From: a virus
Lineage: Duplodnaviria; Heunggongvirae; Uroviricota; Caudoviricetes
Virus record (IMG/VR): IMGVR_UViG_3300013105_000002
Location: 1 to 64,000 of that record
Strand: one strand, 5' to 3'
Length of the DNA stretch: 64,000 nt
Shown: positions 1-64,000 of the stretch, piece after piece
How the letters are laid out: each line of letters begins with the position of its first letter
Numbering within the stretch: the stretch's first letter is position 1
Position numbers and translations under genes: made by a program
Notes under the pieces: model-generated
The model's input: the letters and a program-made list of their open reading frames with translations, nothing else
Told to the model about the DNA's origin: nothing
Database searches by the model: none

Positions 1-438
1 AACTTTGTATTCGGCTTCAGGATCATCAAGTCCAAGTTCACATCAGGAGAATACACCCTTGAAGAAATTCAAAAGGCCGGTACGTTGTACAATGCAGGTA
101 ATCTCAACAACGGTATTACCGCATACGGATACGATGTAGCAACGAGAGCAATGAAGTTCAAGGAACTGCTTGCTGCTCCTGTTGTCACCCCGCCTCCTGT
201 TGTGACTCAACCAGCACCAGTAACACCGGCTCCTGCCAAGAAGGGGGTTTTGGTTTTGCTTCTAGTACAGAAGAAGGGTGACAAGGCAATTTGGGTAACC
301 AACTTCGTCACTCGTCGTCATGTTCCAAACAGCGCAGCATTGGTTGTGTTGAAGGAAGAAATGAAGGCACTAGGATTTTCTACAACTGTCAAGACTGTAG
401 CGTCACTTGACGCCTATGGCGCTCCCGTTGTAGGATGA
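1..438 (+). CDS. hypothetical protein, C-terminal part (CDS begins upstream of window)
   Basis: frame-1 ORF open from nt 1 to TGA 436-438; Pro/Val-rich linker PVVTPPPVVTQPAPVTPAP. Confidence 0.5.
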   Translation, partial: NFVFGFRIIKSKFTSGEYTLEEIQKAGTLYNAGNLNNGITAYGYDVATRAMKFKELLAAPVVTPPPVVTQPAPVTPAPAKKGVLVLLLVQKKGDKAIWVTNFVTRRHVPNSAALVVLKEEMKALGFSTTVKTVASLDAYGAPVVG

Positions 439-579
439 TAAATGGAGGGTAAACCAGTGAGGTCACTGGGCTCGTTTGCTAAACGATGCGGAGGTAACAC
501 TCTGGGATTCAAGTTCTCTGCCTTCCGCTTCCAACAGAAAGAGAGTTCATGAAGGCTCACTACTACATCACTGCCGCCC

Positions 580-951
580 GTGATTGACAAGTACGCAGAC
601 CGCCGCAGGTGTGACTGCTGGCGAGACGGAAACGACAAACTCCATCAGTGTGACAGGCACAAGTCAGATGACTGCATGGACTGTGGAGAAGACGTATTTG
701 AACTGAAGGAATACTACATGCTCACAGATGACCTGTGGGCCTCCATCACGGTTGACGACGAGTTCCTTGGGATGCTATGCTTCGGCTGTGCACAGGAAAG
801 GGCCGGTAGGTTCCTGAACAGGGATGATTTCAACCATTCACCATTGAATATGGTACCTGACAACAAGTCATACAGACTCATGTCTGCACTGCTTTATGTG
901 AATCATGAAAACTGCAACTGTGACATTTGTGATTGGATGAACGATGGCTGA
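580..951 (+). CDS. hypothetical Cys-rich protein
   Basis: 123-aa ORF, GTG start; multiple CxxC/CxC pairs suggest metal binding. Confidence 0.45.
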   Translation: MIDKYADRRRCDCWRDGNDKLHQCDRHKSDDCMDCGEDVFELKEYYMLTDDLWASITVDDEFLGMLCFGCAQERAGRFLNRDDFNHSPLNMVPDNKSYRLMSALLYVNHENCNCDICDWMNDG

Positions 952-1228
952 ATACATAATCTACGGATTTGGTTCGGATGAGCAGCACATGCTAGGATAC
1001 TTCTTGTGCAGGAACGTAGAATCCTGCACGCCAGAGTTTGAGAAGGTTTCATTCATTGGCAAGGCAAACAAGCCGTACACAATTTTCTTTGATGGTGAAC
1101 TGCTTGACTACATCCTTATAATTCCAGAAGAGGATGTGGACGAGCCTTACATTCCTAGGAGTGAAGATGGAGATTCTATTTCTGATAGCAGCGCTAGCAC
1201 TGACAGCGACGGTACTCTTCCTCTGTGA
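944..1228 (+). CDS. hypothetical protein (acidic C-terminus)
   Basis: 94-aa ORF, ATGA overlap with upstream gene. Confidence 0.45.
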   Translation: MAEYIIYGFGSDEQHMLGYFLCRNVESCTPEFEKVSFIGKANKPYTIFFDGELLDYILIIPEEDVDEPYIPRSEDGDSISDSSASTDSDGTLPL

Positions 1229-1296
1229 CCTTGCAGTAAAAAAGGTTCGCGGACTAGAGACTCAGGAACTTTACTACGAAGACTTTTGGGAGAATC

Positions 1297-1524
1297 GTGA
1301 TCGAGAGACACCTTGATGCAAAGATCGAGCAGGCAGCAGCATGGAATCAGCAGTACGTGGTTCACTTCGAGGGTCCACAAGGCCTAGAGTTCTATGAGTC
1401 ATTCAGGGACGAGTACGAACTTGCCAGAGGCAGCATTTTCTGGCGAGGATTCGACCCGCCATTCCGAACCAGCAAGGTCTACGATGTTGACTACTGGGTT
1501 GACAGGGACAAGACGGACTGCTAG
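1297..1524 (+). CDS. hypothetical protein
   Basis: 75-aa ORF ending just before tRNA cluster. Confidence 0.4.
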   Translation: MIERHLDAKIEQAAAWNQQYVVHFEGPQGLEFYESFRDEYELARGSIFWRGFDPPFRTSKVYDVDYWVDRDKTDC

Positions 1525-1571
1525 AATAGTTCTACATGACGGTGCGAGGCGTCTATAAATAAATCGCATAT

Positions 1572-1655
1572 GCGGGTGTGGTGGAATTGGTAGTCACGCC
1601 GGATTTAGGTTCCGGTGCTCGTGAGAGCGTGTCGGTTCGAGTCCGACCATCCGTA
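1572..1655 (+). tRNA. tRNA-Leu (anticodon TAG), type II long variable arm
   Basis: hand-folded cloverleaf: acceptor gcgggtg/catccgt (2 GU), anticodon stem ccgga/tccgg loop tttaggt, T-arm gtcgg-ttcgagt-ccgac. Confidence 0.65.
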
Positions 1656-1793
1656 CAGATGTTGAAGCGTTGCGCAACGTGAATACATTCAGGATACAAT
1701 AGTTCAAGAAAATAGCCGCAGGAAGATAGAGCGCCTATTAATACTAGTTAATGGAAATGCACATTTATAGGTTGGGCTTGTATCCGAAACAAT

Positions 1794-1876
1794 GCCGGTG
1801 TGGTGGAATGGCAGACACGCTAGATTCAAAACCTAGTTCCCGCAAGGGAGTACGAGTTCAAGTCTCGTGGCCGGTA
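1794..1876 (+). tRNA. tRNA-Leu (anticodon CAA), type II; imperfect acceptor stem
   Basis: anticodon loop ttcaaaa, variable arm tcccgcaaggga, T-arm acgag-ttcaagt-ctcgt; acceptor has a G-G mismatch and 2 GU, so possibly degenerate. Confidence 0.5.
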
Positions 1877-1890
1877 CTTTAAGTAAATAT

Positions 1891-1976
1891 GCCCCCATGG
1901 CGAAACTGGAATCACGCAGCAGGCTCAGACCCTGTGCATTAAGTTGCTCTCGGTTCGACTCCGAGTGGGGGTACCA
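1891..1976 (+). tRNA. tRNA-Leu (anticodon CAG), type II, encoded CCA
   Basis: acceptor gccccca/tgggggt, anticodon stem gcagg/cctgt loop ctcagac, T-arm ctcgg-ttcgact-ccgag, ends ACCA. Confidence 0.65.
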
Positions 1977-2034
1977 TTGACGCACACCGCCCGGTGTGCT
2001 AGACTCCATCCGTAACTACAACCACGGAGGTACC

Positions 2035-2409
2035 ATGACTACGTACAAGAAGCAGTGGAAGAATATGACTTCCATGGAACAGAACGCGTTTCTATGGGCT
2101 GTGTCTGCGGACACTGCTGGCGACAGACTGATCGACAGGCTGTCTGATCTTGGTCGTGAGGGCAAGAATGACGTTCCCGAGTTTACCTTCACCATGCAGA
2201 TCAATGGTGTTGAGGTTGATGCTGAGCGTGTCATGGAGCGCATGGAGCAGGCGTGCGAGTACACCGCTGCTGTCAAGTCTCGTGAGGCTCTGGAAGCAAA
2301 GTTCAATGAATTCTCCGAGGCTTTTGAGCCAATCAAGAGCATCCTTGACGCTGCTGAGGCACGCCTCCGCGTTGATCTTGGTATCGAGAAGGACAGTTGG
2401 GACTACTGA
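2035..2409 (+). CDS. hypothetical protein
   Basis: ORF 1996-2409, start moved to ATG 2035 preceded by GGAGG; upstream part overlaps tRNA. Confidence 0.5.
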   Translation: MTTYKKQWKNMTSMEQNAFLWAVSADTAGDRLIDRLSDLGREGKNDVPEFTFTMQINGVEVDAERVMERMEQACEYTAAVKSREALEAKFNEFSEAFEPIKSILDAAEARLRVDLGIEKDSWDY

Positions 2410-2630
2410 TGCTGGATCGTACGTGTTACTTCAACAATGAGAATTGTGACAGCACTGGCAATTTCGCTGTTGTGCATACCACGAACGTCGGCTATCATAT
2501 CATGTGCAACCTGCATGCCCAGTGCTTCTCTGTAATCAAGCAGCATATCGCCAATCCTCACGAAGAGTTTGAGTGCAAAGAGCACCCCGGCGATCACTGG
2601 GTAAACGTCGTTCTCGTCCGTCTAGTTTAA
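2409..2630 (+). CDS. hypothetical Cys/His-rich protein
   Basis: ATGA overlap with upstream stop; 73 aa. Confidence 0.4.
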   Translation: MLDRTCYFNNENCDSTGNFAVVHTTNVGYHIMCNLHAQCFSVIKQHIANPHEEFECKEHPGDHWVNVVLVRLV

Positions 2631-2638
2631 GGAGATTC

Positions 2639-3460
2639 ATGCGTACCATTCTGGTGGGCTCTGCTGCAACTCGTGCGTGGCGTCCTGACTTCCGAGTCCC
2701 CTCCGACCTTGACTACTTCACCGACAAGGAAATGCCAAAGGAACTGAACGGCAAGCGTGTCGAGAAGTTCTATCACCCTGATCTGGAAAAGTGGAATTGG
2801 GCTGAGGAAAAGCCTATAGAACTTTTTGAAGGCGTATTGGTGGCACCTTCAAAGACCCGTGCCACTCTCAACGAACTGTACACGCTGAAGGTTTCTCACA
2901 TGTTCTGGCCCAACCGCTGGGTCAAGCATGCCAAGGACATTCTGTGGTTCCAGACAGAGACCGATGCGCAGTTCCTTCCTGATCTGTATGATATTCTCTA
3001 TCCCATCTGGGTGGAGCATTACGGAAAGAAGCGAGCCTCGCTGCCCAAGGGCACAAAGGCTGAGGATTTCTTTAAGTCCAACATCGTCCGAAAGTTTGAC
3101 CACGATTCGTTGCACGCGTCGGTGGCATACTATGATAAGCCTCTATTTGAGGTCATCCTTCAGGATGGAGAGGACGTTGCAGTCTCGTGGGAGAAATTCG
3201 AACAGATGACCCACACAGACAAGTTGCGCCTGTGCCGTGAGGAAATTTACGCCACTGCTCTAGAGCGCAAGGTGATACCTTCTGACTACACCGTCAACCC
3301 GCTGAGCGCCTACCGATGGGCGATGCAGCAGACCATCACTTCCTTCTGGAAGGGAAAGTGGGCACTCTTCATGGTGCTCAACTTGAAGGATTTGGTCGTG
3401 CCTGAGGTAGACTACGTTCAGGTCCATAAGGACAATAGTGAAAGGCTGGTAATGCTATGA
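2639..3460 (+). CDS. Pol-beta superfamily nucleotidyltransferase (unknown substrate)
   Basis: RBS AAGGAG + ATG 2639; N-terminal minimal nucleotidyltransferase motif LVGSAATRAWRPDFRVPSDLDYF (G-S-x13-D-x-D). Confidence 0.6.
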   Translation: MRTILVGSAATRAWRPDFRVPSDLDYFTDKEMPKELNGKRVEKFYHPDLEKWNWAEEKPIELFEGVLVAPSKTRATLNELYTLKVSHMFWPNRWVKHAKDILWFQTETDAQFLPDLYDILYPIWVEHYGKKRASLPKGTKAEDFFKSNIVRKFDHDSLHASVAYYDKPLFEVILQDGEDVAVSWEKFEQMTHTDKLRLCREEIYATALERKVIPSDYTVNPLSAYRWAMQQTITSFWKGKWALFMVLNLKDLVVPEVDYVQVHKDNSERLVML

Positions 3461-3804
3461 GTGACAAGAGAGATTTGCTGAATCTTGTAGAGGGCGATGA
3501 GGACAACTACAGCGGCTATGGTCCGTGGGAGAGGTTTGTTCCGGGCCGGGGTGGGTATGACGGTAGCAAGTACGTCAGTTATGACGGTAACGCCACGCTG
3601 TCAAATGGTGAAGAGGTGAGACTCGTTGCTCATTGGAACACTTTCGATGAGAGCGAGGTCTGGCACTCTGTAGTAAAGTTCCGTGGCGCTCTTTATGAGT
3701 TGGTCATCTACAACGACTCATGGAACGATGGTGGCATTGAACTTAACGGCATCTACCCGGTAGAGGCTCGTCAGGTGACCAAGACGGAGTACGTGCGAGC
3801 ATGA
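3457..3804 (+). CDS. hypothetical protein, DSW-motif paralog 1
   Basis: 115-aa ORF, contains YNDSWNDGG; ATGA overlaps. Confidence 0.5.
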   Translation: MSDKRDLLNLVEGDEDNYSGYGPWERFVPGRGGYDGSKYVSYDGNATLSNGEEVRLVAHWNTFDESEVWHSVVKFRGALYELVIYNDSWNDGGIELNGIYPVEARQVTKTEYVRA

Positions 3805-4214
3805 GTGATGTGCTGAAGGAACTTCAGGGAAAACTCGATGCTTATGATGCCAAGTATGTGGATGCATACGAGAACGAAGACCCACCGAAGGACGATTCCG
3901 ATGAGGACGTGGGGTCACTCTTGCAGGCTTGGGGACGCATGTATTCCGGCTGGGACATTGACCCAGAGAATCCATACCGAAAAGTGGAGAAGCCATTTCT
4001 CTACGCCCTACCGGGCGTCGGTACGGTTGAGGTTGTGGACGATGACGATGACCACTCTGATGGTCATACCCTTTACGTGATCTTCAAGTACAAGGGCCGC
4101 TATTTCCGTTACCAAGGGTGGGATGACTCATGGAGCGGTGACGGTGGATGGGAAGGGCCTCTTGAAGAGGTAGAGCCTAAGCAGGTAACAACGACAGTTT
4201 GGAGCAAGGTATGA
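3801..4214 (+). CDS. hypothetical protein, DSW-motif paralog 2
   Basis: 137-aa ORF, contains WDDSWSGDGGW; acidic. Confidence 0.5.
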   Translation: MSDVLKELQGKLDAYDAKYVDAYENEDPPKDDSDEDVGSLLQAWGRMYSGWDIDPENPYRKVEKPFLYALPGVGTVEVVDDDDDHSDGHTLYVIFKYKGRYFRYQGWDDSWSGDGGWEGPLEEVEPKQVTTTVWSKV

Positions 4215-4543
4215 AGGCCAAGAGGCTTGTTGATTTGATGGACGAGGGTCTGGTTCTCGATCCGGATGATGACTTTGAGCAGGTTGACTACGATCTGCTA
4301 AAGGAAATGATTCGTGACGAGTGGTCGGGAGAACTTGACGTGGATGGTGAGCGTGTAAAGTTTGAGAATGTTGATTCCATCCGTGACTATGATCAGTATT
4401 GGGTTGTCGTAAAGGTTGGAGAAGACCTGATCGGCATGTGCGGTTACTACGATTCATGGAATGGCACCGAGTGGTCAGACGCTGATCTTGTAGACGTAGA
4501 GTCTTACGAGACCGTCGAGAGGCATTGGAGGGAAAAGCAGTGA
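4199..4543 (+). CDS. hypothetical protein, DSW-motif paralog 3
   Basis: 114-aa ORF, contains YYDSWNGTEW. Confidence 0.5.
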   Translation: MEQGMKAKRLVDLMDEGLVLDPDDDFEQVDYDLLKEMIRDEWSGELDVDGERVKFENVDSIRDYDQYWVVVKVGEDLIGMCGYYDSWNGTEWSDADLVDVESYETVERHWREKQ

Positions 4544-4887
4544 AGTTCACCTTGGATGATTTGAAGCAGGCTGTGAAGGCTGGACATTTCACGTGTGACG
4601 ATGGATACTCTGGCGGACCAGAACGGGTGGGCACACTGGCCTACCTCCTATGGAATGACGAAAGTGTTTCGGTCAACGGTCACAGTGTCGAGGTACTTGA
4701 AAGCACTGACCTAGATCACGAGGACAACGATCACGGTAAGCCCGTCAAGGTTGTCTTCAAGGTCTATGACACAGTGTTCATTGCCGAAGACGTGTATGAC
4801 TCATGGGGTGGATCGCACTTTGACGATGATGATTGTGTGTCTGAGGCGGAGTTGGTAGATGTACCCACGTGGGTTGCCAAGCCTTAA
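4540..4887 (+). CDS. hypothetical protein, DSW-motif paralog 4
   Basis: GTG 4540 with GGAGGG 7 nt upstream; contains VYDSWGGSHFDDDD. Confidence 0.5.
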   Translation: MKFTLDDLKQAVKAGHFTCDDGYSGGPERVGTLAYLLWNDESVSVNGHSVEVLESTDLDHEDNDHGKPVKVVFKVYDTVFIAEDVYDSWGGSHFDDDDCVSEAELVDVPTWVAKP

Positions 4888-4911
4888 TTCGTCTGGTAGA
4901 CTGGTATAACT

Positions 4912-4950
4912 CCACCGGCCCGCTTTTTCTCACGGAAGTAGGGCCGGTGG
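4912..4950 (+). terminator. 10-bp stem hairpin (ccaccggccc...gggccggtgg) with 19-nt loop; terminator or protein-binding palindrome
   Basis: perfect inverted repeat after gene 4540-4887. Confidence 0.3.
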
Positions 4951-4972
4951 ACAAATACTTTAGGAGGCAGAT

Positions 4973-5188
4973 ATGAGCAACGCAAGTTCATTCTCATCTG
5001 TCGCTGCCAAGGCATTCTTGCGAGACAAGAGTGGAAACGAATACACGGGCGAGGCCCTGTTCCTAGCCATTCTGCTGCACTGCTCTGGTGGAGACAGAAA
5101 TGCGCAAGTGGAGAAGGAAGTCGCTGGTATGCTGGATGACGTTAATATCAAGGCAGACCAGCGAAACAAGAATAGGAAGAAGAAGTAA
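4973..5188 (+). CDS. hypothetical protein
   Basis: 71-aa ORF, RBS AGGAGG before ATG; basic C-terminus. Confidence 0.45.
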   Translation: MSNASSFSSVAAKAFLRDKSGNEYTGEALFLAILLHCSGGDRNAQVEKEVAGMLDDVNIKADQRNKNRKKK

Positions 5189-5511
5189 TGGTCACCCTAG
5201 AACCACACATTGACCACGACAAGTATTACGTAAAGACACCCACGAAGTACATTGGTATTCAGTGGAATGGTGCACCGGAGACTGGTCAGAAGATTCTGAG
5301 AAGCCTTGACATGGATGCAAAGATCGAGTTTACCCATGACGGCGTTCTTGAATTGAGGGTCAGGGACAAGGGTTTCGACTCTCTCGACTGGGTTTCAGTT
5401 CCTTTGGGAGCGTGGCTGGTAATCTCCGGATATGACTATATCAGAATGAAGACGCCCTTTGAAATCATGAGCGAAGAACGATTCCGCAAGGAATTCCAAG
5501 AACTAGTTTGA
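5188..5511 (+). CDS. hypothetical protein
   Basis: 107-aa ORF, TAATG overlap. Confidence 0.5.
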   Translation: MVTLEPHIDHDKYYVKTPTKYIGIQWNGAPETGQKILRSLDMDAKIEFTHDGVLELRVRDKGFDSLDWVSVPLGAWLVISGYDYIRMKTPFEIMSEERFRKEFQELV

Positions 5512-5518
5512 GGTAAAT

Positions 5519-6034
5519 ATGAGCCATCTTGTATTTCTGGACCTAGAGACAACAGGTCTGGACGAAAAGAAGCATCAGGTGTGGGAAGCGGCATATGCCA
5601 TTAACGATGACGATGTTAAGTCGTCACTTCTGAACCACGCTCTGAAGAATGCAAACCCAGTTGCTTTGGGTATCAATAACTATTCAGAGCGCATCAAGGC
5701 GTGGGTGGATACCAATTCTGGGTTCGCCGAGAGAAACGCATGGGAGACCAAGTTGCGTGCCGTCCTTGCAGGTGCTACGCTGGTCGCAGCAAACCCGACG
5801 TTCGACGCGACGATGCTGAAGGCCCGGTGGGGCGAGGCTCCATGGGCCTACAGAATGATTGACCTAGAGGCATACGCCATGCCATATCTAGGACTTGACA
5901 GGCCGCGAGGACTAGCGTATATTGCTGAGAAGTTGGGCGTTGAGGCACCTGACCACAGCGCACGTCAGGACGTAGTGACACTCAGACAGTGTTACCGTCT
6001 TCTACAAGACAAGTATCAGATTCCAAGAGGATGA
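5519..6034 (+). CDS. DnaQ-like (DEDDh) 3'-5' exonuclease
   Basis: Exo I FLDLETTGL, Exo II ANPTFD, Exo III HSARQD motifs. Confidence 0.8.
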   Translation: MSHLVFLDLETTGLDEKKHQVWEAAYAINDDDVKSSLLNHALKNANPVALGINNYSERIKAWVDTNSGFAERNAWETKLRAVLAGATLVAANPTFDATMLKARWGEAPWAYRMIDLEAYAMPYLGLDRPRGLAYIAEKLGVEAPDHSARQDVVTLRQCYRLLQDKYQIPRG

Positions 6035-6043
6035 GGTAATCAC

Positions 6044-6211
6044 ATGGCACGCTCTATGCTTAACAATCAAAGGAAAAAGCAAAGGGCGTGCCATTGTGGT
6101 AGAAACACCATTTACACTGGCGACAATGCCAAGTACAACAAGAAAATCGACGGCGTGGAAGTCTGCAATGACTGCTACGTGGACAGCATTAAGAAGAGGT
6201 TTGGACTATGA
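6044..6211 (+). CDS. small zinc-ribbon-like protein (55 aa)
   Basis: ATG 6044 after AGGTAA, CHCG...CNDC pairs; below the 60-aa track cutoff; ATGA overlap with next gene. Confidence 0.35.
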   Translation: MARSMLNNQRKKQRACHCGRNTIYTGDNAKYNKKIDGVEVCNDCYVDSIKKRFGL

Positions 6212-7005
6212 AGAGTTTGATTGCGGGTGACTGGCATGGGAGTATCTCGGCAGCCAAGGGTTGCATCGAGCAGGCTTCCGAAGAGGGCTGCACCCGAGTA
6301 ATTCAGGTTGGCGACTTCGGTATTCCGTTTTACACCGGCAGTGACTTCCTAGATCGTGTCTCCGACCTTGGTGTCGAGCACGATGTTGAGGTTTTCTTCC
6401 TTGACGGTAACCACGAGAACTTCGATACGGTCGAGAAGTGGGTAAACACCTACAAGCGTGACCCTAATGGCCTTATTCCAATACTTCCCAATCTTACCTA
6501 TATGCCACGAGGCGCGGTGTGGAAGGACGAGGATGGTCTTGTGTATGCAGTTATGGGTGGTGCCGCAAGCATTGACCGTGATTGGCGTACCCTCGGCTTT
6601 GACTACTTTCCTCAGGAGTTGATCACACCCGGTGATGTTTTCCGACTTTTCAACAAGGCTTCTGACTTTGAGAAGATCGACGTTCTGTTGACGCACGACT
6701 GTTCTAACAGAACTGATTGGGGCTTTGCTCTGATTCCTGACAGTCAGAGTCAGATGAACCGTCGAGTCATCGATGAGATTCTGGATTATCTGAAGCCAGA
6801 TTTCCACTTCCATGGTCACATGCACAAGCGCTATGAGTGGGTTCTCAATGGCATCACCAAGGTGTATGGCTTGAATCTGGAAAACGACCGTCACTCGCGG
6901 GGTGTGCTAGAAGTCGATGCCAAGGGTACTACCTTTGAGTATTATCCTTACAAGGTTCGTCCGACCATTGACATGGTTCAGAGGATTGGATACACTCTTG
7001 GCTGA
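6208..7005 (+). CDS. calcineurin-like metallophosphoesterase
   Basis: GDWHG, GDFG, GNHE phosphoesterase motifs. Confidence 0.8.
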   Translation: MKSLIAGDWHGSISAAKGCIEQASEEGCTRVIQVGDFGIPFYTGSDFLDRVSDLGVEHDVEVFFLDGNHENFDTVEKWVNTYKRDPNGLIPILPNLTYMPRGAVWKDEDGLVYAVMGGAASIDRDWRTLGFDYFPQELITPGDVFRLFNKASDFEKIDVLLTHDCSNRTDWGFALIPDSQSQMNRRVIDEILDYLKPDFHFHGHMHKRYEWVLNGITKVYGLNLENDRHSRGVLEVDAKGTTFEYYPYKVRPTIDMVQRIGYTLG

Positions 7006-7030
7006 CAGACTGCCCCATAAGTTCTACCGA

Positions 7031-7234
7031 GTGGTAGCACATGGCACAGGAAAACTCAGAACATCCGAGCGTGCCAGTCAGACATATGCCAATAAGGTTC
7101 ACGCCGAGGCACGGGTTGACTGGCTGGCCGCTCGTGGTGTAGACTCTGATCTGTACGAGTCAGAGCCAGTAGTCTGGCACAAAATAAGCACTGACAAAGT
7201 TCCTGAGGGTCAAGACCCTCTCCCCTTCGATTGA
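7031..7234 (+). CDS. hypothetical protein
   Basis: ORF 6917-7234 overlaps upstream gene by 88 nt; in-frame GTG 7031 after upstream stop taken as start. Confidence 0.3.
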   Translation: MVAHGTGKLRTSERASQTYANKVHAEARVDWLAARGVDSDLYESEPVVWHKISTDKVPEGQDPLPFD

Positions 7235-7246
7235 CAGGAGCGATCC

Positions 7247-9292
7247 TTGATTCCCAATAACGTTCAGGTAGCACAGAAGTCAGGAAGCCTTGGTGGTCGC
7301 AAGATCGCCATGAAGATTTCCGAAAAGGGTGTACCGTACCTGATGAACCTGCTGACGGACCTGTATTCTGATCCGGTCCTCGCGGTCATCCGAGAGTATT
7401 CCACAAACGCATGGGACAGCCATGTTGATGCTGGCATGACCCACCGCCCGATTGAGGTCACACTGCCCAATCGTATGTCTCCCTACTTCATCATTCGTGA
7501 CTTTGGTGTCGGTATGGATGCTGACACCATTGAGGAAATCTACTCCCAGTACGGTGAGTCCACCAAGCGTGAGCAGAAGACCACAAATGGCTCCATGGGT
7601 ATTGGTGCAAAGGCTGCTCTCGGCTACACCTCCCAGTTCATGGTCACCGGATGGAAGAATGGCACCAAGACTCTCGTGGCAGTGGGCCGCGAAGAGGATG
7701 GTACCGGCTCCATGGATATTGTTTACGAAGGTCCAGACGACGGTGAAACTGGCGTGGAAATTCGTGTCCCCGTCCAGCGGGAGTCTGACTTCGAACACAA
7801 GGCTCGTGAATTCTACTCGTACTGGAAGCCCGGTACGGTACTGCTGGACAGCGTTGACCCTTCTCTGGCTCGCACGAAGATCACCGACCGTATCTACGAG
7901 CACAACAACAGTCGCTATGACGTTGTGGTGATGGGTAACGTCGCTTACCCCATTGACCCGTCGTACGGAATCTCTGGTGGCGGAAACGGAGTTGTCTGCT
8001 ATGTCACAATGAACGGTCACGATGAGGTTGTGTTCGCACCCTCTCGTGAGTCGCTGATCTACAACGATCTGACAAAGAGCAGTCTTGCAGGTCTGCGCGA
8101 GGACTACGACAAGGAAATTCGTAAGCACCTTCAGGCCGAACTGGACCAGTGTGCGACATTCGTTGATGCATGGAACAAGATGCAGCAGATTCGTTCTTCC
8201 TACGGTATGAGCATCTACAACGAACTTCGATTCAATGGCATGGCCGTTGACAACTTTATGCCTTCCGAGCCCGTGGTGCAGGATGATGGAACCATTAAGA
8301 ACGTCACTTTTCAGTTTGTCAAGTGGAAGGTTGGCAAGACTCGTCATGCTGTGGAACGCGGCGGTGCGTTCTTTGAGAATCTGATTGAACAAAAGAATGT
8401 CATCATCGTTAACTACCGTAGCGAAAAGGGCGTTTCTGGTCAGGACAAGAAGCGAATCAAGGAATACTTCAACGAGCACGTCGATGATGTAACTCTGAGT
8501 TATTACTACTACAACACGTCCACGGTCTTCCTGACGAAGCAGAGTGCTCTGCCAAACCCGGATCGCCTCGGCGGGCTGAAGGTCTATGACTGGAAGCACA
8601 TTCTGAAGGTCACCCGTACGCCTAACACATCTGGCAGTTCTGGCGTCACCTCGGGCGGCAAGTTTGCAATCTTCGATGGCAATTACTCTTACCCCTACGG
8701 TGAGATTGATGGCAAGGAAGTTGTTTACTGGTCTTCCGCTGACTTCCGACCGAACGGTGATCTTCTGAGGCGTGCCCAGAAGTTGAACCCGGATATTCTA
8801 TTCGTCAATGAGAACAGGAACAGGCACACGCGAATCATCCGTCTTGCCAGCAAGGCTACCGAGTGGGGTACGTGGTACAGTGACGTTCTCCGCAAGGAAG
8901 TTGCCAAGCAGGATTTCGATGAACTGACGGTTGACAACCTGAAGGTACTAGCGTATGATCGTGTCTATAATCAGGTGTCGCACAACGATGCCTTCGGCAC
9001 GCACAACAAGTACGAGTTCACTTCCTTCTACAAGGATGTGAAGTCTGGAAAGATTGAGATTGACGATCCTGAGTTCAAGGATGCGATTCTCATGGTGCAT
9101 GCCGCGCATGTTCACACCGGCTATGCTTCCGAAGACCCACGCTACAAGGACGCACTCGTGAAATATGCTCCAAAGTCAGAGACGAGGTGGGTCAGGAAAT
9201 ACTACCCGCTGATCAACGGAAACAACATTAAGTACCGGACACAGATCGCTGAGTACATCAACTCAGAATACGCCAAGAGAAACGGAGTTTGA
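7247..9292 (+). CDS. rIIA-like GHKL-family ATPase
   Basis: RBS AGGAG + TTG 7247; N-box IREYSTNAWDS, G1 box DFGVGMD, G2 box GSMGIGAKAALG; 681 aa, followed by a ~330-aa partner as for T4 rIIA/rIIB. Confidence 0.65.
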   Translation: MIPNNVQVAQKSGSLGGRKIAMKISEKGVPYLMNLLTDLYSDPVLAVIREYSTNAWDSHVDAGMTHRPIEVTLPNRMSPYFIIRDFGVGMDADTIEEIYSQYGESTKREQKTTNGSMGIGAKAALGYTSQFMVTGWKNGTKTLVAVGREEDGTGSMDIVYEGPDDGETGVEIRVPVQRESDFEHKAREFYSYWKPGTVLLDSVDPSLARTKITDRIYEHNNSRYDVVVMGNVAYPIDPSYGISGGGNGVVCYVTMNGHDEVVFAPSRESLIYNDLTKSSLAGLREDYDKEIRKHLQAELDQCATFVDAWNKMQQIRSSYGMSIYNELRFNGMAVDNFMPSEPVVQDDGTIKNVTFQFVKWKVGKTRHAVERGGAFFENLIEQKNVIIVNYRSEKGVSGQDKKRIKEYFNEHVDDVTLSYYYYNTSTVFLTKQSALPNPDRLGGLKVYDWKHILKVTRTPNTSGSSGVTSGGKFAIFDGNYSYPYGEIDGKEVVYWSSADFRPNGDLLRRAQKLNPDILFVNENRNRHTRIIRLASKATEWGTWYSDVLRKEVAKQDFDELTVDNLKVLAYDRVYNQVSHNDAFGTHNKYEFTSFYKDVKSGKIEIDDPEFKDAILMVHAAHVHTGYASEDPRYKDALVKYAPKSETRWVRKYYPLINGNNIKYRTQIAEYINSEYAKRNGV

Positions 9293-9294
9293 CA

Positions 9295-10278
9295 ATGGCG
9301 CTAAAGTACAATCTGGTTCACTACGGTGACCAGTCCAACATCACTGTCGTACTAGATGGTGAAATGTATGTGGCCGACAATGAGCATCCGAACTGGAATG
9401 CAATTGTCAAGGCCGTAGAGGCAGGCGACGAGAGCAATCTCGGTGACCTCTTCGACACCCAGAAGGCTATCGACTCTCGATTCAAGCGTGTTTCTGAGCG
9501 CGTCTCGGTGCGCGGTGGAAAGGTGCTCTTTGATGGTGACGCGGTGCACAACTCGCTCACTGACAAGATCATGCGTTTCCTAGAGGAAGACGTAGAGGAC
9601 TGGCAGCCGCTCGTTGCCTTCATGGAGAAGGTTTACACCAATCCTTCTGAGCACTCTCGTGACCAGTTGTTCGACTTCCTTGCGAGGAACGAGTTCTCTA
9701 TTACCCCTGAAGGCGATATCATCGGCTACAAGGGTCTGTACAGCAACGGTGACGGCACCTTTAAGTCTTGGCACTCTGGTGAGGCATTCGTCAATGGCGA
9801 GTTCCGTGTCGGCCAGATTCACCAGACCTACGGTGACGTTGTGGAAATGCCACGTTCGCAGGTTGTCTTCGATCCTGCTCAGGGCTGCACCGTTGGACTT
9901 CACGTGTCCAACCGTCGCTACGCAACGTCTTACGGTGATCACGTTGTGACCGTTCTGGTCAACCCACGTGACGTGGTTTCTGTTCCGGATCACGATAACT
10001 GGCAGAAGGTTCGTGTCTGCCGCTACACCGTTCTTGAAGACAGCGAGGTCGAACTGACCGATGCCGTCTACGAGCCCAAGCACCGTGCTCCTGTATTCGA
10101 CGTTCAGCCCAACCCGTATGTGGACGCTACGTCTGCATTCGATGAGGACGACGAGGATGAGGATGACGTGTGGGGCGATGGCGAGCCTGACTCGTGGGGT
10201 GACGATGAGGACGATTCGTGGAATCCTCCTTCGTTCCTGACGCAGCACCCATTCTTCGGCAGTAACTGGCCGTTCTGA
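9295..10278 (+). CDS. rIIB-like protein (by size and synteny), acidic DE/W-rich tail
   Basis: GGAG + ATG 9295; 327 aa immediately downstream of GHKL ATPase; C-terminal DEDDEDEDDVWGDGEPDSWGDDEDDSW. Confidence 0.45.
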   Translation: MALKYNLVHYGDQSNITVVLDGEMYVADNEHPNWNAIVKAVEAGDESNLGDLFDTQKAIDSRFKRVSERVSVRGGKVLFDGDAVHNSLTDKIMRFLEEDVEDWQPLVAFMEKVYTNPSEHSRDQLFDFLARNEFSITPEGDIIGYKGLYSNGDGTFKSWHSGEAFVNGEFRVGQIHQTYGDVVEMPRSQVVFDPAQGCTVGLHVSNRRYATSYGDHVVTVLVNPRDVVSVPDHDNWQKVRVCRYTVLEDSEVELTDAVYEPKHRAPVFDVQPNPYVDATSAFDEDDEDEDDVWGDGEPDSWGDDEDDSWNPPSFLTQHPFFGSNWPF

Positions 10279-10284
10279 TTTAGT

Positions 10285-10317
10285 GGAAGGCCGGTAGGTA
10301 AAAACTACCGGCCTTCC
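10285..10317 (+). terminator. rho-independent terminator
   Basis: 13-bp perfect stem ggaaggccggtag / loop gtaaaaa. Confidence 0.6.
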
Positions 10318-10335
10318 CTCTACCAAAGGATATAC

Positions 10336-10647
10336 ATGATTGTAAACATGCACATTCGCAAGGACTTCCAGAAGTGGCTGCTGCCCAAGAGTCCGACTGG
10401 TAGAGTCATGTCTGTGTGTGGCAAGAAGACCCCTGTAAAATTCGCCGGTATCCCCGGTGTGACCAAGCAGGACGCATTCGTCTCAGACAAATACACAGGC
10501 TGGTGCGTGCACTGCTGTGGACAGGCTCTGGACAAGATGAACAAGGCAATGCAGGGAACCAAGACAAACCCGTTCGTGCACAATACCTATGTGCTGGCAA
10601 TGGAGATTTGCGCCAAGCAGATTGTAATGTCCAATACTGGACGTTAG
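10336..10647 (+). CDS. hypothetical Cys-rich protein
   Basis: 103-aa ORF; CVHCCG motif. Confidence 0.45.
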   Translation: MIVNMHIRKDFQKWLLPKSPTGRVMSVCGKKTPVKFAGIPGVTKQDAFVSDKYTGWCVHCCGQALDKMNKAMQGTKTNPFVHNTYVLAMEICAKQIVMSNTGR

Positions 10648-10649
10648 AT

Positions 10650-10678
10650 TTGACATTTGAATAAACCTCCTGTAAACT
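10650..10678 (+). promoter_or_regulatory. sigma70-like promoter TTGACA-17-TAAACT
   Basis: -35 10650-10655, -10 10673-10678, followed by strong RBS GAAGGAGG and ATG 10714. Confidence 0.5.
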
Positions 10679-10713
10679 AAAGACATACTTTAGAAGGAGG
10701 TGTAAACAAAAAT

Positions 10714-10989
10714 ATGGCATACCTAGACACCGTTCGTACGGCAAAGCAGGTTGTTGCAGACCTAGACCCAGCAACATGGGGTGGTACCGATGTAGACGCA
10801 GACGCAAAGTCTCGCGCCGACGCAGCAAACGTTCGTCACGTTTCTTTCATCGACTACGCACAGGCTCTGACCAACTACGAGTCTCGTGATGACGTTGAGA
10901 CTCTGGCTCACCGCCGTGCTCGTGACATTGGCGACCAGTTCTCTGACACTGACTTCGTTCGTGCAGAGGGTTACGACCCATTCGCGTGA
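10714..10989 (+). CDS. hypothetical acidic protein
   Basis: strong RBS GAAGGAGG; 91 aa. Confidence 0.55.
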   Translation: MAYLDTVRTAKQVVADLDPATWGGTDVDADAKSRADAANVRHVSFIDYAQALTNYESRDDVETLAHRRARDIGDQFSDTDFVRAEGYDPFA

Positions 10990-11003
10990 TAAGAATTAAC
11001 GGG

Positions 11004-11031
11004 AGGGCCGGTATGTAAAAGTACCGGCCCT
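11004..11031 (+). terminator. rho-independent terminator
   Basis: stem agggccggta/taccggccct + T-rich tail. Confidence 0.6.
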
Positions 11032-11051
11032 TCTTTTATATAAGGAGTAGT

Positions 11052-11507
11052 ATGAGTAATAACGACTGGGAACCAGACCCGCAGATTGTAGCAGTGGTAG
11101 ATAAGAAAATGGTAGAAGTCAAGCGGCAATTCTTAGACAAGATGAACAATCCTGACGTTGTTGACGGAGACCCAAAGAGGGTGTACGTTGGTGTGAGCCA
11201 TGACAAGGCTCGTCAAATGCTTAGACTTGACTGGGAATTGAATACCGAGGTCATGCCAGATGCTTCCAACGAATTGATTGTGGACCTGATCCTGACTCAA
11301 ATGTCTGTCGATTTCTATGACATTCTAGAGAATGGAGACTCTTCAACTAACTACCCACTTTTGAGTCTTTTTGACGGAAAGAAGAAGGTTGGCAAGGACT
11401 TGGCAGATATTGAACTTGGAGATATTGCAATCTACAAGGAATGGATTCCGAATAAGAAGTCTGTTGAATATACAATCTACACGAGGTTGTCCCCAGTTTG
11501 GGCTTGA
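11052..11507 (+). CDS. hypothetical protein
   Basis: RBS AAGGAG; 151 aa. Confidence 0.55.
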   Translation: MSNNDWEPDPQIVAVVDKKMVEVKRQFLDKMNNPDVVDGDPKRVYVGVSHDKARQMLRLDWELNTEVMPDASNELIVDLILTQMSVDFYDILENGDSSTNYPLLSLFDGKKKVGKDLADIELGDIAIYKEWIPNKKSVEYTIYTRLSPVWA

Positions 11508-11542
11508 CAGCCAATATGTCAGGGTGATACACTTGGCATATT

Positions 11543-11616
11543 GCCTTCTTAGTTCAATGGCAGAATATTTCTTTCGTAATGAAAAGATGCGTGTTCGACT
11601 CACGTAGAAGGCTCCA
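11543..11616 (+). tRNA. tRNA-Thr (anticodon CGT, tentative), encoded CCA
   Basis: acceptor gccttct/agaaggc perfect, T-arm gcgtg-ttcgact-cacgt, anticodon loop ttcgtaa with one stem mismatch. Confidence 0.5.
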
Positions 11617-11642
11617 CCGGGTTCGTATGGTATACTGGCTCT

Positions 11643-12011
11643 ATGGCTTACAAAGACAAGCAACAGCAGCGAGAATTCCAGCGAGCATGGAGAACAAAGA
11701 GAAGGTCAGAGTATTTTCAGGGCAAGTCCTGCGCGGTCTGTGGATCGGTAGAGAGTCTTGAACTGGATCACATCGACCCTTCTCAGAAGAAGTACAACCC
11801 AGCAGCACTGTGGGGAATGTCAGACGACAATCCAAACAAGATCGCTGAGTTTGCCAAGTGTCAGGTTTTGTGTCTGGACCACCACAAGGAAAAGACTAAG
11901 GCTTGGCACGAGGCCAATAGAAGCCACGGAAGATCGTGGTACGCATATGGATGCAAGTGTGATATTTGTGTAGAGGCTCAAAGGCTACACAACGCACAGA
12001 GGTATTCATAG
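11643..12011 (+). CDS. HNH homing endonuclease
   Basis: CAVCGS...LELDHIDP...NLQ-like...CLDHH motifs; inserted between two tRNA-Thr genes. Confidence 0.8.
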   Translation: MAYKDKQQQREFQRAWRTKRRSEYFQGKSCAVCGSVESLELDHIDPSQKKYNPAALWGMSDDNPNKIAEFAKCQVLCLDHHKEKTKAWHEANRSHGRSWYAYGCKCDICVEAQRLHNAQRYS

Positions 12012-12017
12012 CGGATT

Positions 12018-12089
12018 GCCCCGTTAGTTTAAATGGTATAACTTGTCCTTGGTACGGACAGATTACGTGTTCGATTCACGTACGGGGCT
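12018..12089 (+). tRNA. tRNA-Thr (anticodon GGT)
   Basis: acceptor gccccgt/acggggc, anticodon stem tgtcc/ggaca loop ttggtac, T-arm acgtg-ttcgatt-cacgt. Confidence 0.7.
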
Positions 12090-12146
12090 CGCGCCAGCGC
12101 CCGCTGGTTGTTTCGCAAGATTGACTCCAAAAAGGAGAAACACACT

Positions 12147-12371
12147 ATGAAGCACAATTACCTTAACCCCAAGCAGGCCCACAAGTACGTTGCTGACAAC
12201 GCTGAGAAGGGCAAGGATATTTTCTGGGATGGCTGGGATATCGTCATCTTCAAGAGGAACCCAAGCGGTTACATGGTAAAGAACGGAATGTTCCGTAACG
12301 GTCAGTGGGGAACCACTCGACGCGTCAAGGTTTCGGATCGCGGTACGTGGAGGCTTCCGGTTACGCCGTGA
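12147..12371 (+). CDS. hypothetical protein
   Basis: RBS AAAGGAG + ATG 12147; 74 aa. Confidence 0.5.
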   Translation: MKHNYLNPKQAHKYVADNAEKGKDIFWDGWDIVIFKRNPSGYMVKNGMFRNGQWGTTRRVKVSDRGTWRLPVTP

Positions 12372-12682
12372 ACTTTCTAGAGCAGTTGGGTCTTGACCCC
12401 GAGACATTCACATGGCACGATCTTGCCCTATGTGATGGCATTCCGGATGCCGACATGTACTTTGACAAGTACGAGAACGACAAAACGATAGCCAAGCAGA
12501 TAGATGAGATGTGCCTTCATTGCCCAGTGCTGAAGCAATGTGCTGAGACCGGCATGAAGAATCGTGAGCGTGGCGTCTGGGGAGGCATTTACTGGAATGG
12601 TTCAGGAAAGCCTGACGCTAACTTCAATGCTCATAAGAGCGAAGAGACGTGGGGAAAGATCAGGGAGAGGCTTAGCGAATGA
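12368..12682 (+). CDS. whiB: WhiB-family transcription regulator (Fe-S)
   Basis: 4 Cys C-x(n)-CLHCPVLKQC and GVWGG turn motif; GTGA overlap start (start uncertain). Confidence 0.7.
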   Translation: MNFLEQLGLDPETFTWHDLALCDGIPDADMYFDKYENDKTIAKQIDEMCLHCPVLKQCAETGMKNRERGVWGGIYWNGSGKPDANFNAHKSEETWGKIRERLSE

Positions 12683-12951
12683 TCAATATGTTTCACTCCG
12701 AGGAATATCGGAACCAGACAATCGCTGAGGTAATTCAATCGACACCCCCGCCCTACAAAAGCGTCAAGGCAAGAATTGTTCCGGACCCAGAGGGAGACCC
12801 GTGTCTCTATCTGGTACTCTTTCTAGAGAACTTTGCAGCCCACAGCACAGCGCAGCAAACCAGCATTGGCGAGTGGGCCGGTGTTGTGATCACTAAAATC
12901 CGAGACAAGGGCATCCCTTGCTATCTCATGAGAATTAAGGACATTGAATGA
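12679..12951 (+). CDS. hypothetical protein
   Basis: 90-aa ORF, ATGA overlap. Confidence 0.5.
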   Translation: MINMFHSEEYRNQTIAEVIQSTPPPYKSVKARIVPDPEGDPCLYLVLFLENFAAHSTAQQTSIGEWAGVVITKIRDKGIPCYLMRIKDIE

Positions 12952-13172
12952 AGTGCAGTTCATGCGGTAAGGACAAGAATAGCCTTACACCGAAGAAGTC
13001 CAAACTGTCAGGAACGCCAATATTCCTATGTGGAGAGTGCATTGAGAAGAAGCGTGAACCACGCTATCTCATCATCATCTACGGACGTGCAAACGGATTC
13101 GATTCGGTGGCTGAGTACGTCAAGCAGCAGCGCTACGTTGGAGACAAGATTCTAGCAGAAGAGTTTGTCTGA
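12948..13172 (+). CDS. zinc-ribbon protein
   Basis: CSSCG...CGEC; ATGA overlap. Confidence 0.5.
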   Translation: MKCSSCGKDKNSLTPKKSKLSGTPIFLCGECIEKKREPRYLIIIYGRANGFDSVAEYVKQQRYVGDKILAEEFV

Positions 13173-13211
13173 ACGCTGACATTAGTAAAATGTTAGTCAA
13201 GTTTGCCTTCG

Positions 13212-13240
13212 TTGACTTTTGACGAATATCACCATATACT
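13212..13240 (+). promoter_or_regulatory. sigma70-like promoter TTGACT-17-TATACT; leaderless start
   Basis: -35 13212-13217, -10 13235-13240, ATG 13247 sits 7 nt after -10. Confidence 0.5.
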
Positions 13241-13246
13241 TGTGGT

Positions 13247-13657
13247 ATGTCTAGACTGTCAAAAACATTGCTATGGATGGAGGAACACCCGGAATACCTG
13301 ATTCAAGTGTTCCTCGCGGTGACGCTTACCGCTACCGGCCTTTACATCGCCGGTCCATGGTATGTTGGTGGAGGAACCACCGCAGTGGGCGTACTCTCGG
13401 ACTCTTTGATCGGTCATACGGTCATTGGTCTGGGGTATGCCGCTGCCGGTGGTGTGGCCTTGTATGGAGTGGCAAAGAACTCCATAACTGCAAGGTACTG
13501 GGGAACCATGGCTCTATTTGGTTCCTTCTTCTTCATGACCCTACTTCGGCTTTTGACGATTGGTTTCACCCCGATCATCTGGCTGCTAGTCCTGTGTCTG
13601 GCATTTATCTCAGGACTCCTACACATCGTAGAGTCACGCAGGAGAGCCCGTGGCTAA
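13247..13657 (+). CDS. membrane protein (3-4 TM helices)
   Basis: hydrophobic 136-aa ORF. Confidence 0.55.
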   Translation: MSRLSKTLLWMEEHPEYLIQVFLAVTLTATGLYIAGPWYVGGGTTAVGVLSDSLIGHTVIGLGYAAAGGVALYGVAKNSITARYWGTMALFGSFFFMTLLRLLTIGFTPIIWLLVLCLAFISGLLHIVESRRRARG

Positions 13658-14021
13658 CATGAATGACTGGCTGATCCCGGTCCTAACTTTTCTCGGCACC
13701 GTCTTTGCAGGTGCTGGTCTAAAGTGGATTGAAGGCTGGCTGAAGAAGGCCAAGGACAAGGATGACACCGCCACCAATCTTCGTAATGAACTGCGCGGTG
13801 AGTTGACCAGTCTGAAGGCAGAGATTCAGCAGACGGAAAAGGAACTTGACGAATGGAAGGGCAAGTATTATCTTCTGATCGAACAATATTTGTCTGTGCG
13901 CTCTCAGTTGGAGACAGCCAAGAGCCTATTGAACAATGCAGGCATCCAAGTGCCTGAGGTTCCTACCTTGACACCCGCTCAGGTGTCTGCTACCATGGAC
14001 CCTAAGATCACCCCAGAGTGA
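13650..14021 (+). CDS. membrane-anchored coiled-coil protein (holin-like?)
   Basis: N-terminal TM + coiled coil; 123 aa. Confidence 0.5.
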   Translation: MANMNDWLIPVLTFLGTVFAGAGLKWIEGWLKKAKDKDDTATNLRNELRGELTSLKAEIQQTEKELDEWKGKYYLLIEQYLSVRSQLETAKSLLNNAGIQVPEVPTLTPAQVSATMDPKITPE

Positions 14022-14104
14022 TCTTCATGCCCTATTGGAGTAGAAGTAACTCGTTAGACCCTCAATCTAAAGTCCTCGGAGCGTTACCGGGATAGGGTAC
14101 CCAC

Positions 14105-14133
14105 TTGACACCCAGTCTGACAACTGTTAGGCT
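14105..14133 (+). promoter_or_regulatory. sigma70-like promoter TTGACA-17-TAGGCT
   Basis: -35 14105-14110, -10 14128-14133; RBS AAGGAG then ATG 14169. Confidence 0.45.
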
Positions 14134-14168
14134 GTGTCCATCATCAGTTCCAAACCTAAGGAGCACAC

Positions 14169-14396
14169 ATGGCACTCACCAAGCCTCCCGTTGGCACTCG
14201 TGTTCGTCACCTGACTTTCAACGGTGACGACCATGGGCGTATGGACTACCTCGCCGTGGAGGAAATTTACGGCACCGTTGTCCCCGATCCCGAGGGCTAC
14301 AGCGATCGTATCAAGCGCATGTATCTCGATGTGCTTTTCGATGACGGCACCGCCGTGCTGTACATGGATGACTCTGAGTTTGAGGTGGCGAAGTGA
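14169..14396 (+). CDS. hypothetical protein
   Basis: RBS AAGGAG; 75 aa. Confidence 0.55.
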   Translation: MALTKPPVGTRVRHLTFNGDDHGRMDYLAVEEIYGTVVPDPEGYSDRIKRMYLDVLFDDGTAVLYMDDSEFEVAK

Positions 14397-14566
14397 CCAT
14401 CAAGCAGATGTTCTACACCATGTACACTGCTGGTATGGTGTGCATTCTGATCACCAGCATTCCATCCACCAACCCGCTTTATGGCATCATCGCAACGCTG
14501 GTCATGCTGGCCGTTGCGCTGGTTGTCTACCTGCTCGTCTTCGCAGGAGGTACGCACCGTGGATAG
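14393..14566 (+). CDS. small membrane protein (57 aa)
   Basis: GTGA overlap; two hydrophobic helices; below ORF-track cutoff. Confidence 0.35.
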   Translation: MTIKQMFYTMYTAGMVCILITSIPSTNPLYGIIATLVMLAVALVVYLLVFAGGTHRG

Positions 14567-15050
14567 TCTATACGGCAAGGAATCGTACTCACAGTCCAAG
14601 TGTATTTTCCTCGCTGGTCCCATCGAGGCTTGGTGGGACACTCCTGAGAATCCCAATATGTGGAATTCTCCTGAGGCGGTGGCGTATCGAGAGCATCGCA
14701 CAAAGGTGGCTGACGCACTGGTTGCTGAAGGCTTCCTTGTGTACCGCCCGTGGGGTGCGTTCCGTGGAGACTGGAATGAGAAGTTCCAAGGTGTCAATGA
14801 CTATGTGCTTCTGCGTTCAGATGCAGTCACAGAACTGACACCGCCGAACACACCAGCGGTCGGTACGCGTCATGAGGTTGGCCTAGCACTTCGTAACAAG
14901 ATTCCTGTCATCGGCTTCCCTCCCGTTCCACCGGAGCACTTTGATCGATTCATGGAGCATCACATCAAGTACACGATTGATGCAATCGACAGGTGGGCGG
15001 TGTACCGTCAGGAGGCTCTTGACAGGGGCGATCTGCCTGTGCTAGACTAA
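14559..15050 (+). CDS. nucleoside 2-deoxyribosyltransferase-like protein
   Basis: GGAGG + GTG 14559; IFLAGPIE motif typical of nucleoside deoxyribosyltransferase family. Confidence 0.55.
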   Translation: MDSLYGKESYSQSKCIFLAGPIEAWWDTPENPNMWNSPEAVAYREHRTKVADALVAEGFLVYRPWGAFRGDWNEKFQGVNDYVLLRSDAVTELTPPNTPAVGTRHEVGLALRNKIPVIGFPPVPPEHFDRFMEHHIKYTIDAIDRWAVYRQEALDRGDLPVLD

Positions 15051-15065
15051 TACAACTGAATAATT

Positions 15066-15136
15066 GGGATATAGATGTTGTGGCCGCATGTCACCTTGCC
15101 ATGGTGATCGCACGGGTTCGATTCCCGTATATCCCT
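15066..15136 (+). tRNA. tRNA-Gly (anticodon GCC)
   Basis: acceptor gggatat/atatccc, anticodon stem tcacc/ggtga loop ttgccat, T-arm acggg-ttcgatt-cccgt. Confidence 0.75.
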
Positions 15137-15138
15137 CT

Positions 15139-15210
15139 GAGTCCGAGCCGGAGGCATCAGGAGTTGCACTGTGACTGCAATTATCGTGGGTTCGAATCCC
15201 ACCGGACTCC
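15139..15210 (+). tRNA. tRNA-His (anticodon GTG)
   Basis: acceptor gagtccg/cggactc, anticodon stem ttgca/tgcaa loop ctgtgac, T-arm gtggg-ttcgaat-cccac. Confidence 0.7.
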
Positions 15211-15227
15211 CTCAATAAAGGAGAATC

Positions 15228-15407
15228 ATGTATTGGAAGTTGGACGCTGAAATTTGGCGTGACGAAGAGGGCGGTGTAGTATACTACGTCGCCCAAAACT
15301 TTTCTGAAGACGGCTCAGACCCCGAGGTGCTGGCCAGCGGAGAAGCGACAGACGAGGAAGATGCCCGCAAGCAAGTCTTTCAGGCAATATCTGAGGTCTG
15401 CAAGTGA
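15228..15407 (+). CDS. hypothetical acidic protein (59 aa)
   Basis: strong RBS AAAGGAG; below track cutoff; GTGA overlap with next gene. Confidence 0.4.
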   Translation: MYWKLDAEIWRDEEGGVVYYVAQNFSEDGSDPEVLASGEATDEEDARKQVFQAISEVCK

Positions 15408-15631
15408 AGTTGGAAGAGGAACTAGAGTCCCATTTCATTGTGAACAACTATCAATGGAAGGTTGACGGAGAACTGGTTACACCTTCCGCCGATGACATTA
15501 GAAAGGTCATCGACCGTTGCAAGGAAATGCTTGGCGACGGTGGACAGATTGAAGTAGCGCGTCTCATCGTCCGAAGAGAGCGCAAGGAAGACCCATTCGA
15601 CATTTATGTCCATGTAGGAAATGAGGAATAA
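15404..15631 (+). CDS. hypothetical protein
   Basis: 75-aa ORF. Confidence 0.5.
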   Translation: MKLEEELESHFIVNNYQWKVDGELVTPSADDIRKVIDRCKEMLGDGGQIEVARLIVRRERKEDPFDIYVHVGNEE

Positions 15632-15632
15632 C

Positions 15633-16091
15633 ATGCAGGCTTATGAGACTTTTGTCTTCACCGATTACTCTGTCTTTGACTCCACCGCACTTCGTCGTGC
15701 GTGGTACAACAAGGACACAAACCGTCTTGTCGTGCAGTTCCGTGAGCGCGACAACTACGCAGGCTACAATGATGTTTCCCCCGACGAGTGGCAGGCCCTA
15801 AAGACTGCTCAGTCCGTTGGTGCATTCTACGCTTACAGCATCAAGCCGCGCAAGTCTGGATTCAGCACGCCGGATGAAATCCTGTTTGAGCGTCACTTCG
15901 ACCGCCCGGTGCAGAAGGTGGAAATCAAGGATTCTCCCACGTTCAAGGTCACCGCTCGTGTCTCTGCTGAGACGAGTGTAGACATTGCCGCTGGGAATAT
16001 TCAGGAGGCGATTGACGCTTTCACCAAGCGACTCGTTGAGGGTCTGGGCGAGAGCGTAGAAATTGATATCAAGGGAGTAGTTAGGAATTGA
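15633..16091 (+). CDS. hypothetical protein (possible KTSC-like domain)
   Basis: RBS GAGGA + ATG 15633. Confidence 0.5.
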   Translation: MQAYETFVFTDYSVFDSTALRRAWYNKDTNRLVVQFRERDNYAGYNDVSPDEWQALKTAQSVGAFYAYSIKPRKSGFSTPDEILFERHFDRPVQKVEIKDSPTFKVTARVSAETSVDIAAGNIQEAIDAFTKRLVEGLGESVEIDIKGVVRN

Positions 16092-16417
16092 CAGTAGTTG
16101 AAGTATCGAGTCTAGAAGGTCTAAACACCATCTTGACAAGCAATGATCAGGTTGTGGTAGACTTCGCAGCGCCTGCTTGGTGTGTACCGTGTCAGAGATT
16201 GGCACCACACTATGAGAAGGTGGCTGAGAAGTCTGAGGACGGGACAGTATTCGTGTCTGTAGATATTGACACGGCTGACGCCGATCTGGTAGGCTCCTAT
16301 CAGATTCAGTCGGTGCCCACCGTTCTGGCATTCAAGGCTGGTCAACCAGTCGGGCCGGTAGAAGGTAAGACTGGTCCAAAAATCATCAAAGAACTAGACG
16401 CTCTATTTAAGGAGTAA
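16088..16417 (+). CDS. thioredoxin
   Basis: WCVPC active-site motif in thioredoxin-fold context. Confidence 0.8.
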   Translation: MTVVEVSSLEGLNTILTSNDQVVVDFAAPAWCVPCQRLAPHYEKVAEKSEDGTVFVSVDIDTADADLVGSYQIQSVPTVLAFKAGQPVGPVEGKTGPKIIKELDALFKE

Positions 16418-16419
16418 GC

Positions 16420-16560
16420 ATGAACGCTCTACGCGATGCAGTTATCTCGCTAGTATATCTGGCAGGAGTCCCAACGCTTGCGTGGGGCGTTTCTGCTGCC
16501 ATCGACAAGGTTGGCGACTTCTTCAGGAAGGATGACAGCAATGATTCAACTGATCACTGA
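16420..16560 (+). CDS. small hydrophobic protein (46 aa)
   Basis: strong RBS AAGGAG 7 nt before ATG 16420. Confidence 0.3.
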   Translation: MNALRDAVISLVYLAGVPTLAWGVSAAIDKVGDFFRKDDSNDSTDH

Positions 16561-16813
16561 CAATTATGTGTGGATCACGGTAACCATCGCAATTCTTGCG
16601 GCTGCTGCCTTTATCGTCTGCTTCATTTGCAGACTTGACCACCGCGCAGGCTCCAAGAACAGGGCCATTCTGGCTATGTGGAGTCTTCGTTGGCTGGCTG
16701 TGTCGGCAACGTCTCCGCTCTGGCCTCTTGCGCTGCCTGTCGCTGTCCTGTATGGTGTGTGGAACGCGGTCAAAATCTGCCGTGCTGAGATTAAGGGAGA
16801 GGTGCCCGCATGA
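16532..16813 (+). CDS. small membrane protein, PLWP-motif paralog 1
   Basis: TM helices; SPLWPLALPVAVLYGVW. Confidence 0.5.
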   Translation: MTAMIQLITDNYVWITVTIAILAAAAFIVCFICRLDHRAGSKNRAILAMWSLRWLAVSATSPLWPLALPVAVLYGVWNAVKICRAEIKGEVPA

Positions 16814-17121
16814 TGTGGTTCTATCTGGTTCCGGCCATTATCGGGGTGGTTGTTTCCACCATCTGTGTCGTCGTAAACTACATTGACTGGAAGAGTGCAA
16901 TCAAGAATCTGGCAAGGTCACGCCGTGGCGGTATGTACTCCGTGGAAGAGAGAAAGCAGATGCTTGCACGTGGCGCATACCTGCTGAAAATGTCTTTCAG
17001 GTGGCTGATCATTTCTCTGTTCTGGCCGCTGGTTCCCCTCTGGGGCATCTACTGGCTTTTCAAGAACCTGCCTCAGATTTCTCGTCAGGTCAACAGCCAC
17101 ATTGCGGGTGAGTTTGAGTGA
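16810..17121 (+). CDS. small membrane protein, PLWP-motif paralog 2
   Basis: FWPLVPLWGIYWLF; ATGA overlap. Confidence 0.5.
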   Translation: MMWFYLVPAIIGVVVSTICVVVNYIDWKSAIKNLARSRRGGMYSVEERKQMLARGAYLLKMSFRWLIISLFWPLVPLWGIYWLFKNLPQISRQVNSHIAGEFE

Positions 17122-17381
17122 TTCTCTACATGTGGTTCAGCATCATCGCCACCGTTATTCTGGCTGTACACGCAGTCATCGCTGTGGTAGAGTGGTCAAG
17201 CGCTAGGAACGGTGGCTACAGCCGTGACCGCGTAGAAGTTGCCAAGCGTGCAACCTACGCCAAGTGGTCGATTGTAGCAATTCTGGCTGGCCCGCTGTGG
17301 CCGGTTGCCGTGCCCACAGTTGTGGTGTATGGTTTGTTCCGACTCTTCAGAGCACTGAACGACTCTGAGAAGACCAACTAA
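17118..17381 (+). CDS. small membrane protein, PLWP-motif paralog 3
   Basis: GPLWPVAVPTVVVYGLF; GTGA/ATGA overlap. Confidence 0.5.
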   Translation: MILYMWFSIIATVILAVHAVIAVVEWSSARNGGYSRDRVEVAKRATYAKWSIVAILAGPLWPVAVPTVVVYGLFRLFRALNDSEKTN

Positions 17382-17390
17382 GGAGAAACA

Positions 17391-18323
17391 ATGAAGCGAA
17401 TTATCAAGGGGCTCGCCGCTGGCGTCCTCGCTGTCGGTGTCATGTTCGGTACCGGAGCCTGTACTGTTCCGAGCACGTCCGGTGACGAGATTCTTGTCCA
17501 CCGTGGCGGCGGCGTGTTTGAGGACCAGTCCCCGAAGGGCTGTATCAACCCCGCTCAGCGCAGCGTGGAGGGTCCGGGTGACAACTACTACTCGTATCCC
17601 GCAAATCAGCGGACCTACAACTTCAATTCTGGTCAGGACGCCGATGGTCCTCCGATTGAGGTTGTGTCCAAGGATGGTCAGCGTCTGGCCATTTCTGGTA
17701 CGCTCTCGTTCAACCTGAACACGGACTGTAATGTCCTTCAGGCTTTCCACACCAAGGTGGGTAACCGTGAGCACGCTTACTTCGACAACTTCCCCGAGAC
17801 GCCTGCGGGCTGGGTGAAGGTTCTGAACACCTACATGCGACCGGCTCTAGATGCCACGCTTGACCGTACTGCAAAGCAGTATGACTGGCGTACGCTGTAT
17901 CAGGACGTGACGATCAAGGACAAGATGAATCAGGACGTGAATGACCAGATTCTCCGCCTCGTCAATGACCGTTTTGAGGGCAACGAGCAGTTCTTCATCA
18001 ACTTCTCTTCTCTGATTCTTCAGCCTCAGGCAGATGCCGACATGCTGAAGACTGTAAAGGACAATGAACTGTCCAAGGCTCAGGCTGCTGCTACCGAGTC
18101 CAAGGCAAAGGCAGATGCTGCCGCTGCTGAGGCCGCTGCAAAGTCTCAGGTCGCGCAGAAGGAAGCCGAGTTGAAGGTTGCCGAGATTCAGGCAAAGATC
18201 AAGCGCGCAGAGATTGACGCTTACGGTGGTATCAAGGATTACAACAACAACCTTGCCATCGAGAAGGGTCTTAACCCGTTCCAGCCGACCTACGGTGGAA
18301 GCGTTCTGACTCCTGCAAAGTGA
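17391..18323 (+). CDS. secreted lipoprotein with C-terminal coiled coil
   Basis: signal peptide + lipobox-like FGTGAC; Ala/Lys/Glu-rich coiled coil. Confidence 0.6.
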   Translation: MKRIIKGLAAGVLAVGVMFGTGACTVPSTSGDEILVHRGGGVFEDQSPKGCINPAQRSVEGPGDNYYSYPANQRTYNFNSGQDADGPPIEVVSKDGQRLAISGTLSFNLNTDCNVLQAFHTKVGNREHAYFDNFPETPAGWVKVLNTYMRPALDATLDRTAKQYDWRTLYQDVTIKDKMNQDVNDQILRLVNDRFEGNEQFFINFSSLILQPQADADMLKTVKDNELSKAQAAATESKAKADAAAAEAAAKSQVAQKEAELKVAEIQAKIKRAEIDAYGGIKDYNNNLAIEKGLNPFQPTYGGSVLTPAK

Positions 18324-18335
18324 CCTGAAGTAGTT

Positions 18336-18365
18336 GGGCGGCATGTGTTGACTCACATGCCGCCC
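18336..18365 (+). terminator. rho-independent terminator
   Basis: 12-bp stem gggcggcatgtg/cacatgccgccc. Confidence 0.6.
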
Positions 18366-18398
18366 TTCTGCTAGGCTAGCACCAACGACACCGAGTGA

Positions 18399-18731
18399 AT
18401 GGAGACGAACATGATGACTCTTCCGAATGGCTACCGTTGGGCTACTGAGGCTGAGACCGAGTGCTTTTGGCACGAGGCCGACAAGATCATGGTGCATGAC
18501 TCTGAATTTCCTGAGCACGCTGACGTGGCTCTCCCGACCTACCGCCCGGTGGGCTGTGATGCCGAGAATGGCAGTATCTCGTGGACCTGTGTTGACGAGT
18601 TCGGAGAGCACCCGTTCCACAACGACTGTGCCTTCATCATTCAGGGAATGAGTGACGGCTACAACCCTGACTCATACGACTGGTCTGACCACGAATACCA
18701 GAACTACATGTACGGCAGCAGCCGGTACTAA
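18399..18731 (+). CDS. hypothetical protein
   Basis: 110-aa ORF. Confidence 0.5.
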   Translation: METNMMTLPNGYRWATEAETECFWHEADKIMVHDSEFPEHADVALPTYRPVGCDAENGSISWTCVDEFGEHPFHNDCAFIIQGMSDGYNPDSYDWSDHEYQNYMYGSSRY

Positions 18732-18740
18732 GGAGAATCG

Positions 18741-18959
18741 ATGAATGAGTATGAGCGTCTTCTGGCCCGTAACACAAACCCTCCAACCACCCAGTGCCTT
18801 TTGAGCAATGCTCATGCCCCTCACGAGTGGTGGTACACATCATCGGGCGGTGGTCACATGCTATACACCATCGATGCGTCCGACCTAAACTGTGAGAAGG
18901 GTCTAAAGAAGCACAAATGCCCCGGACTTTCAGGTTGGACTTCTGATCACATGATGTGA
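18741..18959 (+). CDS. hypothetical protein
   Basis: RBS AAGGAG; 72 aa. Confidence 0.5.
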   Translation: MNEYERLLARNTNPPTTQCLLSNAHAPHEWWYTSSGGGHMLYTIDASDLNCEKGLKKHKCPGLSGWTSDHMM

Positions 18960-18998
18960 AGCCAGTTGTGCTATCATTATCTAACAGGAGGTGATGAT

Positions 18999-19172
18999 AT
19001 GGCATGGAAGCGCGAAGGTGGCGGTTACTCAAATGACACCGGCCTGCGCATCCTGAAGGTAGAAGACCCTGAAACGGGAAAGAACCTCTGGGGCGTGTTT
19101 GACCTGAACAACTCACGTGTTGGTGACCTTCACCGCACACTAAAGGATGCGAAGGCATCTGTAGACAGATAG
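18999..19172 (+). CDS. hypothetical protein
   Basis: RBS AGGAGG + ATG 18999. Confidence 0.45.
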   Translation: MAWKREGGGYSNDTGLRILKVEDPETGKNLWGVFDLNNSRVGDLHRTLKDAKASVDR

Positions 19173-19178
19173 GGCTTG

Positions 19179-19200
19179 ACACCGGCCTTCGGGCCGGTGT
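19179..19200 (+). terminator. hairpin terminator
   Basis: acaccggcc ttcg ggccggtgt. Confidence 0.5.
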
Positions 19201-19235
19201 AGGCTCGTCTCAACAGATCAAGCACAGGAGGAACA

Positions 19236-19961
19236 ATGGAATTCTACGAGGTTGGCGGGTGCGTTCGTGATGAACTGCTCGGTGTTCAGTCAAAGGACAT
19301 TGACTTCACTGTGGTTCTAGACAATGAAGACCTTATTGCTAGTGGTTCTGCAAATCCATTCAATGTGATGGTGCAGCGTCTAAACCAGATGGGCTTTGAG
19401 ATTTTCTTGAAGACTCCTGAGTTCCTGACCATTCGTGCAAAGTTTCCCAAGGGTCACGAGAATGCCAATCTTACGGCTGACTTTGTGCTTGCTCGTAAGG
19501 AAAGCGACTACACAGATGGTCGTCGTCCTGACAAGGTTGAGCCGGGTACACTTATGGATGACTTGCGGAGGCGAGATTTTACAGTCAACGCCATCGCCAA
19601 GGACTCTGAGGGAAACCTCATCGATCCGTTTAGTGGTCAGCAGGATATCAACGACCGAATTATTCGTGCCGTTGGCGACCCTTGTGACCGCTTCGAAGAG
19701 GATGCTTTGAGAATTCTACGTGCTATGCGCTTTGCCGTGACCAAGGGCTTCAAGATCGAGTATGAAACCCAGAAGGCCATGGCGGGATACGTGGAGACAG
19801 TGGCCGATGTGTCGGCAGAGCGTGTCCGTGAAGAACTGACAAAGATGTTCAACGTTGACCCCATGAGGACTATTCGTATTCTTGATGAGTTCGAAGTCTT
19901 GCACGTCATCTTCGATATGGGCATCAACTTTCAGCCGACCATGAAATCCAGAGTTAAGTAA
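19236..19961 (+). CDS. cca: tRNA nucleotidyltransferase (CCA-adding enzyme), head domain
   Basis: GGCVRDELLG...DIDF and RRDFTVNA motifs. Confidence 0.8.
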   Translation: MEFYEVGGCVRDELLGVQSKDIDFTVVLDNEDLIASGSANPFNVMVQRLNQMGFEIFLKTPEFLTIRAKFPKGHENANLTADFVLARKESDYTDGRRPDKVEPGTLMDDLRRRDFTVNAIAKDSEGNLIDPFSGQQDINDRIIRAVGDPCDRFEEDALRILRAMRFAVTKGFKIEYETQKAMAGYVETVADVSAERVREELTKMFNVDPMRTIRILDEFEVLHVIFDMGINFQPTMKSRVK

Positions 19962-19981
19962 CACCAACCACAAGGAGATAT

Positions 19982-20410
19982 ATGAACATTCAGGCAAAGC
20001 CCCTCTTCAGGGCTGCACTTCTGGCAATTCTCGTTCTCATGGGTAGCACCATGGTGAACGTTGCCCAGCCACCGGCAGCGCAGGCTGCCACGTGGTATGA
20101 CAATGTGGTGCTAGAGGGATATGGCTCAACGGCCAACGTCCGAATTCTGGCACCCACCGCCACCGTATACAAGACGATGCGTCCCAACACTTCGTCCAAT
20201 GGCTGGCCTACATTTATGCCAAACGTTGGCAGGTTCTCCATCCCTTCTGGCTACGTCGGGGTCTCTCGTTGGGGATATGGCTATAAGAGCGGTACGTGGT
20301 ACTCGTTCTCATCTAGCCATAACGATCTGTTTCTACAGGTAGAGACTGAGTATTGCTGGTTCCTGCGCTCCCAGATGGGGACTCCCTGTAAGGTTCCCAT
20401 TTCTTCGTGA
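19982..20410 (+). CDS. secreted protein
   Basis: signal peptide ...AAQA-AT. Confidence 0.5.
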   Translation: MNIQAKPLFRAALLAILVLMGSTMVNVAQPPAAQAATWYDNVVLEGYGSTANVRILAPTATVYKTMRPNTSSNGWPTFMPNVGRFSIPSGYVGVSRWGYGYKSGTWYSFSSSHNDLFLQVETEYCWFLRSQMGTPCKVPISS

Positions 20411-20595
20411 AAAAGGTCAGGGTCAACAGCAGTATCCTCGCGGCTCGCAAGACATTCGACGGTTCGTTGGATGCACTTGTGGGCCGCGAGGGTGTTGTGG
20501 TAGAGTACAACGGTAGATACAAGATGGTGCGGCTGGACGACGGTGGCACCTTTCCCTTTGAGAGTCATGAGTTGACGGAGGTTCCAAATGTCTAA
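20407..20595 (+). CDS. hypothetical protein
   Basis: 62-aa ORF, GTGA overlap. Confidence 0.4.
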   Translation: MKKVRVNSSILAARKTFDGSLDALVGREGVVVEYNGRYKMVRLDDGGTFPFESHELTEVPNV

Positions 20596-21028
20596 CTTTC
20601 CACGTAAGTTCAAGATCGGTGATCGTGTCAGGCCCATCGATGGTAGGTTCGTTGCGAGTTCTGAGGTTGGCACGGTCAATTCCTATGGAGACAACAAGAA
20701 CCGCTCGTCTTACAATCCAAATACGTACCTTGTGGTGTGGGACGGTGGCACTGCCAACACCGAAATGCACGAAGACTTCATTGAGAAGGCTTCGGAAGGC
20801 GTTCCTATCAAGGTAACCATCCTCGGTACAAACGGCGGCTTTTCTACCTATCCTGAAAAGACTGATCTGATCGAAGACCTTGTGTCTATGAAGATTCTGT
20901 ATCATGTCAAGACGACTGTGCACGACGACTACGTTGTCAACACGTATGCCAAGGCTTTTAGCGGATACTCGGTTGAGGACAAGCGCACCAAAGCCTCCCT
21001 GTTTGAGCAGTACCCGCAGGAGGTCTGA
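20588..21028 (+). CDS. hypothetical protein
   Basis: 146-aa ORF. Confidence 0.5.
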   Translation: MSNFPRKFKIGDRVRPIDGRFVASSEVGTVNSYGDNKNRSSYNPNTYLVVWDGGTANTEMHEDFIEKASEGVPIKVTILGTNGGFSTYPEKTDLIEDLVSMKILYHVKTTVHDDYVVNTYAKAFSGYSVEDKRTKASLFEQYPQEV

Positions 21029-21204
21029 TGAAGGATCGTTACGAGATTTTCAGCCAGCCGAAGACGCGCACGCGCCGGTACTGGTTCAAGGATCAGGAAG
21101 TCACTCCTGAGTTCGCCAAGGAACTTCAGGCACTAGGAGTAAACAAGATACACAGCCAGCGTGATGACGACTGGTTCTGGGACACATGGAAGGAACGAGC
21201 ATAA
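21028..21204 (+). CDS. hypothetical protein (58 aa)
   Basis: strong RBS AGGAGG before ATG 21028; below track cutoff. Confidence 0.4.
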   Translation: MKDRYEIFSQPKTRTRRYWFKDQEVTPEFAKELQALGVNKIHSQRDDDWFWDTWKERA

Positions 21205-21488
21205 TGTGGATTCAATTCAATCTCGTCAGTGGTAAGACAGCAAGCACCGAAGATATCTCGATTGAGTTCTTCGACGCTCAGGTTCAGGAGGCTGGTGCCA
21301 CTGAGCGTGACGCAAAAGACTCAATCGCTGGTTTAATCTCTCTGGTTTGGGATTTCCCCAAGTCGGCGTACGTTCGGATTGGGCACCGCATCTACAACCC
21401 TTCCGCCATCGAGAGCGCACAGGTAATGGATTATGAAGACTTCGCAGAAAGGTTCCCCGATCTAAATTGGCCTCACCTGCAAGACTAG
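21204..21488 (+). CDS. hypothetical protein
   Basis: TAATG overlap start. Confidence 0.45.
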   Translation: MWIQFNLVSGKTASTEDISIEFFDAQVQEAGATERDAKDSIAGLISLVWDFPKSAYVRIGHRIYNPSAIESAQVMDYEDFAERFPDLNWPHLQD

Positions 21489-21520
21489 TAATCCCTGAGT
21501 TCAAGGGGGAGGATTATTTC

Positions 21521-21997
21521 ATGAGCAACTTCTACGCTCATGAACAGCATTTCAGGACAGCGGACAAGCCTTTGCGCATGCCTACCGCCGAGCATGTCTT
21601 TCAGGCTGCAAAGTACAAGGCACTTGATGCGGACGAGGATGCCAAGGTAGCGTACGTGGTGAAGGTTGCAGCAGCAAAGACACCCACAGAGGCTCGTAAA
21701 TTGGGCAAGTCTGTCAAGGGTCTGGACATTCAAGCATGGGATGACATGAAAATTGAGGTCATGCGAGAGATTCTGCTCAGCAAGTTCTCTGACCCTGACC
21801 TAGAGGCTAGACTTCTAGGTACTGGTGATGCTATGTTGGTTGAAGGCAACACGTGGGGTGACACGTTCTGGGGCCGGTGCGACAAGAAGGGTTACAACAT
21901 TCTTGGTGTACTGCTCATGGAACTAAGAGGCTACTTCCGACTGTGCAACAACAAGTGGCCGGTAATGACTAGGGATATTCAACTACCACCGTACTAG
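21521..21997 (+). CDS. NADAR (YbiA-like) domain protein
   Basis: RBS GGGGAGG + ATG 21521; MSNFY, NTWGDTFWG, NILGVLLMELR motifs (alternative TTG start 21467). Confidence 0.7.
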   Translation: MSNFYAHEQHFRTADKPLRMPTAEHVFQAAKYKALDADEDAKVAYVVKVAAAKTPTEARKLGKSVKGLDIQAWDDMKIEVMREILLSKFSDPDLEARLLGTGDAMLVEGNTWGDTFWGRCDKKGYNILGVLLMELRGYFRLCNNKWPVMTRDIQLPPY

Positions 21998-22004
21998 GAG
22001 AATC

Positions 22005-22214
22005 ATGGCATATCGTGATATCAGCCCCGGCGCTGTTCAAGAATACTGGACCGTTGCCCTCGTTCGTAATGACAGGAGCGCACAAGAAGTTCACTTCGGA
22101 GTCTTTGCTCAGAGCGATGCTCGCGAGGCATTGAATTCTGGAATGGTCAAGTGTCTTGATGACGAGCACCTAGAACTACGACGCATCCGAGCATTTCCGA
22201 AGGAGAAGAGGTAA
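22005..22214 (+). CDS. hypothetical protein
   Basis: RBS AGGAGA; 69 aa. Confidence 0.5.
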   Translation: MAYRDISPGAVQEYWTVALVRNDRSAQEVHFGVFAQSDAREALNSGMVKCLDDEHLELRRIRAFPKEKR

Positions 22215-22218
22215 AAAT

Positions 22219-22647
22219 ATGGGTAAGCGAGCAAAGTTGAGCCAGATTCGCGTTGGCCAACTGGTAAAGATCAGCGAGCAGTACGTCAACAGCGATGCGC
22301 CTGATCCAGAGTACAAGTTTGTCGAGACATTCGTGTGGTTCGGTCGAGTTAACGCTGTCAATGTGGACAACGAGACAATTTCTCTCAATCGTGGTGGCAG
22401 TCTACTGGACTTCGTGGTTTCCATCGTTTCCGGTCACCGTTTGGAAATTCTTGAAGACTCCCCCTTCAACATGAGGCCCGGTTACTACCGTTACCACCAC
22501 GCCAAGCAGGGTGTTACGGCAATCGTGCACTTCGATGGTCACCACTTTGGTCATTCCGACATGAGCGACCACAAGCGTGCGCTTGACTACTTCGGCTTCG
22601 ACCCGGTACAGTGTGACACGTTGTTTGAGCGAATCACCCAGTCCTGA
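22219..22647 (+). CDS. hypothetical protein
   Basis: RBS AAGGAG; 142 aa. Confidence 0.5.
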   Translation: MGKRAKLSQIRVGQLVKISEQYVNSDAPDPEYKFVETFVWFGRVNAVNVDNETISLNRGGSLLDFVVSIVSGHRLEILEDSPFNMRPGYYRYHHAKQGVTAIVHFDGHHFGHSDMSDHKRALDYFGFDPVQCDTLFERITQS

Positions 22648-22741
22648 GAAAGTCTTTGAGAAGGGCTTGACAGGCGGTTGACGAGCGTGTAGTGTTGGTC
22701 TTGTTGGAGGGAATGGCCCTCCTGAACTAAGGAGAATGACT

Positions 22742-23707
22742 ATGGCTTCCAAGAAGTACGCAGTGGCTTACCGTCAGGATGGCGGTCGTCCGTGGATGGG
22801 CCTTCCGGGTGTCACCACTTCTGGTGGCGACCTTCAGACCATGTTCAAGAACGCCGGTCTGGCTGACTGGAACATGCAGAAGCGTCTCATCGACACCGGG
22901 GCCTTCACCGACTCGCCCGATTTCGAAATCGTGCGTGATAACCCTGCCGAGGGTGGACGCTTGGAGCGTCTGCACGTGTCCAAGGAGCGGTACGAACTGT
23001 ACCCCAACGAGAACGTGCTGGCCTTCGTGGACAACGTGGCTTTCGGCAATCTGGAAGCCGATGCCATGGGCACGCTCAACAACGGTCGCAAGGTCTTCAT
23101 GTCCTTCAAGGTCGGTGACGACGTGGAGGTCAAGGGCACGGACGACAAGATCGCCACGTACCTGCACGTCCGCACCTCGCACGACGGCTCGTGGGCCTTC
23201 GGTACCTACTCCGGTCAGTACCGTCTCGCCTGCCAGAACCAGTTGACCTCCATCAAGGCAAACGCGATTTCCTCATTCACCATCCGTCACACCAAGACCA
23301 TGGAGGGTCGTGTGGAGGATGCCCGCGTTGCTCTCGGTCTCTCGATCAAGCAGTCCGACCTGTTCCTCACGGACATGGCCGTGCTGGCTGACTCCAAGAT
23401 GACGGATTCCAAGTTCTGGGCTCTCGTCAAGGACATTTACCCTGAGCCCCAGAAGGACGTGAAGGGTTCCAAGGCCAAGTGGGAAAGCAAGACGGACACC
23501 ATCATGGGTCTGTGGAACGGTCCCACTGTCGCCAACCTTGACAAGAACGCGTACCGTGCCTACAACGCGCTGAACGAGGAACTGATGTGGTACGCTACGG
23601 TCCGTGCCGGAAACGTGGAGAACGCTCTGGCTCGCACCACTGGCTTCGATGCCACCACGCAGCGCCACAACGTGGACCTTTACCGTAAGGTTCTGGCTGC
23701 TGCCTGA
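22742..23707 (+). CDS. DUF932-like protein
   Basis: RBS AAGGAG + ATG 22742; VRTSHDGSWAF motif; GC-rich island. Confidence 0.6.
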   Translation: MASKKYAVAYRQDGGRPWMGLPGVTTSGGDLQTMFKNAGLADWNMQKRLIDTGAFTDSPDFEIVRDNPAEGGRLERLHVSKERYELYPNENVLAFVDNVAFGNLEADAMGTLNNGRKVFMSFKVGDDVEVKGTDDKIATYLHVRTSHDGSWAFGTYSGQYRLACQNQLTSIKANAISSFTIRHTKTMEGRVEDARVALGLSIKQSDLFLTDMAVLADSKMTDSKFWALVKDIYPEPQKDVKGSKAKWESKTDTIMGLWNGPTVANLDKNAYRAYNALNEELMWYATVRAGNVENALARTTGFDATTQRHNVDLYRKVLAAA

Positions 23708-23718
23708 TCCATCGTAAA

Positions 23719-23746
23719 AGGGCGGGGTGTGGAAACGCACCCCGCC
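23719..23746 (+). terminator. hairpin terminator preceded by ATCGTAAA motif
   Basis: stem gggcggggtg/caccccgccc. Confidence 0.55.
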
Positions 23747-23768
23747 CCACCTGTCTCTAGGAGATTAA

Positions 23769-24008
23769 ATGGCAACCATGAACGTGTTCACGAGAGCAGC
23801 CCACGAGCGTGTTGAGGTCATCGATGATGAGCAGCGCTTGGCTGTGGTACTCAATGTTTACAACATCAACAAGGGTATGGAGGGCAACTACGTCCTCCCC
23901 CACGAAGACCGAGCATCGTTTGATGGTCGGATCACTGAAATCGGTATCGGCCTGAGCACTCGTCACTTTGTGCTTCAGGACACATACGAAGTCGAACTGG
24001 ACGATTAG
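23769..24008 (+). CDS. hypothetical protein
   Basis: RBS AGGAGA; 79 aa. Confidence 0.5.
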   Translation: MATMNVFTRAAHERVEVIDDEQRLAVVLNVYNINKGMEGNYVLPHEDRASFDGRITEIGIGLSTRHFVLQDTYEVELDD

Positions 24009-24019
24009 GAGAAATTGAT

Positions 24020-24259
24020 ATGAAGAAGTTTGCAATGCCTTTCGTGGCCGGTATGCTGGTCACTGCTCTCGCTGCTTGTGGTGGCACCTTTGACGGAACC
24101 TCGCAGAACAAGACCGCCAGCGGAGAGGTTCGCAAGGTCATTGTCCAGTATGATGGAAAGCCTCTGACCTGTGTGCAGTTCGACCCCTCCACCAATGCCA
24201 GTTCTTATTCTTGTGACTTCGTGAAGTACCACGCTGAGAACCAGAATGTCAATTCCTGA
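24020..24259 (+). CDS. lipoprotein
   Basis: signal peptide with lipobox LAAC. Confidence 0.55.
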   Translation: MKKFAMPFVAGMLVTALAACGGTFDGTSQNKTASGEVRKVIVQYDGKPLTCVQFDPSTNASSYSCDFVKYHAENQNVNS

Positions 24260-25043
24260 GTACATCATAGAGAGGCAGGCATGGAGGCTTGCCAACCTGC
24301 CAACCAGTGAGTACACTCCGTACTGTGACATTGACTGTCAGGAAATGGTCTCAGACCAGAGTCTGAAGTCTGTCAGACACATGCACTCACCAGCCACCAA
24401 AGAGCGTCTTGGACACATAAAGGACGTGCTCTCAGACCGAAGGGGTAAAATGCCACGAGTCACCCGCGCTGACCTTGATGAGAAGATCAAGGAAATGCGC
24501 GAGAAGAGCGGCGAACTCATGTCTAGCAATCTTGCCACACTGGAAGCCATCGACAAGGCCGAAGCAGACATGAAGGCAGTCAAGGCAAAGGCGGCACTCG
24601 ATGCCGTTCGTAAGCACCAGTACAGCAAGGCTGGCGAGAAAAAGGCGGCAGAGGTGGCGGTGCGTCCAGACAACGTGCCCACCCAGTTCGTAAATTACAA
24701 GCGCCCTGTGGCCTCTCCAAAGATGGAGGTTCAGGTGCCCTACACCACGGATGGAGGCACTGTCTTGCCTGATCTACCCAAGCACGAATGCGAATTCCCC
24801 TCGGTCATCGAGACCAAGGCTGGTAAGTTCTCAGCCTCACACTCAAACGACAAGCACGATGAGGTGCTGGTTGCAGACAACACGATTTTCAAGTGCATCT
24901 GTGGTAAGGCATGGTACGTGCGTGTTCGTAATGTGCCATTCCACGCTGCTGACTACAAGGGCCAGAAGACATTCAAGTGGTACGAGATTCACTGGTACAA
25001 CTTTGCTCGTCGGATGGACCTCAACAAGAGGGAGGCAAAGTAA
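24246..25043 (+). CDS. hypothetical protein
   Basis: 265-aa ORF. Confidence 0.5.
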   Translation: MSIPEYIIERQAWRLANLPTSEYTPYCDIDCQEMVSDQSLKSVRHMHSPATKERLGHIKDVLSDRRGKMPRVTRADLDEKIKEMREKSGELMSSNLATLEAIDKAEADMKAVKAKAALDAVRKHQYSKAGEKKAAEVAVRPDNVPTQFVNYKRPVASPKMEVQVPYTTDGGTVLPDLPKHECEFPSVIETKAGKFSASHSNDKHDEVLVADNTIFKCICGKAWYVRVRNVPFHAADYKGQKTFKWYEIHWYNFARRMDLNKREAK

Positions 25044-25453
25044 TGGAGGTATTCCTGTTCTTCGTAATCGTCCTTACGTGTATGGCGGTTGTGAAAATCT
25101 GGAACGAACTCGTGGAGAAGCGTGTGCCCGGTGGCGTGTTCACCAAGGGCAAGCAAGAGCCCGATGTGACTTTTGTTCCACAGTCTGAGGACGAGGAAGC
25201 ATACGTGCCATCAGCGGGCGGTAGGTATGAGGTACGCATGCACCCATGGTCACCTGACTATTCTTCAGAGTTTCGCACTCACGTCAAGTGGATGGTCAAG
25301 GATTTGTCCAAGGGTCAGGTGAGGCAGGGTCACGTCAGGACCGATGCACCTCTCTCCAAGGCAGTTGAGCAGGCAAAGGCTGAGGCTCAGGCTGCTGTCA
25401 GGAGTATGAAGGAAGCCGAGAAGTTCGCTGACGTTCGATACACTTTGGACTAA
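25043..25453 (+). CDS. membrane-anchored protein
   Basis: RBS GGGAGG + TAATG overlap; N-terminal TM. Confidence 0.5.
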   Translation: MEVFLFFVIVLTCMAVVKIWNELVEKRVPGGVFTKGKQEPDVTFVPQSEDEEAYVPSAGGRYEVRMHPWSPDYSSEFRTHVKWMVKDLSKGQVRQGHVRTDAPLSKAVEQAKAEAQAAVRSMKEAEKFADVRYTLD

Positions 25454-25685
25454 TTCGGGTGTGTATGGTCCCCATCGTAAAGGGCGGTGGGGATCAACCA
25501 CTTGGCTTGATTTGGACCAGATGAAGGCTCAGCCTTCAGTCGCCAGATGGCTTTCTAACGGCCTTGAAAATAGAACAGTGCATCGACAGACCCTAGGCAC
25601 TCGTGCTTATTTTAGCGGGGGTGTGCAGCAGGGTGTACAATGGATATAGGGGCATAGCCCTAGTTCATCGTAAAGGAATGAGAGC

Positions 25686-25814
25686 ATGAAAACAGCACTC
25701 AGAATCGTCGGCGGTATGTGGGCGGTGGCTGTGTCAATCAATGCCATCGTGTCCTTGGTAGAGTATCAGACAGGAAGTCCGAATACTCTGAAGTGGGCAA
25801 GACCATGGAGTTGA
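25686..25814 (+). CDS. small membrane peptide (42 aa)
   Basis: RBS AAGGAA; hydrophobic. Confidence 0.3.
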   Translation: MKTALRIVGGMWAVAVSINAIVSLVEYQTGSPNTLKWARPWS

Positions 25815-25847
25815 TTGAAAAGATGAACTTGTGGTACGGTCTGGAAT

Positions 25848-26060
25848 ATGATCGAGAAGGCTATGAAGAAGAATACGAATATGAAGACGCAGGAAGAACT
25901 GCTAGAGGAACTTCTAGAAGAGGCAAGACAGGCGCGCCGGTACGCAGAAGAACTACGCAACTCATCAACAAGAATCATCGAACTGATTAGTACAGTGTTT
26001 GAAGACGTTGAAGAGGCCGGTGAGTCGACTGACCCCTCATACAACACCAAAGAAGAGTAA
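25848..26060 (+). CDS. hypothetical coiled-coil acidic protein
   Basis: better third-position GC than overlapping 25805-25990 frame. Confidence 0.35.
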   Translation: MIEKAMKKNTNMKTQEELLEELLEEARQARRYAEELRNSSTRIIELISTVFEDVEEAGESTDPSYNTKEE

Positions 26061-26390
26061 AAAGACATAGTATAGGTATAGAAAACAAAGGTCTAGAGGT
26101 ACAAATGGATACTTCCTTGTACATAACTTGGGACAAAGGCTGAAAAAGAAGGGCCTAGTCGAAGAACAAGCATATTGCTATGAAATGGCGACACCCCATA
26201 TGAAGGCTTTTTAGCGCTAAAATGATGAATAAATCTGCTTTATTGGACCAAAATGAGCCAAAAAGCAGAGATTCGGGCTACAAAATGGCCCAATCGTAAT
26301 GGCTACAGGAAAATTCGGGCTATTTGGGCCTCCATCGTAAAGGGGCCTTCCGATGTGAGAATGGTTTTCATTATTTGAATCCCCAAAGAG

Positions 26391-26445
26391 ATACCCCGGG
26401 GGTATGGTGTTTTCTATACTCTTCTTTGGTATACACTGGGGGTAT
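26391..26445 (+). repeat. two operator-type palindromes without promoter (ATACCCCGGGGGTAT 26391-26405; ATACACTGGGGGTAT 26431-26445)
   Basis: same ATACCC-N-GGGTAT family as downstream array. Confidence 0.6.
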
Positions 26446-26462
26446 ACACCTACCGGCGATAG

Positions 26463-26514
26463 ATACCCCGAAGGGTATCTATGGACTTGACACGTCTTTA
26501 CAGACTGATAGTCT
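26463..26514 (+). promoter_or_regulatory. operator + promoter P1 (leaderless gene 26521)
   Basis: op 26463-26478; -35 TTGACA 26487-26492; -10 TAGTCT 26509-26514; ATG 6 nt downstream. Confidence 0.6.
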
Positions 26515-26520
26515 TCTCTC

Positions 26521-27102
26521 ATGACAACAAACACCACGCCCCACACGAACCACATCCTTGCGGCATACCTGCGAGCATCCGAGGACGACCGTGCCTTTGG
26601 TATCGCTTGGTACCCCGCCGCTCGTGCCCTTGCTGAGAATCTTCTACCTGAGGACGTGAGCACCGCCGCAGGTGTTCTTGCTGCCATGTCTCCCATGACG
26701 TCATGGCCCGAGAACGTCAAGCGCGCGACTGTCGCCATCATGGGTGGCAAGGTCTCGCACACTGGCCCGAACGTTGACAAGGTTCTGCGCATCCTGTCCG
26801 GTGAGCACCCGCTCGACGTGCTGTCCGGTCCCAAGACTCGCGCGTTCTACCTCAACATCATGGGAATCGACAGTGACGAGACGGTCACTGTGGACAGACA
26901 CGCTATCGACGTGGCATGCGGTAATGTCCTCTCGGACTCCGACCGTGCCGGTGCCATCCGTGGCAAGGCAGGCTATGGTAAGGTCGCCGGTATGTACCGT
27001 GAGGCTGCAAGCGTTATCGGAATCACCCCGTGTGCCCTACAGGCCGTTGTTTGGGTGTACTGGCGGCGAAACGTTGCTCAGGCTTTCCACGGTGACGCGT
27101 GA
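26521..27102 (+). CDS. hypothetical protein
   Basis: 193-aa GC-rich ORF. Confidence 0.55.
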   Translation: MTTNTTPHTNHILAAYLRASEDDRAFGIAWYPAARALAENLLPEDVSTAAGVLAAMSPMTSWPENVKRATVAIMGGKVSHTGPNVDKVLRILSGEHPLDVLSGPKTRAFYLNIMGIDSDETVTVDRHAIDVACGNVLSDSDRAGAIRGKAGYGKVAGMYREAASVIGITPCALQAVVWVYWRRNVAQAFHGDA

Positions 27103-27234
27103 GGCTTGACACAAAAATCATTGCGGGGCTAGTGATCATGCTTGCCACTAGCCCCGTATGGTTTCCCATAGCGGTATTTTTCTACCTACTAGCACAGTGA
27201 GGTAGGTGGGCGCAAGCCCACCGGCCTTACATTT

Positions 27235-27305
27235 GTACCCCGAGGGTATTAGATACACCGGGGGTATGTGTAGGGCTTGACGCCCGGTAGGTACTCGGGT
27301 AATGT
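27235..27305 (+). promoter_or_regulatory. two operators + promoter P2 (drives ORF-less transcript)
   Basis: ops 27235-27249, 27253-27267; -35 TTGACG 27277-27282; -10 TAATGT 27300-27305. Confidence 0.55.
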
Positions 27306-27311
27306 TGTCCT

Positions 27312-27685
27312 TGTTGGAAGAGACCGAGGCACACAAGCGGTGAGAGTCCGTTATTCCAACGCACTACCGGAGTGGATAGCAAGTCGCTGCTTGGCTTGCA
27401 AGGACGAAACTCCACTAGGGTTGACTTTAAATCAGCCCCTTTGATTTGTGAATAGAGAGAGTCCACGACTCAGACACAAGCCTCTCATGGCGAGCCGTCA
27501 ATGATTTAGACACCACGCTACTAGTGACACGTTCCATGGAACACGTCCACGCCTCTGACGTTCTCTATTAAACGTTGTATCCGAATGCACGCATCCGTGA
27601 TAACATGACCAATGTCTCTCTCTAGGGTAGGTCTGATCAACCTACCGGCCCCGAGCGCAATGCATGGCGCTCGGGGTCTCATATT
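27312..27685 (+). ncRNA. candidate ~375-nt noncoding RNA (ncRNA-1)
   Basis: promoter P2 to strong terminator (ggccccgagcgc/gcgctcggggtc 27647-27678 + U tail); no ORF >11 aa; multiple hairpins incl. GNRA-looped stems. Confidence 0.5.
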
Positions 27686-27694
27686 GTCATCCAT

Positions 27695-27745
27695 ATACAC
27701 TGGGGGTATCTAGACTCTTGACATGAGCGCTGGTAGGCATAGACT
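27695..27745 (+). promoter_or_regulatory. operator + promoter P3
   Basis: op ATACACTGGGGGTAT 27695-27709; -35 TTGACA 27718-27723; -10 TAGACT 27740-27745. Confidence 0.55.
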
Positions 27746-27751
27746 GAGGAT

Positions 27752-27949
27752 ATGAAATCACCACGAAGAGCAATCATCTACAGCCACGGGCTACGCCCTG
27801 CATTTGACAAGCGCAAGTACAGCGATGACAAGAATCAGGCGCGGCGTGCTGCGAAGGGCGGTGTGCCTTGTGAGAAGTGTGGCAGGGTATACAAAGACCC
27901 CAACAGAAAGCACAACTCCGATCCCAAGAACAAGACGCCATGCCTTTGA
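27752..27949 (+). CDS. hypothetical basic protein
   Basis: 65 aa; CEKCG pair. Confidence 0.5.
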   Translation: MKSPRRAIIYSHGLRPAFDKRKYSDDKNQARRAAKGGVPCEKCGRVYKDPNRKHNSDPKNKTPCL

Positions 27950-27963
27950 GCATGGCCCCCTAT

Positions 27964-27993
27964 ATATCCCTAGGGTATGTCAGAGACTTGACA
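27964..27993 (+). promoter_or_regulatory. operator + -35 of promoter P4
   Basis: op ATATCCCTAGGGTAT 27964-27978; -35 TTGACA 27988-27993; -10 unclear. Confidence 0.4.
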
Positions 27994-28022
27994 GCCCTGA
28001 AGACACATGAGAGAGTATGCAT

Positions 28023-28178
28023 ATGAACAGGAACAAGCGGGCGCAGGCCCCCAAGCGAATCAACCGTCATGACTCTGCAATCGGTGACAAGCGCCGTGCG
28101 CGAAGTGGTCCGGTCATCCGAGGACAGCGTTTCGACAGGAACGATTTCCGCAACCAGAGCATGCGGGGTGAGTGGTGA
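28023..28178 (+). CDS. small basic protein (51 aa)
   Basis: ATG directly downstream of P4. Confidence 0.35.
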   Translation: MNRNKRAQAPKRINRHDSAIGDKRRARSGPVIRGQRFDRNDFRNQSMRGEW

Positions 28179-28336
28179 AGACTTTCGATCCTCTAGAGGT
28201 GACCCTCGTTTATGTCGATGTTCTTGGTACTGAGTACCGACAGAGTGCTGCCGACATTGTGGAAGTTGGAACCCTCATCGATCCTGACACCGGCGACGAT
28301 ATGGAACTCGTGCGAGTCGAAGTTCCCAACAACTAG
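28175..28336 (+). CDS. small acidic protein (53 aa)
   Basis: GTGA overlap; ends before next operator. Confidence 0.35.
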   Translation: MKTFDPLEVTLVYVDVLGTEYRQSAADIVEVGTLIDPDTGDDMELVRVEVPNN

Positions 28337-28366
28337 CAGATTGGCCCTTCGGGGTCAAGCCCCAAT

Positions 28367-28447
28367 ATACCCTGAGTGTATGTCTTGGAGGTATATACCC
28401 TAGGGGTACCAAACCGTATTGACACACCCCCGGCATCCCTGTAATGT
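28367..28447 (+). promoter_or_regulatory. two operators + promoter P5
   Basis: ops 28367-28381, 28395-28409; -35 TTGACA 28419-28424; -10 TAATGT 28442-28447. Confidence 0.55.
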
Positions 28448-28453
28448 TTGAGT

Positions 28454-28550
28454 TGTTGGAGAGAGCAACGGTGAACCAAAGAGTGTGCTTCAAGTCTGGC
28501 ACCGGATTGGGAAAGGGCACTCTCTCCAACTCAGAAAGTTTCTTAGCACA
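28454..28550 (+). ncRNA. structured RNA element (ncRNA-2 or long 5' leader of Lsr2-like gene)
   Basis: 5' TTGTTGGAGAGAG pairs with downstream CTCTCTCCAAC; 5' end paralogous to ncRNA-1; no ORF. Confidence 0.4.
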
Positions 28551-28555
28551 ATCGC

Positions 28556-28584
28556 TTGACACTCTGGTCTACATGGATTAGAGT
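28556..28584 (+). promoter_or_regulatory. promoter P6 (no operator) TTGACA-17-TAGAGT
   Basis: -35 28556-28561, -10 28579-28584; RBS GAAAGGA then ATG 28639. Confidence 0.5.
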
Positions 28585-28638
28585 ACGTAGTACCGGGAAA
28601 GAGACACACGGTCTCTCCCAAACGAAAGGACAACCATC

Positions 28639-29025
28639 ATGGCTTCCAAGCGCATCGCCAACCCGACCGAGGTCCGCACGTGGGCTGCCGCCAACCTCGC
28701 CACCATCGACGGGCTCCCCGAGGGCTACCGCCTCGGTGACCGGGGTCAGTTCCCGCCCGCCGTCATCACCGCCTTCAACAAGGCGCACAAGAACGTCAAG
28801 TACGTGCGTGGCGCGTTCGTCAACAAGACGGCGGTCAAGTTCACCCGCGTGACCGACAAGGGCCGCAAGGTGCCCGGTGTGGCTCACATCGACACCACGA
28901 AGGTCCGTGAGGCTGCCCGTGAGGCCGGTCTGGCGCTCCCGTCCAAGGGCCGTCTTCCGCAGGCCGTGAAGGTCGCCTACGCGCAGGGTCCGGACGCCCT
29001 GAAGGCGCTTGCCGCCACGGTCTGA
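28639..29025 (+). CDS. Lsr2-like DNA-binding protein with two tandem Lsr2-type C-terminal domains
   Basis: VRTWAAANL..LGDRGQFPPAVITAF and VREAAREAGLALPSKGRLPQAVKVAY resemble Lsr2 DBD (RGRIPADVIDAY). Confidence 0.65.
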   Translation: MASKRIANPTEVRTWAAANLATIDGLPEGYRLGDRGQFPPAVITAFNKAHKNVKYVRGAFVNKTAVKFTRVTDKGRKVPGVAHIDTTKVREAAREAGLALPSKGRLPQAVKVAYAQGPDALKALAATV

Positions 29026-29033
29026 AGGCCGCA

Positions 29034-29057
29034 GGGCCTCCCCTCCGGGGGAGGCCC
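29034..29057 (+). terminator. hairpin terminator
   Basis: gggcctcccc tcc ggggaggccc. Confidence 0.55.
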
Positions 29058-29075
29058 TAGCCTTTCGTCTATCAC

Positions 29076-29128
29076 ATACCCCAAGGGTATCCCATCGGAG
29101 TTGACAGGCTACTGTGAGCGTGTAGACT
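29076..29128 (+). promoter_or_regulatory. operator + promoter P7
   Basis: op ATACCCCAAGGGTAT 29076-29090; -35 TTGACA 29101-29106; -10 TAGACT 29123-29128. Confidence 0.6.
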
Positions 29129-29160
29129 GAACCTATCAACCCACGACATTGGAGGAACCA

Positions 29161-29586
29161 ATGAGCAAGCACTACCCCGGAACTCCCAAGGCATGGGCCG
29201 CCGAGCGCGGTCTCTGTGGCACGGGACGTGGACGCCCGCCCAAGGCTGCCATGGATGCCATTGCGGCTGCCATCGCTGACGGTTGGACGTTCGGCGGTGG
29301 GTCGGTGGTGGTGAACAAGTCCGCTGAGCCCACGGGGCCGGTGGTGGAGAAGCCCAAGGACGACAGCCCCAAGGGTGAGGCTGAAGGCGTGAACGTCTAC
29401 GCTGACGCGTTCTACCGCTATGACCGTGAGCAGAAATTCTACTATGAGCATGAGGGCAAGCGTCACGAGTGCTCTGGTCGCACGGCTTGCATGGGCTGTG
29501 GATACAGTCTCATTGGACACACGTGCAACGAAATGGTAGGCTTGACCAAGCACGGACAGAAAGTCATCAAGCCGCTGGGAGAGTGA
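29161..29586 (+). CDS. protein with N-terminal Lsr2-type DNA-binding motif and C-terminal Cys cluster
   Basis: RBS GGAGG; KAWAAERG..GRGRPPKAAMDAIAAA; C-terminal HECSGRTACMGCG. Confidence 0.55.
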   Translation: MSKHYPGTPKAWAAERGLCGTGRGRPPKAAMDAIAAAIADGWTFGGGSVVVNKSAEPTGPVVEKPKDDSPKGEAEGVNVYADAFYRYDREQKFYYEHEGKRHECSGRTACMGCGYSLIGHTCNEMVGLTKHGQKVIKPLGE

Positions 29587-29589
29587 CAT

Positions 29590-29862
29590 ATGGCACGCAT
29601 GAGCATTGAACAGAAACTCGCTGACAAGGTGGTGGATGCCACTCTGAGAGCAGACTTCGATGCGCCTCGGTTTGCCTACATCATGAACCGTTGTGGATGG
29701 AAGATTCAGGAAGTTCTGTTTCAGGTGGTGCTCGGGATGATCCGTCACTGGGCTATTGACCTAGAGACGGACAACACCAAGGGTGGAGCCGATGAGTATT
29801 ACCGGCTGACCATCAAGGCGAAAATCCTGCAGGATGCCATCGACCGTAACAAAATCGAGTGA
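29590..29862 (+). CDS. hypothetical protein
   Basis: 90-aa ORF. Confidence 0.5.
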   Translation: MARMSIEQKLADKVVDATLRADFDAPRFAYIMNRCGWKIQEVLFQVVLGMIRHWAIDLETDNTKGGADEYYRLTIKAKILQDAIDRNKIE

Positions 29863-29911
29863 GATTAGGGAGTCATCGTAAGAGGTGGCTCCCTACCTCA
29901 TTGGGGTATGC

Positions 29912-29990
29912 ATACCCTTGGGGTATTTGTATTGATACATACCCCGGGGGTATTGTCAGGGCTTGACGGATGACTCTGAGGTGATAGTCT
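29912..29990 (+). promoter_or_regulatory. operators + promoter P8 (leaderless)
   Basis: ops 29912-29926, 29939-29953 (plus inverted copy 29903-29917); -35 TTGACG 29963-29968; -10 TAGTCT 29985-29990; ATG 6 nt later. Confidence 0.6.
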
Positions 29991-29996
29991 TTAGCC

Positions 29997-30509
29997 ATGA
30001 ACCTCACAGACGCACAGATGCTCGCACGCACGGCTCTCGACGCCCACGGTCTCACCGACAAGGGTTGGCGAGTCGAGTGGGACAATGCCAAGAGGCGCAA
30101 CGGCTCTGCCTCATCCTCTGCTCGTGTCATCACCCTGTCGGCACCGCTGACGCACCTGAAGACACCTGAAGAGATGCGTCAGACCATTGGTCACGAAATC
30201 GCTCACGCCCTTGTTGGTACCCAGCACGGACACGGGCCGGTGTGGAAGGCCAAGATGCGGGAGTTGGGCCTAGTCGTGTCCACTACGGCAGTCCTCTCGG
30301 AAGAGACACGCGGCCAGATTGCCACGCTGAGGAACTACACCCTCACGTGCGTGGTGAACGGCAAGAGTCTCGGACACCTTGACAGGATCGTCAAGCAGCG
30401 CAAGGTCAGGCGCGGGGGCGGGTATGTCCTACGTACCTATGGCGCTCGTGTCTGCAAGTGCCACGGGGAGCCTGTCCTCTACAACGGCAAGTCATGGGAC
30501 GATATCTGA
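29997..30509 (+). CDS. SprT-like zinc metallopeptidase
   Basis: GHEIAHAL (HExxH) + downstream H/G; C-terminal CKCHG zinc ribbon. Confidence 0.7.
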   Translation: MNLTDAQMLARTALDAHGLTDKGWRVEWDNAKRRNGSASSSARVITLSAPLTHLKTPEEMRQTIGHEIAHALVGTQHGHGPVWKAKMRELGLVVSTTAVLSEETRGQIATLRNYTLTCVVNGKSLGHLDRIVKQRKVRRGGGYVLRTYGARVCKCHGEPVLYNGKSWDDI

Positions 30510-30538
30510 AAGGCAAGGCCCTACGGGGTCTAACCGTT

Positions 30539-30590
30539 ATACCCTGAGGGTAATTCCACCATTGACACCCGCGCCGGTAGGTGGTTGAAT
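30539..30590 (+). promoter_or_regulatory. operator + promoter P9
   Basis: op 30539-30553; -35 TTGACA 30562-30567; -10 TTGAAT 30585-30590. Confidence 0.5.
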
Positions 30591-30622
30591 AGCACTATCA
30601 ACCAAACGTCCTAGGAGGACAC

Positions 30623-30805
30623 ATGAAGACGGTAACTCTCTACTTCGTTGCACAGCCCGAGCCTGATGGCAGCACGCCGAACCCGAGCCTCTTCTACCTG
30701 AACGAAGACTACGACTTCGTGTCTCAGGAAGTTCCTCAGGGTGAGCGTGTCTACAGCGTCGGCGCGATCCTCATGGATGACACTGTGGAGGAAGTTGCCA
30801 ACTGA
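30623..30805 (+). CDS. hypothetical protein
   Basis: RBS AGGAGG; 60 aa. Confidence 0.5.
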   Translation: MKTVTLYFVAQPEPDGSTPNPSLFYLNEDYDFVSQEVPQGERVYSVGAILMDDTVEEVAN

Positions 30806-30825
30806 GCCCTTCGGGGTTTAGCCAC

Positions 30826-30875
30826 ATACCCTGAGGGTATGTCTCACTTGACAAGCGCCGGTGGATGCGTAGACT
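30826..30875 (+). promoter_or_regulatory. operator + promoter P10 (leaderless)
   Basis: op ATACCCTGAGGGTAT 30826-30840; -35 30848-30853; -10 TAGACT 30870-30875. Confidence 0.6.
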
Positions 30876-30881
30876 AGAGGC

Positions 30882-31097
30882 ATGGACATGGAAATCATTG
30901 ACACAGTACAGGCCCACACGTTGGAGCCGGGAGACACCATCGAGTACATCGATGACGAGGGACGCCGCTCACTTCAAGAAATCAAGAGCGCCGAAGACCT
31001 CGGAGACACCATCCGTGTGCAGTTGGAAGACTACGACGACGTAGACCTCTATGCTGATGGTGAGCAGAACATCTACGGATATCCTGCCGAAGACTGA
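30882..31097 (+). CDS. hypothetical acidic protein
   Basis: 71-aa ORF. Confidence 0.5.
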   Translation: MDMEIIDTVQAHTLEPGDTIEYIDDEGRRSLQEIKSAEDLGDTIRVQLEDYDDVDLYADGEQNIYGYPAED

Positions 31098-31162
31098 CAG
31101 GAACGCGGGGGAGTCGGAGAAATTCGGCTCCCCCAAACCTGTATCGTAAAGCCCATGAACAT

Positions 31163-31263
31163 TTCCCGAGGGTATCTACATACCCCAAGGGTATAGGATC
31201 ACACAAAACAAATACCCCATGAGGTATGGATGGGCTTGACAGGTCTCTGGGAACTGATAGTCT
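31163..31263 (+). promoter_or_regulatory. three operators + promoter P11 (leaderless)
   Basis: ops 31163-31175, 31180-31194, 31212-31227; -35 TTGACA 31236-31241; -10 TAGTCT 31258-31263. Confidence 0.6.
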
Positions 31264-31269
31264 TTACCT

Positions 31270-31635
31270 ATGAACGAACGAGACAAGCCGATGACCGGCG
31301 AGCACGCAGCAATCATCTTCGCGCAGGGCCTCACCGCCAAGTTCGCAGACAGCGAGTGGCCGTACAACCCTGAGTTCTCCGCTGATCTTTCGGGCAAGAA
31401 GTACATCCGAATCGTCAATGAGGGCAACCCTCACCCCGAGGACCAGACAACGAACCTGTACCGTCGTCAGCGCTCGTGCCACGCGTACGTGGACCGCGAG
31501 ACGGGCGAGGTGTACAAGTCCTCAGGATGGAAGGGTGGACCGGCCAAGGTCAACGGCAAGGCCGATGCACGATACCCCAACGTTTGGGAGGCTCTGGTCA
31601 AGGCTGACCGGAACGGAGGATACCTGTACAAGTAA
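31270..31635 (+). CDS. hypothetical protein
   Basis: 121-aa ORF. Confidence 0.55.
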   Translation: MNERDKPMTGEHAAIIFAQGLTAKFADSEWPYNPEFSADLSGKKYIRIVNEGNPHPEDQTTNLYRRQRSCHAYVDRETGEVYKSSGWKGGPAKVNGKADARYPNVWEALVKADRNGGYLYK

Positions 31636-31653
31636 CAGGTGTCAAGCAGGGAA

Positions 31654-31767
31654 ATACCCTTCGGGGTATTTTCTTGTTCTTACCCTATACCCTAGGGGTA
31701 TGCCTTGAAACGAAATACCCTTGGGGTATGGGATGGTGTTGACAGCCCTGCTCCCATGGTGTTTACT
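31654..31767 (+). promoter_or_regulatory. three operators + promoter P12 (leaderless)
   Basis: ops 31654-31669, 31687-31701, 31715-31729; -35 TTGACA 31739-31744; -10 TTTACT 31762-31767. Confidence 0.55.
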
Positions 31768-31773
31768 AGAGAT

Positions 31774-32037
31774 ATGAACAAGCAGACGCGCAAAGCGTAC
31801 CTCACTGACCTTGGTGCCCGTATCTACAATGCGGACACCTCCACCGAACTCATCGTGATCGCCACGGACATGGCAGATGCCGCGTCCATGGGTCGCTCGG
31901 AGACATGGAAGGGTGCTTGCACGATGGCAGGACGACGCACCCTCGCCAAGTTCAACATCGGTGTCCCGGTGCCATTCAAGGACGTTGGTGCCGTGGTCCA
32001 GCAAGGCTACGATGCCATGGTGGCAGCCAACAAGTAA
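31774..32037 (+). CDS. hypothetical protein
   Basis: ORF 31705 start overlaps promoter; ATG 31774 used. Confidence 0.5.
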   Translation: MNKQTRKAYLTDLGARIYNADTSTELIVIATDMADAASMGRSETWKGACTMAGRRTLAKFNIGVPVPFKDVGAVVQQGYDAMVAANK

Positions 32038-32042
32038 GCCCG

Positions 32043-32064
32043 CTAGGCCCCTCCGGGGGCCTAG
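32043..32064 (+). terminator. hairpin terminator
   Basis: ctaggcccc tccg ggggcctag. Confidence 0.5.
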
Positions 32065-32079
32065 CCTTATTAGCATGAG

Positions 32080-32131
32080 ATACACCGGGGGTATGTTCTA
32101 GGCTTGACACACACTACCAGACTGATAGTAT
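32080..32131 (+). promoter_or_regulatory. operator + promoter P13 (leaderless)
   Basis: op ATACACCGGGGGTAT 32080-32094; -35 32104-32109; -10 TAGTAT 32126-32131. Confidence 0.6.
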
Positions 32132-32137
32132 TTACCC

Positions 32138-32371
32138 ATGAGCCAAATGACATTCCACGAGCAGTTCGGTGAAGTTTCTGTCGCACAACTCCGTGCATAC
32201 AAGGCGCACAACGTCTCTCAGTCCGACCACGACTCCCTCGCCACGTTCTACTCCGAGGGCGGCCACGAGTCCATCACAAAGGCGGTGAAAGACCCACGCA
32301 ACCACGTGCCCGGAACGAGGTTGTTCTCGTGGCACACGTGGTACTCCAACACCGAGCGTTACAACTGGTGA
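32138..32371 (+). CDS. hypothetical protein
   Basis: 77-aa ORF. Confidence 0.5.
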   Translation: MSQMTFHEQFGEVSVAQLRAYKAHNVSQSDHDSLATFYSEGGHESITKAVKDPRNHVPGTRLFSWHTWYSNTERYNW

Positions 32372-32406
32372 ACACACCGGCCCTACGGGGTCCGTGTGTA
32401 TACCCC

Positions 32407-32458
32407 GGGGGTAATTAGAGTGTTGACCACCAGCGCCGGTAGGTGTAGAGTAAAGGTA
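32407..32458 (+). promoter_or_regulatory. operator + promoter P14 (drives ORF-less transcript)
   Basis: op 32407-32421; -35 TTGACC 32430-32435; -10 TAGAGT 32453-32458. Confidence 0.5.
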
Positions 32459-32464
32459 TTGAAG

Positions 32465-32606
32465 GGGATGGAAGGACGCAAGGTGCAAATCCCTGCTAGC
32501 AATTGAACCCTTCGACGCAAGACATGTATGTGACAGTGCATGCCATAGAGACTAGTCATCTCGCCGGGGCCTGAGCCTGACTAACTCAGGTCTCTTGCTT
32601 TTGCCA
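32465..32606 (+). ncRNA. candidate ~140-nt noncoding RNA (ncRNA-3)
   Basis: no + strand ORF; ends in hairpin cctgag...ctcagg + tctcttgcttttg. Confidence 0.4.
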
Positions 32607-32611
32607 TACAC

Positions 32612-32758
32612 ATACCCTAGGGGTAAATTCGGCTCCTAGAATCGCTTATCGTAAACGGTCTGTTCGCTATCCCCCAAGGGTGCACATACCCTCGTGGGAT
32701 TTGATATACCCTTGGGGTATGCCAGACAGGTTGACACGTCCCGGCATGTGAGTAGACT
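32612..32758 (+). promoter_or_regulatory. operators + promoter P15
   Basis: ops 32612-32626, 32686-32700, 32706-32720; -35 32731-32736; -10 TAGACT 32753-32758; leader with RBS GAGGAAA. Confidence 0.55.
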
Positions 32759-32795
32759 TGGACCATCAGCCAAACCGAGTAGTGAGGAAACTACA

Positions 32796-33065
32796 ATGGC
32801 ACGTCAACTCCGAGTCATCGCCCGCGAGATCGTGAAGGACTACGCAGACAAGGGCAAGCCGGTCACGCCGTTTGCCAAGCCGTACGTGGACGCGATGCTC
32901 ACGATGGACAGCGTGGCCGACACCTACGGAGCCGAGAGTGGCGAGTACGTCGTCCTCTACGGGCTGCACAACCTCTCCGGATGGCGAGGCGAGAAGGCAC
33001 GCGAGGTGAAGGCCGAACTGAAGGCTCTTGTCTCCGAGCATCGCAGGGCGAACCCGCGCCGGTGA
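32796..33065 (+). CDS. hypothetical protein
   Basis: ATG 32796 after RBS; 89 aa. Confidence 0.5.
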   Translation: MARQLRVIAREIVKDYADKGKPVTPFAKPYVDAMLTMDSVADTYGAESGEYVVLYGLHNLSGWRGEKAREVKAELKALVSEHRRANPRR

Positions 33066-33070
33066 GTGGA

Positions 33071-33090
33071 GGGGACTTCGGTCCCCTTTT
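33071..33090 (+). terminator. rho-independent terminator
   Basis: ggggac ttcg gtcccc tttt. Confidence 0.6.
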
Positions 33091-33104
33091 CTCATACCCT
33101 GCCA

Positions 33105-33156
33105 ATACCCCGAGGGTATAGTTTGGTGTTGACAGGTCGGGCGGTAGGAGTAGACT
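33105..33156 (+). promoter_or_regulatory. operator + promoter P16 (leaderless)
   Basis: op ATACCCCGAGGGTAT 33105-33119; -35 33129-33134; -10 TAGACT 33151-33156. Confidence 0.6.
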
Positions 33157-33162
33157 GAGAAC

Positions 33163-33375
33163 ATGAAAACGATCAATGGATGCGCAGTCATCGCCCACCG
33201 TCCCTACGGCAACACCCTTCCGTCTGAGGGTTTCGTGATCCTCGCAGTCAAGACGCTCGGTGACTCTTACGAGTACATCACTGCTGTTGTCTCCACGCTC
33301 GATGACAGGGAGTGGTTCTGGGGTCACTACATCACCTCGCTAGAGGAAGCCACGTCCGACTACTTCTCTCGCTGA
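33163..33375 (+). CDS. hypothetical protein
   Basis: 70-aa ORF. Confidence 0.5.
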   Translation: MKTINGCAVIAHRPYGNTLPSEGFVILAVKTLGDSYEYITAVVSTLDDREWFWGHYITSLEEATSDYFSR

Positions 33376-33405
33376 GAGGGGAGGCCCCACGGGGTCTTTC
33401 CATAT

Positions 33406-33457
33406 ATACCCTGAGGGTATGTCAACGCATTGACAGCCCTCCAATCCTTGATAGGAT
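33406..33457 (+). promoter_or_regulatory. operator + promoter P17 (leaderless)
   Basis: op 33406-33420; -35 33430-33435; -10 TAGGAT 33452-33457. Confidence 0.55.
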
Positions 33458-33463
33458 GTAGTC

Positions 33464-33631
33464 ATGTACTACGACATGGACGACCACCGTTGCTTCGACT
33501 GTGATGGGCGCTACTGCCCACCGGGCCAGTGCCTCCGTACCGAGACCTCCGTGTGGGTCGTGGGTCACGGTTGGACCGACCCCGAGACTGCCAAGGGCTT
33601 TGAGGCTCTGGGAAGGACGGTGCAGTGGTGA
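33464..33631 (+). CDS. small Cys-rich protein (55 aa)
   Basis: CFDCDGRYCPPGQC; below track cutoff. Confidence 0.4.
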   Translation: MYYDMDDHRCFDCDGRYCPPGQCLRTETSVWVVGHGWTDPETAKGFEALGRTVQW

Positions 33632-33649
33632 GGCTTCGGCCTTACACAT

Positions 33650-33701
33650 ATCCCCTAAGGGTATGTCTAGGTGTTGACACCTGACCTGTAGGGTGTAGAC
33701 T
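33650..33701 (+). promoter_or_regulatory. operator + promoter P18
   Basis: op ATCCCCTAAGGGTAT 33650-33664; -35 33674-33679; -10 TAGACT 33696-33701. Confidence 0.55.
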
Positions 33702-33708
33702 TAGGGAC

Positions 33709-33918
33709 ATGAAGACGATCACAGTGACCATGACCGGCGAGGCTTTCGAGTCCTACAGCGTGGACGGGGCCTACTTCCCCGAGTTCAAGAACGACGAGAG
33801 CGGCGAGTGGGATGCCATTCCTGCCGTCTTCGTCGGACGCCCCATCATGCACCGTGGACAGGTGGGAGACGCAACGATCCTCTACGGGCTCGACGTTCGG
33901 AAGGTGACAATGCAGTAA
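33709..33918 (+). CDS. hypothetical protein
   Basis: 69-aa ORF. Confidence 0.5.
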   Translation: MKTITVTMTGEAFESYSVDGAYFPEFKNDESGEWDAIPAVFVGRPIMHRGQVGDATILYGLDVRKVTMQ

Positions 33919-33950
33919 AGGGCAGGCCCCTCCGGGGGTCACTCCCATAT

Positions 33951-34003
33951 ATACCCTCGGGGTAAGTCTGAGACTTGACATGCATGCCCTAGGGGTACAT
34001 AAT
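33951..34003 (+). promoter_or_regulatory. operator + promoter P19 (leaderless); half-operator inside spacer
   Basis: op 33951-33965; -35 33975-33980; -10 CATAAT 33998-34003. Confidence 0.5.
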
Positions 34004-34009
34004 TGGAAC

Positions 34010-34213
34010 ATGAACACGATCCGAGACCTCATCCTCACCGCCAACGGTGGCAGTATGCACACGGCCACCCTGAACACGCTCACCATGCTTGTGTTCGCGG
34101 TCCTCTTCATCGCTGCCGGTGTTGCTTGCGCCTACGTCGTGGCAGCCCTCACGGCACAGCACAAGGCTCACATGCACACCGACAAGGTGACCGTCATCAC
34201 CGACGCACAGTGA
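34010..34213 (+). CDS. small membrane protein
   Basis: ATG 34010; one TM helix. Confidence 0.5.
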   Translation: MNTIRDLILTANGGSMHTATLNTLTMLVFAVLFIAAGVACAYVVAALTAQHKAHMHTDKVTVITDAQ

Positions 34214-34229
34214 CCCCGGAAGGGGCTAT

Positions 34230-34281
34230 ATACCCTTAGGGTATGTTTGAGGTTTGACACAATGCCCCAAACTGATATGCT
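34230..34281 (+). promoter_or_regulatory. operator + promoter P20
   Basis: op ATACCCTTAGGGTAT 34230-34244; -35 34254-34259; -10 TATGCT 34276-34281. Confidence 0.55.
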
Positions 34282-34309
34282 TGTCCTACCAACCACGGAA
34301 GGGGACACA

Positions 34310-34516
34310 ATGTCTCGCAAGGATTACGAAGCGCTCGCGGCAGTCATCGCGGGTGAGGTGGCATGTGCGGCAGGTAACAAGGACAAACTGCGCACGTCCT
34401 CCAACATCGCTCGGAGCATGGCTGACGTGTTCCACCGTGGAAACGAGCGTTTCGACCGTGTGCGCTTTTACAAGGCTTGCGGACTGGACATGACGGGCGG
34501 TTTCCCCGACGTGTGA
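34310..34516 (+). CDS. hypothetical protein
   Basis: RBS GGAAGGGGA + ATG 34310. Confidence 0.5.
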   Translation: MSRKDYEALAAVIAGEVACAAGNKDKLRTSSNIARSMADVFHRGNERFDRVRFYKACGLDMTGGFPDV

Positions 34517-34521
34517 GAGCG

Positions 34522-34545
34522 TGGCCCCTACGGGGGCCATTGCTT
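34522..34545 (+). terminator. rho-independent terminator
   Basis: tggcccc tacg ggggcca + ttgctttt. Confidence 0.6.
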
Positions 34546-34556
34546 TTACCTAGCAT

Positions 34557-34608
34557 ATACCCTCGGGGTATATATAGGCTTGACAGTGCACCTAGGGTGT
34601 GATTGAAT
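34557..34608 (+). promoter_or_regulatory. operator + promoter P21
   Basis: op ATACCCTCGGGGTAT 34557-34571; -35 34580-34585; -10 TTGAAT 34603-34608. Confidence 0.55.
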
Positions 34609-34644
34609 TGTCTTCTCAACCAGAACACCTCCCAAGGAGACACC

Positions 34645-34785
34645 ATGATCGTCGAAATCCGCAACAACGGTCTCATCATCGACTACGTGGTAATGCCTAA
34701 CTTCCGAGCGGCTGTCATGTTCACCCAGAGATTCAACCGAGTCTCCACAAACAAGGGTTTCACCCAGAGGGCGGTGATCGCCTGA
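34645..34785 (+). CDS. hypothetical protein (46 aa)
   Basis: RBS AAGGAGA + ATG 34645. Confidence 0.4.
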   Translation: MIVEIRNNGLIIDYVVMPNFRAAVMFTQRFNRVSTNKGFTQRAVIA

Positions 34786-34806
34786 GCCCTTCGGGGCTTT
34801 CCCCAT

Positions 34807-34858
34807 ATACACTCGGGGTATATCAATGGCTTGACACGAGGCCGGTATTTGATATGCT
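34807..34858 (+). promoter_or_regulatory. operator + promoter P22 (drives ORF-less transcript)
   Basis: op ATACACTCGGGGTAT 34807-34821; -35 34831-34836; -10 TATGCT 34853-34858. Confidence 0.55.
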
Positions 34859-34864
34859 TGTTAT

Positions 34865-34968
34865 ATGAGGTCGGAGGGAGAGCGGACCAAAAAAGTCTCA
34901 CCGTCAGAGAAGACGCAAATCGCACAGTGAGTCTAGGCTGCAAGGGTCTAGGCTCACTTGTTTGTCTA
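34865..34968 (+). ncRNA. candidate ~105-nt noncoding RNA (ncRNA-4)
   Basis: no ORF; 3' hairpin gtgagtctaggc...ctaggctcac 34927-34957 + TTGTTTG. Confidence 0.45.
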
Positions 34969-34972
34969 TAGA

Positions 34973-35023
34973 ATACCCTAGGGGTATACAAGTGGCTTGA
35001 CACATGCCGCCGATCTGATAGAG
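34973..35023 (+). promoter_or_regulatory. operator + promoter P23 (leaderless)
   Basis: op ATACCCTAGGGTAT 34973-34986; -35 34996-35001; -10 TAGAGT 35018-35023. Confidence 0.55.
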
Positions 35024-35029
35024 TTCTCA

Positions 35030-35113
35030 CATGGGAATCATCATCGTGTCACTGCTCGCAGCAATCTTTTGGCGCATCGCCATCAGCCCGATCATCGACA
35101 GTTTCAACAAGTA
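35030..35113 (+). CDS. tiny hydrophobic peptide (27 aa)
   Basis: ATG 6 nt after -10; followed by strong terminator. Confidence 0.25.
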
Positions 35114-35120
35114 GGGCGTG

Positions 35121-35148
35121 AAAGGCCCGGAGAAATCCGGGCCTTTTG
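35121..35148 (+). terminator. rho-independent terminator
   Basis: aaggcccgga gaaa tccgggcctt + ttgcg. Confidence 0.65.
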
Positions 35149-35175
35149 CGTGTCATCGTAAAAGGCCCAATTGGT

Positions 35176-35190
35176 ATACCCCAAGGGTAC
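35176..35190 (+). repeat. orphan operator copy ATACCCCAAGGGTAC
   Basis: no -35 downstream; sits before bidirectional terminator. Confidence 0.5.
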
Positions 35191-35206
35191 AAAACGGGCA
35201 TGAGAA

Positions 35207-35235
35207 GACCCTAGGTGCGCCGCTCACCTAGGGTC
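35207..35235. terminator. bidirectional terminator (perfect 11-bp stem)
   Basis: gaccctaggtg cgccgct cacctagggtc between convergent + and - genes. Confidence 0.6.
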
Positions 35236-35245
35236 TCTCTGGGTC

Positions 35246-35398
35246 TCAGGCCATGGACACCTCACGCTTCCACGTGGAGCGCTCACGGCGCTTGGCGATC
35301 CGTCGTGCCATCTTACGGGCGCTGGGCGCGTCACCGCAGCAAGAGCAGTCACGACCACCGGGGCCGTAGGGGCAGGACTTGCCAATCATGCGAGCCAT
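35246..35398 (-). CDS. small basic Cys-rich protein (50 aa), only minus-strand gene in the early array
   Basis: MARMIGKSCPYGPGGRDCSCCGD...RRIAKRRERSTWKR; own promoter. Confidence 0.45.
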   Translation of the reverse strand: MARMIGKSCPYGPGGRDCSCCGDAPSARKMARRIAKRRERSTWKREVSMA

Positions 35399-35437
35399 GA
35401 TTTTCTCTCTCTGTAGTTGTTTTTTCTTGCTGGGATA

Positions 35438-35467
35438 AACATATGACAGATGGCCGGTGGTGTCAAG
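35438..35467 (-). promoter_or_regulatory. minus-strand promoter CTTGACA-17-TATGTT
   Basis: revcomp of 35461-35467 = -35; revcomp of 35438-35443 = -10; divergent from P25. Confidence 0.5.
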
Positions 35468-35475
35468 CCGATCCA

Positions 35476-35555
35476 ATACCCCAAGGGTAAATCATCAGAC
35501 AGATACCCCTAGGGTATGTTTTTGGCTTGACGATGTTTCCGCATTCCCGTAGTGT
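35476..35555 (+). promoter_or_regulatory. two operators + promoter P25
   Basis: ops 35476-35490, 35503-35517; -35 TTGACG 35527-35532; -10 TAGTGT 35550-35555. Confidence 0.5.
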
Positions 35556-35601
35556 TTCTCTTGTCAGGAGGAAACGCCTCCCCCACACAAAAGGATTTGA
35601 A

Positions 35602-35895
35602 ATGTCGCTCTCCCTCGCCGGAACCAAGTCCACGGTTGTCTCGCCCGCCTCGCACGGCATCGACAACTACGGCCCCGAGGTGCAGGCAATCACCTTCAAG
35701 TACAACGGGGTCGCCTACACGATCAACCGTCGTGGCAACTCCAACGTCAAGGGCTTCCACTCCTTCCGGAACAACACGTACACGGTCACCAACGGCACCG
35801 ACCGTGTGTCGAACATGATCGTCAACCGTTTCGACTTCGTGTCCATCCTCTACACTGACGGTCGAATCGAGTCGAACGACTACACCGCTCGATGA
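35602..35895 (+). CDS. hypothetical protein
   Basis: RBS AAAGGA + ATG 35602; 97 aa. Confidence 0.5.
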   Translation: MSLSLAGTKSTVVSPASHGIDNYGPEVQAITFKYNGVAYTINRRGNSNVKGFHSFRNNTYTVTNGTDRVSNMIVNRFDFVSILYTDGRIESNDYTAR

Positions 35896-35900
35896 GAGGC

Positions 35901-35918
35901 AGGCCCCTTCGGGGGCCT
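35901..35918 (+). terminator. hairpin terminator
   Basis: aggcccc ttcg ggggcct. Confidence 0.55.
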
Positions 35919-35940
35919 AGCCTTTCGCCCATGACATACC

Positions 35941-35955
35941 CTCGGGGTATGTAGT
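35941..35955 (+). repeat. operator copy ATACCCTCGGGGTAT (weak promoter downstream)
   Basis: -35-like TTGTGT 35964-35969 only. Confidence 0.4.
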
Positions 35956-35993
35956 CTATTGTGTTACTGTCCGGTAGGGTATAGGGTGGTCAC

Positions 35994-36155
35994 ATGACCA
36001 AATACAAGTATGAGATTTTCCACGCTGTCAGTGGCGGCTTTTTCACGGGTCACCTTCACACGGTGTACTCCAACTCCAACGATGCCAACCTGTGGTGCGA
36101 GACGTTCGAACGTCAGGGCTACACGGGCCTCTACATGATCCGCAGGGAGGTCTAG
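35994..36155 (+). CDS. hypothetical protein (53 aa)
   Basis: + strand ORF; overlapping minus-strand ORF 35964-36239 judged spurious. Confidence 0.4.
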   Translation: MTKYKYEIFHAVSGGFFTGHLHTVYSNSNDANLWCETFERQGYTGLYMIRREV

Positions 36156-36183
36156 CACAAAGACCCTTCGGGGTCCATTAACA

Positions 36184-36236
36184 ATTACCCTCGGGGTATG
36201 TGTAGGGCTTGACATGATCCCCAGAACTGATAAACT
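36184..36236 (+). promoter_or_regulatory. operator + promoter P26 (leaderless)
   Basis: op 36184-36199; -35 36209-36214; -10 TAAACT 36231-36236. Confidence 0.55.
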
Positions 36237-36242
36237 CATGCC

Positions 36243-36461
36243 ATGAACGAAAACGAGATCACCCGCATCGTGGCCGACGCTCTGCGTGAGGCTTACGCCA
36301 TCAACACCGCTCAGTTCAAGGACGAGAAGGTGGAGCGTGAGACCGTGGACAGCGTGCTGTATGACGTTGCCTACAACATCGCTCAGGAGGTATGGCCCAC
36401 GCGCAGCCCTGAGTCTCCGGTCATGCCAGACGAGTGGTTGGAGGCGATCAAGGGTCGCTGA
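36243..36461 (+). CDS. hypothetical protein
   Basis: 72-aa ORF. Confidence 0.5.
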   Translation: MNENEITRIVADALREAYAINTAQFKDEKVERETVDSVLYDVAYNIAQEVWPTRSPESPVMPDEWLEAIKGR

Positions 36462-36466
36462 GGATA

Positions 36467-36487
36467 GGCTCCCACGGGAGCCTTTTC
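36467..36487 (+). terminator. rho-independent terminator
   Basis: ggctccc ac gggagcc + ttttcc. Confidence 0.6.
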
Positions 36488-36501
36488 CTTTACCCTACCG
36501 C

Positions 36502-36554
36502 ATACCCTAGGGGTATATATGGGGCTTGACATGGAGTCGGGCGGCAGGTAATGT
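36502..36554 (+). promoter_or_regulatory. operator + promoter P27
   Basis: op ATACCCTAGGGGTAT 36502-36516; -35 36526-36531; -10 TAATGT 36549-36554. Confidence 0.55.
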
Positions 36555-36589
36555 TCTTCTTGTCAGAACATCGATGAAAGGAAACTGAC

Positions 36590-36736
36590 ATGTACGAGCA
36601 CCCCGACCACGGCATCATGACTCTGGAAGAAGTTTGGATGACCGACGCTGGTGTGAAGTACGGTCGATTCGTGACCGTCAAGTGGGGAACGTCCATCAAC
36701 ATGCCCATCTGCATGGTGCACAAGTTGCCATCATGA
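36590..36736 (+). CDS. hypothetical protein (48 aa)
   Basis: RBS AAAGGA + ATG 36590. Confidence 0.4.
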   Translation: MYEHPDHGIMTLEEVWMTDAGVKYGRFVTVKWGTSINMPICMVHKLPS

Positions 36737-36753
36737 TGTAAAGGAAATCCGGT

Positions 36754-36778
36754 CAGCCCTTCGGGGTTGGCTGTTTTT
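36754..36778 (+). terminator. rho-independent terminator
   Basis: cagccc ttcg gggttg + ctgttttt. Confidence 0.6.
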
Positions 36779-36790
36779 CCGGTCAAGCCT

Positions 36791-36843
36791 ATACCCTTGG
36801 GGTATATCAGTACGCTTGACATGCCCCGATTTTCTGATTAGGC
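36791..36843 (+). promoter_or_regulatory. operator + promoter P28
   Basis: op ATACCCTTGGGGTAT 36791-36805; -35 36816-36821; weak -10 TTAGGC 36838-36843. Confidence 0.45.
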
Positions 36844-36881
36844 TGGGGCTACGCCCAAGCAACACCGACTAAGGAGACACC

Positions 36882-37151
36882 GTGAACGTCACCCCGAAGA
36901 CCGCCGCTCGCCAGATCGTCCTCGCCCGTGCGGAGCGTGCTGCAAAGCCCGTTTACACGTCCGAGACGGGCGTGGTGCGTCCGGTTCGCGTGGAGGCCGC
37001 TCCCATCGTGGAGGACGACCCGCACTGCTTCGTTTGTGGTCGGCACACGGATCACTTCGCAGAGCACGACGACATGGTGGAGGCTGGCACGGCCACCTAC
37101 GGCGAGGACGGGAGTGTCTACCCTGTCCCGTGGAACTTCATCCTCGGGTGA
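36882..37151 (+). CDS. hypothetical protein
   Basis: RBS AAGGAGA + GTG 36882; CFVCG..H pair. Confidence 0.5.
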   Translation: MNVTPKTAARQIVLARAERAAKPVYTSETGVVRPVRVEAAPIVEDDPHCFVCGRHTDHFAEHDDMVEAGTATYGEDGSVYPVPWNFILG

Positions 37152-37156
37152 GGCGA

Positions 37157-37178
37157 GGGGCCGAAAGGCCCCTTTCTT
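37157..37178 (+). terminator. rho-independent terminator
   Basis: ggggcc gaaa ggcccc + tttctt. Confidence 0.65.
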
Positions 37179-37190
37179 CATGTGTGTGAC

Positions 37191-37243
37191 ATACCCTCGG
37201 GGTATCCCAAAGTATTGACAAAAGCGCCGGTAGCAAATAGGCT
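37191..37243 (+). promoter_or_regulatory. operator + promoter P29
   Basis: op ATACCCTCGGGGTAT 37191-37205; -35 37215-37220; -10 TAGGCT 37238-37243. Confidence 0.55.
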
Positions 37244-37278
37244 ATGCGTAGCAAGCCAAACAGAAGAGAGAAGGAACA

Positions 37279-37491
37279 ATGTCTTTCCTTGCAGAAGCAC
37301 ATCAGGAATGGCACACGGTTCATGGACAGGTCGTTTGTCCTCTGGATTGTGGAATCGGAGAGGGTCAGGACGACTACGATCACGAGCCCATGACCGAAGA
37401 AGAGGAAATCGAACTTCAAGCATGGCGAGCACGACAGGAAGCGATGGATTCCACTGATGATCCCGCTCCTTGGGAGGTTGCCCCGTTTTGA
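37279..37491 (+). CDS. hypothetical acidic protein
   Basis: RBS AGAAGGA + ATG 37279; 70 aa. Confidence 0.5.
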   Translation: MSFLAEAHQEWHTVHGQVVCPLDCGIGEGQDDYDHEPMTEEEEIELQAWRARQEAMDSTDDPAPWEVAPF

Positions 37492-37550
37492 GAAGAAGGC
37501 CCGAAGAAATTCGGGTCTTTTTTCTTTTTATCGTAAGCGACCATCATGAC

Positions 37551-37623
37551 ATACCCCCGGGGGAATTCGGGTTGTTTTGGGCTCTATCGTAAATGAGCCT
37601 TTTGATATACCCCCGGGGGATAT
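37551..37623 (+). repeat. two variant operator copies (ATACCCCCGGGGGAAT 37551-37566; ATACCCCCGGGGGATAT 37607-37623) abutting the DnaA-box cluster
   Basis: each preceded by ATCGTAA(A/G) motif. Confidence 0.5.
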
Positions 37624-37728
37624 CCACAGGATATCCACAGCTGTGGATAAGTTGTGGATAAGTTATCCACAGCCTGTGCAAAAGTTATCCACAGGTTGTC
37701 CACATATGGGGATAACCCCTGTGGATAG
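37620..37728. promoter_or_regulatory. cluster of 8 DnaA-box 9-mers (oriC-like / DnaA-binding region)
   Basis: ATATCCACA x2 (37620, 37631), TGTGGATAA x2 (37642, 37653), TTATCCACA x2 (37663, 37685), TTGTCCACA (37696), TGTGGATAG (37720). Confidence 0.7.
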
Positions 37729-37847
37729 GATTCACAGGAAAGTCTTTCCGAGATTGGCCCGTTTCGGGGTTACAGGTCTCCCCTATGGGGTATGTTTGTC
37801 ATGTAGGGCGGCGCACACGGCGCGGCTCACGACACGGAGGTACTGAC

Positions 37848-38468
37848 ATGGCTGCTAAGGGTCGTCCGACCACAAACCCGATGGCGCTGGACCGCAAGGC
37901 AATGGCTGCCGAAATCAACATCCTTTCGGCAACGGAGTCCGACCCCATCGCTCGCGTTGCTGGCGTTGTCGCCATCATGGAACGTCACGCGGACGGGTTC
38001 GCTTACGCCACGGCATCCAACGTTCTTGGGAACGGTCTCCGGGCGGACGTTCGGGACGCGATGGTTAAGGCTCAGGACGGCCAGTGCTTCACGTGCGGCG
38101 TGACGCTCAACAACGCAAAGCACATGCGCCAGACTGAGGCTGTGCTCTTCCGTCTCGTCCCTTCCATCGTCGGCGCGGATCACTTCGTGGCAGGCAATGA
38201 CGCGATGGCGGCAGGCACGGTCCCCGGAAACGTCGTGGCCGTGTGCGCACACTGCAACCGAAAGCGCAACGCCGCGAGCGCTGCAATGGGTACGCCCGTG
38301 TGCGTCACGTCCGACGTTCTCCACGCTGACTCGGACGGGCCGGTCATGCTCAACGCAACGCGCATTCTCTACGTCTGGCCCGCCACGCCCAAGGCGCGCG
38401 ACACGGGCAAGGGTGACGCGGTGATGGCCGACCGGGATGCGGCTCGCGTGTCGGTTCTCGGATGGTGA
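37848..38468 (+). CDS. HNH-like nuclease (putative)
   Basis: RBS GGAGG + ATG 37848; CFTCG...ADHFVAGND...AVCAHCNRKRN pattern. Confidence 0.45.
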   Translation: MAAKGRPTTNPMALDRKAMAAEINILSATESDPIARVAGVVAIMERHADGFAYATASNVLGNGLRADVRDAMVKAQDGQCFTCGVTLNNAKHMRQTEAVLFRLVPSIVGADHFVAGNDAMAAGTVPGNVVAVCAHCNRKRNAASAAMGTPVCVTSDVLHADSDGPVMLNATRILYVWPATPKARDTGKGDAVMADRDAARVSVLGW

Positions 38469-38484
38469 ATCCGAAATAAGAATC

Positions 38485-38510
38485 GGGCCGGTCCCTACGG
38501 GGACCGGCCC
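38485..38510 (+). terminator. rho-independent terminator
   Basis: gggccggtccc tacg gggaccggccc + attcttttg. Confidence 0.65.
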
Positions 38511-38679
38511 ATTCTTTTGCCTCGTTTGAGGTGCCTGGACGCCCTTCTAAGCGACTTTCGTGCGAAACCCTACCGGAAACCCATGGGCGCACTATTCCGC
38601 CGCCACGGGCCCGCCAGCGGCCTGTATCATTACAGAGACAGATTTTTTAACATTTTGCACATTGAAAATTGTTGATCGA

Positions 38680-38916
38680 CTAAGAATTGGCCGGTGGCTG
38701 ATGAGGCCATTCCTCACCAGATGCCCGGTGCCAAAGAACATGAGCCCACCACGTTGAGTTGAGTTTTTCACTGCCGTATCCCTTGACAACGGCGGCGTGA
38801 CACAGAGGACACTCAATGATGCTGTCATAGTTTGCAAAGGGAATCCGGTGAAACCCCCACTGCTCCCATTCGGGTTCGTCCCTGACGTAGCCCATTTCAC
38901 TTGCGTAGTGACCCAT
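38680..38916 (-). CDS. hypothetical Cys/His protein
   Basis: RBS GGAGGG before ATG 38916; CPLCH..H..H. Confidence 0.45.
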   Translation of the reverse strand: MGHYASEMGYVRDEPEWEQWGFHRIPFANYDSIIECPLCHAAVVKGYGSEKLNSTWWAHVLWHRASGEEWPHQPPANS

Positions 38917-39169
38917 GAGTGCCCTCCAAAATTCTTGCAACGTGAGCCTCTAGGGCTTCTCGGTCGAATTTACTTGACGAATTTAGAGACCAGTCTTGGT
39001 AGGTGGGCCGGTCATACTCCACGATATCTCCCACATGAAAGGAATTGGCCTCAAACCATTCCGGTTTCAGATGTGTTGTCTCTTCTCTACCGTCTTGGTT
39101 GATACCTGTGATTGTTATTGTATGCTCACCGCGCTTTATGTCGGTGACAATCAGTTCGATGTGCGCCAC
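38897..39169 (-). CDS. hypothetical protein
   Basis: 90-aa ORF, GTG start. Confidence 0.45.
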   Translation of the reverse strand: MAHIELIVTDIKRGEHTITITGINQDGREETTHLKPEWFEANSFHVGDIVEYDRPTYQDWSLNSSSKFDREALEAHVARILEGTHGSLRK

Positions 39170-39360
39170 TACTCACCGGCCATGTCAATCGCCGGTGGAG
39201 AGCCTATGAGGATGCCCTGTTCGTGGGCATCCAATACTGCCTTGGCCTCTTCTGGACTTACCGCCCGCGCAATGACAGCAAGAAGGTCATAGATGCGGGC
39301 GAGTGTGATGAAAGAGGCTGTTTCCATGTCATCAAACAGCCTCTGCTCAACGTCGTCCAA
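39169..39360 (-). CDS. hypothetical protein
   Basis: 63-aa ORF. Confidence 0.4.
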   Translation of the reverse strand: MDDVEQRLFDDMETASFITLARIYDLLAVIARAVSPEEAKAVLDAHEQGILIGSPPAIDMAGE

Positions 39361-39574
39361 TGGTCACGTCTCCCTTGACAAAAGCAAAGCCTGAGGAAAT
39401 GACTGACTCTACAATGCTCATGGCATCTGAATGGATCATTGCCTCTTCCCCGTCATCATAGCGCGTACCGCCGATTTCGAATAGCGCATCGATGATTGCT
39501 GTCTCCAACTCGATGTATGTTGCTCCGAACTTGTTTTCTACTGAGGTTTCACCATCTGTCGCGGTCTCACTCAT
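39347..39574 (-). CDS. hypothetical acidic protein
   Basis: 75-aa ORF. Confidence 0.45.
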   Translation of the reverse strand: MSETATDGETSVENKFGATYIELETAIIDALFEIGGTRYDDGEEAMIHSDAMSIVESVISSGFAFVKGDVTIGRR

Positions 39575-39762
39575 AGCCTTGCTCCATTTCCGAAGTCGGT
39601 TTCGTAGGTTGTCTTACGGATGACACAGCCAGAGCCGTGCACAAAGAGGGCATTGTTAAGGATATCATCCTCGGTAACCCACTCTCCGGTTCCATACATG
39701 AACTTCTCGTATTCGTCAATGGTCCAGTCGGTACCATCGACCTCTACATATGCCTTAGCCAT
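39571..39762 (-). CDS. hypothetical protein
   Basis: RBS GAGG; 63 aa. Confidence 0.45.
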   Translation of the reverse strand: MAKAYVEVDGTDWTIDEYEKFMYGTGEWVTEDDILNNALFVHGSGCVIRKTTYETDFGNGARL

Positions 39763-39931
39763 TAGTTTTATGCCTCAATTCTGATAAATGATTGGTAGGG
39801 CCAGAACGCCATGAACTTGCCATCTTCGTTTAAAATTCTGACACCATGGTCAAGATAGTCGATACTGCATGTGTCATCATAGGAAACGCTGGATGATCCG
39901 CTACCGTATGAGTATACTACTCGCCAGCAGG

Positions 39932-40150
39932 TCACTGCTCATCCTTAATGTACCAGAAGTTCCAGACACCCTTGGCAAATCCGCCTACTATCTGTGCATA
40001 CTTACCGGGCACATTCTTGTAGAGAAATAGGACTCCATCGGTAACCTCGGCGTAGTCGGCCTCGATGTCCTCAATTGACTCATCTGTATCCACATAGGCA
40101 ATCCTCTTGTTCTCAGGAAAAGCCACGTGCTTGTCTTCCAGTTCTGCCAT
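39932..40150 (-). CDS. hypothetical protein
   Basis: 72-aa ORF. Confidence 0.45.
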   Translation of the reverse strand: MAELEDKHVAFPENKRIAYVDTDESIEDIEADYAEVTDGVLFLYKNVPGKYAQIVGGFAKGVWNFWYIKDEQ

Positions 40151-40962
40151 CAGTGTCTCCCTCTGTCGAATGAACGCTGCACTTCGTTTCTTGTCATTAT
40201 TCCTTCATCGATCTTGATTTCAAGGCGTACGTGTGGGCCTGTTGACTTTCCTGTGCCTACGTGACCAACTACCTCACCGGCATCAACCGGGCCCTTGGGC
40301 TTCCATGCATCATACGTCATCGGCATCTGCTCCGCAAGTGCCTTCTCCATGTCTTCCGCTACCTGTCGAATTTCATAGAGTGCCTGAGGCGAGGTGCGCA
40401 GTCCAAGGAAGTGCATGAGATTTCTGGGGTTGACTGTAGCGTAGAACTGAGTCATAAGGTTAAGAGGAAGAACCATGCGAGCAACTTCCTTTGCCACCCC
40501 GCCAGCAATCAAATCTTCATAATGTTCCCAAGACTTGTAGATGCTTGTCTCGATTTCATCCTGAACCTGATCTAGCAATTCGGCGTCCTGAACAAAGGTG
40601 TACTTTCCGGCCTTACCCTGCTGAACTACCGGCCTTGCATTGCCCGGTACATAGAAGCGAGGCTTCATTTCTGTGTATCGTCCGGACACCTCATTGTATG
40701 CCATGGTGCGGTGTCGGTGGAATTCACGAGCCACAAAGATAGGACAGTCAATCTTGAAGGTGAATGAGCCATGTTCAAATGGGCTCATGTGCTTCTCACG
40801 CATTAGGAAGTTAATAAGGCCCTTCATTCGGTCCTTGTCATTCAGGCGTTCCTCAGAATCCCTATCGAAAGAAACCCACGCCGCCATTGCCACCATATCG
40901 TCAGTGGCATTGCTCTGAACCAGCGTTGCGCTGGCCTTTGTTACGAACTCAAACTCTGTCAT
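40150..40962 (-). CDS. thyX: flavin-dependent thymidylate synthase ThyX
   Basis: ThyX signature RHRTMAYNEVS (RHR-x7-S) and overall length 270 aa. Confidence 0.8.
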   Translation of the reverse strand: MTEFEFVTKASATLVQSNATDDMVAMAAWVSFDRDSEERLNDKDRMKGLINFLMREKHMSPFEHGSFTFKIDCPIFVAREFHRHRTMAYNEVSGRYTEMKPRFYVPGNARPVVQQGKAGKYTFVQDAELLDQVQDEIETSIYKSWEHYEDLIAGGVAKEVARMVLPLNLMTQFYATVNPRNLMHFLGLRTSPQALYEIRQVAEDMEKALAEQMPMTYDAWKPKGPVDAGEVVGHVGTGKSTGPHVRLEIKIDEGIMTRNEVQRSFDRGRH

Positions 40963-41137
40963 TATCTCTTTTCACCGTTTGCTCAATGTAACTAACGACA
41001 AGCAGTACCTTTGTTGAATTGTAGGTGCCGTATCGCTTATTTGCCCACTTTACCTTATCAGCATCGCTTAGATTCTTGATGGTGTGGTAGGCATAGTCAA
41101 TCTCTTCGAAGATATTACCTTCGGTTAGTTTCGTCAA
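40949..41137 (-). CDS. hypothetical protein
   Basis: 62-aa ORF. Confidence 0.4.
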   Translation of the reverse strand: MTKLTEGNIFEEIDYAYHTIKNLSDADKVKWANKRYGTYNSTKVLLVVSYIEQTVKRDNDRV

Positions 41138-41603
41138 TGCGTAGTTCTCCTGAATTAGTGTCTACCCAAGCAGGGTACCGCCCATTTTCGTCTGGAACGG
41201 GAATTGCTGTACGCGCTGCTGCCTTAGAAACTCGGCATGCGCTCTTGTCACACAGAGGCGGGTGCATGAGTCCAAGACTGTCATCTTTCACCTCAATGGC
41301 ATGGTCAGCAGAACGTGCTGGATCGAGCAGGGAGTCAAAAACGTCAAGGATGATCTTTTCAGCCTCATCGTTATCGTAGTCGTACTCGATATAGTCCTCG
41401 TCCTGATAAGCAATGCTGCGCTCAATCAGGTCAGCGCGGGCCAGTGATGAGTATACCTCATCCTTCCAGCCAGAATTGCCAAACGGACGCTTGATGGTGT
41501 CCTCACCGTGACCCCAGCAAACCTTAGCCAAGGCTACCAGATACTGACCAACGGTGTCGACACCTGCGTCATTTGCCACCATGGGCACATCTAGAGGGTT
41601 CAC
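41115..41603 (-). CDS. hypothetical protein
   Basis: 162-aa ORF, GTG start. Confidence 0.5.
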   Translation of the reverse strand: MNPLDVPMVANDAGVDTVGQYLVALAKVCWGHGEDTIKRPFGNSGWKDEVYSSLARADLIERSIAYQDEDYIEYDYDNDEAEKIILDVFDSLLDPARSADHAIEVKDDSLGLMHPPLCDKSACRVSKAAARTAIPVPDENGRYPAWVDTNSGELRIDETNRR

Positions 41604-41758
41604 TTAGCCTCTCTCAGATACGAAAGTGCCAGATTCACACCATCAATCTTTCCAGAGAGGCGAGTGGCCTCTGAACCTGCACCACTCTCGATTGCATCCT
41701 TGCGCATCTGCATAAGAGCAATCTTGGCGCTGAGCAACCTGTCTCGCAGAGTATCCAT
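41600..41758 (-). CDS. small coiled-coil protein (52 aa)
   Basis: ATGA/GTGA overlaps on both sides; below track cutoff. Confidence 0.35.
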   Translation of the reverse strand: MDTLRDRLLSAKIALMQMRKDAIESGAGSEATRLSGKIDGVNLALSYLREAK

Positions 41759-41874
41759 CAATCTACCTCGTCTTCCTCATCGTCCCAAAACTTGTTATTG
41801 ATTGCGTCGGTGTCAAGAAAGTCAGCAACTCTGTCAAGGAGCCGACCGATCCAATATCCAATCATCTTCCTCAT
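41758..41874 (-). CDS. small acidic protein (38 aa)
   Basis: ATGA overlap with upstream membrane-peptide gene. Confidence 0.25.
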   Translation of the reverse strand: MRKMIGYWIGRLLDRVADFLDTDAINNKFWDDEEDEVD

Positions 41875-42023
41875 TCTCTTCCGTCTCCGTTGCCGCTTGT
41901 TGTGAAAATGCACATTAGAAGTGCAAAAAGGGCGGTAACAATGAGCGTAGAAATAGGGTGCGTCAATAGAGCCATGAACCAAAAGAACGCGATTACCCAA
42001 AATACTACTACAGCAAGTTCCAT
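41871..42023 (-). CDS. small membrane protein (50 aa)
   Basis: strong RBS GGGAGG 6 nt before ATG; replaces spurious 109-aa ORF 41758-42087. Confidence 0.45.
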   Translation of the reverse strand: MELAVVVFWVIAFFWFMALLTHPISTLIVTALFALLMCIFTTSGNGDGRE

Positions 42024-42083
42024 TGTTACCTCCCAAAGTGTAGTGGGGCAGTTTAGACTGTGGTGATGCCCAGCACCAGCGAC

Positions 42084-42263
42084 TCAACCCTTCAGGGAAG
42101 TCTTTGCGTAGCGAATCTCACTCTTCTTGAAGAAGAGGGAGTTGCGAGGACCAACCTCGGCAACCGGGAAGACGCCAGCAGCAGCAAGACGCTGAACCTG
42201 TCGGACGCCGATACCACGGTACTCCGCAGCCTGACGAGCATTCAAAAGTGTGACCTTGGCCAT
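42084..42263 (-). CDS. helix-turn-helix DNA-binding protein (Xis/AlpA/MerR-like HTH)
   Basis: RBS AAGGAGA; LLNARQAAEYRGIGVRQVQRLAAAGVFP. Confidence 0.55.
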   Translation of the reverse strand: MAKVTLLNARQAAEYRGIGVRQVQRLAAAGVFPVAEVGPRNSLFFKKSEIRYAKTSLKG

Positions 42264-42823
42264 ATGTATGTTCTCCTTGTGTTGGTTGTGAGCAGTTGTG
42301 TGGCGTGCTCAGGCTCTCAGTACCCGACGAGTCTAGCAGAATCGTCGCAGTCCGTCAACCTCCGGTACATGTGGTACAGTGGAGGCATGCAGAGCACACT
42401 ACCACACAGATCGCCGGGTGCCAACTTGACGACCCTATGGGGTATCTGCTACCATAGTACATAGTTCGACAGGTTAGCCGCCTTTCCCTAGAAACTTCAT
42501 AGATTTCACCCGACAAGGTGAGCACGTATGAAATACCCGGTTTACAAGGCGGCTACCAGTAGACCGGGTATTTCTGTACCCTCTACCAAGCAGGCCGGTA
42601 GGTCGAACGTACCGGCGTGGGGGAAACCGGGCCACATGATGGCTACTCCTGACCCTAAGCGCAAAGAAAAGTATCAGTCAACAAGATCGGCTACTGCGAA
42701 AATATCATCTAGGTGATATTTTTGAAGCACTGACTGCTTGACTTCGATACTATCCTATGCGTGAGCGACCCCTAGGCTTGTAAAACCATATAGGGTACGC
42801 CTATGTCCAAAAGAAAGAGAACA

Positions 42824-43816
42824 ATGAGAATTTCCTTCAACACAAACCCCGGAAACCTAAACCTGAACACAGGTTATGGAGTCGCCGGGTTCGGAGTCGT
42901 AACAGCACTTCAGGCTCTTGGTCATGAAGTAAACTTCAAAGACTCATCTGCCCCAGTAGAAATCGCCATGTGTATGCCCGATTTCTCTTCTTGGTCAGAC
43001 AAGCACGCTTTTCATATCCAGTACACCCCTTGGGAGTCTACTGAACTGAAGCCGGGGTGGCTAGAAGCCTTCAATGGAAACTCCGATGAAGTATGGACCA
43101 CCTCTCCTTTGATCAGAAAGTGGTACATGCAGGCTGGTGTAACAAAGCCGGTACATACGTATGAACACGGAATTGACCCTCTTTGGACACCACGTAGACG
43201 CCGCAGGGACAAAGTTCTACGTTTCTTGCACATCGGTGAACCGGCGGTACGCAAGGGAGGCCAGATGGCCTATGAGGCTTTCAAGGAAGCCTTCGGTGAT
43301 CGTGAAGATGTTCATTTGACCATCAAGGCATGGAACCGCTCCAACGTGCGCGAGTACAAGGGGCAGTCTATCGTCGGCCTACCACACGAGTCAAGAGCCA
43401 ATGTAACCACCATTTACAATGACTTCAACACTGCTGAAATGGTCTTTCTGATGCACCGTCACCACGCTTTGGTGTATCCCTCTTGGGGAGAGGGCTTTGG
43501 GTTCATTCCTTTGGAGGCTATGGCTACTGGTCTTCCTACGGTTGTACCGGGCTCTTGGGCTCCATACCGGCGCTTCATCCAGCCCGAGTTGAACCTCGCA
43601 AGCAGTCTGGTAGACTCGCCATGGCCCATCGAGCACCCCGGCAAGATGTACGCACCAGACTACGATGATCTGGTCAAGCGTATGAAGGCGATTGACGAAA
43701 ACTATGACTACCTTGCGGGTAGAGCCTACAGATCGTCCTTTGACATTCACCGGGAGTACACGTGGGAGGCCGTTACGTCGAAGGCGTGGGACAGAATCTT
43801 CAAAATCTTTTCCTGA
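42824..43816 (+). CDS. GT-B fold glycosyltransferase (family 1/4-like)
   Basis: EGFGFIPLEAMATGLPTV (E-x7-E) motif; alternative start 42803. Confidence 0.7.
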   Translation: MRISFNTNPGNLNLNTGYGVAGFGVVTALQALGHEVNFKDSSAPVEIAMCMPDFSSWSDKHAFHIQYTPWESTELKPGWLEAFNGNSDEVWTTSPLIRKWYMQAGVTKPVHTYEHGIDPLWTPRRRRRDKVLRFLHIGEPAVRKGGQMAYEAFKEAFGDREDVHLTIKAWNRSNVREYKGQSIVGLPHESRANVTTIYNDFNTAEMVFLMHRHHALVYPSWGEGFGFIPLEAMATGLPTVVPGSWAPYRRFIQPELNLASSLVDSPWPIEHPGKMYAPDYDDLVKRMKAIDENYDYLAGRAYRSSFDIHREYTWEAVTSKAWDRIFKIFS

Positions 43817-43877
43817 TGGAGTGCTTTAGGAAGACCACGGACGTATACTGAGAGAACCACATTTTATAAAAGGAGAC

Positions 43878-45809
43878 ATGCAATACATGGAAGGATTTAT
43901 CCACAATGGCGACCTAACTGACCCGTTCAGGTCGTTCATTTCGAAGTCCAGATACGCCCGCTGGATTCCGGAAGCAAACCGTCGAGAGACATGGGAAGAG
44001 ACTTCCCACCGATACGCCGATTTCATCGCGCCGAAGGTCGGACTGTCACCCGAGACAAAGGGCGAACTGATCAACAAGATCATGCAGCATGAGGTAATGC
44101 CCTCAATGCGTGCAATCATGACCGCTGGCGAGGCGCTAGAGCGTAGCAACGTCGCTGGCTACAACTGTTCATTCATCGCAATCGATGACCTACGAGCCTT
44201 TGACGAGGCTCTGTACATTCTTATGTGTGGTACCGGGCTAGGTTTCTCCGCTGAGAAGAAGCACGTTCGTTACTTGCCAGAGGTTCCTGCCTCCATTGAG
44301 GCTTCAGAGACGGTTATCGTTGTTGAGGACTCCAAGGAAGGTTGGGCACGAGCATACCGCGAGTTGATTGAAAGCCTGTTCCGTGGCGAACTGCCTAAGT
44401 GGGACTTGCGTCAGTTGCGCCCAGAGGGTGCACGTCTAAAGACTTTCGGTGGACGTTCATCTGGTCCAGCACCTCTGAATGAACTGTTTGAGTTCACAGT
44501 GGCAATGGTTGCCGGTGCACGTGGCCGTCGTCTAAAGCCAATTGAGGTTCATGACCTCATGTGCAAGATCGGATCGGTAGTTGTTGTAGGTGGCGTGCGC
44601 CGCTCAGCACTTATCTCTCTATCTTCACTGACTGACGAGGACATTCGTGACGCAAAGTCCGGTGAATGGTGGCAGGACTACCCACACCGTGCACTTTCAA
44701 ACAACTCCGCAGTCTACAACTCAAAGCCGAGCCGTTCTGAGTTTGACCGTGAGTGGGAGGCATTGGTTGCTTCTGGTTCTGGTGAGCGTGGAATCTTCAA
44801 TCTCGCGGGTGCGCGTGCGCACGTGCCTGAGCGCAGAGACGAATCACAGATCATGGGAACCAATCCTTGCGCCGAGATTCTTCTTCGCTCTATGGGATTC
44901 TGTAACCTGACAGAGATTATCGTCCGTGAGGGCGATGACCTAGAGACTTTGAAGGAAAAGGTTCGCTGGGCAACTCTCATCGGTACGTGGCAGTCTACGC
45001 TAGTAAACTTCCCTTACCTGCGTGAAGAGTGGAAGAAGAATGCAGAAGAGGAACGTCTTCTAGGCGTTTCCATGACCGGCCAGATGGGACACCCTGTTCT
45101 AAACGGTCGTTCAGGCCGTGCCGAGCGCAAGAAGTGGCTTCAGGAACTGAAGAAGGTTGCTATTGCCACAAACAAGAAGGAAGCACGTCGTCTGGGCATC
45201 AATCCAGCAGCGGCTATTACTACAGTAAAGCCGTCCGGTACCGTTTCCACACTAACGAATACCGCATCTGGAATGCACGCATGGCACGACGATTTCTACA
45301 TTCGCACCGTGCGCTGCGACAAGAATGACCCGATTGCTCGCTTCATGGAGGACGCGGGTGTGCCGGTGGAGGATGACGTTATGAATCCAAAGGCAGTTGT
45401 GTTCTCATTCCCGTTCAAGGCTCCGGAGGGTGCTATCACACGTAACGACCAGAACGCCATCGAGCAGTTGGAGAACTGGCTTGACTACAAGATGTACTGG
45501 ACAGAGCACTCTCCGTCCGTTACCGTCTCTGTAAAGCCAGAGGAATGGAAGGAAGTTGGTGACTGGGTATTCAAGCACTTTGATCTGGTCACTGGAATTT
45601 CATTCCTGCCTTACGCGGATCACGTGTACAAGCAGGCTCCATTCCAGACTGTCGATCAGGCCACCTATGAGGCTGCAAAGGCAGAAATGCCTGAGGTTCT
45701 AGAGTGGGACTGGCTTCCAATGTACGAAAAGGAAGACACGACCACTGGATCACAGACTCTTGCCTGCACCGCTGGTGTGTGTGATGTTGTCGATCTAATC
45801 AAGTCATAA
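43878..45809 (+). CDS. nrdJ: ribonucleotide reductase, class II (adenosylcobalamin-dependent, monomeric type)
   Basis: RBS AAGGAGA; GFCNLTE active-site loop, C-terminal CTAGVC pair; no beta subunit nearby. Confidence 0.7.
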   Translation: MQYMEGFIHNGDLTDPFRSFISKSRYARWIPEANRRETWEETSHRYADFIAPKVGLSPETKGELINKIMQHEVMPSMRAIMTAGEALERSNVAGYNCSFIAIDDLRAFDEALYILMCGTGLGFSAEKKHVRYLPEVPASIEASETVIVVEDSKEGWARAYRELIESLFRGELPKWDLRQLRPEGARLKTFGGRSSGPAPLNELFEFTVAMVAGARGRRLKPIEVHDLMCKIGSVVVVGGVRRSALISLSSLTDEDIRDAKSGEWWQDYPHRALSNNSAVYNSKPSRSEFDREWEALVASGSGERGIFNLAGARAHVPERRDESQIMGTNPCAEILLRSMGFCNLTEIIVREGDDLETLKEKVRWATLIGTWQSTLVNFPYLREEWKKNAEEERLLGVSMTGQMGHPVLNGRSGRAERKKWLQELKKVAIATNKKEARRLGINPAAAITTVKPSGTVSTLTNTASGMHAWHDDFYIRTVRCDKNDPIARFMEDAGVPVEDDVMNPKAVVFSFPFKAPEGAITRNDQNAIEQLENWLDYKMYWTEHSPSVTVSVKPEEWKEVGDWVFKHFDLVTGISFLPYADHVYKQAPFQTVDQATYEAAKAEMPEVLEWDWLPMYEKEDTTTGSQTLACTAGVCDVVDLIKS

Positions 45810-45825
45810 CAGGACAAATGCGATG

Positions 45826-45849
45826 GGCCGGTATCTTCGGATACCGGCC
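45826..45849 (+). terminator. rho-independent terminator
   Basis: ggccggtatc ttcg gataccggcc + ttttg. Confidence 0.65.
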
Positions 45850-45850
45850 T

Positions 45851-45879
45851 TTTGCATTCTAAGCCTAAACGAGTATAAT
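45851..45879 (+). promoter_or_regulatory. late-type promoter TTTGCA-17-TATAAT
   Basis: -35 45851-45856, -10 45874-45879. Confidence 0.5.
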
Positions 45880-45909
45880 TTGACTTGAAAAGAGGTGAGA
45901 TTTACAAAC

Positions 45910-47139
45910 ATGGCAACAAAGACATACAACGGAGTGACCCTAGAGGTCACCAAGCGACAGGGTTGGACTCTGGACACGCGTACGGCTGCGTATTTTGATG
46001 CAGTCAACTCAGGCATGCCGGGAGGCGTAGTTATTATTCAGGGCTCCTACAACACCAGTGTGGGCGCTTCAGCAGGTACCCACGATGGCCCCGGTGCTCT
46101 AGACCTAAAGCCTGCGGACCCAAACAAGCGTAACACTGCTGGATACAAGCAACTGGAAACGGTGGCTCGTCAGCGCGGTGGTGCAGCATGGTTCCGTCCA
46201 TGGGCTAACAACTACCACGTCCACATCATTGTGATTGGAACTCGTGGTCTTCCAGCAATTGCAGCGAAGCAGGTTGTGTCATACCAGAACGGACGTGACG
46301 GACTTGTCTCTAACCTACGAATCACTGGCGTGATCAACACGACCTTTGAGAAGTGGAAGAATGCAGTTCTCAACATCGGTGCAGCAGTGTCAGACAATGC
46401 AAAGGTTCGACTAATGCAGAAGGCTGTTCGTCAAACTGTAGACGGCGTGTGGGGAGAGCAGACCGACATTGATCTACGTAACACTCGTGCAGAGGCACTT
46501 GCCGGATACAAGGGCAAGTATTTCAACATGTGGAATGATGTTCAGCAGAAGCGCATGCAGAAGTCTTGGGGAGCATATCAGGACGGACTTTGGGGACCGG
46601 CAACGGCAGCCCTAGCAAAGAAGGCCGTCATCGATATTCAGCGTGCTCTAGGACAGACCGCCGATGGCATCTGGGGACCAGTTACAGACCGCGCATTTGT
46701 AGCGCTTCGTCAGAAGATTTACAAGGGCACGTCTGGACTGCCTTCAGTTCCAGTGGCTACTGCTCCAAAGCCAGCCGCTCCGAAGCCTATCGACTTCTCC
46801 TACCCGTTCGCTCGTGGACACGCAAACTTCTTCCCATATCCGGGTAAGCAGGGTGCGTCATACTACGGACCAAGCGTAGCAGGTAGAGCGTGGTACTCTG
46901 GCAAGACTGCCGGTGGCACCAATGGGGAGAGCACTTGGGATACAGGCAATCTAAACCTTGCCGCTATCCGTAGCCGTATCAAGAAGATTCAGAAGTTCCT
47001 AGGAATTACTCAGGACGGAATGTACGGCGCACAGACTGTGGCAGCAGTGAAGAGATATCAGGCCAAGAAGAAGTTCAACCAAGACGGAATCGTTGGTCCC
47101 GGCACGTGGCAGGCAATGGCCCGTGACCGTGGTCAGTGA
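45910..47139 (+). CDS. endolysin: M15-family peptidase domain + 4-5 peptidoglycan-binding repeats
   Basis: SAGTHDGPGALDL and HVHI zinc-peptidase-like motifs; repeats DGVWGEQT, DGLWGPAT, DGIWGPVT, DGMYGAQT, DGIVGPGTW. Confidence 0.6.
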   Translation: MATKTYNGVTLEVTKRQGWTLDTRTAAYFDAVNSGMPGGVVIIQGSYNTSVGASAGTHDGPGALDLKPADPNKRNTAGYKQLETVARQRGGAAWFRPWANNYHVHIIVIGTRGLPAIAAKQVVSYQNGRDGLVSNLRITGVINTTFEKWKNAVLNIGAAVSDNAKVRLMQKAVRQTVDGVWGEQTDIDLRNTRAEALAGYKGKYFNMWNDVQQKRMQKSWGAYQDGLWGPATAALAKKAVIDIQRALGQTADGIWGPVTDRAFVALRQKIYKGTSGLPSVPVATAPKPAAPKPIDFSYPFARGHANFFPYPGKQGASYYGPSVAGRAWYSGKTAGGTNGESTWDTGNLNLAAIRSRIKKIQKFLGITQDGMYGAQTVAAVKRYQAKKKFNQDGIVGPGTWQAMARDRGQ

Positions 47140-47270
47140 TTGACAGCCAAAAGGGTTGGGTGTATAATTAGAACTGTCGGAAGTTCGTGGTTGGACTTCA
47201 CATGACAGTGGCGAATTCCATTACGCCTTTAGTGCAGTGAATTCGTTATCCTTAGGTTGGTTTGGTTACA

Positions 47271-47301
47271 GGAAGGCCCCCGCTCAATGCGGGGGCCTTC
47301 C
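47271..47301 (+). terminator. rho-independent terminator
   Basis: 13-bp stem ggaaggcccccgc/gcgggggccttcc. Confidence 0.65.
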
Positions 47302-47324
47302 GCTATTTATGCTATACTTTCAAC

Positions 47325-49067
47325 ATGAACTTCTACGATTACGTTCTCAGAGACAGTCCCCGAGCAGCCTACAAGCCGAACACAGCAGGCACAACATGGG
47401 TTGATATCTCTGGAAACGGCTTCTCAAACTATCTGGGAACACAGAACAAGACTTCGGCTCTAGTGGCTGGCAACGACTATTCACTGATTGTTGGTCCATC
47501 CAGTGCTTTCGGATTCTCTGTGGGCGAGGTATGGAAGATCGGCAAGGAGTTCCAGCCATTCACGATTGAGTGCGTTCTATTGCCTCTCGTAAATGTTGGA
47601 GATATGAATATTGCATCCCACTACTCTGGCTCACCGCCCGATGGGCTGCACATCGACTCAAACAAGATTTACTTCGATGTGGTATTCGGCGCGGGGCGTG
47701 TATCCGCTGCGTGGGAGTACCCAGATGTTGTAGAGGCATACACGCTTCATGCAGTCTACACCCCGAATAAGTTGCAACTGTGGGCCAATGGCGAACTGGT
47801 TGCAGAAACATCTATTCCAGATGGCTTCGTAGCCACTGGATTCTCACAGTCACCAGACGGAGACCTCTATGTAGGAAACTCATCGTCCAATGGTGACAAG
47901 GCGGCATTCGACGGGCTGGCATTCTACAACTACGCTTTGACTGAAGACCAGATCAAGCAGCACTTCAATGCAGCACGCGATGTTGTTTCGATGGAGCATA
48001 ACGTACTTGCTCAGGGCGGTTCATGGAGAGACGGAACTGACCGTAACATCTATCTTCAGAAGACTTTCAACAGCACGGCAACATTCTACTCTGACAACAT
48101 GACCAATGTGTCAATTGCAGATGGCGAACTGAAGCCAGCGCTCGATGCAACCACAAACCTGTCATTGGCCGGTACGTGGGTCGGTAGATTCGAAATCAGT
48201 TCAGACGATATCAGCAGCATCGCCGGTATCAAGGCTGAATGGAATGCAAATGGAGTCTACACAGTACAAACGTCCCTTGATGGCGGGTCCACATGGAGTG
48301 CCGTTACGAACGGCGAATTGATCGCAGCCAGTCAAGGGCTTAACCCTAGCGGAAAGATTCTGCTAGTAAAGGTCACATTCCCCGGTGGTCTGTCAAATGA
48401 CCCTGCTGAGATTCGTGATCTGACTCTAACGGCGTATCTGGACTACTTCGCCTATGGCTCAAACAACAGCAGACTACTACAGTTGAGCACTCTGAGTTCA
48501 ACATCGCTGGTGAGAAATGAGCCAATCGAGTCCAACTCACGCCCCGGCATTCACGTGTACGGCAACAATCTTCTGTTGCAGCCAGACGCTGATGCCACCC
48601 CTAGCATGATCAGAACCATGGAGTTCTGGGTAAAGGTGGCCGGTGTCACTTCTGGAAGCGGCGGTTATCTCTTTGACACCAGAGGATACGGCGGCACAGC
48701 ATACATGTGGCTTCCAGAGGCCAGCACCACATGGGGGTATGCAGGAGCAACCGCTGTATACATCAATGGTCAGTCGGTGGCAAATGGTGTGGCTGCCAAG
48801 AAGAACGAGTGGGCACATATCATCTTCGTCTTCCCGGCAGACTTCAACACCAATGTGACCATTGCAGCAGGGCAGCAAATCGCTGAGTACAACCTGATTG
48901 CAACATACCCTACGGCATTTACCGCCGCTCAGGCTCTTGCCCAGTATCAGAACTACAGCAGGGTTCCAGTGGCCTCAATTGTCGATCCGGCAGTCGTTAC
49001 TGTCTTTGAACCAGTAAATCCGTATGTCCTGACCATGCGTGACTGGACCAATCTACCGCAGCAGTAA
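47325..49067 (+). CDS. LamG/concanavalin-like jelly-roll domain protein (possible virion or surface-binding protein)
   Basis: extended -10 TGCTATACT 7 nt before ATG 47325 (leaderless); LamG-like sequence features. Confidence 0.5.
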   Translation: MNFYDYVLRDSPRAAYKPNTAGTTWVDISGNGFSNYLGTQNKTSALVAGNDYSLIVGPSSAFGFSVGEVWKIGKEFQPFTIECVLLPLVNVGDMNIASHYSGSPPDGLHIDSNKIYFDVVFGAGRVSAAWEYPDVVEAYTLHAVYTPNKLQLWANGELVAETSIPDGFVATGFSQSPDGDLYVGNSSSNGDKAAFDGLAFYNYALTEDQIKQHFNAARDVVSMEHNVLAQGGSWRDGTDRNIYLQKTFNSTATFYSDNMTNVSIADGELKPALDATTNLSLAGTWVGRFEISSDDISSIAGIKAEWNANGVYTVQTSLDGGSTWSAVTNGELIAASQGLNPSGKILLVKVTFPGGLSNDPAEIRDLTLTAYLDYFAYGSNNSRLLQLSTLSSTSLVRNEPIESNSRPGIHVYGNNLLLQPDADATPSMIRTMEFWVKVAGVTSGSGGYLFDTRGYGGTAYMWLPEASTTWGYAGATAVYINGQSVANGVAAKKNEWAHIIFVFPADFNTNVTIAAGQQIAEYNLIATYPTAFTAAQALAQYQNYSRVPVASIVDPAVVTVFEPVNPYVLTMRDWTNLPQQ

Positions 49068-49088
49068 TGTCCTGAGCGTGTCCATTCG

Positions 49089-49117
49089 TTTGCACATATG
49101 AAATAAGATGGTACAAT
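49089..49117 (+). promoter_or_regulatory. late-type promoter TTTGCA-17-TACAAT, leaderless
   Basis: -10 49112-49117; ATG 49125 is 7 nt downstream. Confidence 0.5.
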
Positions 49118-49124
49118 TTTCATT

Positions 49125-49475
49125 ATGGGAAGAATTCAAGCAATCGAAGAGTCAGAATACGGTGTGTATGTCTGGCTAGACGCAGATGGAAAGATTCTAG
49201 CGGACGAAGAGTTCCGCATGCTTTCCGTTCCTGCGAAGAAGGGTGACATGACAAAGGTCATGGCATTGAAGAGGGTAGCCTTTGAGGTCATGAAGGACTA
49301 CGGTATGGAGCCCGGTGGCATGCCCCACTTCATGTCAGGCCGTCGTCAAATTACGGACGATGAGTTCGAACACCAGAGGGCACGTCACAACATGGGGCTA
49401 ATTCCTGACCCTTATGACGACGCTGCACTGAAGGAAGAAGCGGAGTTGTTGAAGAAGAATGTCAGACGAGACTAA
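49125..49475 (+). CDS. hypothetical protein
   Basis: 116-aa ORF. Confidence 0.5.
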   Translation: MGRIQAIEESEYGVYVWLDADGKILADEEFRMLSVPAKKGDMTKVMALKRVAFEVMKDYGMEPGGMPHFMSGRRQITDDEFEHQRARHNMGLIPDPYDDAALKEEAELLKKNVRRD

Positions 49476-51090
49476 GGAGCCAAAGGCTACGCGCAGCGTA
49501 GTTGACGAGGCAGCAATGGTCGGCGGTGCTGTGGACGACGCCGGTAGAAAGGCGTATGACCATGTAATCGTCGGCATGACCAAGGATGCTGAGCCCGTCC
49601 CAGAAACAGACCCGTTCGCACAGGACGCTGAGGTGTTCAAGACCATGGATGGCCTTTCTGACACCTCAAAGAAGCGTGCCTACAGGGCCTTCAAGAAGGC
49701 TTTCGAAGGCGCGGACGGTGCCAAGAGCACTCAGCGTGAGAGAAACGAAGAGTTCGTCTCAGGCTATCAGTTGCTCGACGTGGCGCTACCTCCACACAAC
49801 CTTGACTATCTAGCCAAGTTGTACTTCCTTTCTTCACCGCACTTTGCTGCTGTGAATGTAAAGGTGTCAAACATCGTTGGACTGGGATATGACTTCCTTG
49901 ACTCTCCGGACACTCAGGACACATTGAGTGACGCCGAGGAAAGCAAGCGTGCCAAGATGCAGAAGAAGTTGCGTACCCAGCGACAGATGATGTTCAAGTG
50001 GCTGGATTCATGCAACAAGGAACTGACCTTCCTAGAGGTTCTGAAGAACATCTACATCGACTACGAAGCAACCGGAAACGGTTACATGGAGATTGGTCGC
50101 AAGAAGAATGGCGAGATTGGCTACATCGGCCACATTCCGTCAGCAACAATGCGCGTGCGCCGCAAGCGTGATGGCTATGTCCAGATCACTGGAAAGACTG
50201 CACAGTTCTTCAAGCACTTCGGTAGCGATACGGAAGACCCAATCGGTGAGAACGTGGGCGGTGTCAATGAGGTTATCCACTTCAAGAAGTACAGCCCAAG
50301 CAACTCATACTACGGCGTTCCGGATATCATCGCTGCATCACAGGCTGTGGCCGGTAACGAGTTTGCCGCACGCTTCAACCTAGACTACTTCGAAAACAAG
50401 GCTGTGCCTCGTTACGTTGTTGTGGTCAAGGGTGGAAACCTAGGCGTAGGCTCACAGCGTCAGATTGTGGAGTTCTTCGAAACGGGTATGCGTGGAAAGA
50501 ACCACCGCACCCTGTTCGTGCCTCTGCCTGCTGACCGTGGAGACGAGAAGGTTTCATTCGAAATGAAGCCGGTAGAGTCTGGAACGCAGGATGCATCATT
50601 CGTGAACTACAATAGAGTTAACAACGCAAGCATCTTCATGGTGCACCGCACACCGGCCTCAAAGACTGGTTTCGCGGGCGATGGTATCTCTCTTGCAGCA
50701 GCACGAGACGCTGACAAGACATTCAAGGAAGGTGTATGCCGTCCAGAGCAGAAGATTTTCGAGAAGAAGGTTGCCCCTATCTTCTCGGAGAAGACAGACA
50801 TGTTCATCTTCAAGTTGAACGAGTTGACTCTAACCGATGAGGACACTCAGAGCAAGATCGATGAGCGTTACCTACGTATGCAGGTTCTTGTACCTAACGA
50901 GATTCGCGCACGCGCAGGCATGCCGGGTCTAAAGGGCGGGGACAAGGTTGTTGACCTAAAGGCACAGGCAGCAGAGCAGACAGCACAGGCAACAGGAAAC
51001 AGGGTGAGAGACCAAAACCGCTCAGCAGGGGCGACTGACAGCGCAGGCGAAGGTCGTAACGCGAAGGGCGACGGTAGGTCAACGAGTTAA
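49459..51090 (+). CDS. portal protein
   Basis: 543 aa; YYGVPDIIAASQAVAG, LDYFENKAVPRYVVVVKGG portal-like motifs; position upstream of protease/MCP. Confidence 0.7.
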   Translation: MSDETKEPKATRSVVDEAAMVGGAVDDAGRKAYDHVIVGMTKDAEPVPETDPFAQDAEVFKTMDGLSDTSKKRAYRAFKKAFEGADGAKSTQRERNEEFVSGYQLLDVALPPHNLDYLAKLYFLSSPHFAAVNVKVSNIVGLGYDFLDSPDTQDTLSDAEESKRAKMQKKLRTQRQMMFKWLDSCNKELTFLEVLKNIYIDYEATGNGYMEIGRKKNGEIGYIGHIPSATMRVRRKRDGYVQITGKTAQFFKHFGSDTEDPIGENVGGVNEVIHFKKYSPSNSYYGVPDIIAASQAVAGNEFAARFNLDYFENKAVPRYVVVVKGGNLGVGSQRQIVEFFETGMRGKNHRTLFVPLPADRGDEKVSFEMKPVESGTQDASFVNYNRVNNASIFMVHRTPASKTGFAGDGISLAAARDADKTFKEGVCRPEQKIFEKKVAPIFSEKTDMFIFKLNELTLTDEDTQSKIDERYLRMQVLVPNEIRARAGMPGLKGGDKVVDLKAQAAEQTAQATGNRVRDQNRSAGATDSAGEGRNAKGDGRSTS

Positions 51091-51503
51091 TGATTAGATC
51101 ACTGAAGCGAGCATTGAGGGAAATCATTCAGCCAATCAACACGGCTGCCGTGATGATTCTTGGCGTCTTCACGATCTTGTGGGGCGCTTGGGTGTTCATT
51201 CCATTCTGGGACGTGTTCACCCGAGCGCCCGCATTTCAATACTTCCTGATCCTTCCAGAATATTTCTGGGGAGGCGTGGCTATCGCAGCCGGTTCAGCAA
51301 TGATGTATGGTGTTCTGAAGTCGTCATACCGCTCTCTGTCAATTGGAGCAATGACAGGCTTCCTGCACTGGTTGGTAATTTGTGTGTTCTTCTTCGCAGG
51401 AGACTGGCAGAACGTCGGCGGTGTCACCTATATGATGATTGCAGTGTACTGTGCATTCATTCGTGTTAATCTCGCAGCAAATCGTAAGACGTTTGAAAAG
51501 TAA
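51090..51503 (+). CDS. membrane protein
   Basis: ATGA overlap; 4 TM helices. Confidence 0.55.
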   Translation: MIRSLKRALREIIQPINTAAVMILGVFTILWGAWVFIPFWDVFTRAPAFQYFLILPEYFWGGVAIAAGSAMMYGVLKSSYRSLSIGAMTGFLHWLVICVFFFAGDWQNVGGVTYMMIAVYCAFIRVNLAANRKTFEK

Positions 51504-51515
51504 TCGACTGAAATT

Positions 51516-51544
51516 TTGCTTTGTGAAAACACTTCTGATATTAT
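51516..51544 (+). promoter_or_regulatory. late-type promoter TTGCTT-17-TATTAT inside conserved TTTTGCTTTGTGA motif, leaderless
   Basis: -10 51539-51544, ATG 51552. Confidence 0.45.
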
Positions 51545-51551
51545 TCATAAC

Positions 51552-52886
51552 ATGACGATCGAAAAGGCACATTGGGCTACTGACGGAAACTCTGTCCGTC
51601 TAGCAATGCCGTTGACCAAGGTAAATCAGGAGAAGCGACTAGTCTCCGGTTTCGCATCCTTGGACAACGCGGACTCTCAGGACGACATTGTTTTGTCCGA
51701 CGCTTCCGTGCGCGCTTTTTCTCGCTTCCGTGGAAACATCCGTGAAATGCACCAGCCAATCGCTGTGGGCAAGATGGTTGATTTCAAGGAACAAGAGTTT
51801 TATGACCCTAAGGACGAGAAGTTCTACAAGGGTGTCTACGTTACTGTTTACGTCTCAAAGGGCGCTCAGGACACGTGGGAAAAGGTTCTTGACGGAACGC
51901 TAACTGGTTTCTCAATCGGCGGTAACGTCCTAGAGGCAGATACCGAGTTCGACAAGGCAGCCGGTAAGTCACTTCGCAGAATCACAGACTACGAGTTGGT
52001 TGAGTTGTCACTTGTTGACTCACCAGCAAACAACAAGGCAAACATCGTCTCTGTTGAGAAGGTAATTGGTGGACAGGATATCTACAAGGGAATCCTTGTG
52101 GACACCAAGTCCGAGATTGCTTTCTACTGCAACACCGACGAGATTGCAAAGACTTCCACCGAGCAGGAGTTGGACTGCCCATCATGTGGCGATCCAATGC
52201 AGAATGTTGGGTGGTTTGAGTACAGCAATGACACTGATCGTACAGAGAAGATGGCTGAGGCTGTACAGAAGTATCTTTCTTCGATCAACGAAAAGCAGGT
52301 TGAGCCTGCAACTAACGAAGGAGGTGTTGACGTGGCAGAAGATACAGTAGAAAAGGCCGCTGCAACTGAGGGTGAAAACCCTGTAGTTGAAGAGGGTAAG
52401 GCCGAGACCGAAGTTACCGCTTCCGTAGAGTCAGAGGAAACTGACCTAAGCGACGGCGGTGAAGAGGTGAAGGCAGATGAGGCTGATGCTGAGGCTACGG
52501 ACGTGTCCGAAGTTGAGAGTGCAGAAGACGACCTTGCAAAGATGCTAGCCGATCTTGACACCAAGATTTCTAGCAACCTAGAGAAGAACCGCGAGGCTAT
52601 TGACGAGGCTCTGAGCGAAGTCAATGCAAAGGTAGAGAAGTTTACTTCGGAACTAGATTCCAAGTATGCAGAACTATCACAGAAGCACGGTGAACTCAGC
52701 GAAAAGTTTGCTGGTATCAAGGAAGAGTTGGGCAAGATGGAGAAGTCCGTCACCGACCTACTAGATGCAAGCGCAGTAAAGAAGTCTGGCGACCTTGGCG
52801 GGGAGTCAGAAACAGTAGTCGAAAAGAAGGCTACGAGTACATGGGGTGGACACTTCCTCGGTGTAAATTCCCTAAGGGACAACTAA
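51552..52886 (+). CDS. prohead protease (HK97/S78-like) fused to acidic coiled-coil scaffold-like domain
   Basis: RLVSGFASLDNADSQDDIVLSDASVRAF protease core; C-terminal E/D/K-rich coiled coil. Confidence 0.65.
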   Translation: MTIEKAHWATDGNSVRLAMPLTKVNQEKRLVSGFASLDNADSQDDIVLSDASVRAFSRFRGNIREMHQPIAVGKMVDFKEQEFYDPKDEKFYKGVYVTVYVSKGAQDTWEKVLDGTLTGFSIGGNVLEADTEFDKAAGKSLRRITDYELVELSLVDSPANNKANIVSVEKVIGGQDIYKGILVDTKSEIAFYCNTDEIAKTSTEQELDCPSCGDPMQNVGWFEYSNDTDRTEKMAEAVQKYLSSINEKQVEPATNEGGVDVAEDTVEKAAATEGENPVVEEGKAETEVTASVESEETDLSDGGEEVKADEADAEATDVSEVESAEDDLAKMLADLDTKISSNLEKNREAIDEALSEVNAKVEKFTSELDSKYAELSQKHGELSEKFAGIKEELGKMEKSVTDLLDASAVKKSGDLGGESETVVEKKATSTWGGHFLGVNSLRDN

Positions 52887-52911
52887 AAGAAGGAGAGGTG
52901 AAACAAACAAA

Positions 52912-53895
52912 ATGACTGAAAATCTACTAGAGAAGGTTATTACCACGACCACGTTGGGACAGGCTCCTGACGGTTCTGGTTCTGGCCTACTACCACCAGA
53001 GCAGGCAGAGCGCTTCATTGACTACACCTTTGAGTCAACTGTTCTGGGATCACAGGTTCGTACGATTCGTCTACGTGCCGATTCACAGGAGATTGACCGT
53101 ATCGGTGTTGGTGAGCGTTTGCTACGCGTTGCTACCGAGGCTGTTGACGACGCCGTGAACGTTGGCGTTGCATTCAGCAAGGTTTCTCTTGGAACCACGA
53201 AGTACCGTCTAGACTGGGAACTTTCAACTGAGAGCCTAGAGGACGGTAAGGAAGGCGATGCACTAGAGGATCACATTGCTCGTATGCTTGCTTCTCAGGT
53301 CGGTAACGACCTAGAAGACCTAGCGATCAACGGTGACACCACTAAGACCACCGACCCATTCTTGAAGGGTGTCGATGGTTGGGACCGCCGTGCTCGTCTG
53401 GGTGGACACATCATCGACCACGCCGGTGGCGAGGCCGACCGCGATGTATTCCACAAGGCCATCAAGGCAATGCCGCGTAAGTACATGCAGCGTCGTAACC
53501 AGTTGAAGTTCTTCACTGGCGCAAACGTGTTGCAGGACTACACGTACAACCTACAGTTGAAGTCTAACGACTATGTTCTTCCTGAGAGCGTAGCACAGAG
53601 CAACTTCAACAACTTCGATGGATTGGGCCGTGCATTCGGAATTCCTGTACAGGAAGTTCCTCTGATGGACGAGACCAAGGCCGGTGACTACTCAGGTGCA
53701 GCAGGAGAGCACTCTGACGTATGGCTGACCTTCCCAAAGAACATGATTTGGGCAATCAAGCGCGACATTGTGGTTTACCGCGAGTTCGTGCCGCGTAAGG
53801 ACGCGATTGAGTACACGCTATTCACTCGTATCGGTGCAAACATCGAGAACCCTGACGCATTCGTTGTGGTTAAGAACGTGAAGGCTAACGCCTGA
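52912..53895 (+). CDS. major capsid protein (HK97 fold)
   Basis: strong RBS AAGGAGAGG; 327 aa; position after protease; followed by strong terminator. Confidence 0.7.
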   Translation: MTENLLEKVITTTTLGQAPDGSGSGLLPPEQAERFIDYTFESTVLGSQVRTIRLRADSQEIDRIGVGERLLRVATEAVDDAVNVGVAFSKVSLGTTKYRLDWELSTESLEDGKEGDALEDHIARMLASQVGNDLEDLAINGDTTKTTDPFLKGVDGWDRRARLGGHIIDHAGGEADRDVFHKAIKAMPRKYMQRRNQLKFFTGANVLQDYTYNLQLKSNDYVLPESVAQSNFNNFDGLGRAFGIPVQEVPLMDETKAGDYSGAAGEHSDVWLTFPKNMIWAIKRDIVVYREFVPRKDAIEYTLFTRIGANIENPDAFVVVKNVKANA

Positions 53896-53910
53896 ACAAC
53901 CTGAGCATTA

Positions 53911-53934
53911 GGCCGGTCCCTTCGGGGACCGGCC
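53911..53934 (+). terminator. rho-independent terminator
   Basis: ggccggtccc ttcg gggaccggcc. Confidence 0.65.
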
Positions 53935-53963
53935 TTTGCCATATGAACGAAGTGGCGCTATAA
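53935..53963 (+). promoter_or_regulatory. late-type promoter TTTGCC-17-TATAAT
   Basis: -35 53935-53940, -10 53958-53963. Confidence 0.5.
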
Positions 53964-53989
53964 TGAGAGTCACAACGAAAGGATTTACT

Positions 53990-54388
53990 ATGAGTTTTGA
54001 AACACTGAACAAGCCCGTGCTGCTACAGGTGGCCGAGGACTTCGCGGTAGACGTTAAGGCTACCGACAACAAGGCAACGATTATTGCAGCACTTGTTGAG
54101 GATGGCGTTACGTGGGATATGTACAAGGCTGCATTCCCAGACCCAGAGGACGAGCCAGATGTGACCCCAGAAGCGCCGGTAGCAGAAAAGCCTGCTGTCG
54201 TACGTGAGGTACCAAAGGTTCTTGTCAAGATGGAGCGTCAGAACCCACGCTTTGAGATTCGTGGATACACATTCTCCAAGCAGCACCCATTTGTGCCGGT
54301 AACCGAGGAAGATGCTAACTACATCATCAGCCACTTGGATGGTTTCCGAATTGCCATGCCACAGGAGGCTCAGGACTTCTACGGCTGA
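53990..54388 (+). CDS. hypothetical head-associated protein (SAP/Rho-N-like N-terminus)
   Basis: RBS GAAAGGA + ATG 53990. Confidence 0.5.
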   Translation: MSFETLNKPVLLQVAEDFAVDVKATDNKATIIAALVEDGVTWDMYKAAFPDPEDEPDVTPEAPVAEKPAVVREVPKVLVKMERQNPRFEIRGYTFSKQHPFVPVTEEDANYIISHLDGFRIAMPQEAQDFYG

Positions 54389-54412
54389 TAGACCGTAGTG
54401 TATAATTAAAAC

Positions 54413-55267
54413 ATGAGCGATATTTACAGAGATTCAGTAGACGACACCGTGGAATTGGGTGTTACAGGAGCAGACATTACCTCTGTGACCTTTATGCGTC
54501 ACGGCAAGGTGGTTAGCACTGCTACCACTTCTCCTGCCCAAGTTCCATATGCTGTTACCCACGTAGATGGGGAATTCTCTGTACTCTGGGAGTATGAGGT
54601 TGATGGAAACACATACTCACGCTCTGAGGACTACAAGGTAGTCACACCTCTATTCACATCTCAGGAACTGAAGGACTTCAACGACCAGTTCAACGTGCTA
54701 ACCGACCAGAAGGTCGAAGTGCTAGAGCGTCTTGTTCGTGAAGTAATCGAGGCCATCACTGGTCAGTCCTTTGGATACGAAGAGGGAAGTTACACCACGT
54801 GGGGCGGTGGGGACACGGTACTTCTAACGGATAAGCGTGTCCTCTCCGTCACCTCAATTGGCTACGGCCAGTATGGACTATTGCCGTACACCTACCGACC
54901 AATCAAGAACGGATTCGGCATCGAGAAGGACGGCGAACTGTGGGATGGATCGACATACACCACCGCAGGCCCAATGCGCAGCCCGTACGCCCTACATTCA
55001 TCTTCTGGTTTCCAGAACAATACCCGCTACACCATCACTGGTACTTTCGGTTGGTCCACAGTACCTCGTGAAATCAAGGACGCGGCTTTGCTTATTGCTG
55101 AGTTGTTCTCTTGCAAGGAAGCATCATGGCGTGACCGCTATCTAAAGGCAGTCACCGCAGCCGACTGGCGTTTTGACTTCGACAGCCGAGCATTCACAGG
55201 AACAGGAAGCGTCACAGCAGACCGACTGCTAGAGAAGTTTGTGGTTGGTCGCTGGGCGATCATCTGA
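54413..55267 (+). CDS. virion structural protein (head-tail connector region)
   Basis: 284-aa ORF in structural operon. Confidence 0.5.
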   Translation: MSDIYRDSVDDTVELGVTGADITSVTFMRHGKVVSTATTSPAQVPYAVTHVDGEFSVLWEYEVDGNTYSRSEDYKVVTPLFTSQELKDFNDQFNVLTDQKVEVLERLVREVIEAITGQSFGYEEGSYTTWGGGDTVLLTDKRVLSVTSIGYGQYGLLPYTYRPIKNGFGIEKDGELWDGSTYTTAGPMRSPYALHSSSGFQNNTRYTITGTFGWSTVPREIKDAALLIAELFSCKEASWRDRYLKAVTAADWRFDFDSRAFTGTGSVTADRLLEKFVVGRWAII

Positions 55268-55770
55268 TGTTTGGGTGCCTAGTCTCGTCAAAGTACAACA
55301 TGACGGCCACCATTCTTACTCAGGGACCAACTGCTCCGGTAACGCCTGAAGGCGATGGACACTGGGAACAGAAGCAAGACCCGGACACTGGTGAAATCAT
55401 CCGTGTTTGGGTTGAGGATTCTGACCCGGACACTCCCGGCACTCAGACTCGCACTGTGCCATGCATGGTGCGTGGTGTAATTGTCGGTGGTGTTCGTGCT
55501 GCCGGAACTACCGAGAGATTCGACCCAAAGGGTGTATACGAAAACATCGACTTCGTGAAGATGAACTTCCCTGCTGATGTGGTCATCACCAAGCGCGACA
55601 GAATTACTAACGTAACTGGACCGGACGGTACGGTCATCTGGAAGGAAGAGGAATTTAGCGGTGCTCCTACGGTGTTCGACGTTCTGGGTATTACGCCTGT
55701 CGTTGACCCGTTCGGAATGCTCGTAGAGAACTTCGCTCTGCTTCAGAGAGCCGGGGTGCAAGGTGGGTAA
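55267..55770 (+). CDS. virion structural protein (head-tail joining)
   Basis: ATGA overlap. Confidence 0.5.
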   Translation: MFGCLVSSKYNMTATILTQGPTAPVTPEGDGHWEQKQDPDTGEIIRVWVEDSDPDTPGTQTRTVPCMVRGVIVGGVRAAGTTERFDPKGVYENIDFVKMNFPADVVITKRDRITNVTGPDGTVIWKEEEFSGAPTVFDVLGITPVVDPFGMLVENFALLQRAGVQGG

Positions 55771-56638
55771 GGCCAGACGCAATGCTGTAGACATTGAAGC
55801 CGACATGGCTGATGGCTACAAGGCTCTCGGCTTTGTACAGGGCATGTCAGAGGAACTTTCCACCGACCGATTCATCGGGCCGGTGATTGAGTTTGCTCAC
55901 AGCAGAATGGCCGAGTCCTTTGACGACGAGATTGACAACGCTGCCAGAGCAGGAACTGATTCTCTTCAGCACGTCTACGAGTGGAGGATGCTGGGTGTGC
56001 CTCAGGGCAGACTATGGCGTCACACGCTCACAGGACGCGGTGAGAATCGACAGGCATCGTGGAAGTGGGTTGCGTCCAAGTCTCCAATTCTGACGCCTTC
56101 AGAGCGCAAGGCCGAGGGAGACCCCAGCGACCCGATCAACAACGTGTCTGACGAGGCTCTGGCACGTCTTTCTGATCGCAAGTACATCTTCTACTGGAAG
56201 GCTCCGATTGTCGAGTACGGACTGTCGGTGAACATTCGCCCGGTGTATGCCAAGGCTCTATTCGTGCCTACTGATTCAAATGCACGAGGATACTACTTCT
56301 CCAAGGGAACGAGCAATCAGTTCCAAGAGGGTGGGCAGGGAAAGTTCACGGCATTCTGGACAACATGGTGGGCAAACGGAGCATCTGCTCTTTGGAGCGC
56401 AGAAATCAAGCGCACCATTGAAAAGGACTTGGGACGTTCTCGTACAGAACTGGCCAAGGTCACTGGCAGAAGAAGAAAGAAGTCATTCGGCATCAACGCA
56501 ATGTCTGACAACTTCGCTGCATATGAGGCCGGTAGAAATATGGCTGAAGCCTATATCAAGGGCAAGGCAAAGAGTTACAAGCAGGCGGCAAAGTACGTAG
56601 ACCGCTATGGACAATTTGGAGACGAGGTGAACTACTGA
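55763..56638 (+). CDS. virion structural protein
   Basis: 291-aa ORF. Confidence 0.5.
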   Translation: MGKARRNAVDIEADMADGYKALGFVQGMSEELSTDRFIGPVIEFAHSRMAESFDDEIDNAARAGTDSLQHVYEWRMLGVPQGRLWRHTLTGRGENRQASWKWVASKSPILTPSERKAEGDPSDPINNVSDEALARLSDRKYIFYWKAPIVEYGLSVNIRPVYAKALFVPTDSNARGYYFSKGTSNQFQEGGQGKFTAFWTTWWANGASALWSAEIKRTIEKDLGRSRTELAKVTGRRRKKSFGINAMSDNFAAYEAGRNMAEAYIKGKAKSYKQAAKYVDRYGQFGDEVNY

Positions 56639-57150
56639 TGCCAGTAGGCAAGTGGGATTTGGGCGGCGTGCACGGAGTGCGCCAGTACATGTGGAAGTTG
56701 CTACAGGATGAATTGGGATGGAAGGCATCAGACTATGGTGGCCTGACACCGATCACCACTCCTGAGCAGCAGCCAGAATTCAACAACTTCAACAAGCCGT
56801 ATATCGTCTACTCCTATTCGAAGAAGCAGGGTACAAACAACTACTTCCTAGAGGGAGAGATTGCAACGTTCGTGATTTACTCTTCGGACAGCGCAGACAT
56901 TAGACGAGCAATCAACCTGTTTGATGCAAAGTTGGACAAGCGTGACGAGAGTGCTGCCGAGGTCAACGACTTCATCAGTGCCTCATCACTTGATCCAGAA
57001 TACAAGTATTTTGATTACAAGTCGCTGTGGGTATCAATGATTCAAGGCCCACAGCCGGTGACAGAAGAGGGCGGTAGGCGTGATGGTCTCATCAACGTGA
57101 ACATCAATTACACACACTACGGTCCAGATGGAAAGGCAATCCGTTTCTGA
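56638..57150 (+). CDS. virion structural protein (tail terminator-like position)
   Basis: ATGA overlap; 170 aa. Confidence 0.5.
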   Translation: MPVGKWDLGGVHGVRQYMWKLLQDELGWKASDYGGLTPITTPEQQPEFNNFNKPYIVYSYSKKQGTNNYFLEGEIATFVIYSSDSADIRRAINLFDAKLDKRDESAAEVNDFISASSLDPEYKYFDYKSLWVSMIQGPQPVTEEGGRRDGLINVNINYTHYGPDGKAIRF

Positions 57151-57152
57151 TT

Positions 57153-57181
57153 TTGCTTTGTGATACCGCCTACGGTACTAT
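57153..57181 (+). promoter_or_regulatory. late-type promoter TTGCTT-17-TACTAT within second TTTTGCTTTGTGA motif
   Basis: -35 57153-57158, -10 57176-57181. Confidence 0.45.
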
Positions 57182-57245
57182 TAGCAATGAGGAAGTATTC
57201 AGCCTAGCCAGCAAAAACAATCACGATGGAGGTGAAAGATAAAGA

Positions 57246-57908
57246 ATGGCATACAGTGTAAAGAACATTATCGTGGGTGCTGCGGCACTTTACGTTTCAG
57301 TTAAGGACTCAACCGATTCTACTTTCTACGGGGCCAATGGCAACGTAGCAGTGTCTCTACCAGCCCTTACCGCTAACACGCCAGCCGGTCCTGTCCTAGA
57401 GGCAGATACGACCAACTGGCGTCACCTTGGTTTCACGACTGATGGTGTTGAGTTCTCATACGAGCCTGACTTCGGTGAGGTAAACGTTGACCAGTTGCTT
57501 GACGCTGCAAAGTTGTTCAAGCAGGGAATGAGTGCAACCGTTAACACCTCTCTAGCAGAGGCTACGCTAACGAACTTGATTCTTGCTTGGGGACAGAAGA
57601 ACAGCAGCCTTGGTGCTGCTACGGCTCCTGACACAACGGGACAGGAACTAGGTATCGCATCGGGAGCGCTCCTAGATGAGCCAGTCGAGCGCTCTCTTGT
57701 TTTTGTTGGTCCAGCACCTCGTAGCGCAACCAACAAGCGTATGGAGCGTCTGTACCACGTACGTCGCGCTTTGAATGTTGAGTCATCTGCTCACAGCCTA
57801 GCAAAGACGGACGCTACGACAGTTCCGATTGCGCTCCGTTTGCTACCAGACCCTTACTACACTGGTAAGGAATACGGTATCATCCGAGACCGCCAGATCG
57901 AGACCTGA
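57246..57908 (+). CDS. major tail protein (putative)
   Basis: strong RBS GGAGGTG; own promoter and terminator; position before tail assembly chaperone. Confidence 0.55.
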   Translation: MAYSVKNIIVGAAALYVSVKDSTDSTFYGANGNVAVSLPALTANTPAGPVLEADTTNWRHLGFTTDGVEFSYEPDFGEVNVDQLLDAAKLFKQGMSATVNTSLAEATLTNLILAWGQKNSSLGAATAPDTTGQELGIASGALLDEPVERSLVFVGPAPRSATNKRMERLYHVRRALNVESSAHSLAKTDATTVPIALRLLPDPYYTGKEYGIIRDRQIET

Positions 57909-57926
57909 TCTGAATAGCGACATATA

Positions 57927-57954
57927 GAAGGGCCACTCTTCGGGGTGGCCCTTC
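57927..57954 (+). terminator. rho-independent terminator
   Basis: gaagggccac...gtggcccttc. Confidence 0.6.
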
Positions 57955-58024
57955 TGTTTGCCCGAAATTTGCCAAGACTGCTAAACCCCTGATATACTTT
58001 AGACACAATCTATAAGGAGAGAAT

Positions 58025-58384
58025 ATGGCAACATTTGTAGGATCAATTGAAACGCTAGAGTTTGCAGACGGCACCATTGCAACTGTGCGTTCCCTTCCGA
58101 TTAAGCCACTTCGTAAGTTCATGGAGAAGTTGACCGGACTGGAAGAGGCAAAGACGGAAGTAGAGTTTGTTGACGCAGTAGTCGCACTCGCAGTATTTTG
58201 TCTAAAGGACAACAAGGATTTGAAGGAAGCCGGTGTGGCTGACCCAGAGGACGTTCTAGACCTACCGACCGCCTATAAGGTGATCGAGGTATGTGGCGGT
58301 GTCAAGTTGAATGACCCAAAACTGGTAGAACTGGCGATGGAGATGGCACAGAACCAGACGGCGGCAAAGGATGGGACGAACTAA
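58025..58384 (+). CDS. tail assembly chaperone (G-like)
   Basis: RBS AAGGAGAG; 119 aa directly upstream of tape measure. Confidence 0.6.
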   Translation: MATFVGSIETLEFADGTIATVRSLPIKPLRKFMEKLTGLEEAKTEVEFVDAVVALAVFCLKDNKDLKEAGVADPEDVLDLPTAYKVIEVCGGVKLNDPKLVELAMEMAQNQTAAKDGTN

Positions 58385-58689
58385 ATCTTGCCGAACTAGA
58401 GGCTGAGGCTTTCCTCCTTGGACATTGGAAGAACTTCGATGAACTGGAGGAAGCCCTCAATCTAGAGGAACTTAACGCCATCATTTCTGCTGCCAGAGAA
58501 CGGGAGCAAAGATCGAACAGGTTCCACGCAGCAATTAATGGAATTGACATGGACAAGCAATTGGCCGAGTCAAACAAGGAAAGATTTGAACGAATCGAGC
58601 GTGAAGCACGCGCTCAACTATCGGGACTGACACCGGAGGAACTAGAGTTCGGAGAACTCGGAATGGGAATCGAAGTCGAATCTGAATGA
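58025..58689 (+). CDS. tail assembly chaperone, putative -1 frameshift extension (G-T-like)
   Basis: -1 frame is open from 58315 to TGA 58687-58689 overlapping 3' end of G gene; slippery site not pinpointed. Confidence 0.35.
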
Positions 58690-58699
58690 AAAGGAATGA

Positions 58700-61600
58700 G
58701 CAGACATAGAGCAAATTGATATTCGCATTAACGGTCGCGCTGACTTCAAGCAAGCACAGCGTGAACTGAAGGCGTTTCAGGCCAGCCTGACGCAACTTCA
58801 GACGACCCTAGTTCAGAATGCGAATGCAACTGGTGGTACCCGAGGTTATCAGGATCAACTTTCAGCACTCCATGAAGTCCGTCAGGGCTTTGTGGGAACT
58901 GCTGCTGCCATGGATCAGTACCGTCTCCGTCAGGGACAGGTACTTTCCGCGCAGGACGCGTGGCAGAAGAAGATCATGGATGGAAAGGCAACTTTCCGTG
59001 ACCTCATCAATAACCACAAGATGCTCGGTACTGTTCTCCGTGACCAGATCGCTCTACAGCGATCAATGGGTGTTTCTTGGACACAGAGTTCCAAGACTGG
59101 CAAGTTCTCTGTCGATGCTCTAATTCCGCAGAACCTACCAAGAGACCTAAAGACGCTCCGCGCCGAACTAGGATTGTTCAGCAACGTTATGACCGTTGCC
59201 TCGGACAACATGGTCAAGTGGGGTAAGAATACGCAGTGGGCCGGTCGTCAGTTGATGGTCGGTTTTACTGTACCTATGGGCATTGCTGCTGCCGCTACAG
59301 GCAAGATGGCTTACGACCTTGACAAGTCTCTAACACAGGTTGTCAAGGTTTATGGTGATGCCACGCAGGAAATCCAGCAGGCTGCGGACAGCGTTCGCTC
59401 AACCGCCATGGCAACTGCTGAGGCTGCTGCCCGTATCTACGGCCAGTCAGCAGATACCACTTTGAAGATCATGGCTGATCTTGCTGCATCCGGTAAGTCT
59501 GGAAATGAACTTCAGCAGGCTACCATGCAGACCACTCGCGCTGCAATCCTTGGTGAACTGGATTGGCAGTCTGCCGTTAAGGCAACAATCTCCATGCAGG
59601 AAGTCTATCAGGCTGGGCAGAAGGAGATTGGTGAAAACTGGAACTACATCAACGCGATGGAGAACCAGACCGTTCTGAGCGCACAGGACTTCGTTACCGC
59701 AATCCCTAAGGTTGCCGGTGTTATGAACGAACTTGGTGCTGACTTGAAGCAGACCGGATCACTTCTAACCGCATTCAAGGCTGCCGGTATCGATGCAGCC
59801 GAGGGTGCTAACGCTCTAAAGTCCATCAACTTCCGCCTTGTCGCTACATACGGTAAGGGTCTAGAGACATTCAAGCAGAAGACCGGACAGGACTTGCGTG
59901 CAATTATCGATGAAACCAACGGTGAGACCATTCCCTCTTTGCAGAAGTTCGCAGCCGCTCTGGAAGATTTGAGCGCACCGGACAAGGTTGCCGTTACACG
60001 AGACGTGTTCGGTATCTATCAGGGTTCCAAGGGTTTGATGCTTCTAGAGCAGATGATTCAGAAGACCGACCAGTGGCAGCAGGCGCTTGATGTTGCAAAC
60101 AACACCGCGCTAGAGAATGCTGCTATCGCCCAGCAGGAGTTGGACCGTCAGAATGATCAGCCATTCAAGAAGTTGGACAAGGCTGTTGAGTCTCTGAAGT
60201 TGAACCTAGCCCAGTTGGGTCAGGTGTTCCTAGAGCCTGCCGCAATGCTACTTGGCGTTGTTGGTAAGTTGGTTGACGGATTCAACAACATGAACCCGGC
60301 AGTGAAGACAGTTCTGGCAATTGGTGCTGGTCTGGTCGCGCTCGCTGGTCCTATGGTGATGCTTGCAGGTCTAGGTGCCAACCTAGCCGGTAACGTCATG
60401 AAGGGCGTATTCAGTCTTATCCAGATGCGTACTGGATTCAAGATGATGACTGTCGAGGAACGCATGCAACAGATTGTGTCATCCAAGATGACCAATGCAT
60501 GGGACACTCAGACGGTTGCCGCCGCCGCTCTGACTACTCAGGTACAGCACCTGACGACCGCTCTAAATGCCTCAGTGATGGCACAGGGTGGTGCAGCCGC
60601 TGCTGCAATGAAGAACGCGTCACGTCCGCAGTTGCCTAATGGTGTGAAGTATGATACTGCCGGTAGGACTCGTTGGGAATCTGGAAATGAGTACAACCGC
60701 CCGGGTGGACAATTCGCAAGCGCCGCTCAGGTAGAGGCTGCTCGTCGTCTTCAAGACATGCAGGAGCGTGCACAGGCTGCTGAGGCCAAGATGCAGAAGT
60801 TGGCCGGTACGATGACGATGGTAGCAACGACTGCCGGTGTGCTAGGAAGCGCATTTGGTATGAATAGCGGTTTGACAGGACGCCTTGTTGAACTGATGAA
60901 CGTTGTCGGTATCTTCGGTATCATGTTCCCATCCGCAATGACCAAGGTAGTAACAAAGGTCAGCGGTGTTATGGCTGCACTTGGAACGAGAATGCTTTCA
61001 ACATTCGGTGTCGGTCAGGCCGGTGCCGGTAGACTCATGGGTGCTTTGACAAAGGCTGGTCCTATCATTGCCGGTGTGGCAATTGCTGGATTCGCTGTAT
61101 GGTCACACTTCAATGATCAGATCGAAGAGTCTGTAAAGAAGGTCGAGCGCTTCAACGACTATGCAAAGAGCATGGCCGACATTCTTGGTTACTCTTACAC
61201 ACCTTCTGCAAAGATGGGTGACAAGGGGCCACAGAATGGAATGGAGGCTACCCTAGTCCTTGTCGAGAAGTTGAAGAAGGAAAACAACGAGGCTTTCCAG
61301 CAGTTCGCAAGCATGGACAAGGAAGGCGTGAAGGTCGGTGAGAAGTGGGCTTTGGCTATCAGCGCTGGTCTTCGTGCAAAGATGCATGGTGCAGACCCTG
61401 CCTCCGTAGAGAACACTGTTCGTGTTGCAATGTCTGCAATGGGCGAGCAGTTCAATGACGCTGACTGGAAGTTGAACTTTGATCTAGAGGCTAACTTCGA
61501 TGATGCCACTGCAATGCTGAAGTTGAAGGCAAAGGAGTGGAAGCAGATCATCGATGATGCTCTGAGGGACAATGGTGCAAACTGGATGGAGGCAGCCTTT

Positions 61601-64000
61601 AACGACGGTGACCTCTCTGCTGGTTCTGCAAAGAAGGTCGCTCAGGCTGGTCAGGACTTCTGGGACATGTATCTTACCGCTGACCCGATGAAGCGTAAGC
61701 AGTTGCTGATGGATGTGGCACAGGAAAACGACAAGTTCATCAATGATGCTTACAAGAAGATGACGAGTAATGCAAGCGATGCTGAGGTTCTGCGTAGCCG
61801 TGGAATCAACAATGCCCATGACCTTTCCCGTGCAATCGGTGAAGGAAGACTATCATCATCCGACCTAAGCACATATGGCGCAGAGTCATTCCAAGACCTA
61901 CAGAAGCGCAATGACTTCCTGAACAACTTCGCTCAGCAGGCCGCCCGCGCTGGTGGAGTTGCCGAAGAGAATATTCCAAAGATCGCTACATTCTTTGACC
62001 TGTTTCAGCAGGGCAAGTTCATTGACCTATTCGGTGATGCTCCAAAGAAGACAGAGAACTTCACGGATGGTCTTGCTGGACTGTATGATGGAATGTCCGG
62101 TGTGGGCAAGTCAACCTCAAAGGTCTACGGAGCAATGGATTACTTCCGTCAGGCAGCCGGTGGCGCAGCAGTTGACTCTGAGGTGTTCACCCAGAAGTTG
62201 CAGGACTTGGGCTATCAGGCCGGTATCACATATGACGAAGTTGCAAACTCATTCAAGGGCATCATGACTGCTACCCAGAGTGCAATGTTCGAAACCTCTG
62301 GCCGTCTGTTCTCAGAATTCCAGCAGAGCCAGATGGATGGATACCAGAAGTGGGCTCAGGATCAGTTGGACGCTCTTGACAAGAAGTCCGAGGCAAATGA
62401 CGCAAAGTTCGAACGTCGTCAGCGTGCTCAGGAGGCTCGTCAGGAGAAGGAGAAGCGTGCATTCGACAAGCGTTGGGATGACCGTAAGAAGCGTGAAGAG
62501 GACGCTTACGACGCTCGCATTTCCAAGATCGATGAGGCAATCAAGGCTGAGCAGAAGGCCGAGGACATTCGTCAGAAGATTTTCGAAGCCGAGCAGACTC
62601 GTATCCAGCGTCTATCACAGATGTTCTCACAGAACATCGATATCAATGCAGCAATCAACTCTGGACAGTTGGACGAAGCCGCTAAGTTGCAGGCAGCCGG
62701 TGCTGCTCAGGAACTTCAGTGGAACCTTGACGACTCCGCAGCAAATGCAGGCTCTGCATCGGCACAGCGCGTAGACGACCTGAATAAGCAGAAGGATTCG
62801 ATCGAGAAGCAGAAGACTGCTCGTATGGACATGCTTGACCAGATCAAGGAACGCGAGAAGCAGGACATGGACGACCGTCAGAAGCGTGAGGATCAGGCTC
62901 TGAAGGATGAAGAGGCTCGCTCAAAGAAGCGTATCGAAAATCAGAAGAAGGAGCAGGCTGCTAGCAACAAGGCTTACATTGATCGTAAGCAGCGTGAGCA
63001 GGAGGCTGACCGTCGTGAAGCAGAAACAAAGTTGGCAATTCTTCGCGCCTATCTACCAAAGAATGCAGCCGAGGCGGAGAAGCAGCGTGCCGCAATTGAG
63101 GCCATCTACAAGAAGTACGGACTGAAGTTGACTGCCTATGGAAAGGAATGGTCTGGCATTGTCGGGTCATCACTTACTACCGCTGTGCAGACCGAGGGTA
63201 ACCGTTTGAAGAGTGTTGTCAACTGGGCATCTGTTGGTTCTGACATTGCAAACGCAATGATCAAGGGTGCATTCAACATGACCCCTCAGGAGTTTGCAAA
63301 GTTCATCAACGGTGGCACTGCGCCAGATAACTCACTGTTCGGAAGCAACCCACAGTCTGGACTTGCAAAGACGCCACCGCGTAAGAAGACCTCCACCTAC
63401 GGTGGCCGTCTGAATGACCCGAACGACCGGGCCTACCACATCGGTGGTGTCGTGTCTCACGGTAATTCTCCGGGCCGTGTGGGACGTTCTGGTGGACGTA
63501 CCGCTGGTGAGGTGGACACGCGTCTTCTAGTTGGCGAGGGTGTTGTCAACCGCGAGGCAATGCGCATGATCGGTAAGGCCGGTCTGGACAACATCAACAA
63601 CAAGAAGTTCGGCAAGGGTGGAAGCCTTGGAATGGGATCACTGCCTGCTGTCATGGGCGTTGCTGCTGCAAAGCCTTTGATTCAGGGGACGCTTCGGGCT
63701 GCCTACAATGCACGTACGGGAGCAGCAAACAAGTTCGGTAAGAATGTTGGTGTCGCCCCCGACATTGCTTCTATCGCAAGCAACGCATTCTCTGCTGGTG
63801 TCTCTGTGGCATACAAGTCTGGAAAGGTTGTCTACCTAGGACACGGTGGATACCCCGGCGGTGGTAACTTCTCTGGAAACGTGAAGCCTATCAATGGTCC
63901 TGTTACTTCTGGATTCGGTCCACGTAACTTCCTTGGCATGTCCTTCCACAATGGTATCGACCTTGGTGCAGCCAGCGGAACCCCAATTAGGGCTTCTCAG
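58700..64000 (+). CDS. tape measure protein (N-terminal ~1760 codons; continues past window end)
   Basis: single open frame (phase of 58712) to the end of window; TM segments and coiled-coil; no canonical in-frame start near 5' end. Confidence 0.7.

Follow-up and report, generated by a model that had tools for sequence, protein, structure and literature searches.

An ~11.2-kb block of the plus strand (26391..37634) in the window, the whole 64,000-nt stretch of phage DNA that we analyzed, consists of ~29 monocistronic cassettes and very likely constitutes an early-gene module of autonomous units, 16 of which would yield leaderless mRNAs from their predicted starts. Because the ATG in these 16 cassettes sits exactly where transcription should start, their mRNAs probably have neither a leader nor a ribosome-binding site.

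Each cassette comprises, in order, a palindrome, a −35 and a −10 hexamer, a leaderless or leadered coding sequence, and a GC-rich hairpin. A search of positions 26300-37800 anchored on TTGAC yielded 29 plus-strand promoters (26.39-37.62 kb) near the σ70-type consensus, of the form TTGAC(A/G/C)-16/17-TAnnnT. At 16 of these, an ATG without a Shine-Dalgarno (SD) sequence lies 6 nt past the −10 (7 nt at 33709), so that the −10 occupies −12 to −7 counted from the A of ATG. Terminator-like hairpins number 21 in the array, versus 7.9 expected, and each leaderless unit is insulated by a GC-rich hairpin. The palindrome, a 15-bp element found 5′ of 28 of the 29 promoters, is phased 9 nt upstream of the −35; its copies are confined to the array, and it is phage specific and the least explained feature of the region.

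The 16 leaderless units all lie on the plus strand. Unit 1 (26487..27102; TTGACA-16-TAGTCT-tctctc-ATG at 26521) encodes a 193-aa DUF7178 protein; unit 2 (27718..27949; TTGACA-16-TAGACT-gaggat-ATG at 27752), a basic 65-aa protein; and unit 3 (27988..28336; TTGACA-17-GAGAGT-atgcat-ATG at 28023), a 51-aa protein followed by an overlapping second open reading frame (ORF; 28172-28336). A 170-aa SprT-like protein is encoded by unit 4 (29963..30509; TTGACG-16-TAGTCT-ttagcc-ATG at 29997), a 71-aa protein by unit 5 (30848..31097; TTGACA-16-TAGACT-agaggc-ATG at 30882), a 121-aa DUF7717 protein by unit 6 (31236..31635; TTGACA-16-TAGTCT-ttacct-ATG at 31270), and an 87-aa protein by unit 7 (31739..32037; TTGACA-17-TTTACT-agagat-ATG at 31774). 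Next come unit 8 (77 aa; 32104..32371; TTGACA-16-TAGTAT-ttaccc-ATG at 32138), unit 9 (70 aa; 33129..33375; TTGACA-16-TAGACT-gagaac-ATG at 33163), the Cys-rich unit 10 (55 aa; 33430..33631; TTGACA-16-TAGGAT-gtagtc-ATG at 33464), unit 11 (69 aa; 33674..33918; TTGACA-16-TAGACT-tagggac-ATG at 33709), and unit 12, which encodes a 67-aa membrane protein (33975..34213; TTGACA-17-CATAAT-tggaac-ATG at 34010). Unit 13 (34831..34958; TTGACA-16-TATGCT-tgttat-ATG at 34865) has only 21 codons before a 14-bp hairpin, and its coding status is uncertain; unit 14 (34997..35114; TTGACA-16-TAGAGT-tctcac-ATG at 35031) specifies a 27-aa hydrophobic peptide. These two very short ORFs may not be genes. The last leaderless units are unit 15 (53 aa; 35959..36155; TTGTGT-17-TAGGGT-ggtcac-ATG at 35994) and unit 16 (72 aa; 36209..36461; TTGACA-16-TAAACT-catgcc-ATG at 36243). 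The −10 (units 3, 7, and 12) or the −35 (unit 15) is weaker in four of the 16, and the genes of units 2, 11, and 15 were overlooked by the automatic gene caller in the source contig.

This geometry is far from random. The motif TTGAC-N17-19-TANNNT-N6-ATG occurs 12 times in the whole window versus 0.04 expected (100 shuffles), always on the plus strand and in 11 of 12 cases inside the array. Among array ATGs that open ORFs of ≥40 codons, 10 have TANNNT at offset 6 and a single one has it at offsets 0-5 or 8-11; the binomial P for at least 16 leaderless promoters among 29 is ~4e-18. The predicted +1 is always A, and a pyrimidine occupies −1 in all 16 units (P ~9e-6). Twelve of 16 leaderless units, versus 3 of 13 other promoters, have a −35/−10 spacer of 16 nt (Fisher p=0.009). 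An upstream start is impossible in 11 of 16 units, because the TAG of the −10 is itself an in-frame stop 9 nt upstream of the ATG, and 13 of 16 lack any in-frame upstream start codon. We found no SD sequence ahead of the 16 array ATGs; an AAGGAG or GGAGG motif precedes the start of most other genes by 4-9 nt. The reading frames themselves appear to be coding: GC3 in the leaderless units is 0.63-0.83, higher than GC2; a gene caller that scores codon likelihood and ignores promoters chose the same ATG in 13 of 16 units (and at 47325 and 49125, outside the array); and Pfam matches to the DUF7178 and SprT-like proteins start at the N terminus.

In the other 10 protein-coding cassettes, 22-48 nt separate the predicted transcription start from the start codon, and GGAGG, AAGGAG, or AGGA lies 3-8 nt ahead of that codon. 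These 10 include the gene for an Lsr2-like protein (28556..29025; −10 TAGAGT, leader of ~48 nt, SD AAAGGA, ATG at 28639), a two-gene unit (29101..29862; 26-nt leader from ATCAACC, SD GGAGG, ATG at 29161, second gene at 29590), and plus-strand units at 30562..30805 (26-nt leader from ATCAACC, SD AGGAGG, ATG at 30623), 32731..33065 (31-nt leader, SD GAGGA, ATG at 32796), and 35527..35895 (~40-nt leader with a 5′ hairpin, SD AAAGGA, ATG at 35602). Two more lie at 34254..34785 (ATGs at 34310 and 34645; SD GGAAGGGG and AAGGAG) and three at 36526..37491 (ATG at 36590, GTG at 36882, ATG at 37279), likewise on the plus strand. The original prediction had placed an ATG 6-7 nt past the −10 at 12 array promoters and SD-led leaders at other genes of the same array; both observations are confirmed, the former now extended to 16 sites, and the mixture of 16 leaderless and 10 leadered cassettes is genuine.

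Although the surrounding sequence has diverged, the spacing persists in orthologues from seven metagenomic relatives (39-75% amino acid identity). The DUF7178 gene is leaderless with exactly 6 nt in all seven, with different hexamer and spacer sequences; the same is true of spacing in 4 of 4 orthologues of unit 3, and 3 of 3 SprT-like orthologues are leaderless. Further leaderless units are leaderless in 3 of 4 relatives. Unit 5 retains the 6-nt spacing in relatives L013 and L016, with weak −10 hexamers, and unit 12 is leaderless in L013; the L016 orthologue of unit 8 has switched state and is leadered with AGGAG. SD-led genes are similarly stable: ~20 orthologue pairs remain SD-led, and the Lsr2-like gene is leadered in 6 of 6 relatives. 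The leaderless share of related arrays ranges from ~8% to 55%. The trait is lineage specific, because most terminal-repeat genes of the cultured cluster BE1 phage Peebs have the leadered layout and distant DUF7178 homologues of cultured phages are SD-led.

We propose that the region is the early-gene module of an ~131-kb virulent-type actinophage, in which each cassette would open with a strong HrdB/SigA-type housekeeping-σ promoter (TTGACA, 16-17 nt, TAGACT) that in many cases carries an extended TGn; here we infer both the early timing and the identity of the polymerase and σ factor that read the array. In the 16 cassettes, host RNA polymerase would initiate at the A of ATG, 7 nt past the −10 and with a pyrimidine at −1. 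The mRNA would thus begin with its start codon, and ribosomes would bind the 5′-terminal AUG directly, without SD/anti-SD pairing, a route that actinobacteria use efficiently; transcripts of the other 10 would carry SD leaders. A start codon without a leader has to form the 5′ terminus of its RNA, so every leaderless gene would require its own promoter, which would account for the pairing of each gene with a single promoter and a single terminator.

Across the array, promoters, palindromes, and terminators vary very little, and the predicted +1 regions of leaderless (ATGAAC) and leadered (ATCAACC) units are alike, which suggests a common cassette reaching past +1. The juxtaposition of promoter and ATG might thus have been inherited by duplication of one such cassette, as a recombination-spread repeat family, rather than being maintained independently for leaderless translation. 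We consider this improbable: the 6 nt between −10 and ATG differ in nearly every unit, the orthologues hold the spacing despite diverged hexamers, and the leaderless or leadered state is gene specific and conserved. Even a duplicated cassette would still give leaderless mRNAs.

It is equally doubtful that the 5′-terminal AUGs go unused, with transcripts starting elsewhere or reading through from upstream cassettes and ribosomes using internal starts or initiating internally independent of an SD. In some leaderless units another in-frame ATG does follow within 2-7 codons, and that at 30888 in unit 5, with GAGG 7 nt upstream, was the automatic caller's choice; however, tblastn alignments of orthologues begin at residue 1 of the leaderless ORFs, most units lack an SD, the hairpins insulate each unit, and the TAG of the −10 closes the frame upstream. 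The promoters might instead be read by a polymerase or σ that the phage modifies or encodes and that selects start sites differently, such that ATG would not be +1. This is most conceivable for late sites that have a −10 only (47325, 49125, 51552, and 54413), where we found no −35 hexamer, and the window covers only half of the genome. Against this scenario, to which we assign very little weight, no σ or RNAP domain was detected among the proteins scanned, the array promoters fit the housekeeping consensus in −35, −10, and spacer length, and extended −10 (TGn) motifs account for host promoters without a −35. Leaderless initiation by host polymerase at the array ATGs is the reading we prefer, and the late sites may use a different promoter class.

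The original prediction called leaderless organization widespread. That is true of the 11-kb array (16 of 26 first genes) but not for the remaining ~53 kb of the window, where ~8 candidates among ~85 genes are sporadic and operon-first, the offset signal hardly exceeds background (3-5 versus ~2), and nearly all other genes are SD-led. The layouts it gave for 13247, 47325, 49125, and 51552 were exactly right. Plus-strand candidates comprise a 136-aa ORF (13212..13657; TTGACT-17-TATACT-tgtggt-ATG at 13247), a 122-aa ORF between two tRNA-Thr genes (11628..12011; TGgTATACT-ggctct-ATG at 11643), and, more weakly, a glycosyltransferase gene (42791..43816; TAGGGT-acgcct-ATG at 42803) whose homologues in Peebs and Muntaha are leadered. 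Three late layouts are shared with one or the other of these cultured Streptomyces phages. The 580-aa ORF (47310..49067; TGcTATACT-ttcaac-ATG at 47325) corresponds to Peebs gp220 (TAATAT, 6 nt, ATG), and the 116-aa ORF (49109..49475; TGgTACAAT-tttcatt-ATG at 49125) to Muntaha gp19 (TACAAT, 6 nt, ATG) and Peebs gp219 (TATGAT, 6 nt, ATG). The 444-aa prohead protease/scaffold gene (51536..52886; TGaTATTAT-tcataac-ATG at 51552) resembles Muntaha gp22 (TATTAT, 6 nt, ATG), whereas its Peebs homologue is leadered; the 284-aa ORF (54401..55267; TATAAT-taaaac-ATG at 54413) matches Peebs gp213 (TATAAT, 6 nt, ATG).

The λ cI mRNA from PRM is a phage mRNA that starts at AUG, but it comes from one regulatory gene, and its host is poor at translating leaderless mRNA; the array has 16 leaderless units. 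Phage SPO1 has many strong early host-σ promoters and terminators. Like the array, the terminal-repeat early modules of SPO1, T5, and cluster BE1 phages span ~10-13 kb with many small genes, and the BE1 DTR also carries an lsr2-like gene and lies beside a ThyX block (PMC5764925); a minus-strand ThyX gene adjoins the array as it does the Peebs DTR. Unlike the array, the Peebs repeat genes occupy the opposite strand, and almost all are leadered, with a 5′ hairpin plus SD. Cluster O mycobacteriophages (Corndog and relatives), which are unrelated to our phage, have >30 copies of a 7-3-7 palindrome, TGTTCGGNNNCCGAACA, but only 3 of their 8-9 promoters are leaderless (PMC4351075), and the palindrome is scattered over the genome rather than phased upstream of the −35. 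The repeated SAS/ESAS elements of cluster K mycobacteriophages, which contain inverted repeats, are, as in the array, tied to promoters and gene starts, although motif and placement differ, and Adephagia P90 is a single promoter predicted to be leaderless (PMC11373665).

The array also resembles the "TA-led" genes of actinobacteria (Streptomyces, Mycobacterium), which have TAnnnT 6-7 nt before ATG, no SD, a purine at +1, and a shorter −35/−10 spacer (PMC8079986; PMC3160421; see also PMC4633059). In Streptomyces lividans, the −10 is TAnnnT, the mapped −10-to-TSS distance averages 6.3 nt, in agreement with the phage −10 position, 17% of TSSs are leaderless, 97% of leaderless TSSs are purines, and the mean spacer is 16.5 nt for leaderless versus 17.4 nt for leadered promoters (PMC8079986), a trend that the phage spacers follow. 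The phage differs in density (55% of promoters in an 11-kb block versus 17 to 21% of host TSSs), in using only ATG (about one-third of host leaderless genes start with GTG), and in its full consensus −35, which is weak in the host.

The phage is an uncultured, ~131-kb relative of the Stanwilliamsviridae. We found no nucleotide similarity to known phages; its ribonucleotide reductase (RNR) and portal are 58-59% identical to those of Stanwilliamsviridae Streptomyces phages, and gene order agrees. These features and the Lsr2-like gene independently support the actinobacterial host originally proposed, which is well supported by sequence comparison. In keeping with an early module, GC3 in the array (0.73 versus 0.56-0.60 elsewhere) is shifted toward that of a high-GC host. 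The array is probably the counterpart of the early region, ~11 kb long and terminally repeated, in cluster BE Streptomyces phages; the contig is metagenomic and collapsed, and a terminal repeat here is putative. As for the suggestion that leaderless initiation offers a handle on host range, the signal exists but is coarse, since Deinococcus-Thermus and other groups are likewise rich in leaderless genes (PMC3160421) and the leaderless share varies among related arrays. Genes predicted to be leaderless have been described before in actinobacteria and their phages, and this array is a striking new instance of them.

Alignment of the + strand of 26.3-37.8 kb, anchored on TTGAC, revealed 29 promoters of the form TTGAC(A/G/C)-16/17-TAnnnT in the array of probable early-gene cassettes (26391..37634). 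The original prediction, that an ATG follows the −10 hexamer by 6 to 7 nt across this region, was confirmed at 16 of the 29, with a spacing of 6 nt in 15 and 7 nt in one (33709); these ATGs, all on the + strand, lie at 26521, 27752, 28023, 29997, 30882, 31270, 31774, 32138, 33163, 33464, 33709, 34010, 34865, 35031, 35994, and 36243, and we number the corresponding leaderless units 1 to 16. Bacterial leaderless (TA-led) genes have a −10-like TAnnnT that ends 5-8 nt before the start codon; here the hexamer is a strict TAnnnT in 12 units and a near-match in 4, and promoter hexamers are imperfect in 4 of the 16. The binomial P for 16 of 29 is ~4e-18. Against an expectation of 0.04, the window contains TTGAC-N17-19-TANNNT-N6-ATG as an exact pattern 12 times, always on the + strand and 11 times within the array, and among array ORFs of ≥40 codons TANNNT stands at offset 6 from the ATG in 10 cases, compared with one for offsets 0-5 and 8-11 together. 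A C or T immediately precedes the ATG in 16/16 units (P ~9e-6), and +1 is A. From this geometry and the invariant pyrimidine(−1)/A(+1), we infer that transcription starts at the A of the ATG. The −35/−10 spacer also distinguishes these promoters: it is 16 nt in 12 of the 16 leaderless units versus 3 of the 13 others (Fisher p=0.009).

In Streptomyces lividans TK24, TSS mapping found 17% of TSSs to be leaderless; the −10 is TAnnnT in 93% of leaderless promoters, the mean −10-to-TSS distance is 6.3 nt, 97% of leaderless TSSs have a purine at +1, and the −35/−10 spacer averages 16.5 nt in leaderless and 17.4 nt in leadered promoters (PMC8079986). The array follows the same trend toward a shorter spacer in leaderless promoters. 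A TA-like signal ~10 bp before the start codon is the accepted in silico signature of leaderless genes and occurs chiefly in Actinobacteria and Deinococcus-Thermus (PMC3160421). In cluster O mycobacteriophages, which carry >30 copies of a 7-3-7 palindrome, SigA-like promoters were predicted to yield leaderless mRNAs (PMC4351075), and a leaderless transcript was predicted for Adephagia gene 90 (PMC11373665); we found no paper on this organisation in Stanwilliamsviridae, a family that includes cultured Streptomyces phages.

Several features argue that these ATGs are true starts. In 11 of the 16 the TAG of the −10 closes the frame of the ATG from a position 9 nt upstream, and 13 of 16 lack any in-frame upstream start codon. 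A codon-likelihood gene caller blind to promoters chose the same ATG in 13 of the 16 units, as well as at 47325 and 49125, and the leaderless ORFs have a GC3 of 0.63-0.83, well over their GC2. When the 16 units were scanned, no Shine-Dalgarno (SD) sequence turned up at a spacing that would function; of the ~85 remaining window genes, the majority carry AAGGAG, GGAGG, or a 4-nt core 4-9 nt from the start. Coding potential and N-terminal conservation in orthologues lend indirect support to translation from a 5′-terminal AUG. Two leaderless ORFs are very short (21 and 27 aa) and may not be genes. The 21-codon ORF, which opens at the predicted +1, extends into a 14-bp hairpin (34926-34958) with a T-rich tract behind it; instead of a gene, this stretch (34865-34958) may represent a small RNA, or a leader peptide or attenuator. 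Units 2 (27752-27949, 65 aa) and 3 (28023-28178, 51 aa) encode very basic, Arg/Lys-rich proteins, the latter kept in four relatives; both are candidate nucleic-acid binders.

In ten more array cassettes the predicted leader is 22-48 nt long and has AGGAGG, AAGGAG, or AGGA 3-8 nt from the start, consistent with the 30-40-nt SD-bearing leaders originally proposed for other genes of the array. The predicted +1 region of leadered cassettes is conserved as A(T/C)CA(A/G)C(C), with the same pyrimidine at −1 (29135, 30597, 32765, and 34288), and it recurs in leadered promoters of two related metagenomic contigs, L013 and L016. This sequence lies one or two bases from the leaderless ATGAAC. The promoter module seems to reach ~+6, and the leaderless and leadered classes may interconvert; the 32138 orthologue in L016, which has switched to a leader with AGGAG, is such a case.

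To compare arrays, we searched with the protein of unit 1 (DUF7178), which yielded 59 homologues, almost all of 182-221 aa, and retrieved seven contigs carrying relatives of 39-75% identity; an IMG/VR search for loci related by DUF7178 gave no match. In all seven, DUF7178 is preceded by TTGAC(A/T/C), 17-18 nt, a −10, and exactly 6 nt before the ATG, although the −10 hexamers vary (TAGTCT, TAGATT, TAGGAT, CAGTAT, TAGACT, CATACT, and TAGGTT) and no two of the 6-nt spacers are alike. When every array protein was compared by tblastn with these contigs, orthologues of unit 3 (4/4), the SprT-like gene at 29997 (3/3), and unit 12 (34010; 1/1) had the same leaderless layout, as did those of unit 5 (30882; 2/2), with weak −10 hexamers; ~20 orthologue pairs of SD-led genes are all still SD-led. 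Whether a gene is leaderless or leadered is therefore conserved and specific to that gene, and the juxtaposition is not due to chance. By the same criteria, the leaderless share is ~8% in L015, ~24-36% in L016, L013, L008, and L011, and 55% in the array described here. L015 (JGI 3300068053, 95-16570) is a more distant relative (62% GC; DUF7178 39% identical). Across 16 kb it has at least 36 TTGACA-17/18-(T/C)A(C/T)ACT promoters, almost all of which head leaders that open (T)ACCAAC or ACACCA; even so, DUF7178 is leaderless there. DUF7178 is not leaderless everywhere, being SD-led in phages Sentinel, Caelum, and Pumpernickel. Another contig, L014 (JGI 3300047676, 12,738 bp), mirrors itself around ~6.4 kb and has two copies each of the DUF7178, SprT-like, and Lsr2 genes, their order inverted; an assembly artefact is the likeliest cause.

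The claim that leaderless organisation is widespread stood within the array, where 16 of 26 first genes are of this type, but not outside it, where the offset signal is near background. About eight candidates lie elsewhere (11643, 13247, 25848 [weak], 42803, 47325, 49125, 51552, and 54413), including the four outside sites named originally (13247, 47325, 49125, and 51552), which are present as described. Each heads a transcription unit, none has an SD, and at all eight a pyrimidine at −1 is followed by a purine at +1, as is usual for start sites. The candidate at 11643 sits between two tRNA-Thr genes. In the cultured Streptomyces phages Muntaha (gp19 and gp22) and Peebs (gp220, gp219, and gp213), a −10 is likewise followed by 6 nt and the curated ATG, and the window homologues of these late genes (49125, 51552, 47325, and 54413) have the same layout. 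No −35 accompanies the late leaderless sites, whose promoters may be of a different class.

Stanwilliamsviridae (cluster BE-BK Streptomyces phages) have genomes of ~127-134 kb (PMC5764925), with ~50% G+C and many tRNAs. The source contig of the window, a metagenomic record found by exact protein match (ENA ERZ27252505), is 131,368 bp; the window has ~52% G+C (49-57%) and, in its first ~15 kb (1572-1976, 11543-12090, and 15066-15211), seven tRNA genes (Leu ×3, Thr ×2, Gly, and His). Ribonucleotide reductase (43878-45809) is 57.7% identical in amino acid sequence to that of cluster BE phages, and the portal (49459-51090) shares 59% identity with its counterparts in Muntaha, Wakanda, and Mildred21; all of these phages belong to Stanwilliamsviridae. 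The core genes follow the Peebs/Muntaha order (glycosyltransferase, ribonucleotide reductase, endolysin, large protein, small protein, portal, protease, and capsid), with the ThyX block upstream on the minus strand as in both phages. Megablast of the array against 50,697 phage records gave no nucleotide match, and on this lack of similarity to described genera the phage would represent at least a new genus. The array also encodes an Lsr2-like protein, which fits an actinobacterial host because such regulators are common across actinophages (bioRxiv 10.1101/2024.02.16.580700). Together with the 58-59% identity of ribonucleotide reductase and portal to Streptomyces phages, this independently supports the actinobacterial host that was proposed from the mix of leaderless and SD-led genes.

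Every cassette closes with a GC-rich tetraloop hairpin (21 terminator-like sites versus 7.9 expected); the genes are therefore monocistronic, except for two two-gene units. Leaderless translation requires such a layout, since the AUG must be the RNA 5′ end. Array genes form a compositionally distinct block, with a GC3 of 0.73 versus 0.56-0.60 in the rest of the window (Mann-Whitney p=1.6e-10), which suggests immediate-early genes adapted to the tRNA pool of a high-GC host. Most array products have no Pfam match. In having many small genes, each with a predicted strong early host-σ promoter and a terminator, the array is like SPO1-type host-takeover modules, the products of which shut off macromolecular synthesis in the host. 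Direct terminal repeats of BE1 phages, the cluster that includes Peebs, span 10.7-11.5 kb (PMC5764925). The block is 11.2 kb, holds the lsr2-like gene, and adjoins the ThyX block, and so sits where BE1 phages have their repeat; it is a candidate terminal repeat. L013 and L016 break 650-790 nt upstream of the array's first gene. The leaderless layout is not a general trait of the family's terminal repeat: only 1 of 22 Peebs repeat genes is leaderless-type, the rest having 5′-hairpin leaders with an SD.

The least explained feature of the array is a palindrome, ATACCC-n3/4-GGGTAT, present in 51 copies with ≤2 mismatches; all 42 window copies with a 3-nt centre fall within 26.39-37.62 kb (for example, 26463-26478, 29939-29953, 33105-33119, and 36502-36516). 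Of the 29 promoters, 28 have a copy whose end lies 7-10 nt (mode 9) before the −35, which places its centre near −51. It lies after the preceding cassette's terminator and before the next start site and is therefore mostly untranscribed, which favours a role at the DNA level. Relatives have the half-site TTACCC (L008, L010, and L013) or (A/T)TTCCC (L016), and in L011 a GC hairpin, GGCCCCCCGGGGGGCC, replaces the palindrome. In 596 Gb of bacterial and archaeal genomes the palindrome-plus-TTGACA pattern gave 27 single matches, scattered over unrelated taxa, and nothing comparable as a promoter-linked motif; IMG/VR gave only 4 single, unrelated matches. The palindrome is therefore not a host regulon, and the pattern gives no clue to the host. 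The BldD box is TNAC-N5-GTNA, and the half-site spacing of the palindrome is unsuited to it. The simplest reading is a putative phage-encoded, phage-specific regulator, with the palindrome as its probable operator.

One could go further and regard the array as a concertedly evolving expression system with a phage-specific palindrome-binding factor, its heavy use of leaderless genes being an adaptation rather than a convenience. We consider this a long shot. If it were true, the factor would bind each early promoter at its 15-bp palindrome, centred near −51, and switch the whole block on or off, and half-sites would have co-diverged between related phages. Immediate-early proteins would be made independently of SD/anti-SD pairing, for example while the phage itself or host defences impair canonical initiation, and the conserved gene-by-gene choice between leaderless and leadered would set expression class.

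Three consensus promoters drive stretches without a credible ORF (27300-27700, 28449-28555, and 32446-32600), and there is also a leader at 22696-22735. Downstream of a TAnTGT −10, these non-coding transcripts share a conserved opening motif, ...(C/G)TTGTTGGAG, and homologous stretches occur in L008 (5505 and 5880), L010 (11037), L013 (2403 and 2959), and L016 (1936). It is possible that they are phage sRNAs. Rfam searches of the whole window, and permissive ones of 27250-28600, returned only tRNAs, and the 28449-28555 RNA folds no better than shuffles (z = −0.97). BE1 phages carry a tmRNA. Neither ARAGORN nor Rfam finds one in the ~400-nt stretch at 27300-27700, and none occurs in the half of the genome covered by the window. 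The sole antisense gene in the array (35246-35398, − strand), a 50-aa Cys-rich ORF, has its own TTGACA-17-TATGTT promoter (35466-35438, − strand) and is flanked by palindrome copies at 35176 and 35476.

Gene callers trained on SD sequences failed on the array block. Automatic calls on the source contig (L007) miss three leaderless genes (27752, 33709, and 35994), placing opposite-strand ORFs there instead, and at least five starts are wrong: 30888, 31291, 31705, 32147, and 33980 for 30882, 31270, 31774, 32138, and 34010. The affected calls, in L007 locus coordinates, are 10907-11017(−), 14368, 14771, 15185, 15627, 17147-17428(−), 17460, and 19444-19638(−). The DUF7178 call in L013 begins 13 codons downstream of the proper start. 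Wherever such arrays occur, the proteomes of metagenomic actinophages are therefore distorted in a systematic way.

The array is a real, unusually dense, and well-conserved case of a known expression mode in a new phage lineage. A TAnnnT-N6-ATG spike, combined with Lsr2 and kinship to Streptomyces phages, provides a cheap pointer to the host at the phylum level from sequence alone. With its 29 strong promoter/terminator cassettes, which are compact and insulated and come in matched leaderless and leadered forms, the array is also a natural library, a source of parts for Streptomyces synthetic biology, and, since the leaderless or leadered state is conserved gene by gene, a test bed for comparing both modes of initiation during infection.

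Follow-up and report, generated by a model that had tools for sequence, protein, structure and literature searches.

A Candidate Structured Non-Coding RNA Gene in the Early-Gene Array of an Uncultured Actinophage

Main Finding

A unit of about 375 nt, designated nc1 (inferred transcript 27312–27688, plus strand), located among the early genes of an uncultured phage of ~131 kb, very probably represents a genuine structured non-coding RNA gene, as judged from the comparison of homologous sequences. The first-pass annotation had proposed a promoter-to-hairpin unit encoding a non-coding RNA at this position, and the homologs bear this out: in them the promoter and invariant sequence blocks are retained, the helices are maintained by compensatory changes, and no reading frame is preserved. 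Compensatory helices combined with no conserved reading frame are what is expected of structured non-coding RNA genes in general. Both transcript ends were inferred, namely, the start (27312/27313) from the +7/+8 spacing at leaderless promoters and the 3′ end from its position just past the 3′ strand of helix P1. As an overall explanation, a stand-alone, stable, trans-acting structured early RNA is preferred here with modest confidence.

The Phage and Its Early-Gene Array

The window, i.e., the whole stretch of 64,000 nt that was analysed, is part of a 131,368-bp metagenome contig. Its closest protein matches were found in BE1 Streptomyces phages (57% identity for ribonucleotide reductase), and the source phage is, judging by protein similarity, an actinophage related to this group. 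BE1 phages have a terminal repeat of ~11 kb with 20–25 small genes including lsr2 (PMC5764925; also the Peebs annotation); no nc1 homolog was found in the terminal repeat of the BE1 phage Peebs.

An array of palindromes and promoters occupies positions 26391–37634 of the window. The palindrome ATACCC-N3-GGGTAT occurs at 42 sites in the window versus 1.2 expected, all of them within the array; the sites lie at a fixed distance upstream of TTGACA. Most array promoters have an ATG at +7, so that the transcripts are leaderless. A module of the array typically consists of a regulatory palindrome, a sigma-70-type promoter, a product and a GC hairpin; the hairpins closing the modules in this phage group are generally without U tracts. 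nc1 is the second module among at least 20 co-oriented promoter units and, by its composition, appears to be a self-contained module that yields an RNA in place of a small protein. Its boundary is set by the next module, the palindrome and promoter (27695–27745, plus strand) of a leaderless 65-aa gene starting at 27752. It should be noted that all relatives encode a conserved arginine-rich protein of 53 aa nearby, and that nine DnaA-box-like sites are clustered at 37620–37728 in an origin-like arrangement much clearer than anything in the nc1 region.

Promoter of nc1 and the Unit at 28454

The promoter (27277–27305, plus strand) is composed of a −35 hexamer TTGACG (27277–27282), a 17-nt spacer and a −10 hexamer TAATGT (27300–27305), the latter exactly where it had been annotated. 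Hexamers and spacing are the same in the homologous contigs L053, L052, L050 and L046, with a different spacer sequence. This arrangement corresponds to sigma-70-type (actinobacterial sigma-A-like) promoters, in which TTGACA-like and TANNNT elements lie 16–18 nt apart, and its position is conserved; its activity is predicted. The consensus promoter scan, which used the strict E. coli consensus, did not list this promoter because TAATGT matches TATAAT at only three of six positions, and it is conservation among the homologs that argues for its reality. Two ATACCC-N3-GGGTAT palindromes (27235–27249 and 27253–27267) end 9 nt upstream of the −35 hexamer, the palindrome being centred at about −53 relative to the inferred start. 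The earlier description of the promoter as operator-controlled holds for the presence of palindromes just upstream, while the control itself was presumed, and the palindromes, lying upstream of −35, may be either a putative repressor operator or a putative activator site. A promoter-like site on the minus strand (27452–27424) was discarded because its spacing is not conserved in L053.

The 5′ end of nc1 had been reported to recur at 28454, and the unit there had been taken for a paralog. The recurrence was found (TTGTTGGAAGAGA, present again as TTGTTGGAGAGAG), but the similarity does not extend beyond the promoter and the first ~13 bases of the transcript, and the same promoter and initial sequence also head ordinary leadered mRNAs at 22667, 35527 and 36526; the start shared by this promoter class is TTGT(T/C)(G/A)G. 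According to the relatives and the promoter class, the 28454 unit (28419–28638, plus strand) is the tandem-promoter 5′ UTR of an Lsr2-like gene (28639–29025), with a −10 hexamer TAATGT (28442–28447), a 5′ hairpin UUGGAGAGAG/CUCUCUCCAA and a second promoter (28556–28584). In the relatives the equivalent unit serves the Lsr2-like gene as 5′ UTR or as tandem promoter, and in L051 it is the direct 5′ UTR of that gene. By this comparison the unit is neither part of nc1 nor its paralog, and a profile of nc1 revealed no second copy within the window.

Distribution and Variation of nc1 Homologs

Five independent homologs and one fragment were found, all in related metagenomic phage contigs (L053, L052, L050 and L046/L047; the fragment in L040). 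A scan of JGI metagenomes with the palindrome–promoter pattern gave mostly single chance matches and the related contigs L004, L009, L013 and L040, among which only L040 contained a part of nc1. The core identity of the homologs to the window was 58–77%, comparable to that of the neighbouring DUF7178 gene (62–82%). The core measures 240–252 nt and the 5′ domain 51–140 nt, giving an RNA of ~300–380 nt. Every homolog has its own promoter, its position among the small early genes varies, and within ~25 nt of its 3′ end there is a new palindrome and promoter, followed by a gene that differs by phage (65-aa, 53-aa, Lsr2-like or SprT-like). Meanwhile, nc1 is missing from close relatives sharing the gene neighbourhood (L048, L049, L051 and L055–L057), and none was found in the contigs obtained via DUF7178 homologs (L048, L049, L051 and L055–L060). 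Since relatives with the same neighbourhood lack it, its role is dispensable. From this distribution, nc1 behaves like a module that is gained, lost and moved in the manner of the adjacent small accessory protein genes, and it appears to be confined to uncultured phages from soil that form a small group and are related to large phages of Streptomyces.

Predicted Secondary Structure of nc1

All parts of nc1 described below lie on the plus strand. Folding placed at the 5′ end a terminal hairpin (27313–27360) closed by GUUGGAA/UUCCAAC, which in this model is a likely stabiliser of the 5′ end; UUGG...CCAA 5′ hairpins are also present on other transcripts of the same promoter class. The variable part of the 5′ domain (27361–27446; folding and homolog comparison) contains hairpin A (27371–27416) and hairpin B (27418–27438, loop CUUUAAA), a region found only in the window and L053 and absent from L052, L050 and L046. 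The core starts at 27447–27461 with the 5′ strands of P1 (27447–27451, UGUGA) and P2 (27453–27461, UAGAGAGAG), joined by A27452 within the conserved block (A)GUGAAUAG. With P1 (AGUGA/UCACU) as the closing helix, P1–P4 form a tight four-way junction; P2 leads into an inner domain, in which the most conserved blocks connect the local hairpins D, E and P6. Block C (27472–27485, AGACACAAGCCUCU), conserved among the homologs, includes the first CCUCU motif; it is followed by hairpin D (27486–27503, loop GAGCC), which shows compensatory changes, and by hairpin E (27526–27547), centred on the perfect palindrome GUUCCAUGGAAC (27531–27542), i.e., the ccatgg-centred palindrome noted earlier. Block F (27549–27556, ACGCCUCU) is conserved, predicted to be mostly unpaired, and carries the second CCUCU. 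The conserved blocks G and H (27572–27606) include hairpin P6 (UGUAUC 27576–27581/GAUAACA 27599–27605, loop GCAUCCGU), whose stem is retained in L046 with the loop shrunk to CAGAU. The 3′ strand of P2 (27616–27624, CUCUCUCUA) and hairpin P3 (27626–27646, GGUAGGU/ACCUACC, 7-nt loop CUGAUCA at 27633–27639) were assigned from the alignment and covariation, P3 being the 7-bp hairpin of the first-pass annotation. Hairpin P4 (27647–27678), nested inside P1, has a 12-bp GC-rich stem (27647–27658/27667–27678) with compensatory changes, and the 3′ strand of P1 (27679–27683), UCAUA in the window and UCACU in all other homologs, precedes a short tail. Both ends of nc1 thus lie in helices of the predicted fold, namely, the 5′-terminal hairpin and P4/P1. 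The most conserved and apparently single-stranded blocks were GACACAAGCCUCU, ACCUCU..ACGAUC, ACGUUGUAUCC and GCAUCCGUGAUAACAU. A GCAA tetraloop had also been listed inside the unit, but the only such hairpin found (27205–27222) lies upstream of the promoter and outside it.

The plus strand of nc1 folded better than shuffled sequences (z = −2.96; none of 100 shuffles folded as well). With an unbiased MAFFT alignment, RNAalifold already found P1–P4, with 12 pairs changed on both sides, and the same four helices were present in the minimum-energy folds computed singly for the window, L053 and L052. MAFFT misaligns L046/L047 in the F–H region. In the hand-registered alignment, which was fitted to the proposed helices and whose pair counts consequently lean towards structure, 33 pairs were formed in 98.8% of cells and 18 of the 33 were changed on both sides; this pairing was reached by none of 500 shuffles, and slid controls paired in only 35–48%. 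In P4, 10 of 12 pairs were changed on both sides among the homologs, and in hairpin D, with 100% of cells paired, three of five. Compensatory variants of P2 included UAGUGUG/CACACUA in L050 and UAGUGG/CCACUA in L046. The segments paired in P1 and P2 lie 160–230 nt apart and covary. The covariation analysis of related phages suggested in the first-pass annotation, for which five independent homologs and one fragment were available, thus showed P1–P4 to be kept with compensatory changes. Several candidate pairings of the inner junction did not agree across the homologs and were not adopted, namely, P2c and the pairing of "UACGAU" with block G or H, of the 5′ purine tract with CCUCU and of the P6 loop with the 5′ domain; the junction strands, like P2c, are tentative.

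A perfect palindrome, each time of a different sequence, occupies the position of hairpin E in every homolog (CCATGG-, GGTACC- or CCTAGG-centred, perfect over 6–12 bp). Between the window and its close relative L053, 8 of the 10 central E bases were replaced, with the symmetry still perfect and the flanks identical. The palindrome in the P3 loop, off-centre relative to the stem axis, is UGAUCA in the window and UGUACA in L052 and L050. Cofold energies favour duplexes of the self-complementary segments, as they do for any hairpin. That the palindromic loops persist while their sequence turns over hints at self-association of the RNA; the palindromes could also be a by-product of palindrome evolution at the DNA level rather than of selection for RNA dimerisation.

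The palindromes at the same place in every homolog, together with the minus strand, which also folds better than shuffles (z = −2.48), would suit a DNA-level element, i.e., binding sites of a dimeric protein, an origin or packaging signal, or a folded single-stranded DNA. Such an element is very unlikely here. Recognition of double-stranded DNA does not need the long-range covariation of P1 and P2, the G–U cells fall on the plus strand, a dedicated conserved promoter points into nc1, and the P3 loop palindrome, being off-centre, does not belong to a single larger DNA palindrome; moreover, the DnaA-box-like cluster is the clearer candidate for an origin.

The two CCUCU motifs, invariant in all homologs, resemble the CCUCC of the 16S rRNA 3′ end, and nc1 might accordingly be considered a base-pairing regulator or an anti-Shine–Dalgarno mimic. 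In that case, it would pair with the purine-rich ribosome-binding sites of leadered, mostly host, mRNAs, the early phage genes being leaderless, with which the ATG at +7 after most array promoters agrees. The second motif is predicted to be largely unpaired, but the first is predicted to be paired in several homologs, five nucleotides are too short for specific targeting, and implausible amounts of RNA would be needed to titrate all host ribosome-binding sites. A search for antisense targets revealed no extended complementarity of any conserved block within the 64-kb window. This explanation was consequently considered improbable.

The 3′ Hairpin and the Possibility of a Leader Function

The annotation had described the 3′ hairpin as a strong intrinsic terminator. 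The 12-bp GC stem is present exactly at 27647–27678, with an 8-nt loop and compensatory changes in all homologs, as expected of the GC-rich hairpin of a terminator; the description as strong and intrinsic was not sustained. The tail UCUCAUAUUGUC is only weakly U-rich, with U at 4 of its first 8 positions, and does not amount to a proper U tract, and the consensus terminator scan does not list the hairpin with its tail. The first five bases of the tail are the conserved 3′ strand of P1, and because this strand comes after P4, the hairpin belongs to the RNA fold. Read-through into the next gene is possible because the tail is not a canonical U tract.

This bears on the proposal that nc1 acts in cis as a leader, at the 5′ end of a long early transcript, and modifies RNA polymerase or termination downstream, either as a put/nut-like processive antitermination element or as an attenuator, permitting read-through of the many small GC hairpins of the array. 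HK022 put and lambda nut are located immediately after early phage promoters and are built of hairpins, and an arginine-rich 53-aa protein near an RNA element recalls the lambda N/nut system. The tail of the hairpin, the general lack of U tracts at module ends in this phage group, the position of nc1 as the second unit of a co-oriented array and the conserved arginine-rich protein would all be consistent with a leader. However, an independent promoter with a new palindrome follows each homolog almost directly and drives a gene that differs per phage, the position of the 3′ strand of P1 after P4 implies a closed molecule with protected ends, and relatives that share the array architecture lack nc1. 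Known put RNAs measure ~70 nt, and put/nut elements, at ~70 nt or less, act only in cis on the transcribing polymerase, whereas nc1 is a closed multi-junction fold of ~245 nt. A leader function is thus unlikely, and a stand-alone RNA remains the preferred reading.

Coding Potential

The statement that the stretch contains only ORFs of 5–11 codons was too strong, as longer ORFs are present on both strands: on the plus strand, an ATG-initiated ORF of 33 codons (27612–27713) and GTG/TTG-initiated ORFs of 27–55 codons; on the minus strand, ORFs of 36–79 codons, one of which (27427–27537) is called as a gene on the source contig. A conserved small ORF with ribosome-profiling signal in homologous regions had been named as the finding that would count against a non-coding RNA. 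No conserved reading frame was found: all six frames of all homologs contain stops (1–9 per frame), the longest plus-strand ORF across the homologs (58 codons) is not shared, and the indels among the homologs have lengths not divisible by three. L053 lacks the AUG of the 33-codon ORF, and conservation follows blocks and helices without codon periodicity. The 33-codon ORF and the minus-strand ORFs, including the one called as a gene, would speak for nc1 as a decayed protein gene or for a small ORF as its real product; in view of the closed frames, this is the least probable of the explanations considered.

Comparison with Known RNAs

A search of the whole window with Rfam 15 (4227 models) at the gathering score yielded tRNAs only. 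At E ≤ 10, nothing was found in 27100–28700, and the five homolog loci gave three unrelated chance-level matches, none of them common. ARAGORN identified seven tRNAs and no tmRNA in the window, and no tmRNA or tRNA-like gene in the nc1 region. The blastn search of 50,697 phage records with 11-base words (queries 27100–28650 and 27440–27690) gave no match at 1e-5 and chance matches at E = 10. In IMG/VR, the neighbour proteins (DUF7178 and Lsr2-like) revealed no close relative, the palindrome–promoter pattern one unrelated match, and two nc1-specific patterns none. In GTDB genomes, the nc1 pattern gave a single chance match in a Brevinema MAG. Judged by these searches, nc1 matches no described family and constitutes a new one; RNAs of this general kind are known.

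A tRNA-like element was rejected: the P1–P4 junction has a cloverleaf topology, but neither ARAGORN nor RF00005 matched, P4 has 10–12 bp with variable loops, and the P3 loop has C at position 37 instead of the required purine. Group II intron domain V, prompted by GAGCCGU, and mimicry of an anticodon loop or of the 16S 3′ end by P3 were dropped, as none was held in all homologs. The Rfam tmRNA models were unmatched as well, and the 5′ end of nc1 pairs locally and not with the 3′ end. The tmRNA encoded by the BE1 phages (PMC5764925), the nearest cultured relatives of the nc1 phage, is of similar size and likewise has a helix closing a multi-helix domain near the 3′ end, but nc1 lacks a GGGG 5′ end that pairs with the 3′ end, a T-loop, a CCA context and a tag reading frame.

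The variable peripheral hairpins D, E and P4 around highly conserved joining strands recall riboswitch aptamers and ribozymes, and the inner strands could, by this analogy, form a ligand-binding pocket or active site. No Rfam ribozyme or riboswitch matched at E ≤ 10, there is no expression platform, the downstream gene having its own promoter and differing between homologs, and no conserved cleavage-site signature was recognisable; a ligand-binding or catalytic RNA is therefore slightly less probable still than the anti-Shine–Dalgarno mimic.

The Pleft RNA of Cluster A mycobacteriophages is similar to nc1 in that both belong to actinophages, occupy an ORF-less stretch of a few hundred nucleotides directly after an early promoter with a regulator-binding site, and are thought to act as stable RNAs. 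Abundance, stability and host toxicity of the Pleft RNA were shown by experiment, and a conserved secondary structure was not reported (PMC5712189); nc1, in turn, is supported by structure, and its expression is predicted. The search of the 50,697 phage records, in which the Cluster A phages ought to be represented, revealed no similarity of nc1 to the right-end region of L5/D29.

The large "ornate" bacterial and phage RNAs ROOL, GOLLD and OLE (and raiA) are, like nc1, stand-alone, complex, multi-junction RNAs. They are often encoded by phages or prophages and form RNA-only homo-oligomers via kissing loops and palindromic pairing (PMC12286853, PMC12990946). In nc1, self-complementary segments are kept through sequence turnover, and oligomerisation is hypothetical; nc1 differs in being smaller (core of ~245 nt) and in matching no Rfam model even at E ≤ 10. 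The prohead RNA (pRNA) of phi29-like phages also derives from a phage RNA gene under an early promoter and functions in folded form, as part of the packaging motor in small podophages with protein-primed DNA. It multimerises by intermolecular loop–loop pairing between two different loops, as opposed to the palindromes of nc1. Furthermore, nc1 matches no Rfam model, and close relatives do without it, as would not be expected of an essential component of packaging.

Proposed Role of nc1

On the preferred reading, nc1 RNA would accumulate as a stable molecule early in infection and serve as an accessory, non-essential factor of host takeover. It would act in trans via the conserved strands of its junction, the binding or sequestration of a host or phage protein being the most likely mode. 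The protein-binding mode in trans is put forward tentatively, with less confidence than the stand-alone RNA as such. nc1 may also act as a homodimer through the self-complementary E segment and the P3 loop. In a further and rather doubtful version, nc1 would represent a new class of self-associating phage RNA, in which at least two copies join via the E segment and the palindromic P3 loop; the palindromes would then serve as a fast-changing "address" by which the RNA of each phage pairs only with itself, and the active early takeover factor would be the assembled RNA rather than the monomer.

Complex RNA folds that exceed 200 nt and combine several junctions with invariant joining strands are seldom encountered, and historically they have proved to be ribozymes, ribonucleoprotein scaffolds and, recently, RNA-only assemblies. 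The fold described here lies in the early host-takeover region of a large actinophage genome under its own, predictedly regulated promoter, and has no relative in Rfam, cultured-phage genomes or IMG/VR. Two specific hypotheses follow from it, namely, dimerisation through the palindromes and accessibility of the CCUCU motifs. The only comparable case is the Cluster A Pleft RNA, which is abundant, toxic and still unexplained. If expressed as predicted, nc1 would add an RNA to the factors by which phages take over their hosts in Actinomycetota.

Early-Gene Array and Its Promoter Classes

The window comes from a metagenome contig of 131,368 bp (ENA ERZ27252505 k141_4075598), has a G+C content of ~52%, contains seven tRNA genes (ARAGORN), and also encodes a CCA-adding-enzyme-like protein, NADAR, DUF932, ThyX, and a ribonucleotide reductase 57% identical to its counterparts in BE1-cluster Streptomyces phages. 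BE1 phage genomes are ~133 kb with 50% G+C (PMC5764925), and their terminal repeats of ~11 kb carry 20–25 small ORFs, an lsr2-like gene among them (PMC5764925; Peebs annotation).

The palindrome ATACCC-N3-GGGTAT was found at 42 sites in the window versus 1.2 expected, all between positions 26391 and 37634, where it stands ahead of each of at least 20 promoter units on the plus strand. Most palindromes end ~9 nt 5′ of a promoter TTGACA-N16-TAGACT, and the ATG found at +7 after most of these promoters indicates leaderless transcripts. The array encodes DUF7178, two Lsr2-like proteins, and one SprT-like protein; this gene content, together with the palindrome–promoter pattern, suggests an early region devoted to host takeover in a BE1-like phage, whereas its description as a terminal repeat is an analogy only, drawn with BE1 phages. 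Directly 5′ of the first palindrome lies a gene-poor segment (25453–26390), and a similar 1.2-kb stretch with no called genes is present at 2833–4038 of L046, a metagenome contig of a related phage; the window segment may mark a genome end or the border of a terminal repeat, or may hold another non-coding element. At the end of the array, nine DnaA-box-like sequences (TTATCCACA, 0–1 mismatch, both orientations; 37620–37728) may form an origin or serve to titrate DnaA.

Leadered transcripts are served by a different class, TTGAC-N17/18-TA(A/G/T)TGT-N5-TTGT(T/C)(G/A)G (window 22667, 27277, 28419, 35527, and 36526; L046 141; related contig L055 5252), distinct from the TAGACT class of the leaderless genes, and typically carry a UUGG/CCAA-closed hairpin at their 5′ end. 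In this phage group, gene modules finish in a small GGCCCTTCGGGGTC-type hairpin with a UUCG loop and no U tract (window 28340–28362, and many in L046 and the related contigs L049 and L051), with the next palindrome and promoter immediately 3′. An element consisting of the palindrome followed by AATTCGG...TATCGTAAA is present twice (32612–32660 and 37551–37595), with no promoter 3′ of either copy. Another ORF-poor promoter unit was found at 32423–32605 (promoter TTGACC-N17-TAGAGT, 32423–32451); its ~155 nt after the promoter hold plus-strand ORFs of at most 23 codons and end in a canonical terminator (32575–32591 plus U tract), its fold z-score is just −0.67, and no homologs were found among the fetched loci of relatives.

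Sequence Features and Coding Potential of nc1

The putative ncRNA gene nc1 (27312–27688, plus strand) has its promoter where the first-pass annotation placed it (TTGACG at 27277–27282, 17-nt spacer, TAATGT at 27300–27305), and the −10 hexamer fails a strict consensus promoter scan. The palindrome sits 5′ of the −35 element, with its centre at about −53, and could therefore serve for activation as well as for repression; for this reason, the earlier label "operator" is an assumption. The GC hairpin (27647–27658/27667–27678, 8-nt loop), the ccatgg palindrome (27531–27542), and the ggtaggt/acctacc hairpin (27626–27646) were all recovered. The strong intrinsic terminator proposed earlier holds as to its hairpin but not its tail, which is weakly U-rich and fails a terminator scan, and the only GCAA-tetraloop hairpin found (27205–27222) lies 5′ of the promoter rather than inside the unit.

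The unit had been described as holding only 5–11-codon ORFs, which is incorrect: a 33-codon ATG ORF is present at 27612–27713, with further ORFs of 27–55 codons (GTG/TTG start) and, on the minus strand, of 36–79 codons. These ORFs bear on the reading of nc1 as a decayed or small ORF, ranked fifth among the alternatives. Stops occur in every reading frame of every homolog, leaving no open frame; the longest plus-strand ORF among the homologs (58 codons) is not shared, and indels are not multiples of three. A conserved small ORF, which the first-pass annotation would have counted against an RNA gene if it came with a ribosome-profiling signal, was not found on sequence comparison of the homologous regions.

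Distribution and Mobility of nc1

No relatives of nc1 were found in cultured-phage genomes, IMG/VR, or GTDB genomes. A metagenome scan with the palindrome–promoter pattern yielded L040, a related 1-kb contig beginning within the 3′ part of nc1; further related-phage contigs were reached through homologs of the upstream DUF7178 protein. A profile search was positive in L053 (full length, sharing the long 5′ domain with the window), L052, L050, L046/L047 (divergent), and L040 (fragment), and found no nc1 in L048, L049, L051, or L055–L060; the homolog set comprises only five independent sequences and one fragment. In L056 (Ga0502304_4026834), positions 3–5812 mirror 6927–12736 with the same genes in inverted order, probably an assembly artefact.

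In all positive contigs, nc1 is preceded by a palindrome and promoter of its own (TTGAC-N17-TA(A/T)TGT), and the palindrome and promoter of the next module start within ~25 nt of its 3′ end. Its neighbours vary, being a 65-aa gene, a 53-aa arginine-rich gene, an Lsr2-like gene, or a SprT-like gene. Given its own promoter, differing neighbours, and patchy presence, nc1 is an independent module, gained, lost, and moved as are the surrounding small protein genes. The same arrangement counts against the first-ranked alternative, a cis-acting leader or antiterminator. The nc1 promoter class is also used by ordinary leadered mRNAs, at 22667 (DUF932), 35527, and 36526 and in relatives.

That class also accounts for the paralog claimed at 28454. 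The shared start, TTGTTGGA(A/G)AG, is real but is a feature of leadered promoters. The unit (28419–28638, plus strand) combines a 5′ hairpin with two promoters, one of this class and another at 28556–28584, and leads into an Lsr2-like gene; L046 and L049 keep this tandem arrangement, and in L051 the leadered-class promoter serves the Lsr2-like gene directly, across a 55-nt UTR. As the profile search found no second copy of nc1 in the window, and given the distribution of the promoter class, what recurs is the promoter together with the first transcribed bases and a stabilising 5′ hairpin, not a duplicated RNA gene. The Lsr2-type gene (28639–29025) contains two Lsr2_DNA-bd repeats (Pfam E = 3.5 × 10−12), and the adjoining gene (29161–29586) matches the PHROG "Lsr2-like DNA bridging protein". 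An arginine-rich protein of ~53 aa (MNRNKRAQAPKRINRH...), adjoining DUF7178/nc1, is conserved in all related phages (window 28017–28178; L046 ~4816–4950; L049 ~1544–1700; L051 ~5725–5890; L052 from ~2040); it has no match in Pfam or PHROG, and its composition recalls arginine-rich RNA-binding peptides.

Secondary Structure of nc1

The core of nc1 is 240–252 nt long in all lineages, with 58–77% identity to the window, comparable to the 62–82% of the neighbouring DUF7178 gene, whereas the length of the 5′ domain varies between 51 and 140 nt. Conserved blocks are (A)GUGAAUAG, UGACACAAGCCUCU, GAGCCGUCA, ACCUCU..ACGAUC, ACGUUGUAUCC, GCAUCCGUGAUAACAU, and CUAGGGU. RNAalifold on a plain MAFFT alignment gave four helices, 12 of whose pairs carry changes in both partners: P1 (AGUGA with UCACU; UGUGA/UCAUA in the window), P2 (UAGAGAG with CUCUCUA; UAGUGUG/CACACUA in L050, UAGUGG/CCACUA in L046), P3 (GGUAGGU/ACCUACC; UGUGAGU/ACUCACA in L046), and P4, a GC-rich hairpin whose stem sequence varies by lineage. 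Folding the window, L053, and L052 individually for minimum energy yields the same helices. In a mini-alignment of 33 pairs, registered by hand and hence biased towards structure, 98.8% of cells were paired and 18 pairs differed in both partners; these values were not attained in any of 500 shuffles, and shifting the partners by 1–3 columns gave 35–48% pairing. Within P2, hairpin D, likewise counted on a hand-registered alignment, covaries (100% of cells paired, three of five pairs changed on both sides), hairpin E is predicted in all homologs, and no variation is seen in hairpin P6 (UGUAUC/GAUAACA) except for its loop, cut to 5 nt in L046. Covariation analysis, of the general kind proposed in the first-pass annotation, found P1–P4 and D to keep pairing through compensatory changes.

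Since the P1 3′ strand directly follows P4 and P1–P4 are joined by 0–1 nt, the supposed terminator hairpin is, in the predicted fold, an arm of a tight four-way junction, with the RNA 3′ end held in P1. The plus-strand fold exceeded all 100 shuffles (z = −2.96; minus strand, z = −2.48), and G–U cells fall on the plus strand, consistent with the promoter direction. On sequence comparison, nc1 is shown to be a conserved non-coding module with its own promoter, in whose plus strand compensatory changes preserve a complex fold. The most conserved parts are the joining strands of the inner junction, a point relevant to a ligand-binding or catalytic RNA, the third-ranked alternative. An anti-Shine–Dalgarno or base-pairing RNA, ranked second, is suggested by CCUCU, a motif that occurs twice without variation and is predicted to be accessible at its second site; no targets were found within the window.

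Palindromic Segments

Position E (core offset 84–89) is a perfect palindrome in every lineage, with a different sequence each time (GUUCCAUGGAAC in the window, GUGGGUACCCAC in L053, CCUAGG in L052, GCCAUGGC in L050, and UCCCAUGGGA in L046); between the window and its close relative L053, 8 of the 10 central bases differ and the flanks are identical. The P3 loop is UGAUCA or UGUACA, a symmetric double change, its palindrome lying off-centre relative to the stem axis. These segments are weak as monomer hairpins (−3 to −7 kcal/mol) and strong as computed symmetric duplexes, a trend that any hairpin follows. Natural RNA homodimers usually make contact through palindromic pairing and kissing loops (PMC12990946), as do ROOL/GOLLD/OLE assemblies (PMC12990946; PMC12286853). 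Self-association of nc1 through its palindromes is a lead and not a result; palindrome evolution at the DNA level could give the same pattern, and a DNA-level element is the fourth-ranked alternative to an RNA.

Relation to Known RNAs and Proposed Role

No Rfam family matches nc1 in the scan suggested by the first-pass annotation. A tmRNA or tRNA-like gene was ruled out, as ARAGORN gave no match. The nearest biological analogue is found in Cluster A mycobacteriophages, whose early promoter Pleft yields an abundant, stable, toxic ncRNA of unknown function (PMC5712189); blastn against phage records revealed no sequence similarity between the two. In form, nc1 is nearer to multi-junction orphan RNAs like ROOL, GOLLD, and raiA, although it is a member of none of these families, and we rate it as a new family of RNA, of a general kind already known. 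The RNA would be transcribed early, end just after P1, and probably be stable, because both its ends lie in helices. More tentatively, it may act in trans, perhaps as a dimer, and would do so through its conserved junction strands, with protein binding the likeliest mode. Since close relatives without nc1 exist, it may serve these phages as an accessory takeover factor.

Follow-up and report, generated by a model that had tools for sequence, protein, structure and literature searches.

The segment at positions 28454-28550 of the window (the whole stretch of phage DNA analysed here, 64,000 nucleotides) holds a stem-loop at 28455-28530 whose existence goes beyond chance, and it lies between two tandem promoters, P5 and P6, which serve the Lsr2-like gene at 28639. 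The stem is best explained as the start of a long leader of the Lsr2-like mRNA, set in a cassette of the type of the upstream rRNA operon promoter (rrn P1) of Kribbella, and to this picture as a whole we give about an even chance. The sequence and the boundaries of the segment given in a preliminary description were confirmed, and its claim of a riboregulator, or of a small RNA with a paralogue, was partly supported; the link to the host rRNA promoter is the more interesting result.

The window represents about half of a ~131-kb phage genome (metagenome assemblies only). Between 26.4 and 37.3 kb of this genome about 20 repeated units were found, each consisting of a terminator-type hairpin followed by at least one ATACCC-N3/4-GGGTAT palindrome, a TTGACA box and a TAGACT-like -10 box. 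At about 20 promoters of this region the palindrome ends approx. 10 nt 5' of the -35 box, and the ATG usually stands 6-7 nt past the -10 box, which makes a leaderless small gene. The hairpin that opens the P5/P6 unit (Table 1) opens the intergenic region in all relatives too. The palindromes are phage-specific, with two or three copies at the P5 site in the relatives, and those upstream of P5 are presumed to be operator or activator sites for this promoter.

Table 1. Features of the P5/P6 unit and the further copies of the promoter/start module, numbered from the first letter of the window.
Feature	Position	Strand	Remark
Terminator-type hairpin GGCCC-TTCG-GGGTC	28343-28356	+	Ends the small gene upstream; the regulatory region begins here
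Two ATACCC-N3/4-GGGTAT palindromes	28367-28409	+	28367-28381 (imperfect) and 28395-28409; upstream of P5
Promoter P5	28419-28447	+	-35 TTGACA 28419-28424, 17-nt spacer, -10 TAATGT 28442-28447; upstream member of the tandem pair
Putative transcript-start motif TTGTTGGAGAGAG	28453-28465	+	TTGTTGGA spacing and match to Kribbella rRNA P1
5' arm of the closing helix, GUUGGAGAGAG	28455-28465	+	Folding and complement tests
Enclosed core	28466-28519	+	Small hairpin GUGCU 28485-28489 / GGCAC 28498-28502; allele-specific
3' arm of the closing helix, CUCUCUCCAAC	28520-28530	+	Alternative register reaches 28533
A/T-rich stretch	28533-28555	+	Palindrome AGAAAGTTTCT 28533-28543, then TAGCACAATCGC; abuts the P6 -35 box
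Promoter P6	28556-28584	+	TTGACA-17-TAGAGT; downstream member of the tandem pair; called by consensus scan
Leader hairpin GGGAAAGAGAC / GGUCUCUCCC	28595-28619	+	Common to the P5 and P6 transcripts; then RBS GAAAGGA 28624-28630
Lsr2-like gene, 128 aa	28639-29025	+	Two Lsr2 DNA-binding repeats; Pfam PF23359, E = 3.5e-12, two stretches
Second module copy, TTGACG-17-TAATGT-tgtcc-TTGTTGGAAGAG	27277-27360	+	5' stem GUUGGAA 27313-27319 / UUCCAAC 27354-27360
Third module copy, TTGACA-17-TAGTGT-tggtc-TTGTTGGAGGGAA	22667-22722	+	Hairpin GGAGGG/CCCUCC; precedes a DUF932 gene

Both promoters had been proposed in the preliminary description, as had the Lsr2-like gene, and all three were upheld. P5 was missed by the consensus scan that called P6, since TAATGT matches TATAAT at only three of the six positions; its credibility as a promoter is backed by its identity to a host rRNA promoter. 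The start of the P5 transcript is predicted at G28455, the eighth base past the -10 box and the first purine there in the host promoter. The interval between the two promoters is 108 nt and holds the stem. Its A/T-rich 3' end may be an upstream element of P6, and A-tracts occupy the same place in relatives (e.g. GAAAAACTYCCC twice in the short allele described below). The leader hairpin downstream of P6 keeps its position in nine relatives, while its sequence differs with compensatory changes. The Lsr2-like gene has a G+C content of 65-77%, the window average being 52%. For other phage clusters it has been suggested that a GC dip upstream of lsr2 signals autoregulation (PMC8612146); at the present gene this sign was rejected, as the upstream G+C never falls below the genome average.

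Folding with RNAfold placed a perfect 11-bp helix between GTTGGAGAGAG (28455-28465) and CTCTCTCCAAC (28520-28530) in both the minimum-free-energy and the centroid structures (-30 to -33 kcal/mol), the z-score of the fold being -1.8, -2.2 or -2.4 depending on the chosen ends. Only ~0.5% of dinucleotide shuffles produced as many as 11 consecutive Watson-Crick pairs between their first 14 nt and the 100 nt that follow (p about 0.005). A stem of ~14 bp had been described here; its arms do pair (7 bp, a 3-nt bulge and another 7 bp, 28449-28465 with 28520-28533), but the perfect 11-bp helix is the simpler description. The enclosed core had been called GC-rich, which could not be upheld: its G+C content by hand count of the quoted 34-nt string was 53%, the window average being 52%. 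With the predicted start at G28455 the helix would begin 0-2 nt from the 5' end of the transcript. As a separate observation, a perfect 11-bp inverted repeat of the (GA)n/(CU)n type could come from a template-switch mutation without selection.

At gathering scores, Rfam found six tRNAs and nothing else in the whole window, and no match was obtained for 28300-28700 at E values up to 10 with permissive filters. With ARAGORN and the Rfam tRNA model, seven tRNAs were located elsewhere in the window and no tRNA or tmRNA at 28.4-28.6 kb.

The preliminary description had argued for function from a 5' motif shared with another element, ncRNA-1, taken as a paralogue. The exact 13-mer TTGTTGGAGAGAG is not significantly repeated, but the composite promoter/start pattern is: TTGAC-N18-TARTGT-N5-TTGTTGGA was observed three times in the window against 0.00 expected. 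TTGTTGGA itself occurs only three times in the 64 kb on either strand, each time exactly 5 nt past a TA[A/G]TGT -10 box, with TTGAC[A/G] 17 nt upstream of that box. The three copies start at 22667, 27277 and 28419, the last being an exact match (28419-28460, 17-nt promoter spacer), and beyond ~13 nt of the transcript they are no longer alike. The element called ncRNA-1 probably corresponds to the copy at 27277. In local alignment the three copies have only ~25 nt in common, a piece that begins at the -10 box and stops at +11 to +13 or so, and paralogy with ncRNA-1 beyond the promoter was rejected, the alignment there being no better than shuffles. Since the same module stands at the Kribbella rRNA P1, the shared piece speaks for a common promoter-leader cassette and not for paralogous RNAs. 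Shared 5' motifs past promoters can be promoter/start modules, and the present case is a warning in this respect. In IMG/VR the composite pattern was found at seven loci, six of them distinct; these include a relative carrying the same palindromes (L027) and a 122-kb contig (L025) with a tandem promoter and a 40-nt spacer before the gene of a small AT-hook protein.

The composite pattern was also scanned over one genome per species, 185,579 species in all, and 13 matches were obtained, five of which represent one orthologous Kribbella/Kribbellaceae locus. Since the 16S rRNA gene follows ~400-415 nt downstream of this locus, and a second promoter follows ~170 nt past the module and is itself followed by the usual rRNA leader, it is the upstream promoter of the rRNA operon, rrn P1, in the five species. 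The host transcript would start at the G of GUUGGAGCG. The host start GUUGGAGCGAG pairs with CGCUCC(A/G)AAC ~30 nt downstream, and the leader folds UUGGAGCG...CGCUCCAA around a CGC-GNRA-GCG tip (tetraloop GAAA, GGAA or GAGA by species), the motif being the 5' strand of the closing stem.

The phage copies and the Kribbella rrn P1 have in common the -35/-10 layout, the -10 box TAATGT, the N5 spacing, the first transcribed bases TTGTTGGAG, the use of the start motif as the 5' strand of a closing stem and the presence of a second promoter downstream. The stems share an architecture in which the first bases are the same and the complementary strand varies, which points to a copied cassette; the phage thus appears to have copied the -10 box, the start region and the 5' helix of the host rrn P1. 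Unlike the host promoter, the phage copies do not drive rRNA but genes for proteins or short stretches of non-coding sequence, and the phage adds its own palindromes upstream. The interior of the phage hairpin is likewise unrelated (GUGCU-8 nt-GGCAC) and has no CGC-GNRA-GCG tip, and the two promoters are 57-108 nt apart in the phage against about 170 nt in the host. P6 was considered as a copy of the second host rRNA promoter and rejected, its similarity being no better than that of shuffles. The boxA-like element of the host leader, TTCTTGAGAACTCAACAG, which sits downstream of the second host promoter, has no match in the window with up to three mismatches. Copying would appear to be limited to P1 and its start region.

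Contigs with an identical Lsr2-like protein split into two alleles of the spacer between the promoters. The long spacer was found in the window and in contig L002 only, while in L001, L003, L004, L006-L008 (identical protein) and L009 (96% identical protein) the spacer is 48 nt shorter and has no core. The 48-nt core is therefore missing in seven of the nine close-relative contigs examined, which have a conserved 53-54-nt spacer instead; it is absent from L029-L031 as well, and the spacers of distant relatives are unrelated. No other copy of the core was found in the window or the related loci, no match in plasmids, and no related copy in IMG/VR, where the lone 19-mer match was an unrelated chance match; on these grounds a repeat or mobile-element origin of the core was rejected. 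The helices of the two alleles are not homologous, the 3' arm of the long one aligning with bases that are paired elsewhere in the short allele. The long allele appears to be a rare variant, derived or swapped in, and since most close relatives have no core, the latter cannot be the conserved functional heart of the element. A riboswitch-like conserved sensing core was likewise absent in relatives keeping the same downstream gene. Of the riboregulatory 5' leader that had been proposed, the functional core could thus not be maintained, but of the two options put forward for the segment a 5' leader of the Lsr2-like gene is preferable, because the segment lies upstream of this gene.

Between the window and L001 the Lsr2 coding sequences are 99% identical and the spacers 47%; conversely, contigs with Lsr2 coding sequences of only 66-69% identity have short spacers that are 93-96% identical. 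The histories of spacer and coding sequence are discordant. Conservation of the short spacer is equally explicable by a function at the DNA level. In a profile search distant Lsr2-like homologues were collected at 35-58% identity. Tandem promoters precede the gene in all fetched relatives but L038, which has a single promoter; a second promoter at the place of P6 was found in L001, L009, L027, L029-L037 and L039, and the arrangement reaches down to 39% protein identity (L027, L029-L037, L039). L038 excepted, the gene is preceded by a long intergenic region, which measures 235-270 nt in L029-L035 and exceeds this length in some other relatives. Its order in the relatives is terminator hairpin, two or three palindromes, promoter, a spacer of ~50-110 nt, second promoter and leader hairpin, and the spacer sequences fall into a short, an L036-type and an L039-type group and a group B with an extra palindrome. 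From this distribution the tandem promoter arrangement is old and conserved.

In order to compare the copies, the start was taken at the G of GUUGGA, and the pairing of the 5' end was measured against controls with shuffled downstream sequence in 12 phage and three host copies. In every one of the 15 copies the pairing of positions +1 to +6 exceeded that of the controls (Fisher p = 0.0019 over the 12 phage copies), and in the window stem their pairing probability was 0.99 against 0.63 in the shuffles. The longest-complement test gave a combined p of 0.023, and 0.005 for the window stem. Positions +7 to +9 vary and their partners vary to match: GCG/CGC in the host, GAG/CUC in the window allele, AGA/UCU in L036, GGG/CCC in the copy at 22701 and AGC/GCU in L025. 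This table was aligned by hand with the 3' arms picked by complementarity, and a fair control is therefore given by the shuffle tests. Among the copies the arms lie 4 to ~70 nt apart, a range that suits an RNA hairpin and not a protein-binding DNA palindrome. Since the z-scores of the host hairpins (+0.95 to -1.5) and of the phage short spacers (+0.2 to -0.9) are near those of shuffles, and the short, L025, L036 and L039 spacers showed no fold stability above shuffles, the structural signal is a consistent trend, modest in any single copy, and not a strong fold in each of them.

The same data bear on the main alternative, namely that the segment acts as DNA. The start bases would then tune P5 as in the host rRNA promoter, the A/T-rich 3' part would serve P6 as upstream element or operator, the inverted repeat would be a by-product of an insertion or template switch, and the RNA hairpin would have no function. 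Such an account draws on the high identity of the short spacer next to far less similar coding sequences, on the 47% identity of long and short spacers next to a 99% identical gene, on the direct repeat of GAAAAACTYCCC just upstream of P6 in the short spacer, on the extra ATACCC..GGGTAA palindrome before P6 in the group-B spacers, and on the unremarkable fold stability of the short alleles. It does not account for a 5' end that is more paired than expected in every copy, for a partner sequence that varies with the 5' arm in host and phage, or for the range of arm distances. We consider it improbable on balance, with a probability that is low but still appreciable.

According to the preferred explanation, the leader in the rrn P1-type cassette, the sequence 28448-28555 would be the promoter-proximal part of a ~185-nt 5' leader on the Lsr2-like mRNA made from P5, with P5 as the upstream, palindrome-controlled member of the conserved tandem pair. 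Its cassette, TTGAC-N18-TA[A/G]TGT-N5-TTGTTGGAR, used at least three times in the window, would have been taken from a Kribbella-like rrn P1. In host and phage copies transcription would probably start at the G of GUUGGA, and pairing of the first bases with YUCC(N)RAAC further downstream would make the transcript begin in a hairpin with little or no single-stranded 5' end. The window stem would be an unusually long (11 bp) version, built around the 48-nt insertion peculiar to its allele. The P5 transcript is expected to read through P6 into the Lsr2-like gene, as the host P1 transcript does through P2, and the DNA of the module would lend P5 an initiation like that of an rRNA promoter.

Helices at the 5' terminus protect bacterial RNAs from 5'-end-dependent decay, and by analogy the 5' hairpin probably shields the P5 transcript from 5'-end-dependent ribonucleases. 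As in the known 5' stabilising stem-loops (ompA of E. coli; those blocking RNase J/RppH in Bacillus), the helix would start at, or no more than 1-2 nt from, the predicted 5' end of a long leader, and coding or ligand-binding features are lacking. Unlike these stabilisers, the helix encloses 54 nt, which is unusual, and the 5' end of the transcript is predicted from sequence only.

A discrete small RNA had been the other option of the preliminary description. In that case P5 would make an RNA of ~80-95 nt ending after the stem, and the Lsr2-like gene would be transcribed from P6 only; the second promoter directly downstream would make read-through from P5 dispensable. The sister module at 27277 has a terminator-like hairpin and a T-run at 27418-27448, and that copy may make a short RNA. 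The window stem is followed by AGAAAGUUUCUU, but no intrinsic terminator was called at 28440-28560, where the criterion was a compact G+C-rich hairpin with a loop of 3-8 nt directly followed by a T-run: the interior of the stem is 54 nt, and only five of the 12 nt 3' of it are U. In the relatives the homologous spacer terminates in CCCAAACAGGC or ACAAAAGUC, lacks a U-run or U-tract and shows weak hairpins only, and in the host model rRNA can be made from P1 only by transcripts that pass P2. A discrete small RNA is thus distinctly unlikely.

Still less probable is a cis-acting antitermination RNA (put-like or boxA/Nus), by which P5 transcripts would pass the terminator hairpins of the region. 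Ribosomal RNA operons use antitermination, and the motif is borrowed from such an operon; the element stands directly after a promoter, its copies follow other promoters, and terminator-type hairpins are dense in the region. However, the host boxA-like element, which lies beyond the second host promoter, is absent from the window; past the closing stem no structure is conserved; Rfam gave no match; and a promoter of its own precedes nearly every small gene, which leaves no obvious need for read-through.

A small protein or uORF of 36-42 aa, starting at TTG 28453 (leaderless) or at GTG 28471 about 5-7 nt past GGAGAG, is hardly credible: a 45-codon ORF does exist at 28444-28581, where no ORF had been reported, but its ATG lies inside the -10 box and its end inside P6, the frame is not conserved (a 1-nt indel shifts it in L009, and the short alleles have no GTG and stop after 18-21 codons), and frame lengths of 8-42 codons across the copies (hand reading) are such as random sequence gives.

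A wider proposal is offered tentatively, as we give it clearly less than an even chance. A family of uncultivated actinophages of ~130 kb would have taken over the -10 box, the start and the 5' hairpin of the host rrn P1 as a portable cassette under its own palindromic operators, by which genes are tied to the control of host rRNA synthesis; host pre-rRNA and phage transcripts would share the hairpin as a functional RNA element, and the cassette would be a signal of a Kribbella host. If this were true, the cassette would precede selected early functions, including the Lsr2-like DNA-binding protein, and the control inputs would be growth rate, the stringent response and factors of the CarD/RbpA type. 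The preferred explanation, for its part, would make the element no new riboregulator but a clear example of a phage that has copied an rRNA promoter of its host, along with the structured bases at the start of the transcript, and reuses them several times; Kribbella would be the indicated host. It would offer a testable route by which a lytic phage could couple early genes, here that of a nucleoid-protein mimic, to the growth-rate control of its host, and would define a small class of leader hairpins, found in host and phage and absent from Rfam.

Comparable arrangements occur in other phages. The promoter-early stem-loop (PeSL) cassettes of T4-type phages are reportedly mobile regulatory cassettes which mediate modular shuffling; as in that system, repeated units of terminator hairpin and promoter flank small early genes, and regulatory and coding sequences have discordant histories. 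They differ from the present unit in phage group, promoter sequence and palindromic operator, and the present stem follows its promoter and is part of the transcript. In phage HK022 the put RNAs are paired structured elements right after early promoters, and the present element is likewise placed directly past an early promoter; it has no sequence or structure similarity to them and no conserved two-hairpin fold.

Searches of the literature for the motif and for cluster-BE promoters returned nothing relevant and no paper describing the motif, and no paper focused on Kribbella phages was found in the literature searched. The Lsr2-like region, the Lsr2-like protein and a 24-kb stretch had no match in the phage collection, and an IMG/VR search with the protein or an exact 22-mer gave no close relative. 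Scans of metagenome and viral sequences with the 20-mer GTAATGTTTGNGTTGTTGGA gave chance matches only, in unrelated A+T-rich contigs. The cluster-BE-type phage Peebs was rejected as a counterpart, the upstream region of its Lsr2 being unrelated. The ribonucleotide reductase is 57.7% identical to that of Streptomyces phages of the cluster-BE type, with genomes of ~133 kb.

To compare the spacer with the coding sequence, window positions 28336-29025 were set against three viral contigs (L001, L029 and L030). In this comparison the short allele of the spacer between P5 and P6, the tandem predicted promoters of the Lsr2-like gene, was 93-96% identical, while the adjoining genes were only 66-69% identical. 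Between the window and L001 the genes were 99% identical and the spacers 47%. As judged from these identities, the histories of the regulatory spacer and of the coding sequence disagree, and a recombination breakpoint seems to be located at the promoter/start module (TTGAC-N18-TA[A/G]TGT-N5-start motif). The start motif itself varies: the window carries TAATGT-tcttc-TTGTCAGAAC at 36526-36575, and in the group-B loci (viral contigs L027, L032-L035 and L037) tgtcc/tgtac and TTGTCAGCAC/TTGTAAGCG come after TAACTT or TAATTT. These variants suggest that the cassette family is wider than the exact-motif copies.

The element called ncRNA-1 in the preliminary description is probably the stretch 27277-27448, where an rRNA-P1-like promoter of the same type as P5 is followed by a 5' stem and a terminator-like hairpin. 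Together these features predict an RNA of about 135 nt, in which no conserved ORF was found. In the L001 allele of this locus (L001:3750-3880) the middle differs, and the closing stem, UGUUGGA/UCCAACA, is present again.

Positions of individual features in the window
Feature	Positions	Details
5' stem of the 27277 copy	27313-27319 with 27354-27360	GUUGGAA paired with UUCCAAC
Terminator-like hairpin of the 27277 copy	27418-27438	plus CTTTGATTTG
Palindrome promoter units (examples)	27690-27745; 29075-29128; 33100-33160	
Seven tRNA genes	1572-1976; 11543-12090; 15066-15211	Leu x3, Thr x2, Gly, His

The leader downstream of P6 contains a hairpin (28595-28619), with the ribosome-binding site approx. 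5-20 nt downstream of it. Its position is kept in nine relatives with quite different sequences and compensatory changes; examples of the arms are AGAGAC/GUCUCU, AGGGAA/UUCCCU, GGGG/CCCC and GAUCGGGA/UCCCGAUC.

The G+C content of the Lsr2-like gene (28639-29100) is 65-77% vs. 52% for the genome, and the gene looks like one captured from a high-GC host. In its protein the Lsr2 DNA-binding repeat occurs twice, and no oligomerisation domain could be recognised. The product of the next gene (29161-29586) contains a GRGRPPK motif. In L025, a distant contig, the promoter/start module and a tandem promoter lie upstream of a gene (2365-2676, minus strand) whose 103-aa product contains two AT-hook-like RGRP motifs.

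In Kribbella the rRNA P1 leader has a 5' hairpin with a CGC-GNRA-GCG tip (rRNA upstream regions L043, L048, L049, L050, L052), the GNRA loop of which varies between species; we found no published description of this hairpin. Because of this leader start, Kribbella is our best guess for the host of the phage group.

In Streptomyces phage Peebs (record positions ~126550-126740, minus strand) the stretch between a TTGTAG...TATACT promoter and the annotated Lsr2-like gene is a leader of some 105 nt that bears no annotation. It contains complementary purine-rich and pyrimidine-rich runs and a possible leaderless ORF of 21 codons; its fold was no better than those of shuffled sequences.

In approximately 20 promoter units between 26400 and 37300, an ATACCC-N3/4-GGGTAT palindrome ends about 10 nt 5' of TTGACA. 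Most of them have an ATG only 6-7 nt past the -10 box, pointing to leaderless mRNAs. The tRNA genes of the window fit the large tRNA sets of related ~130-kb actinophages.
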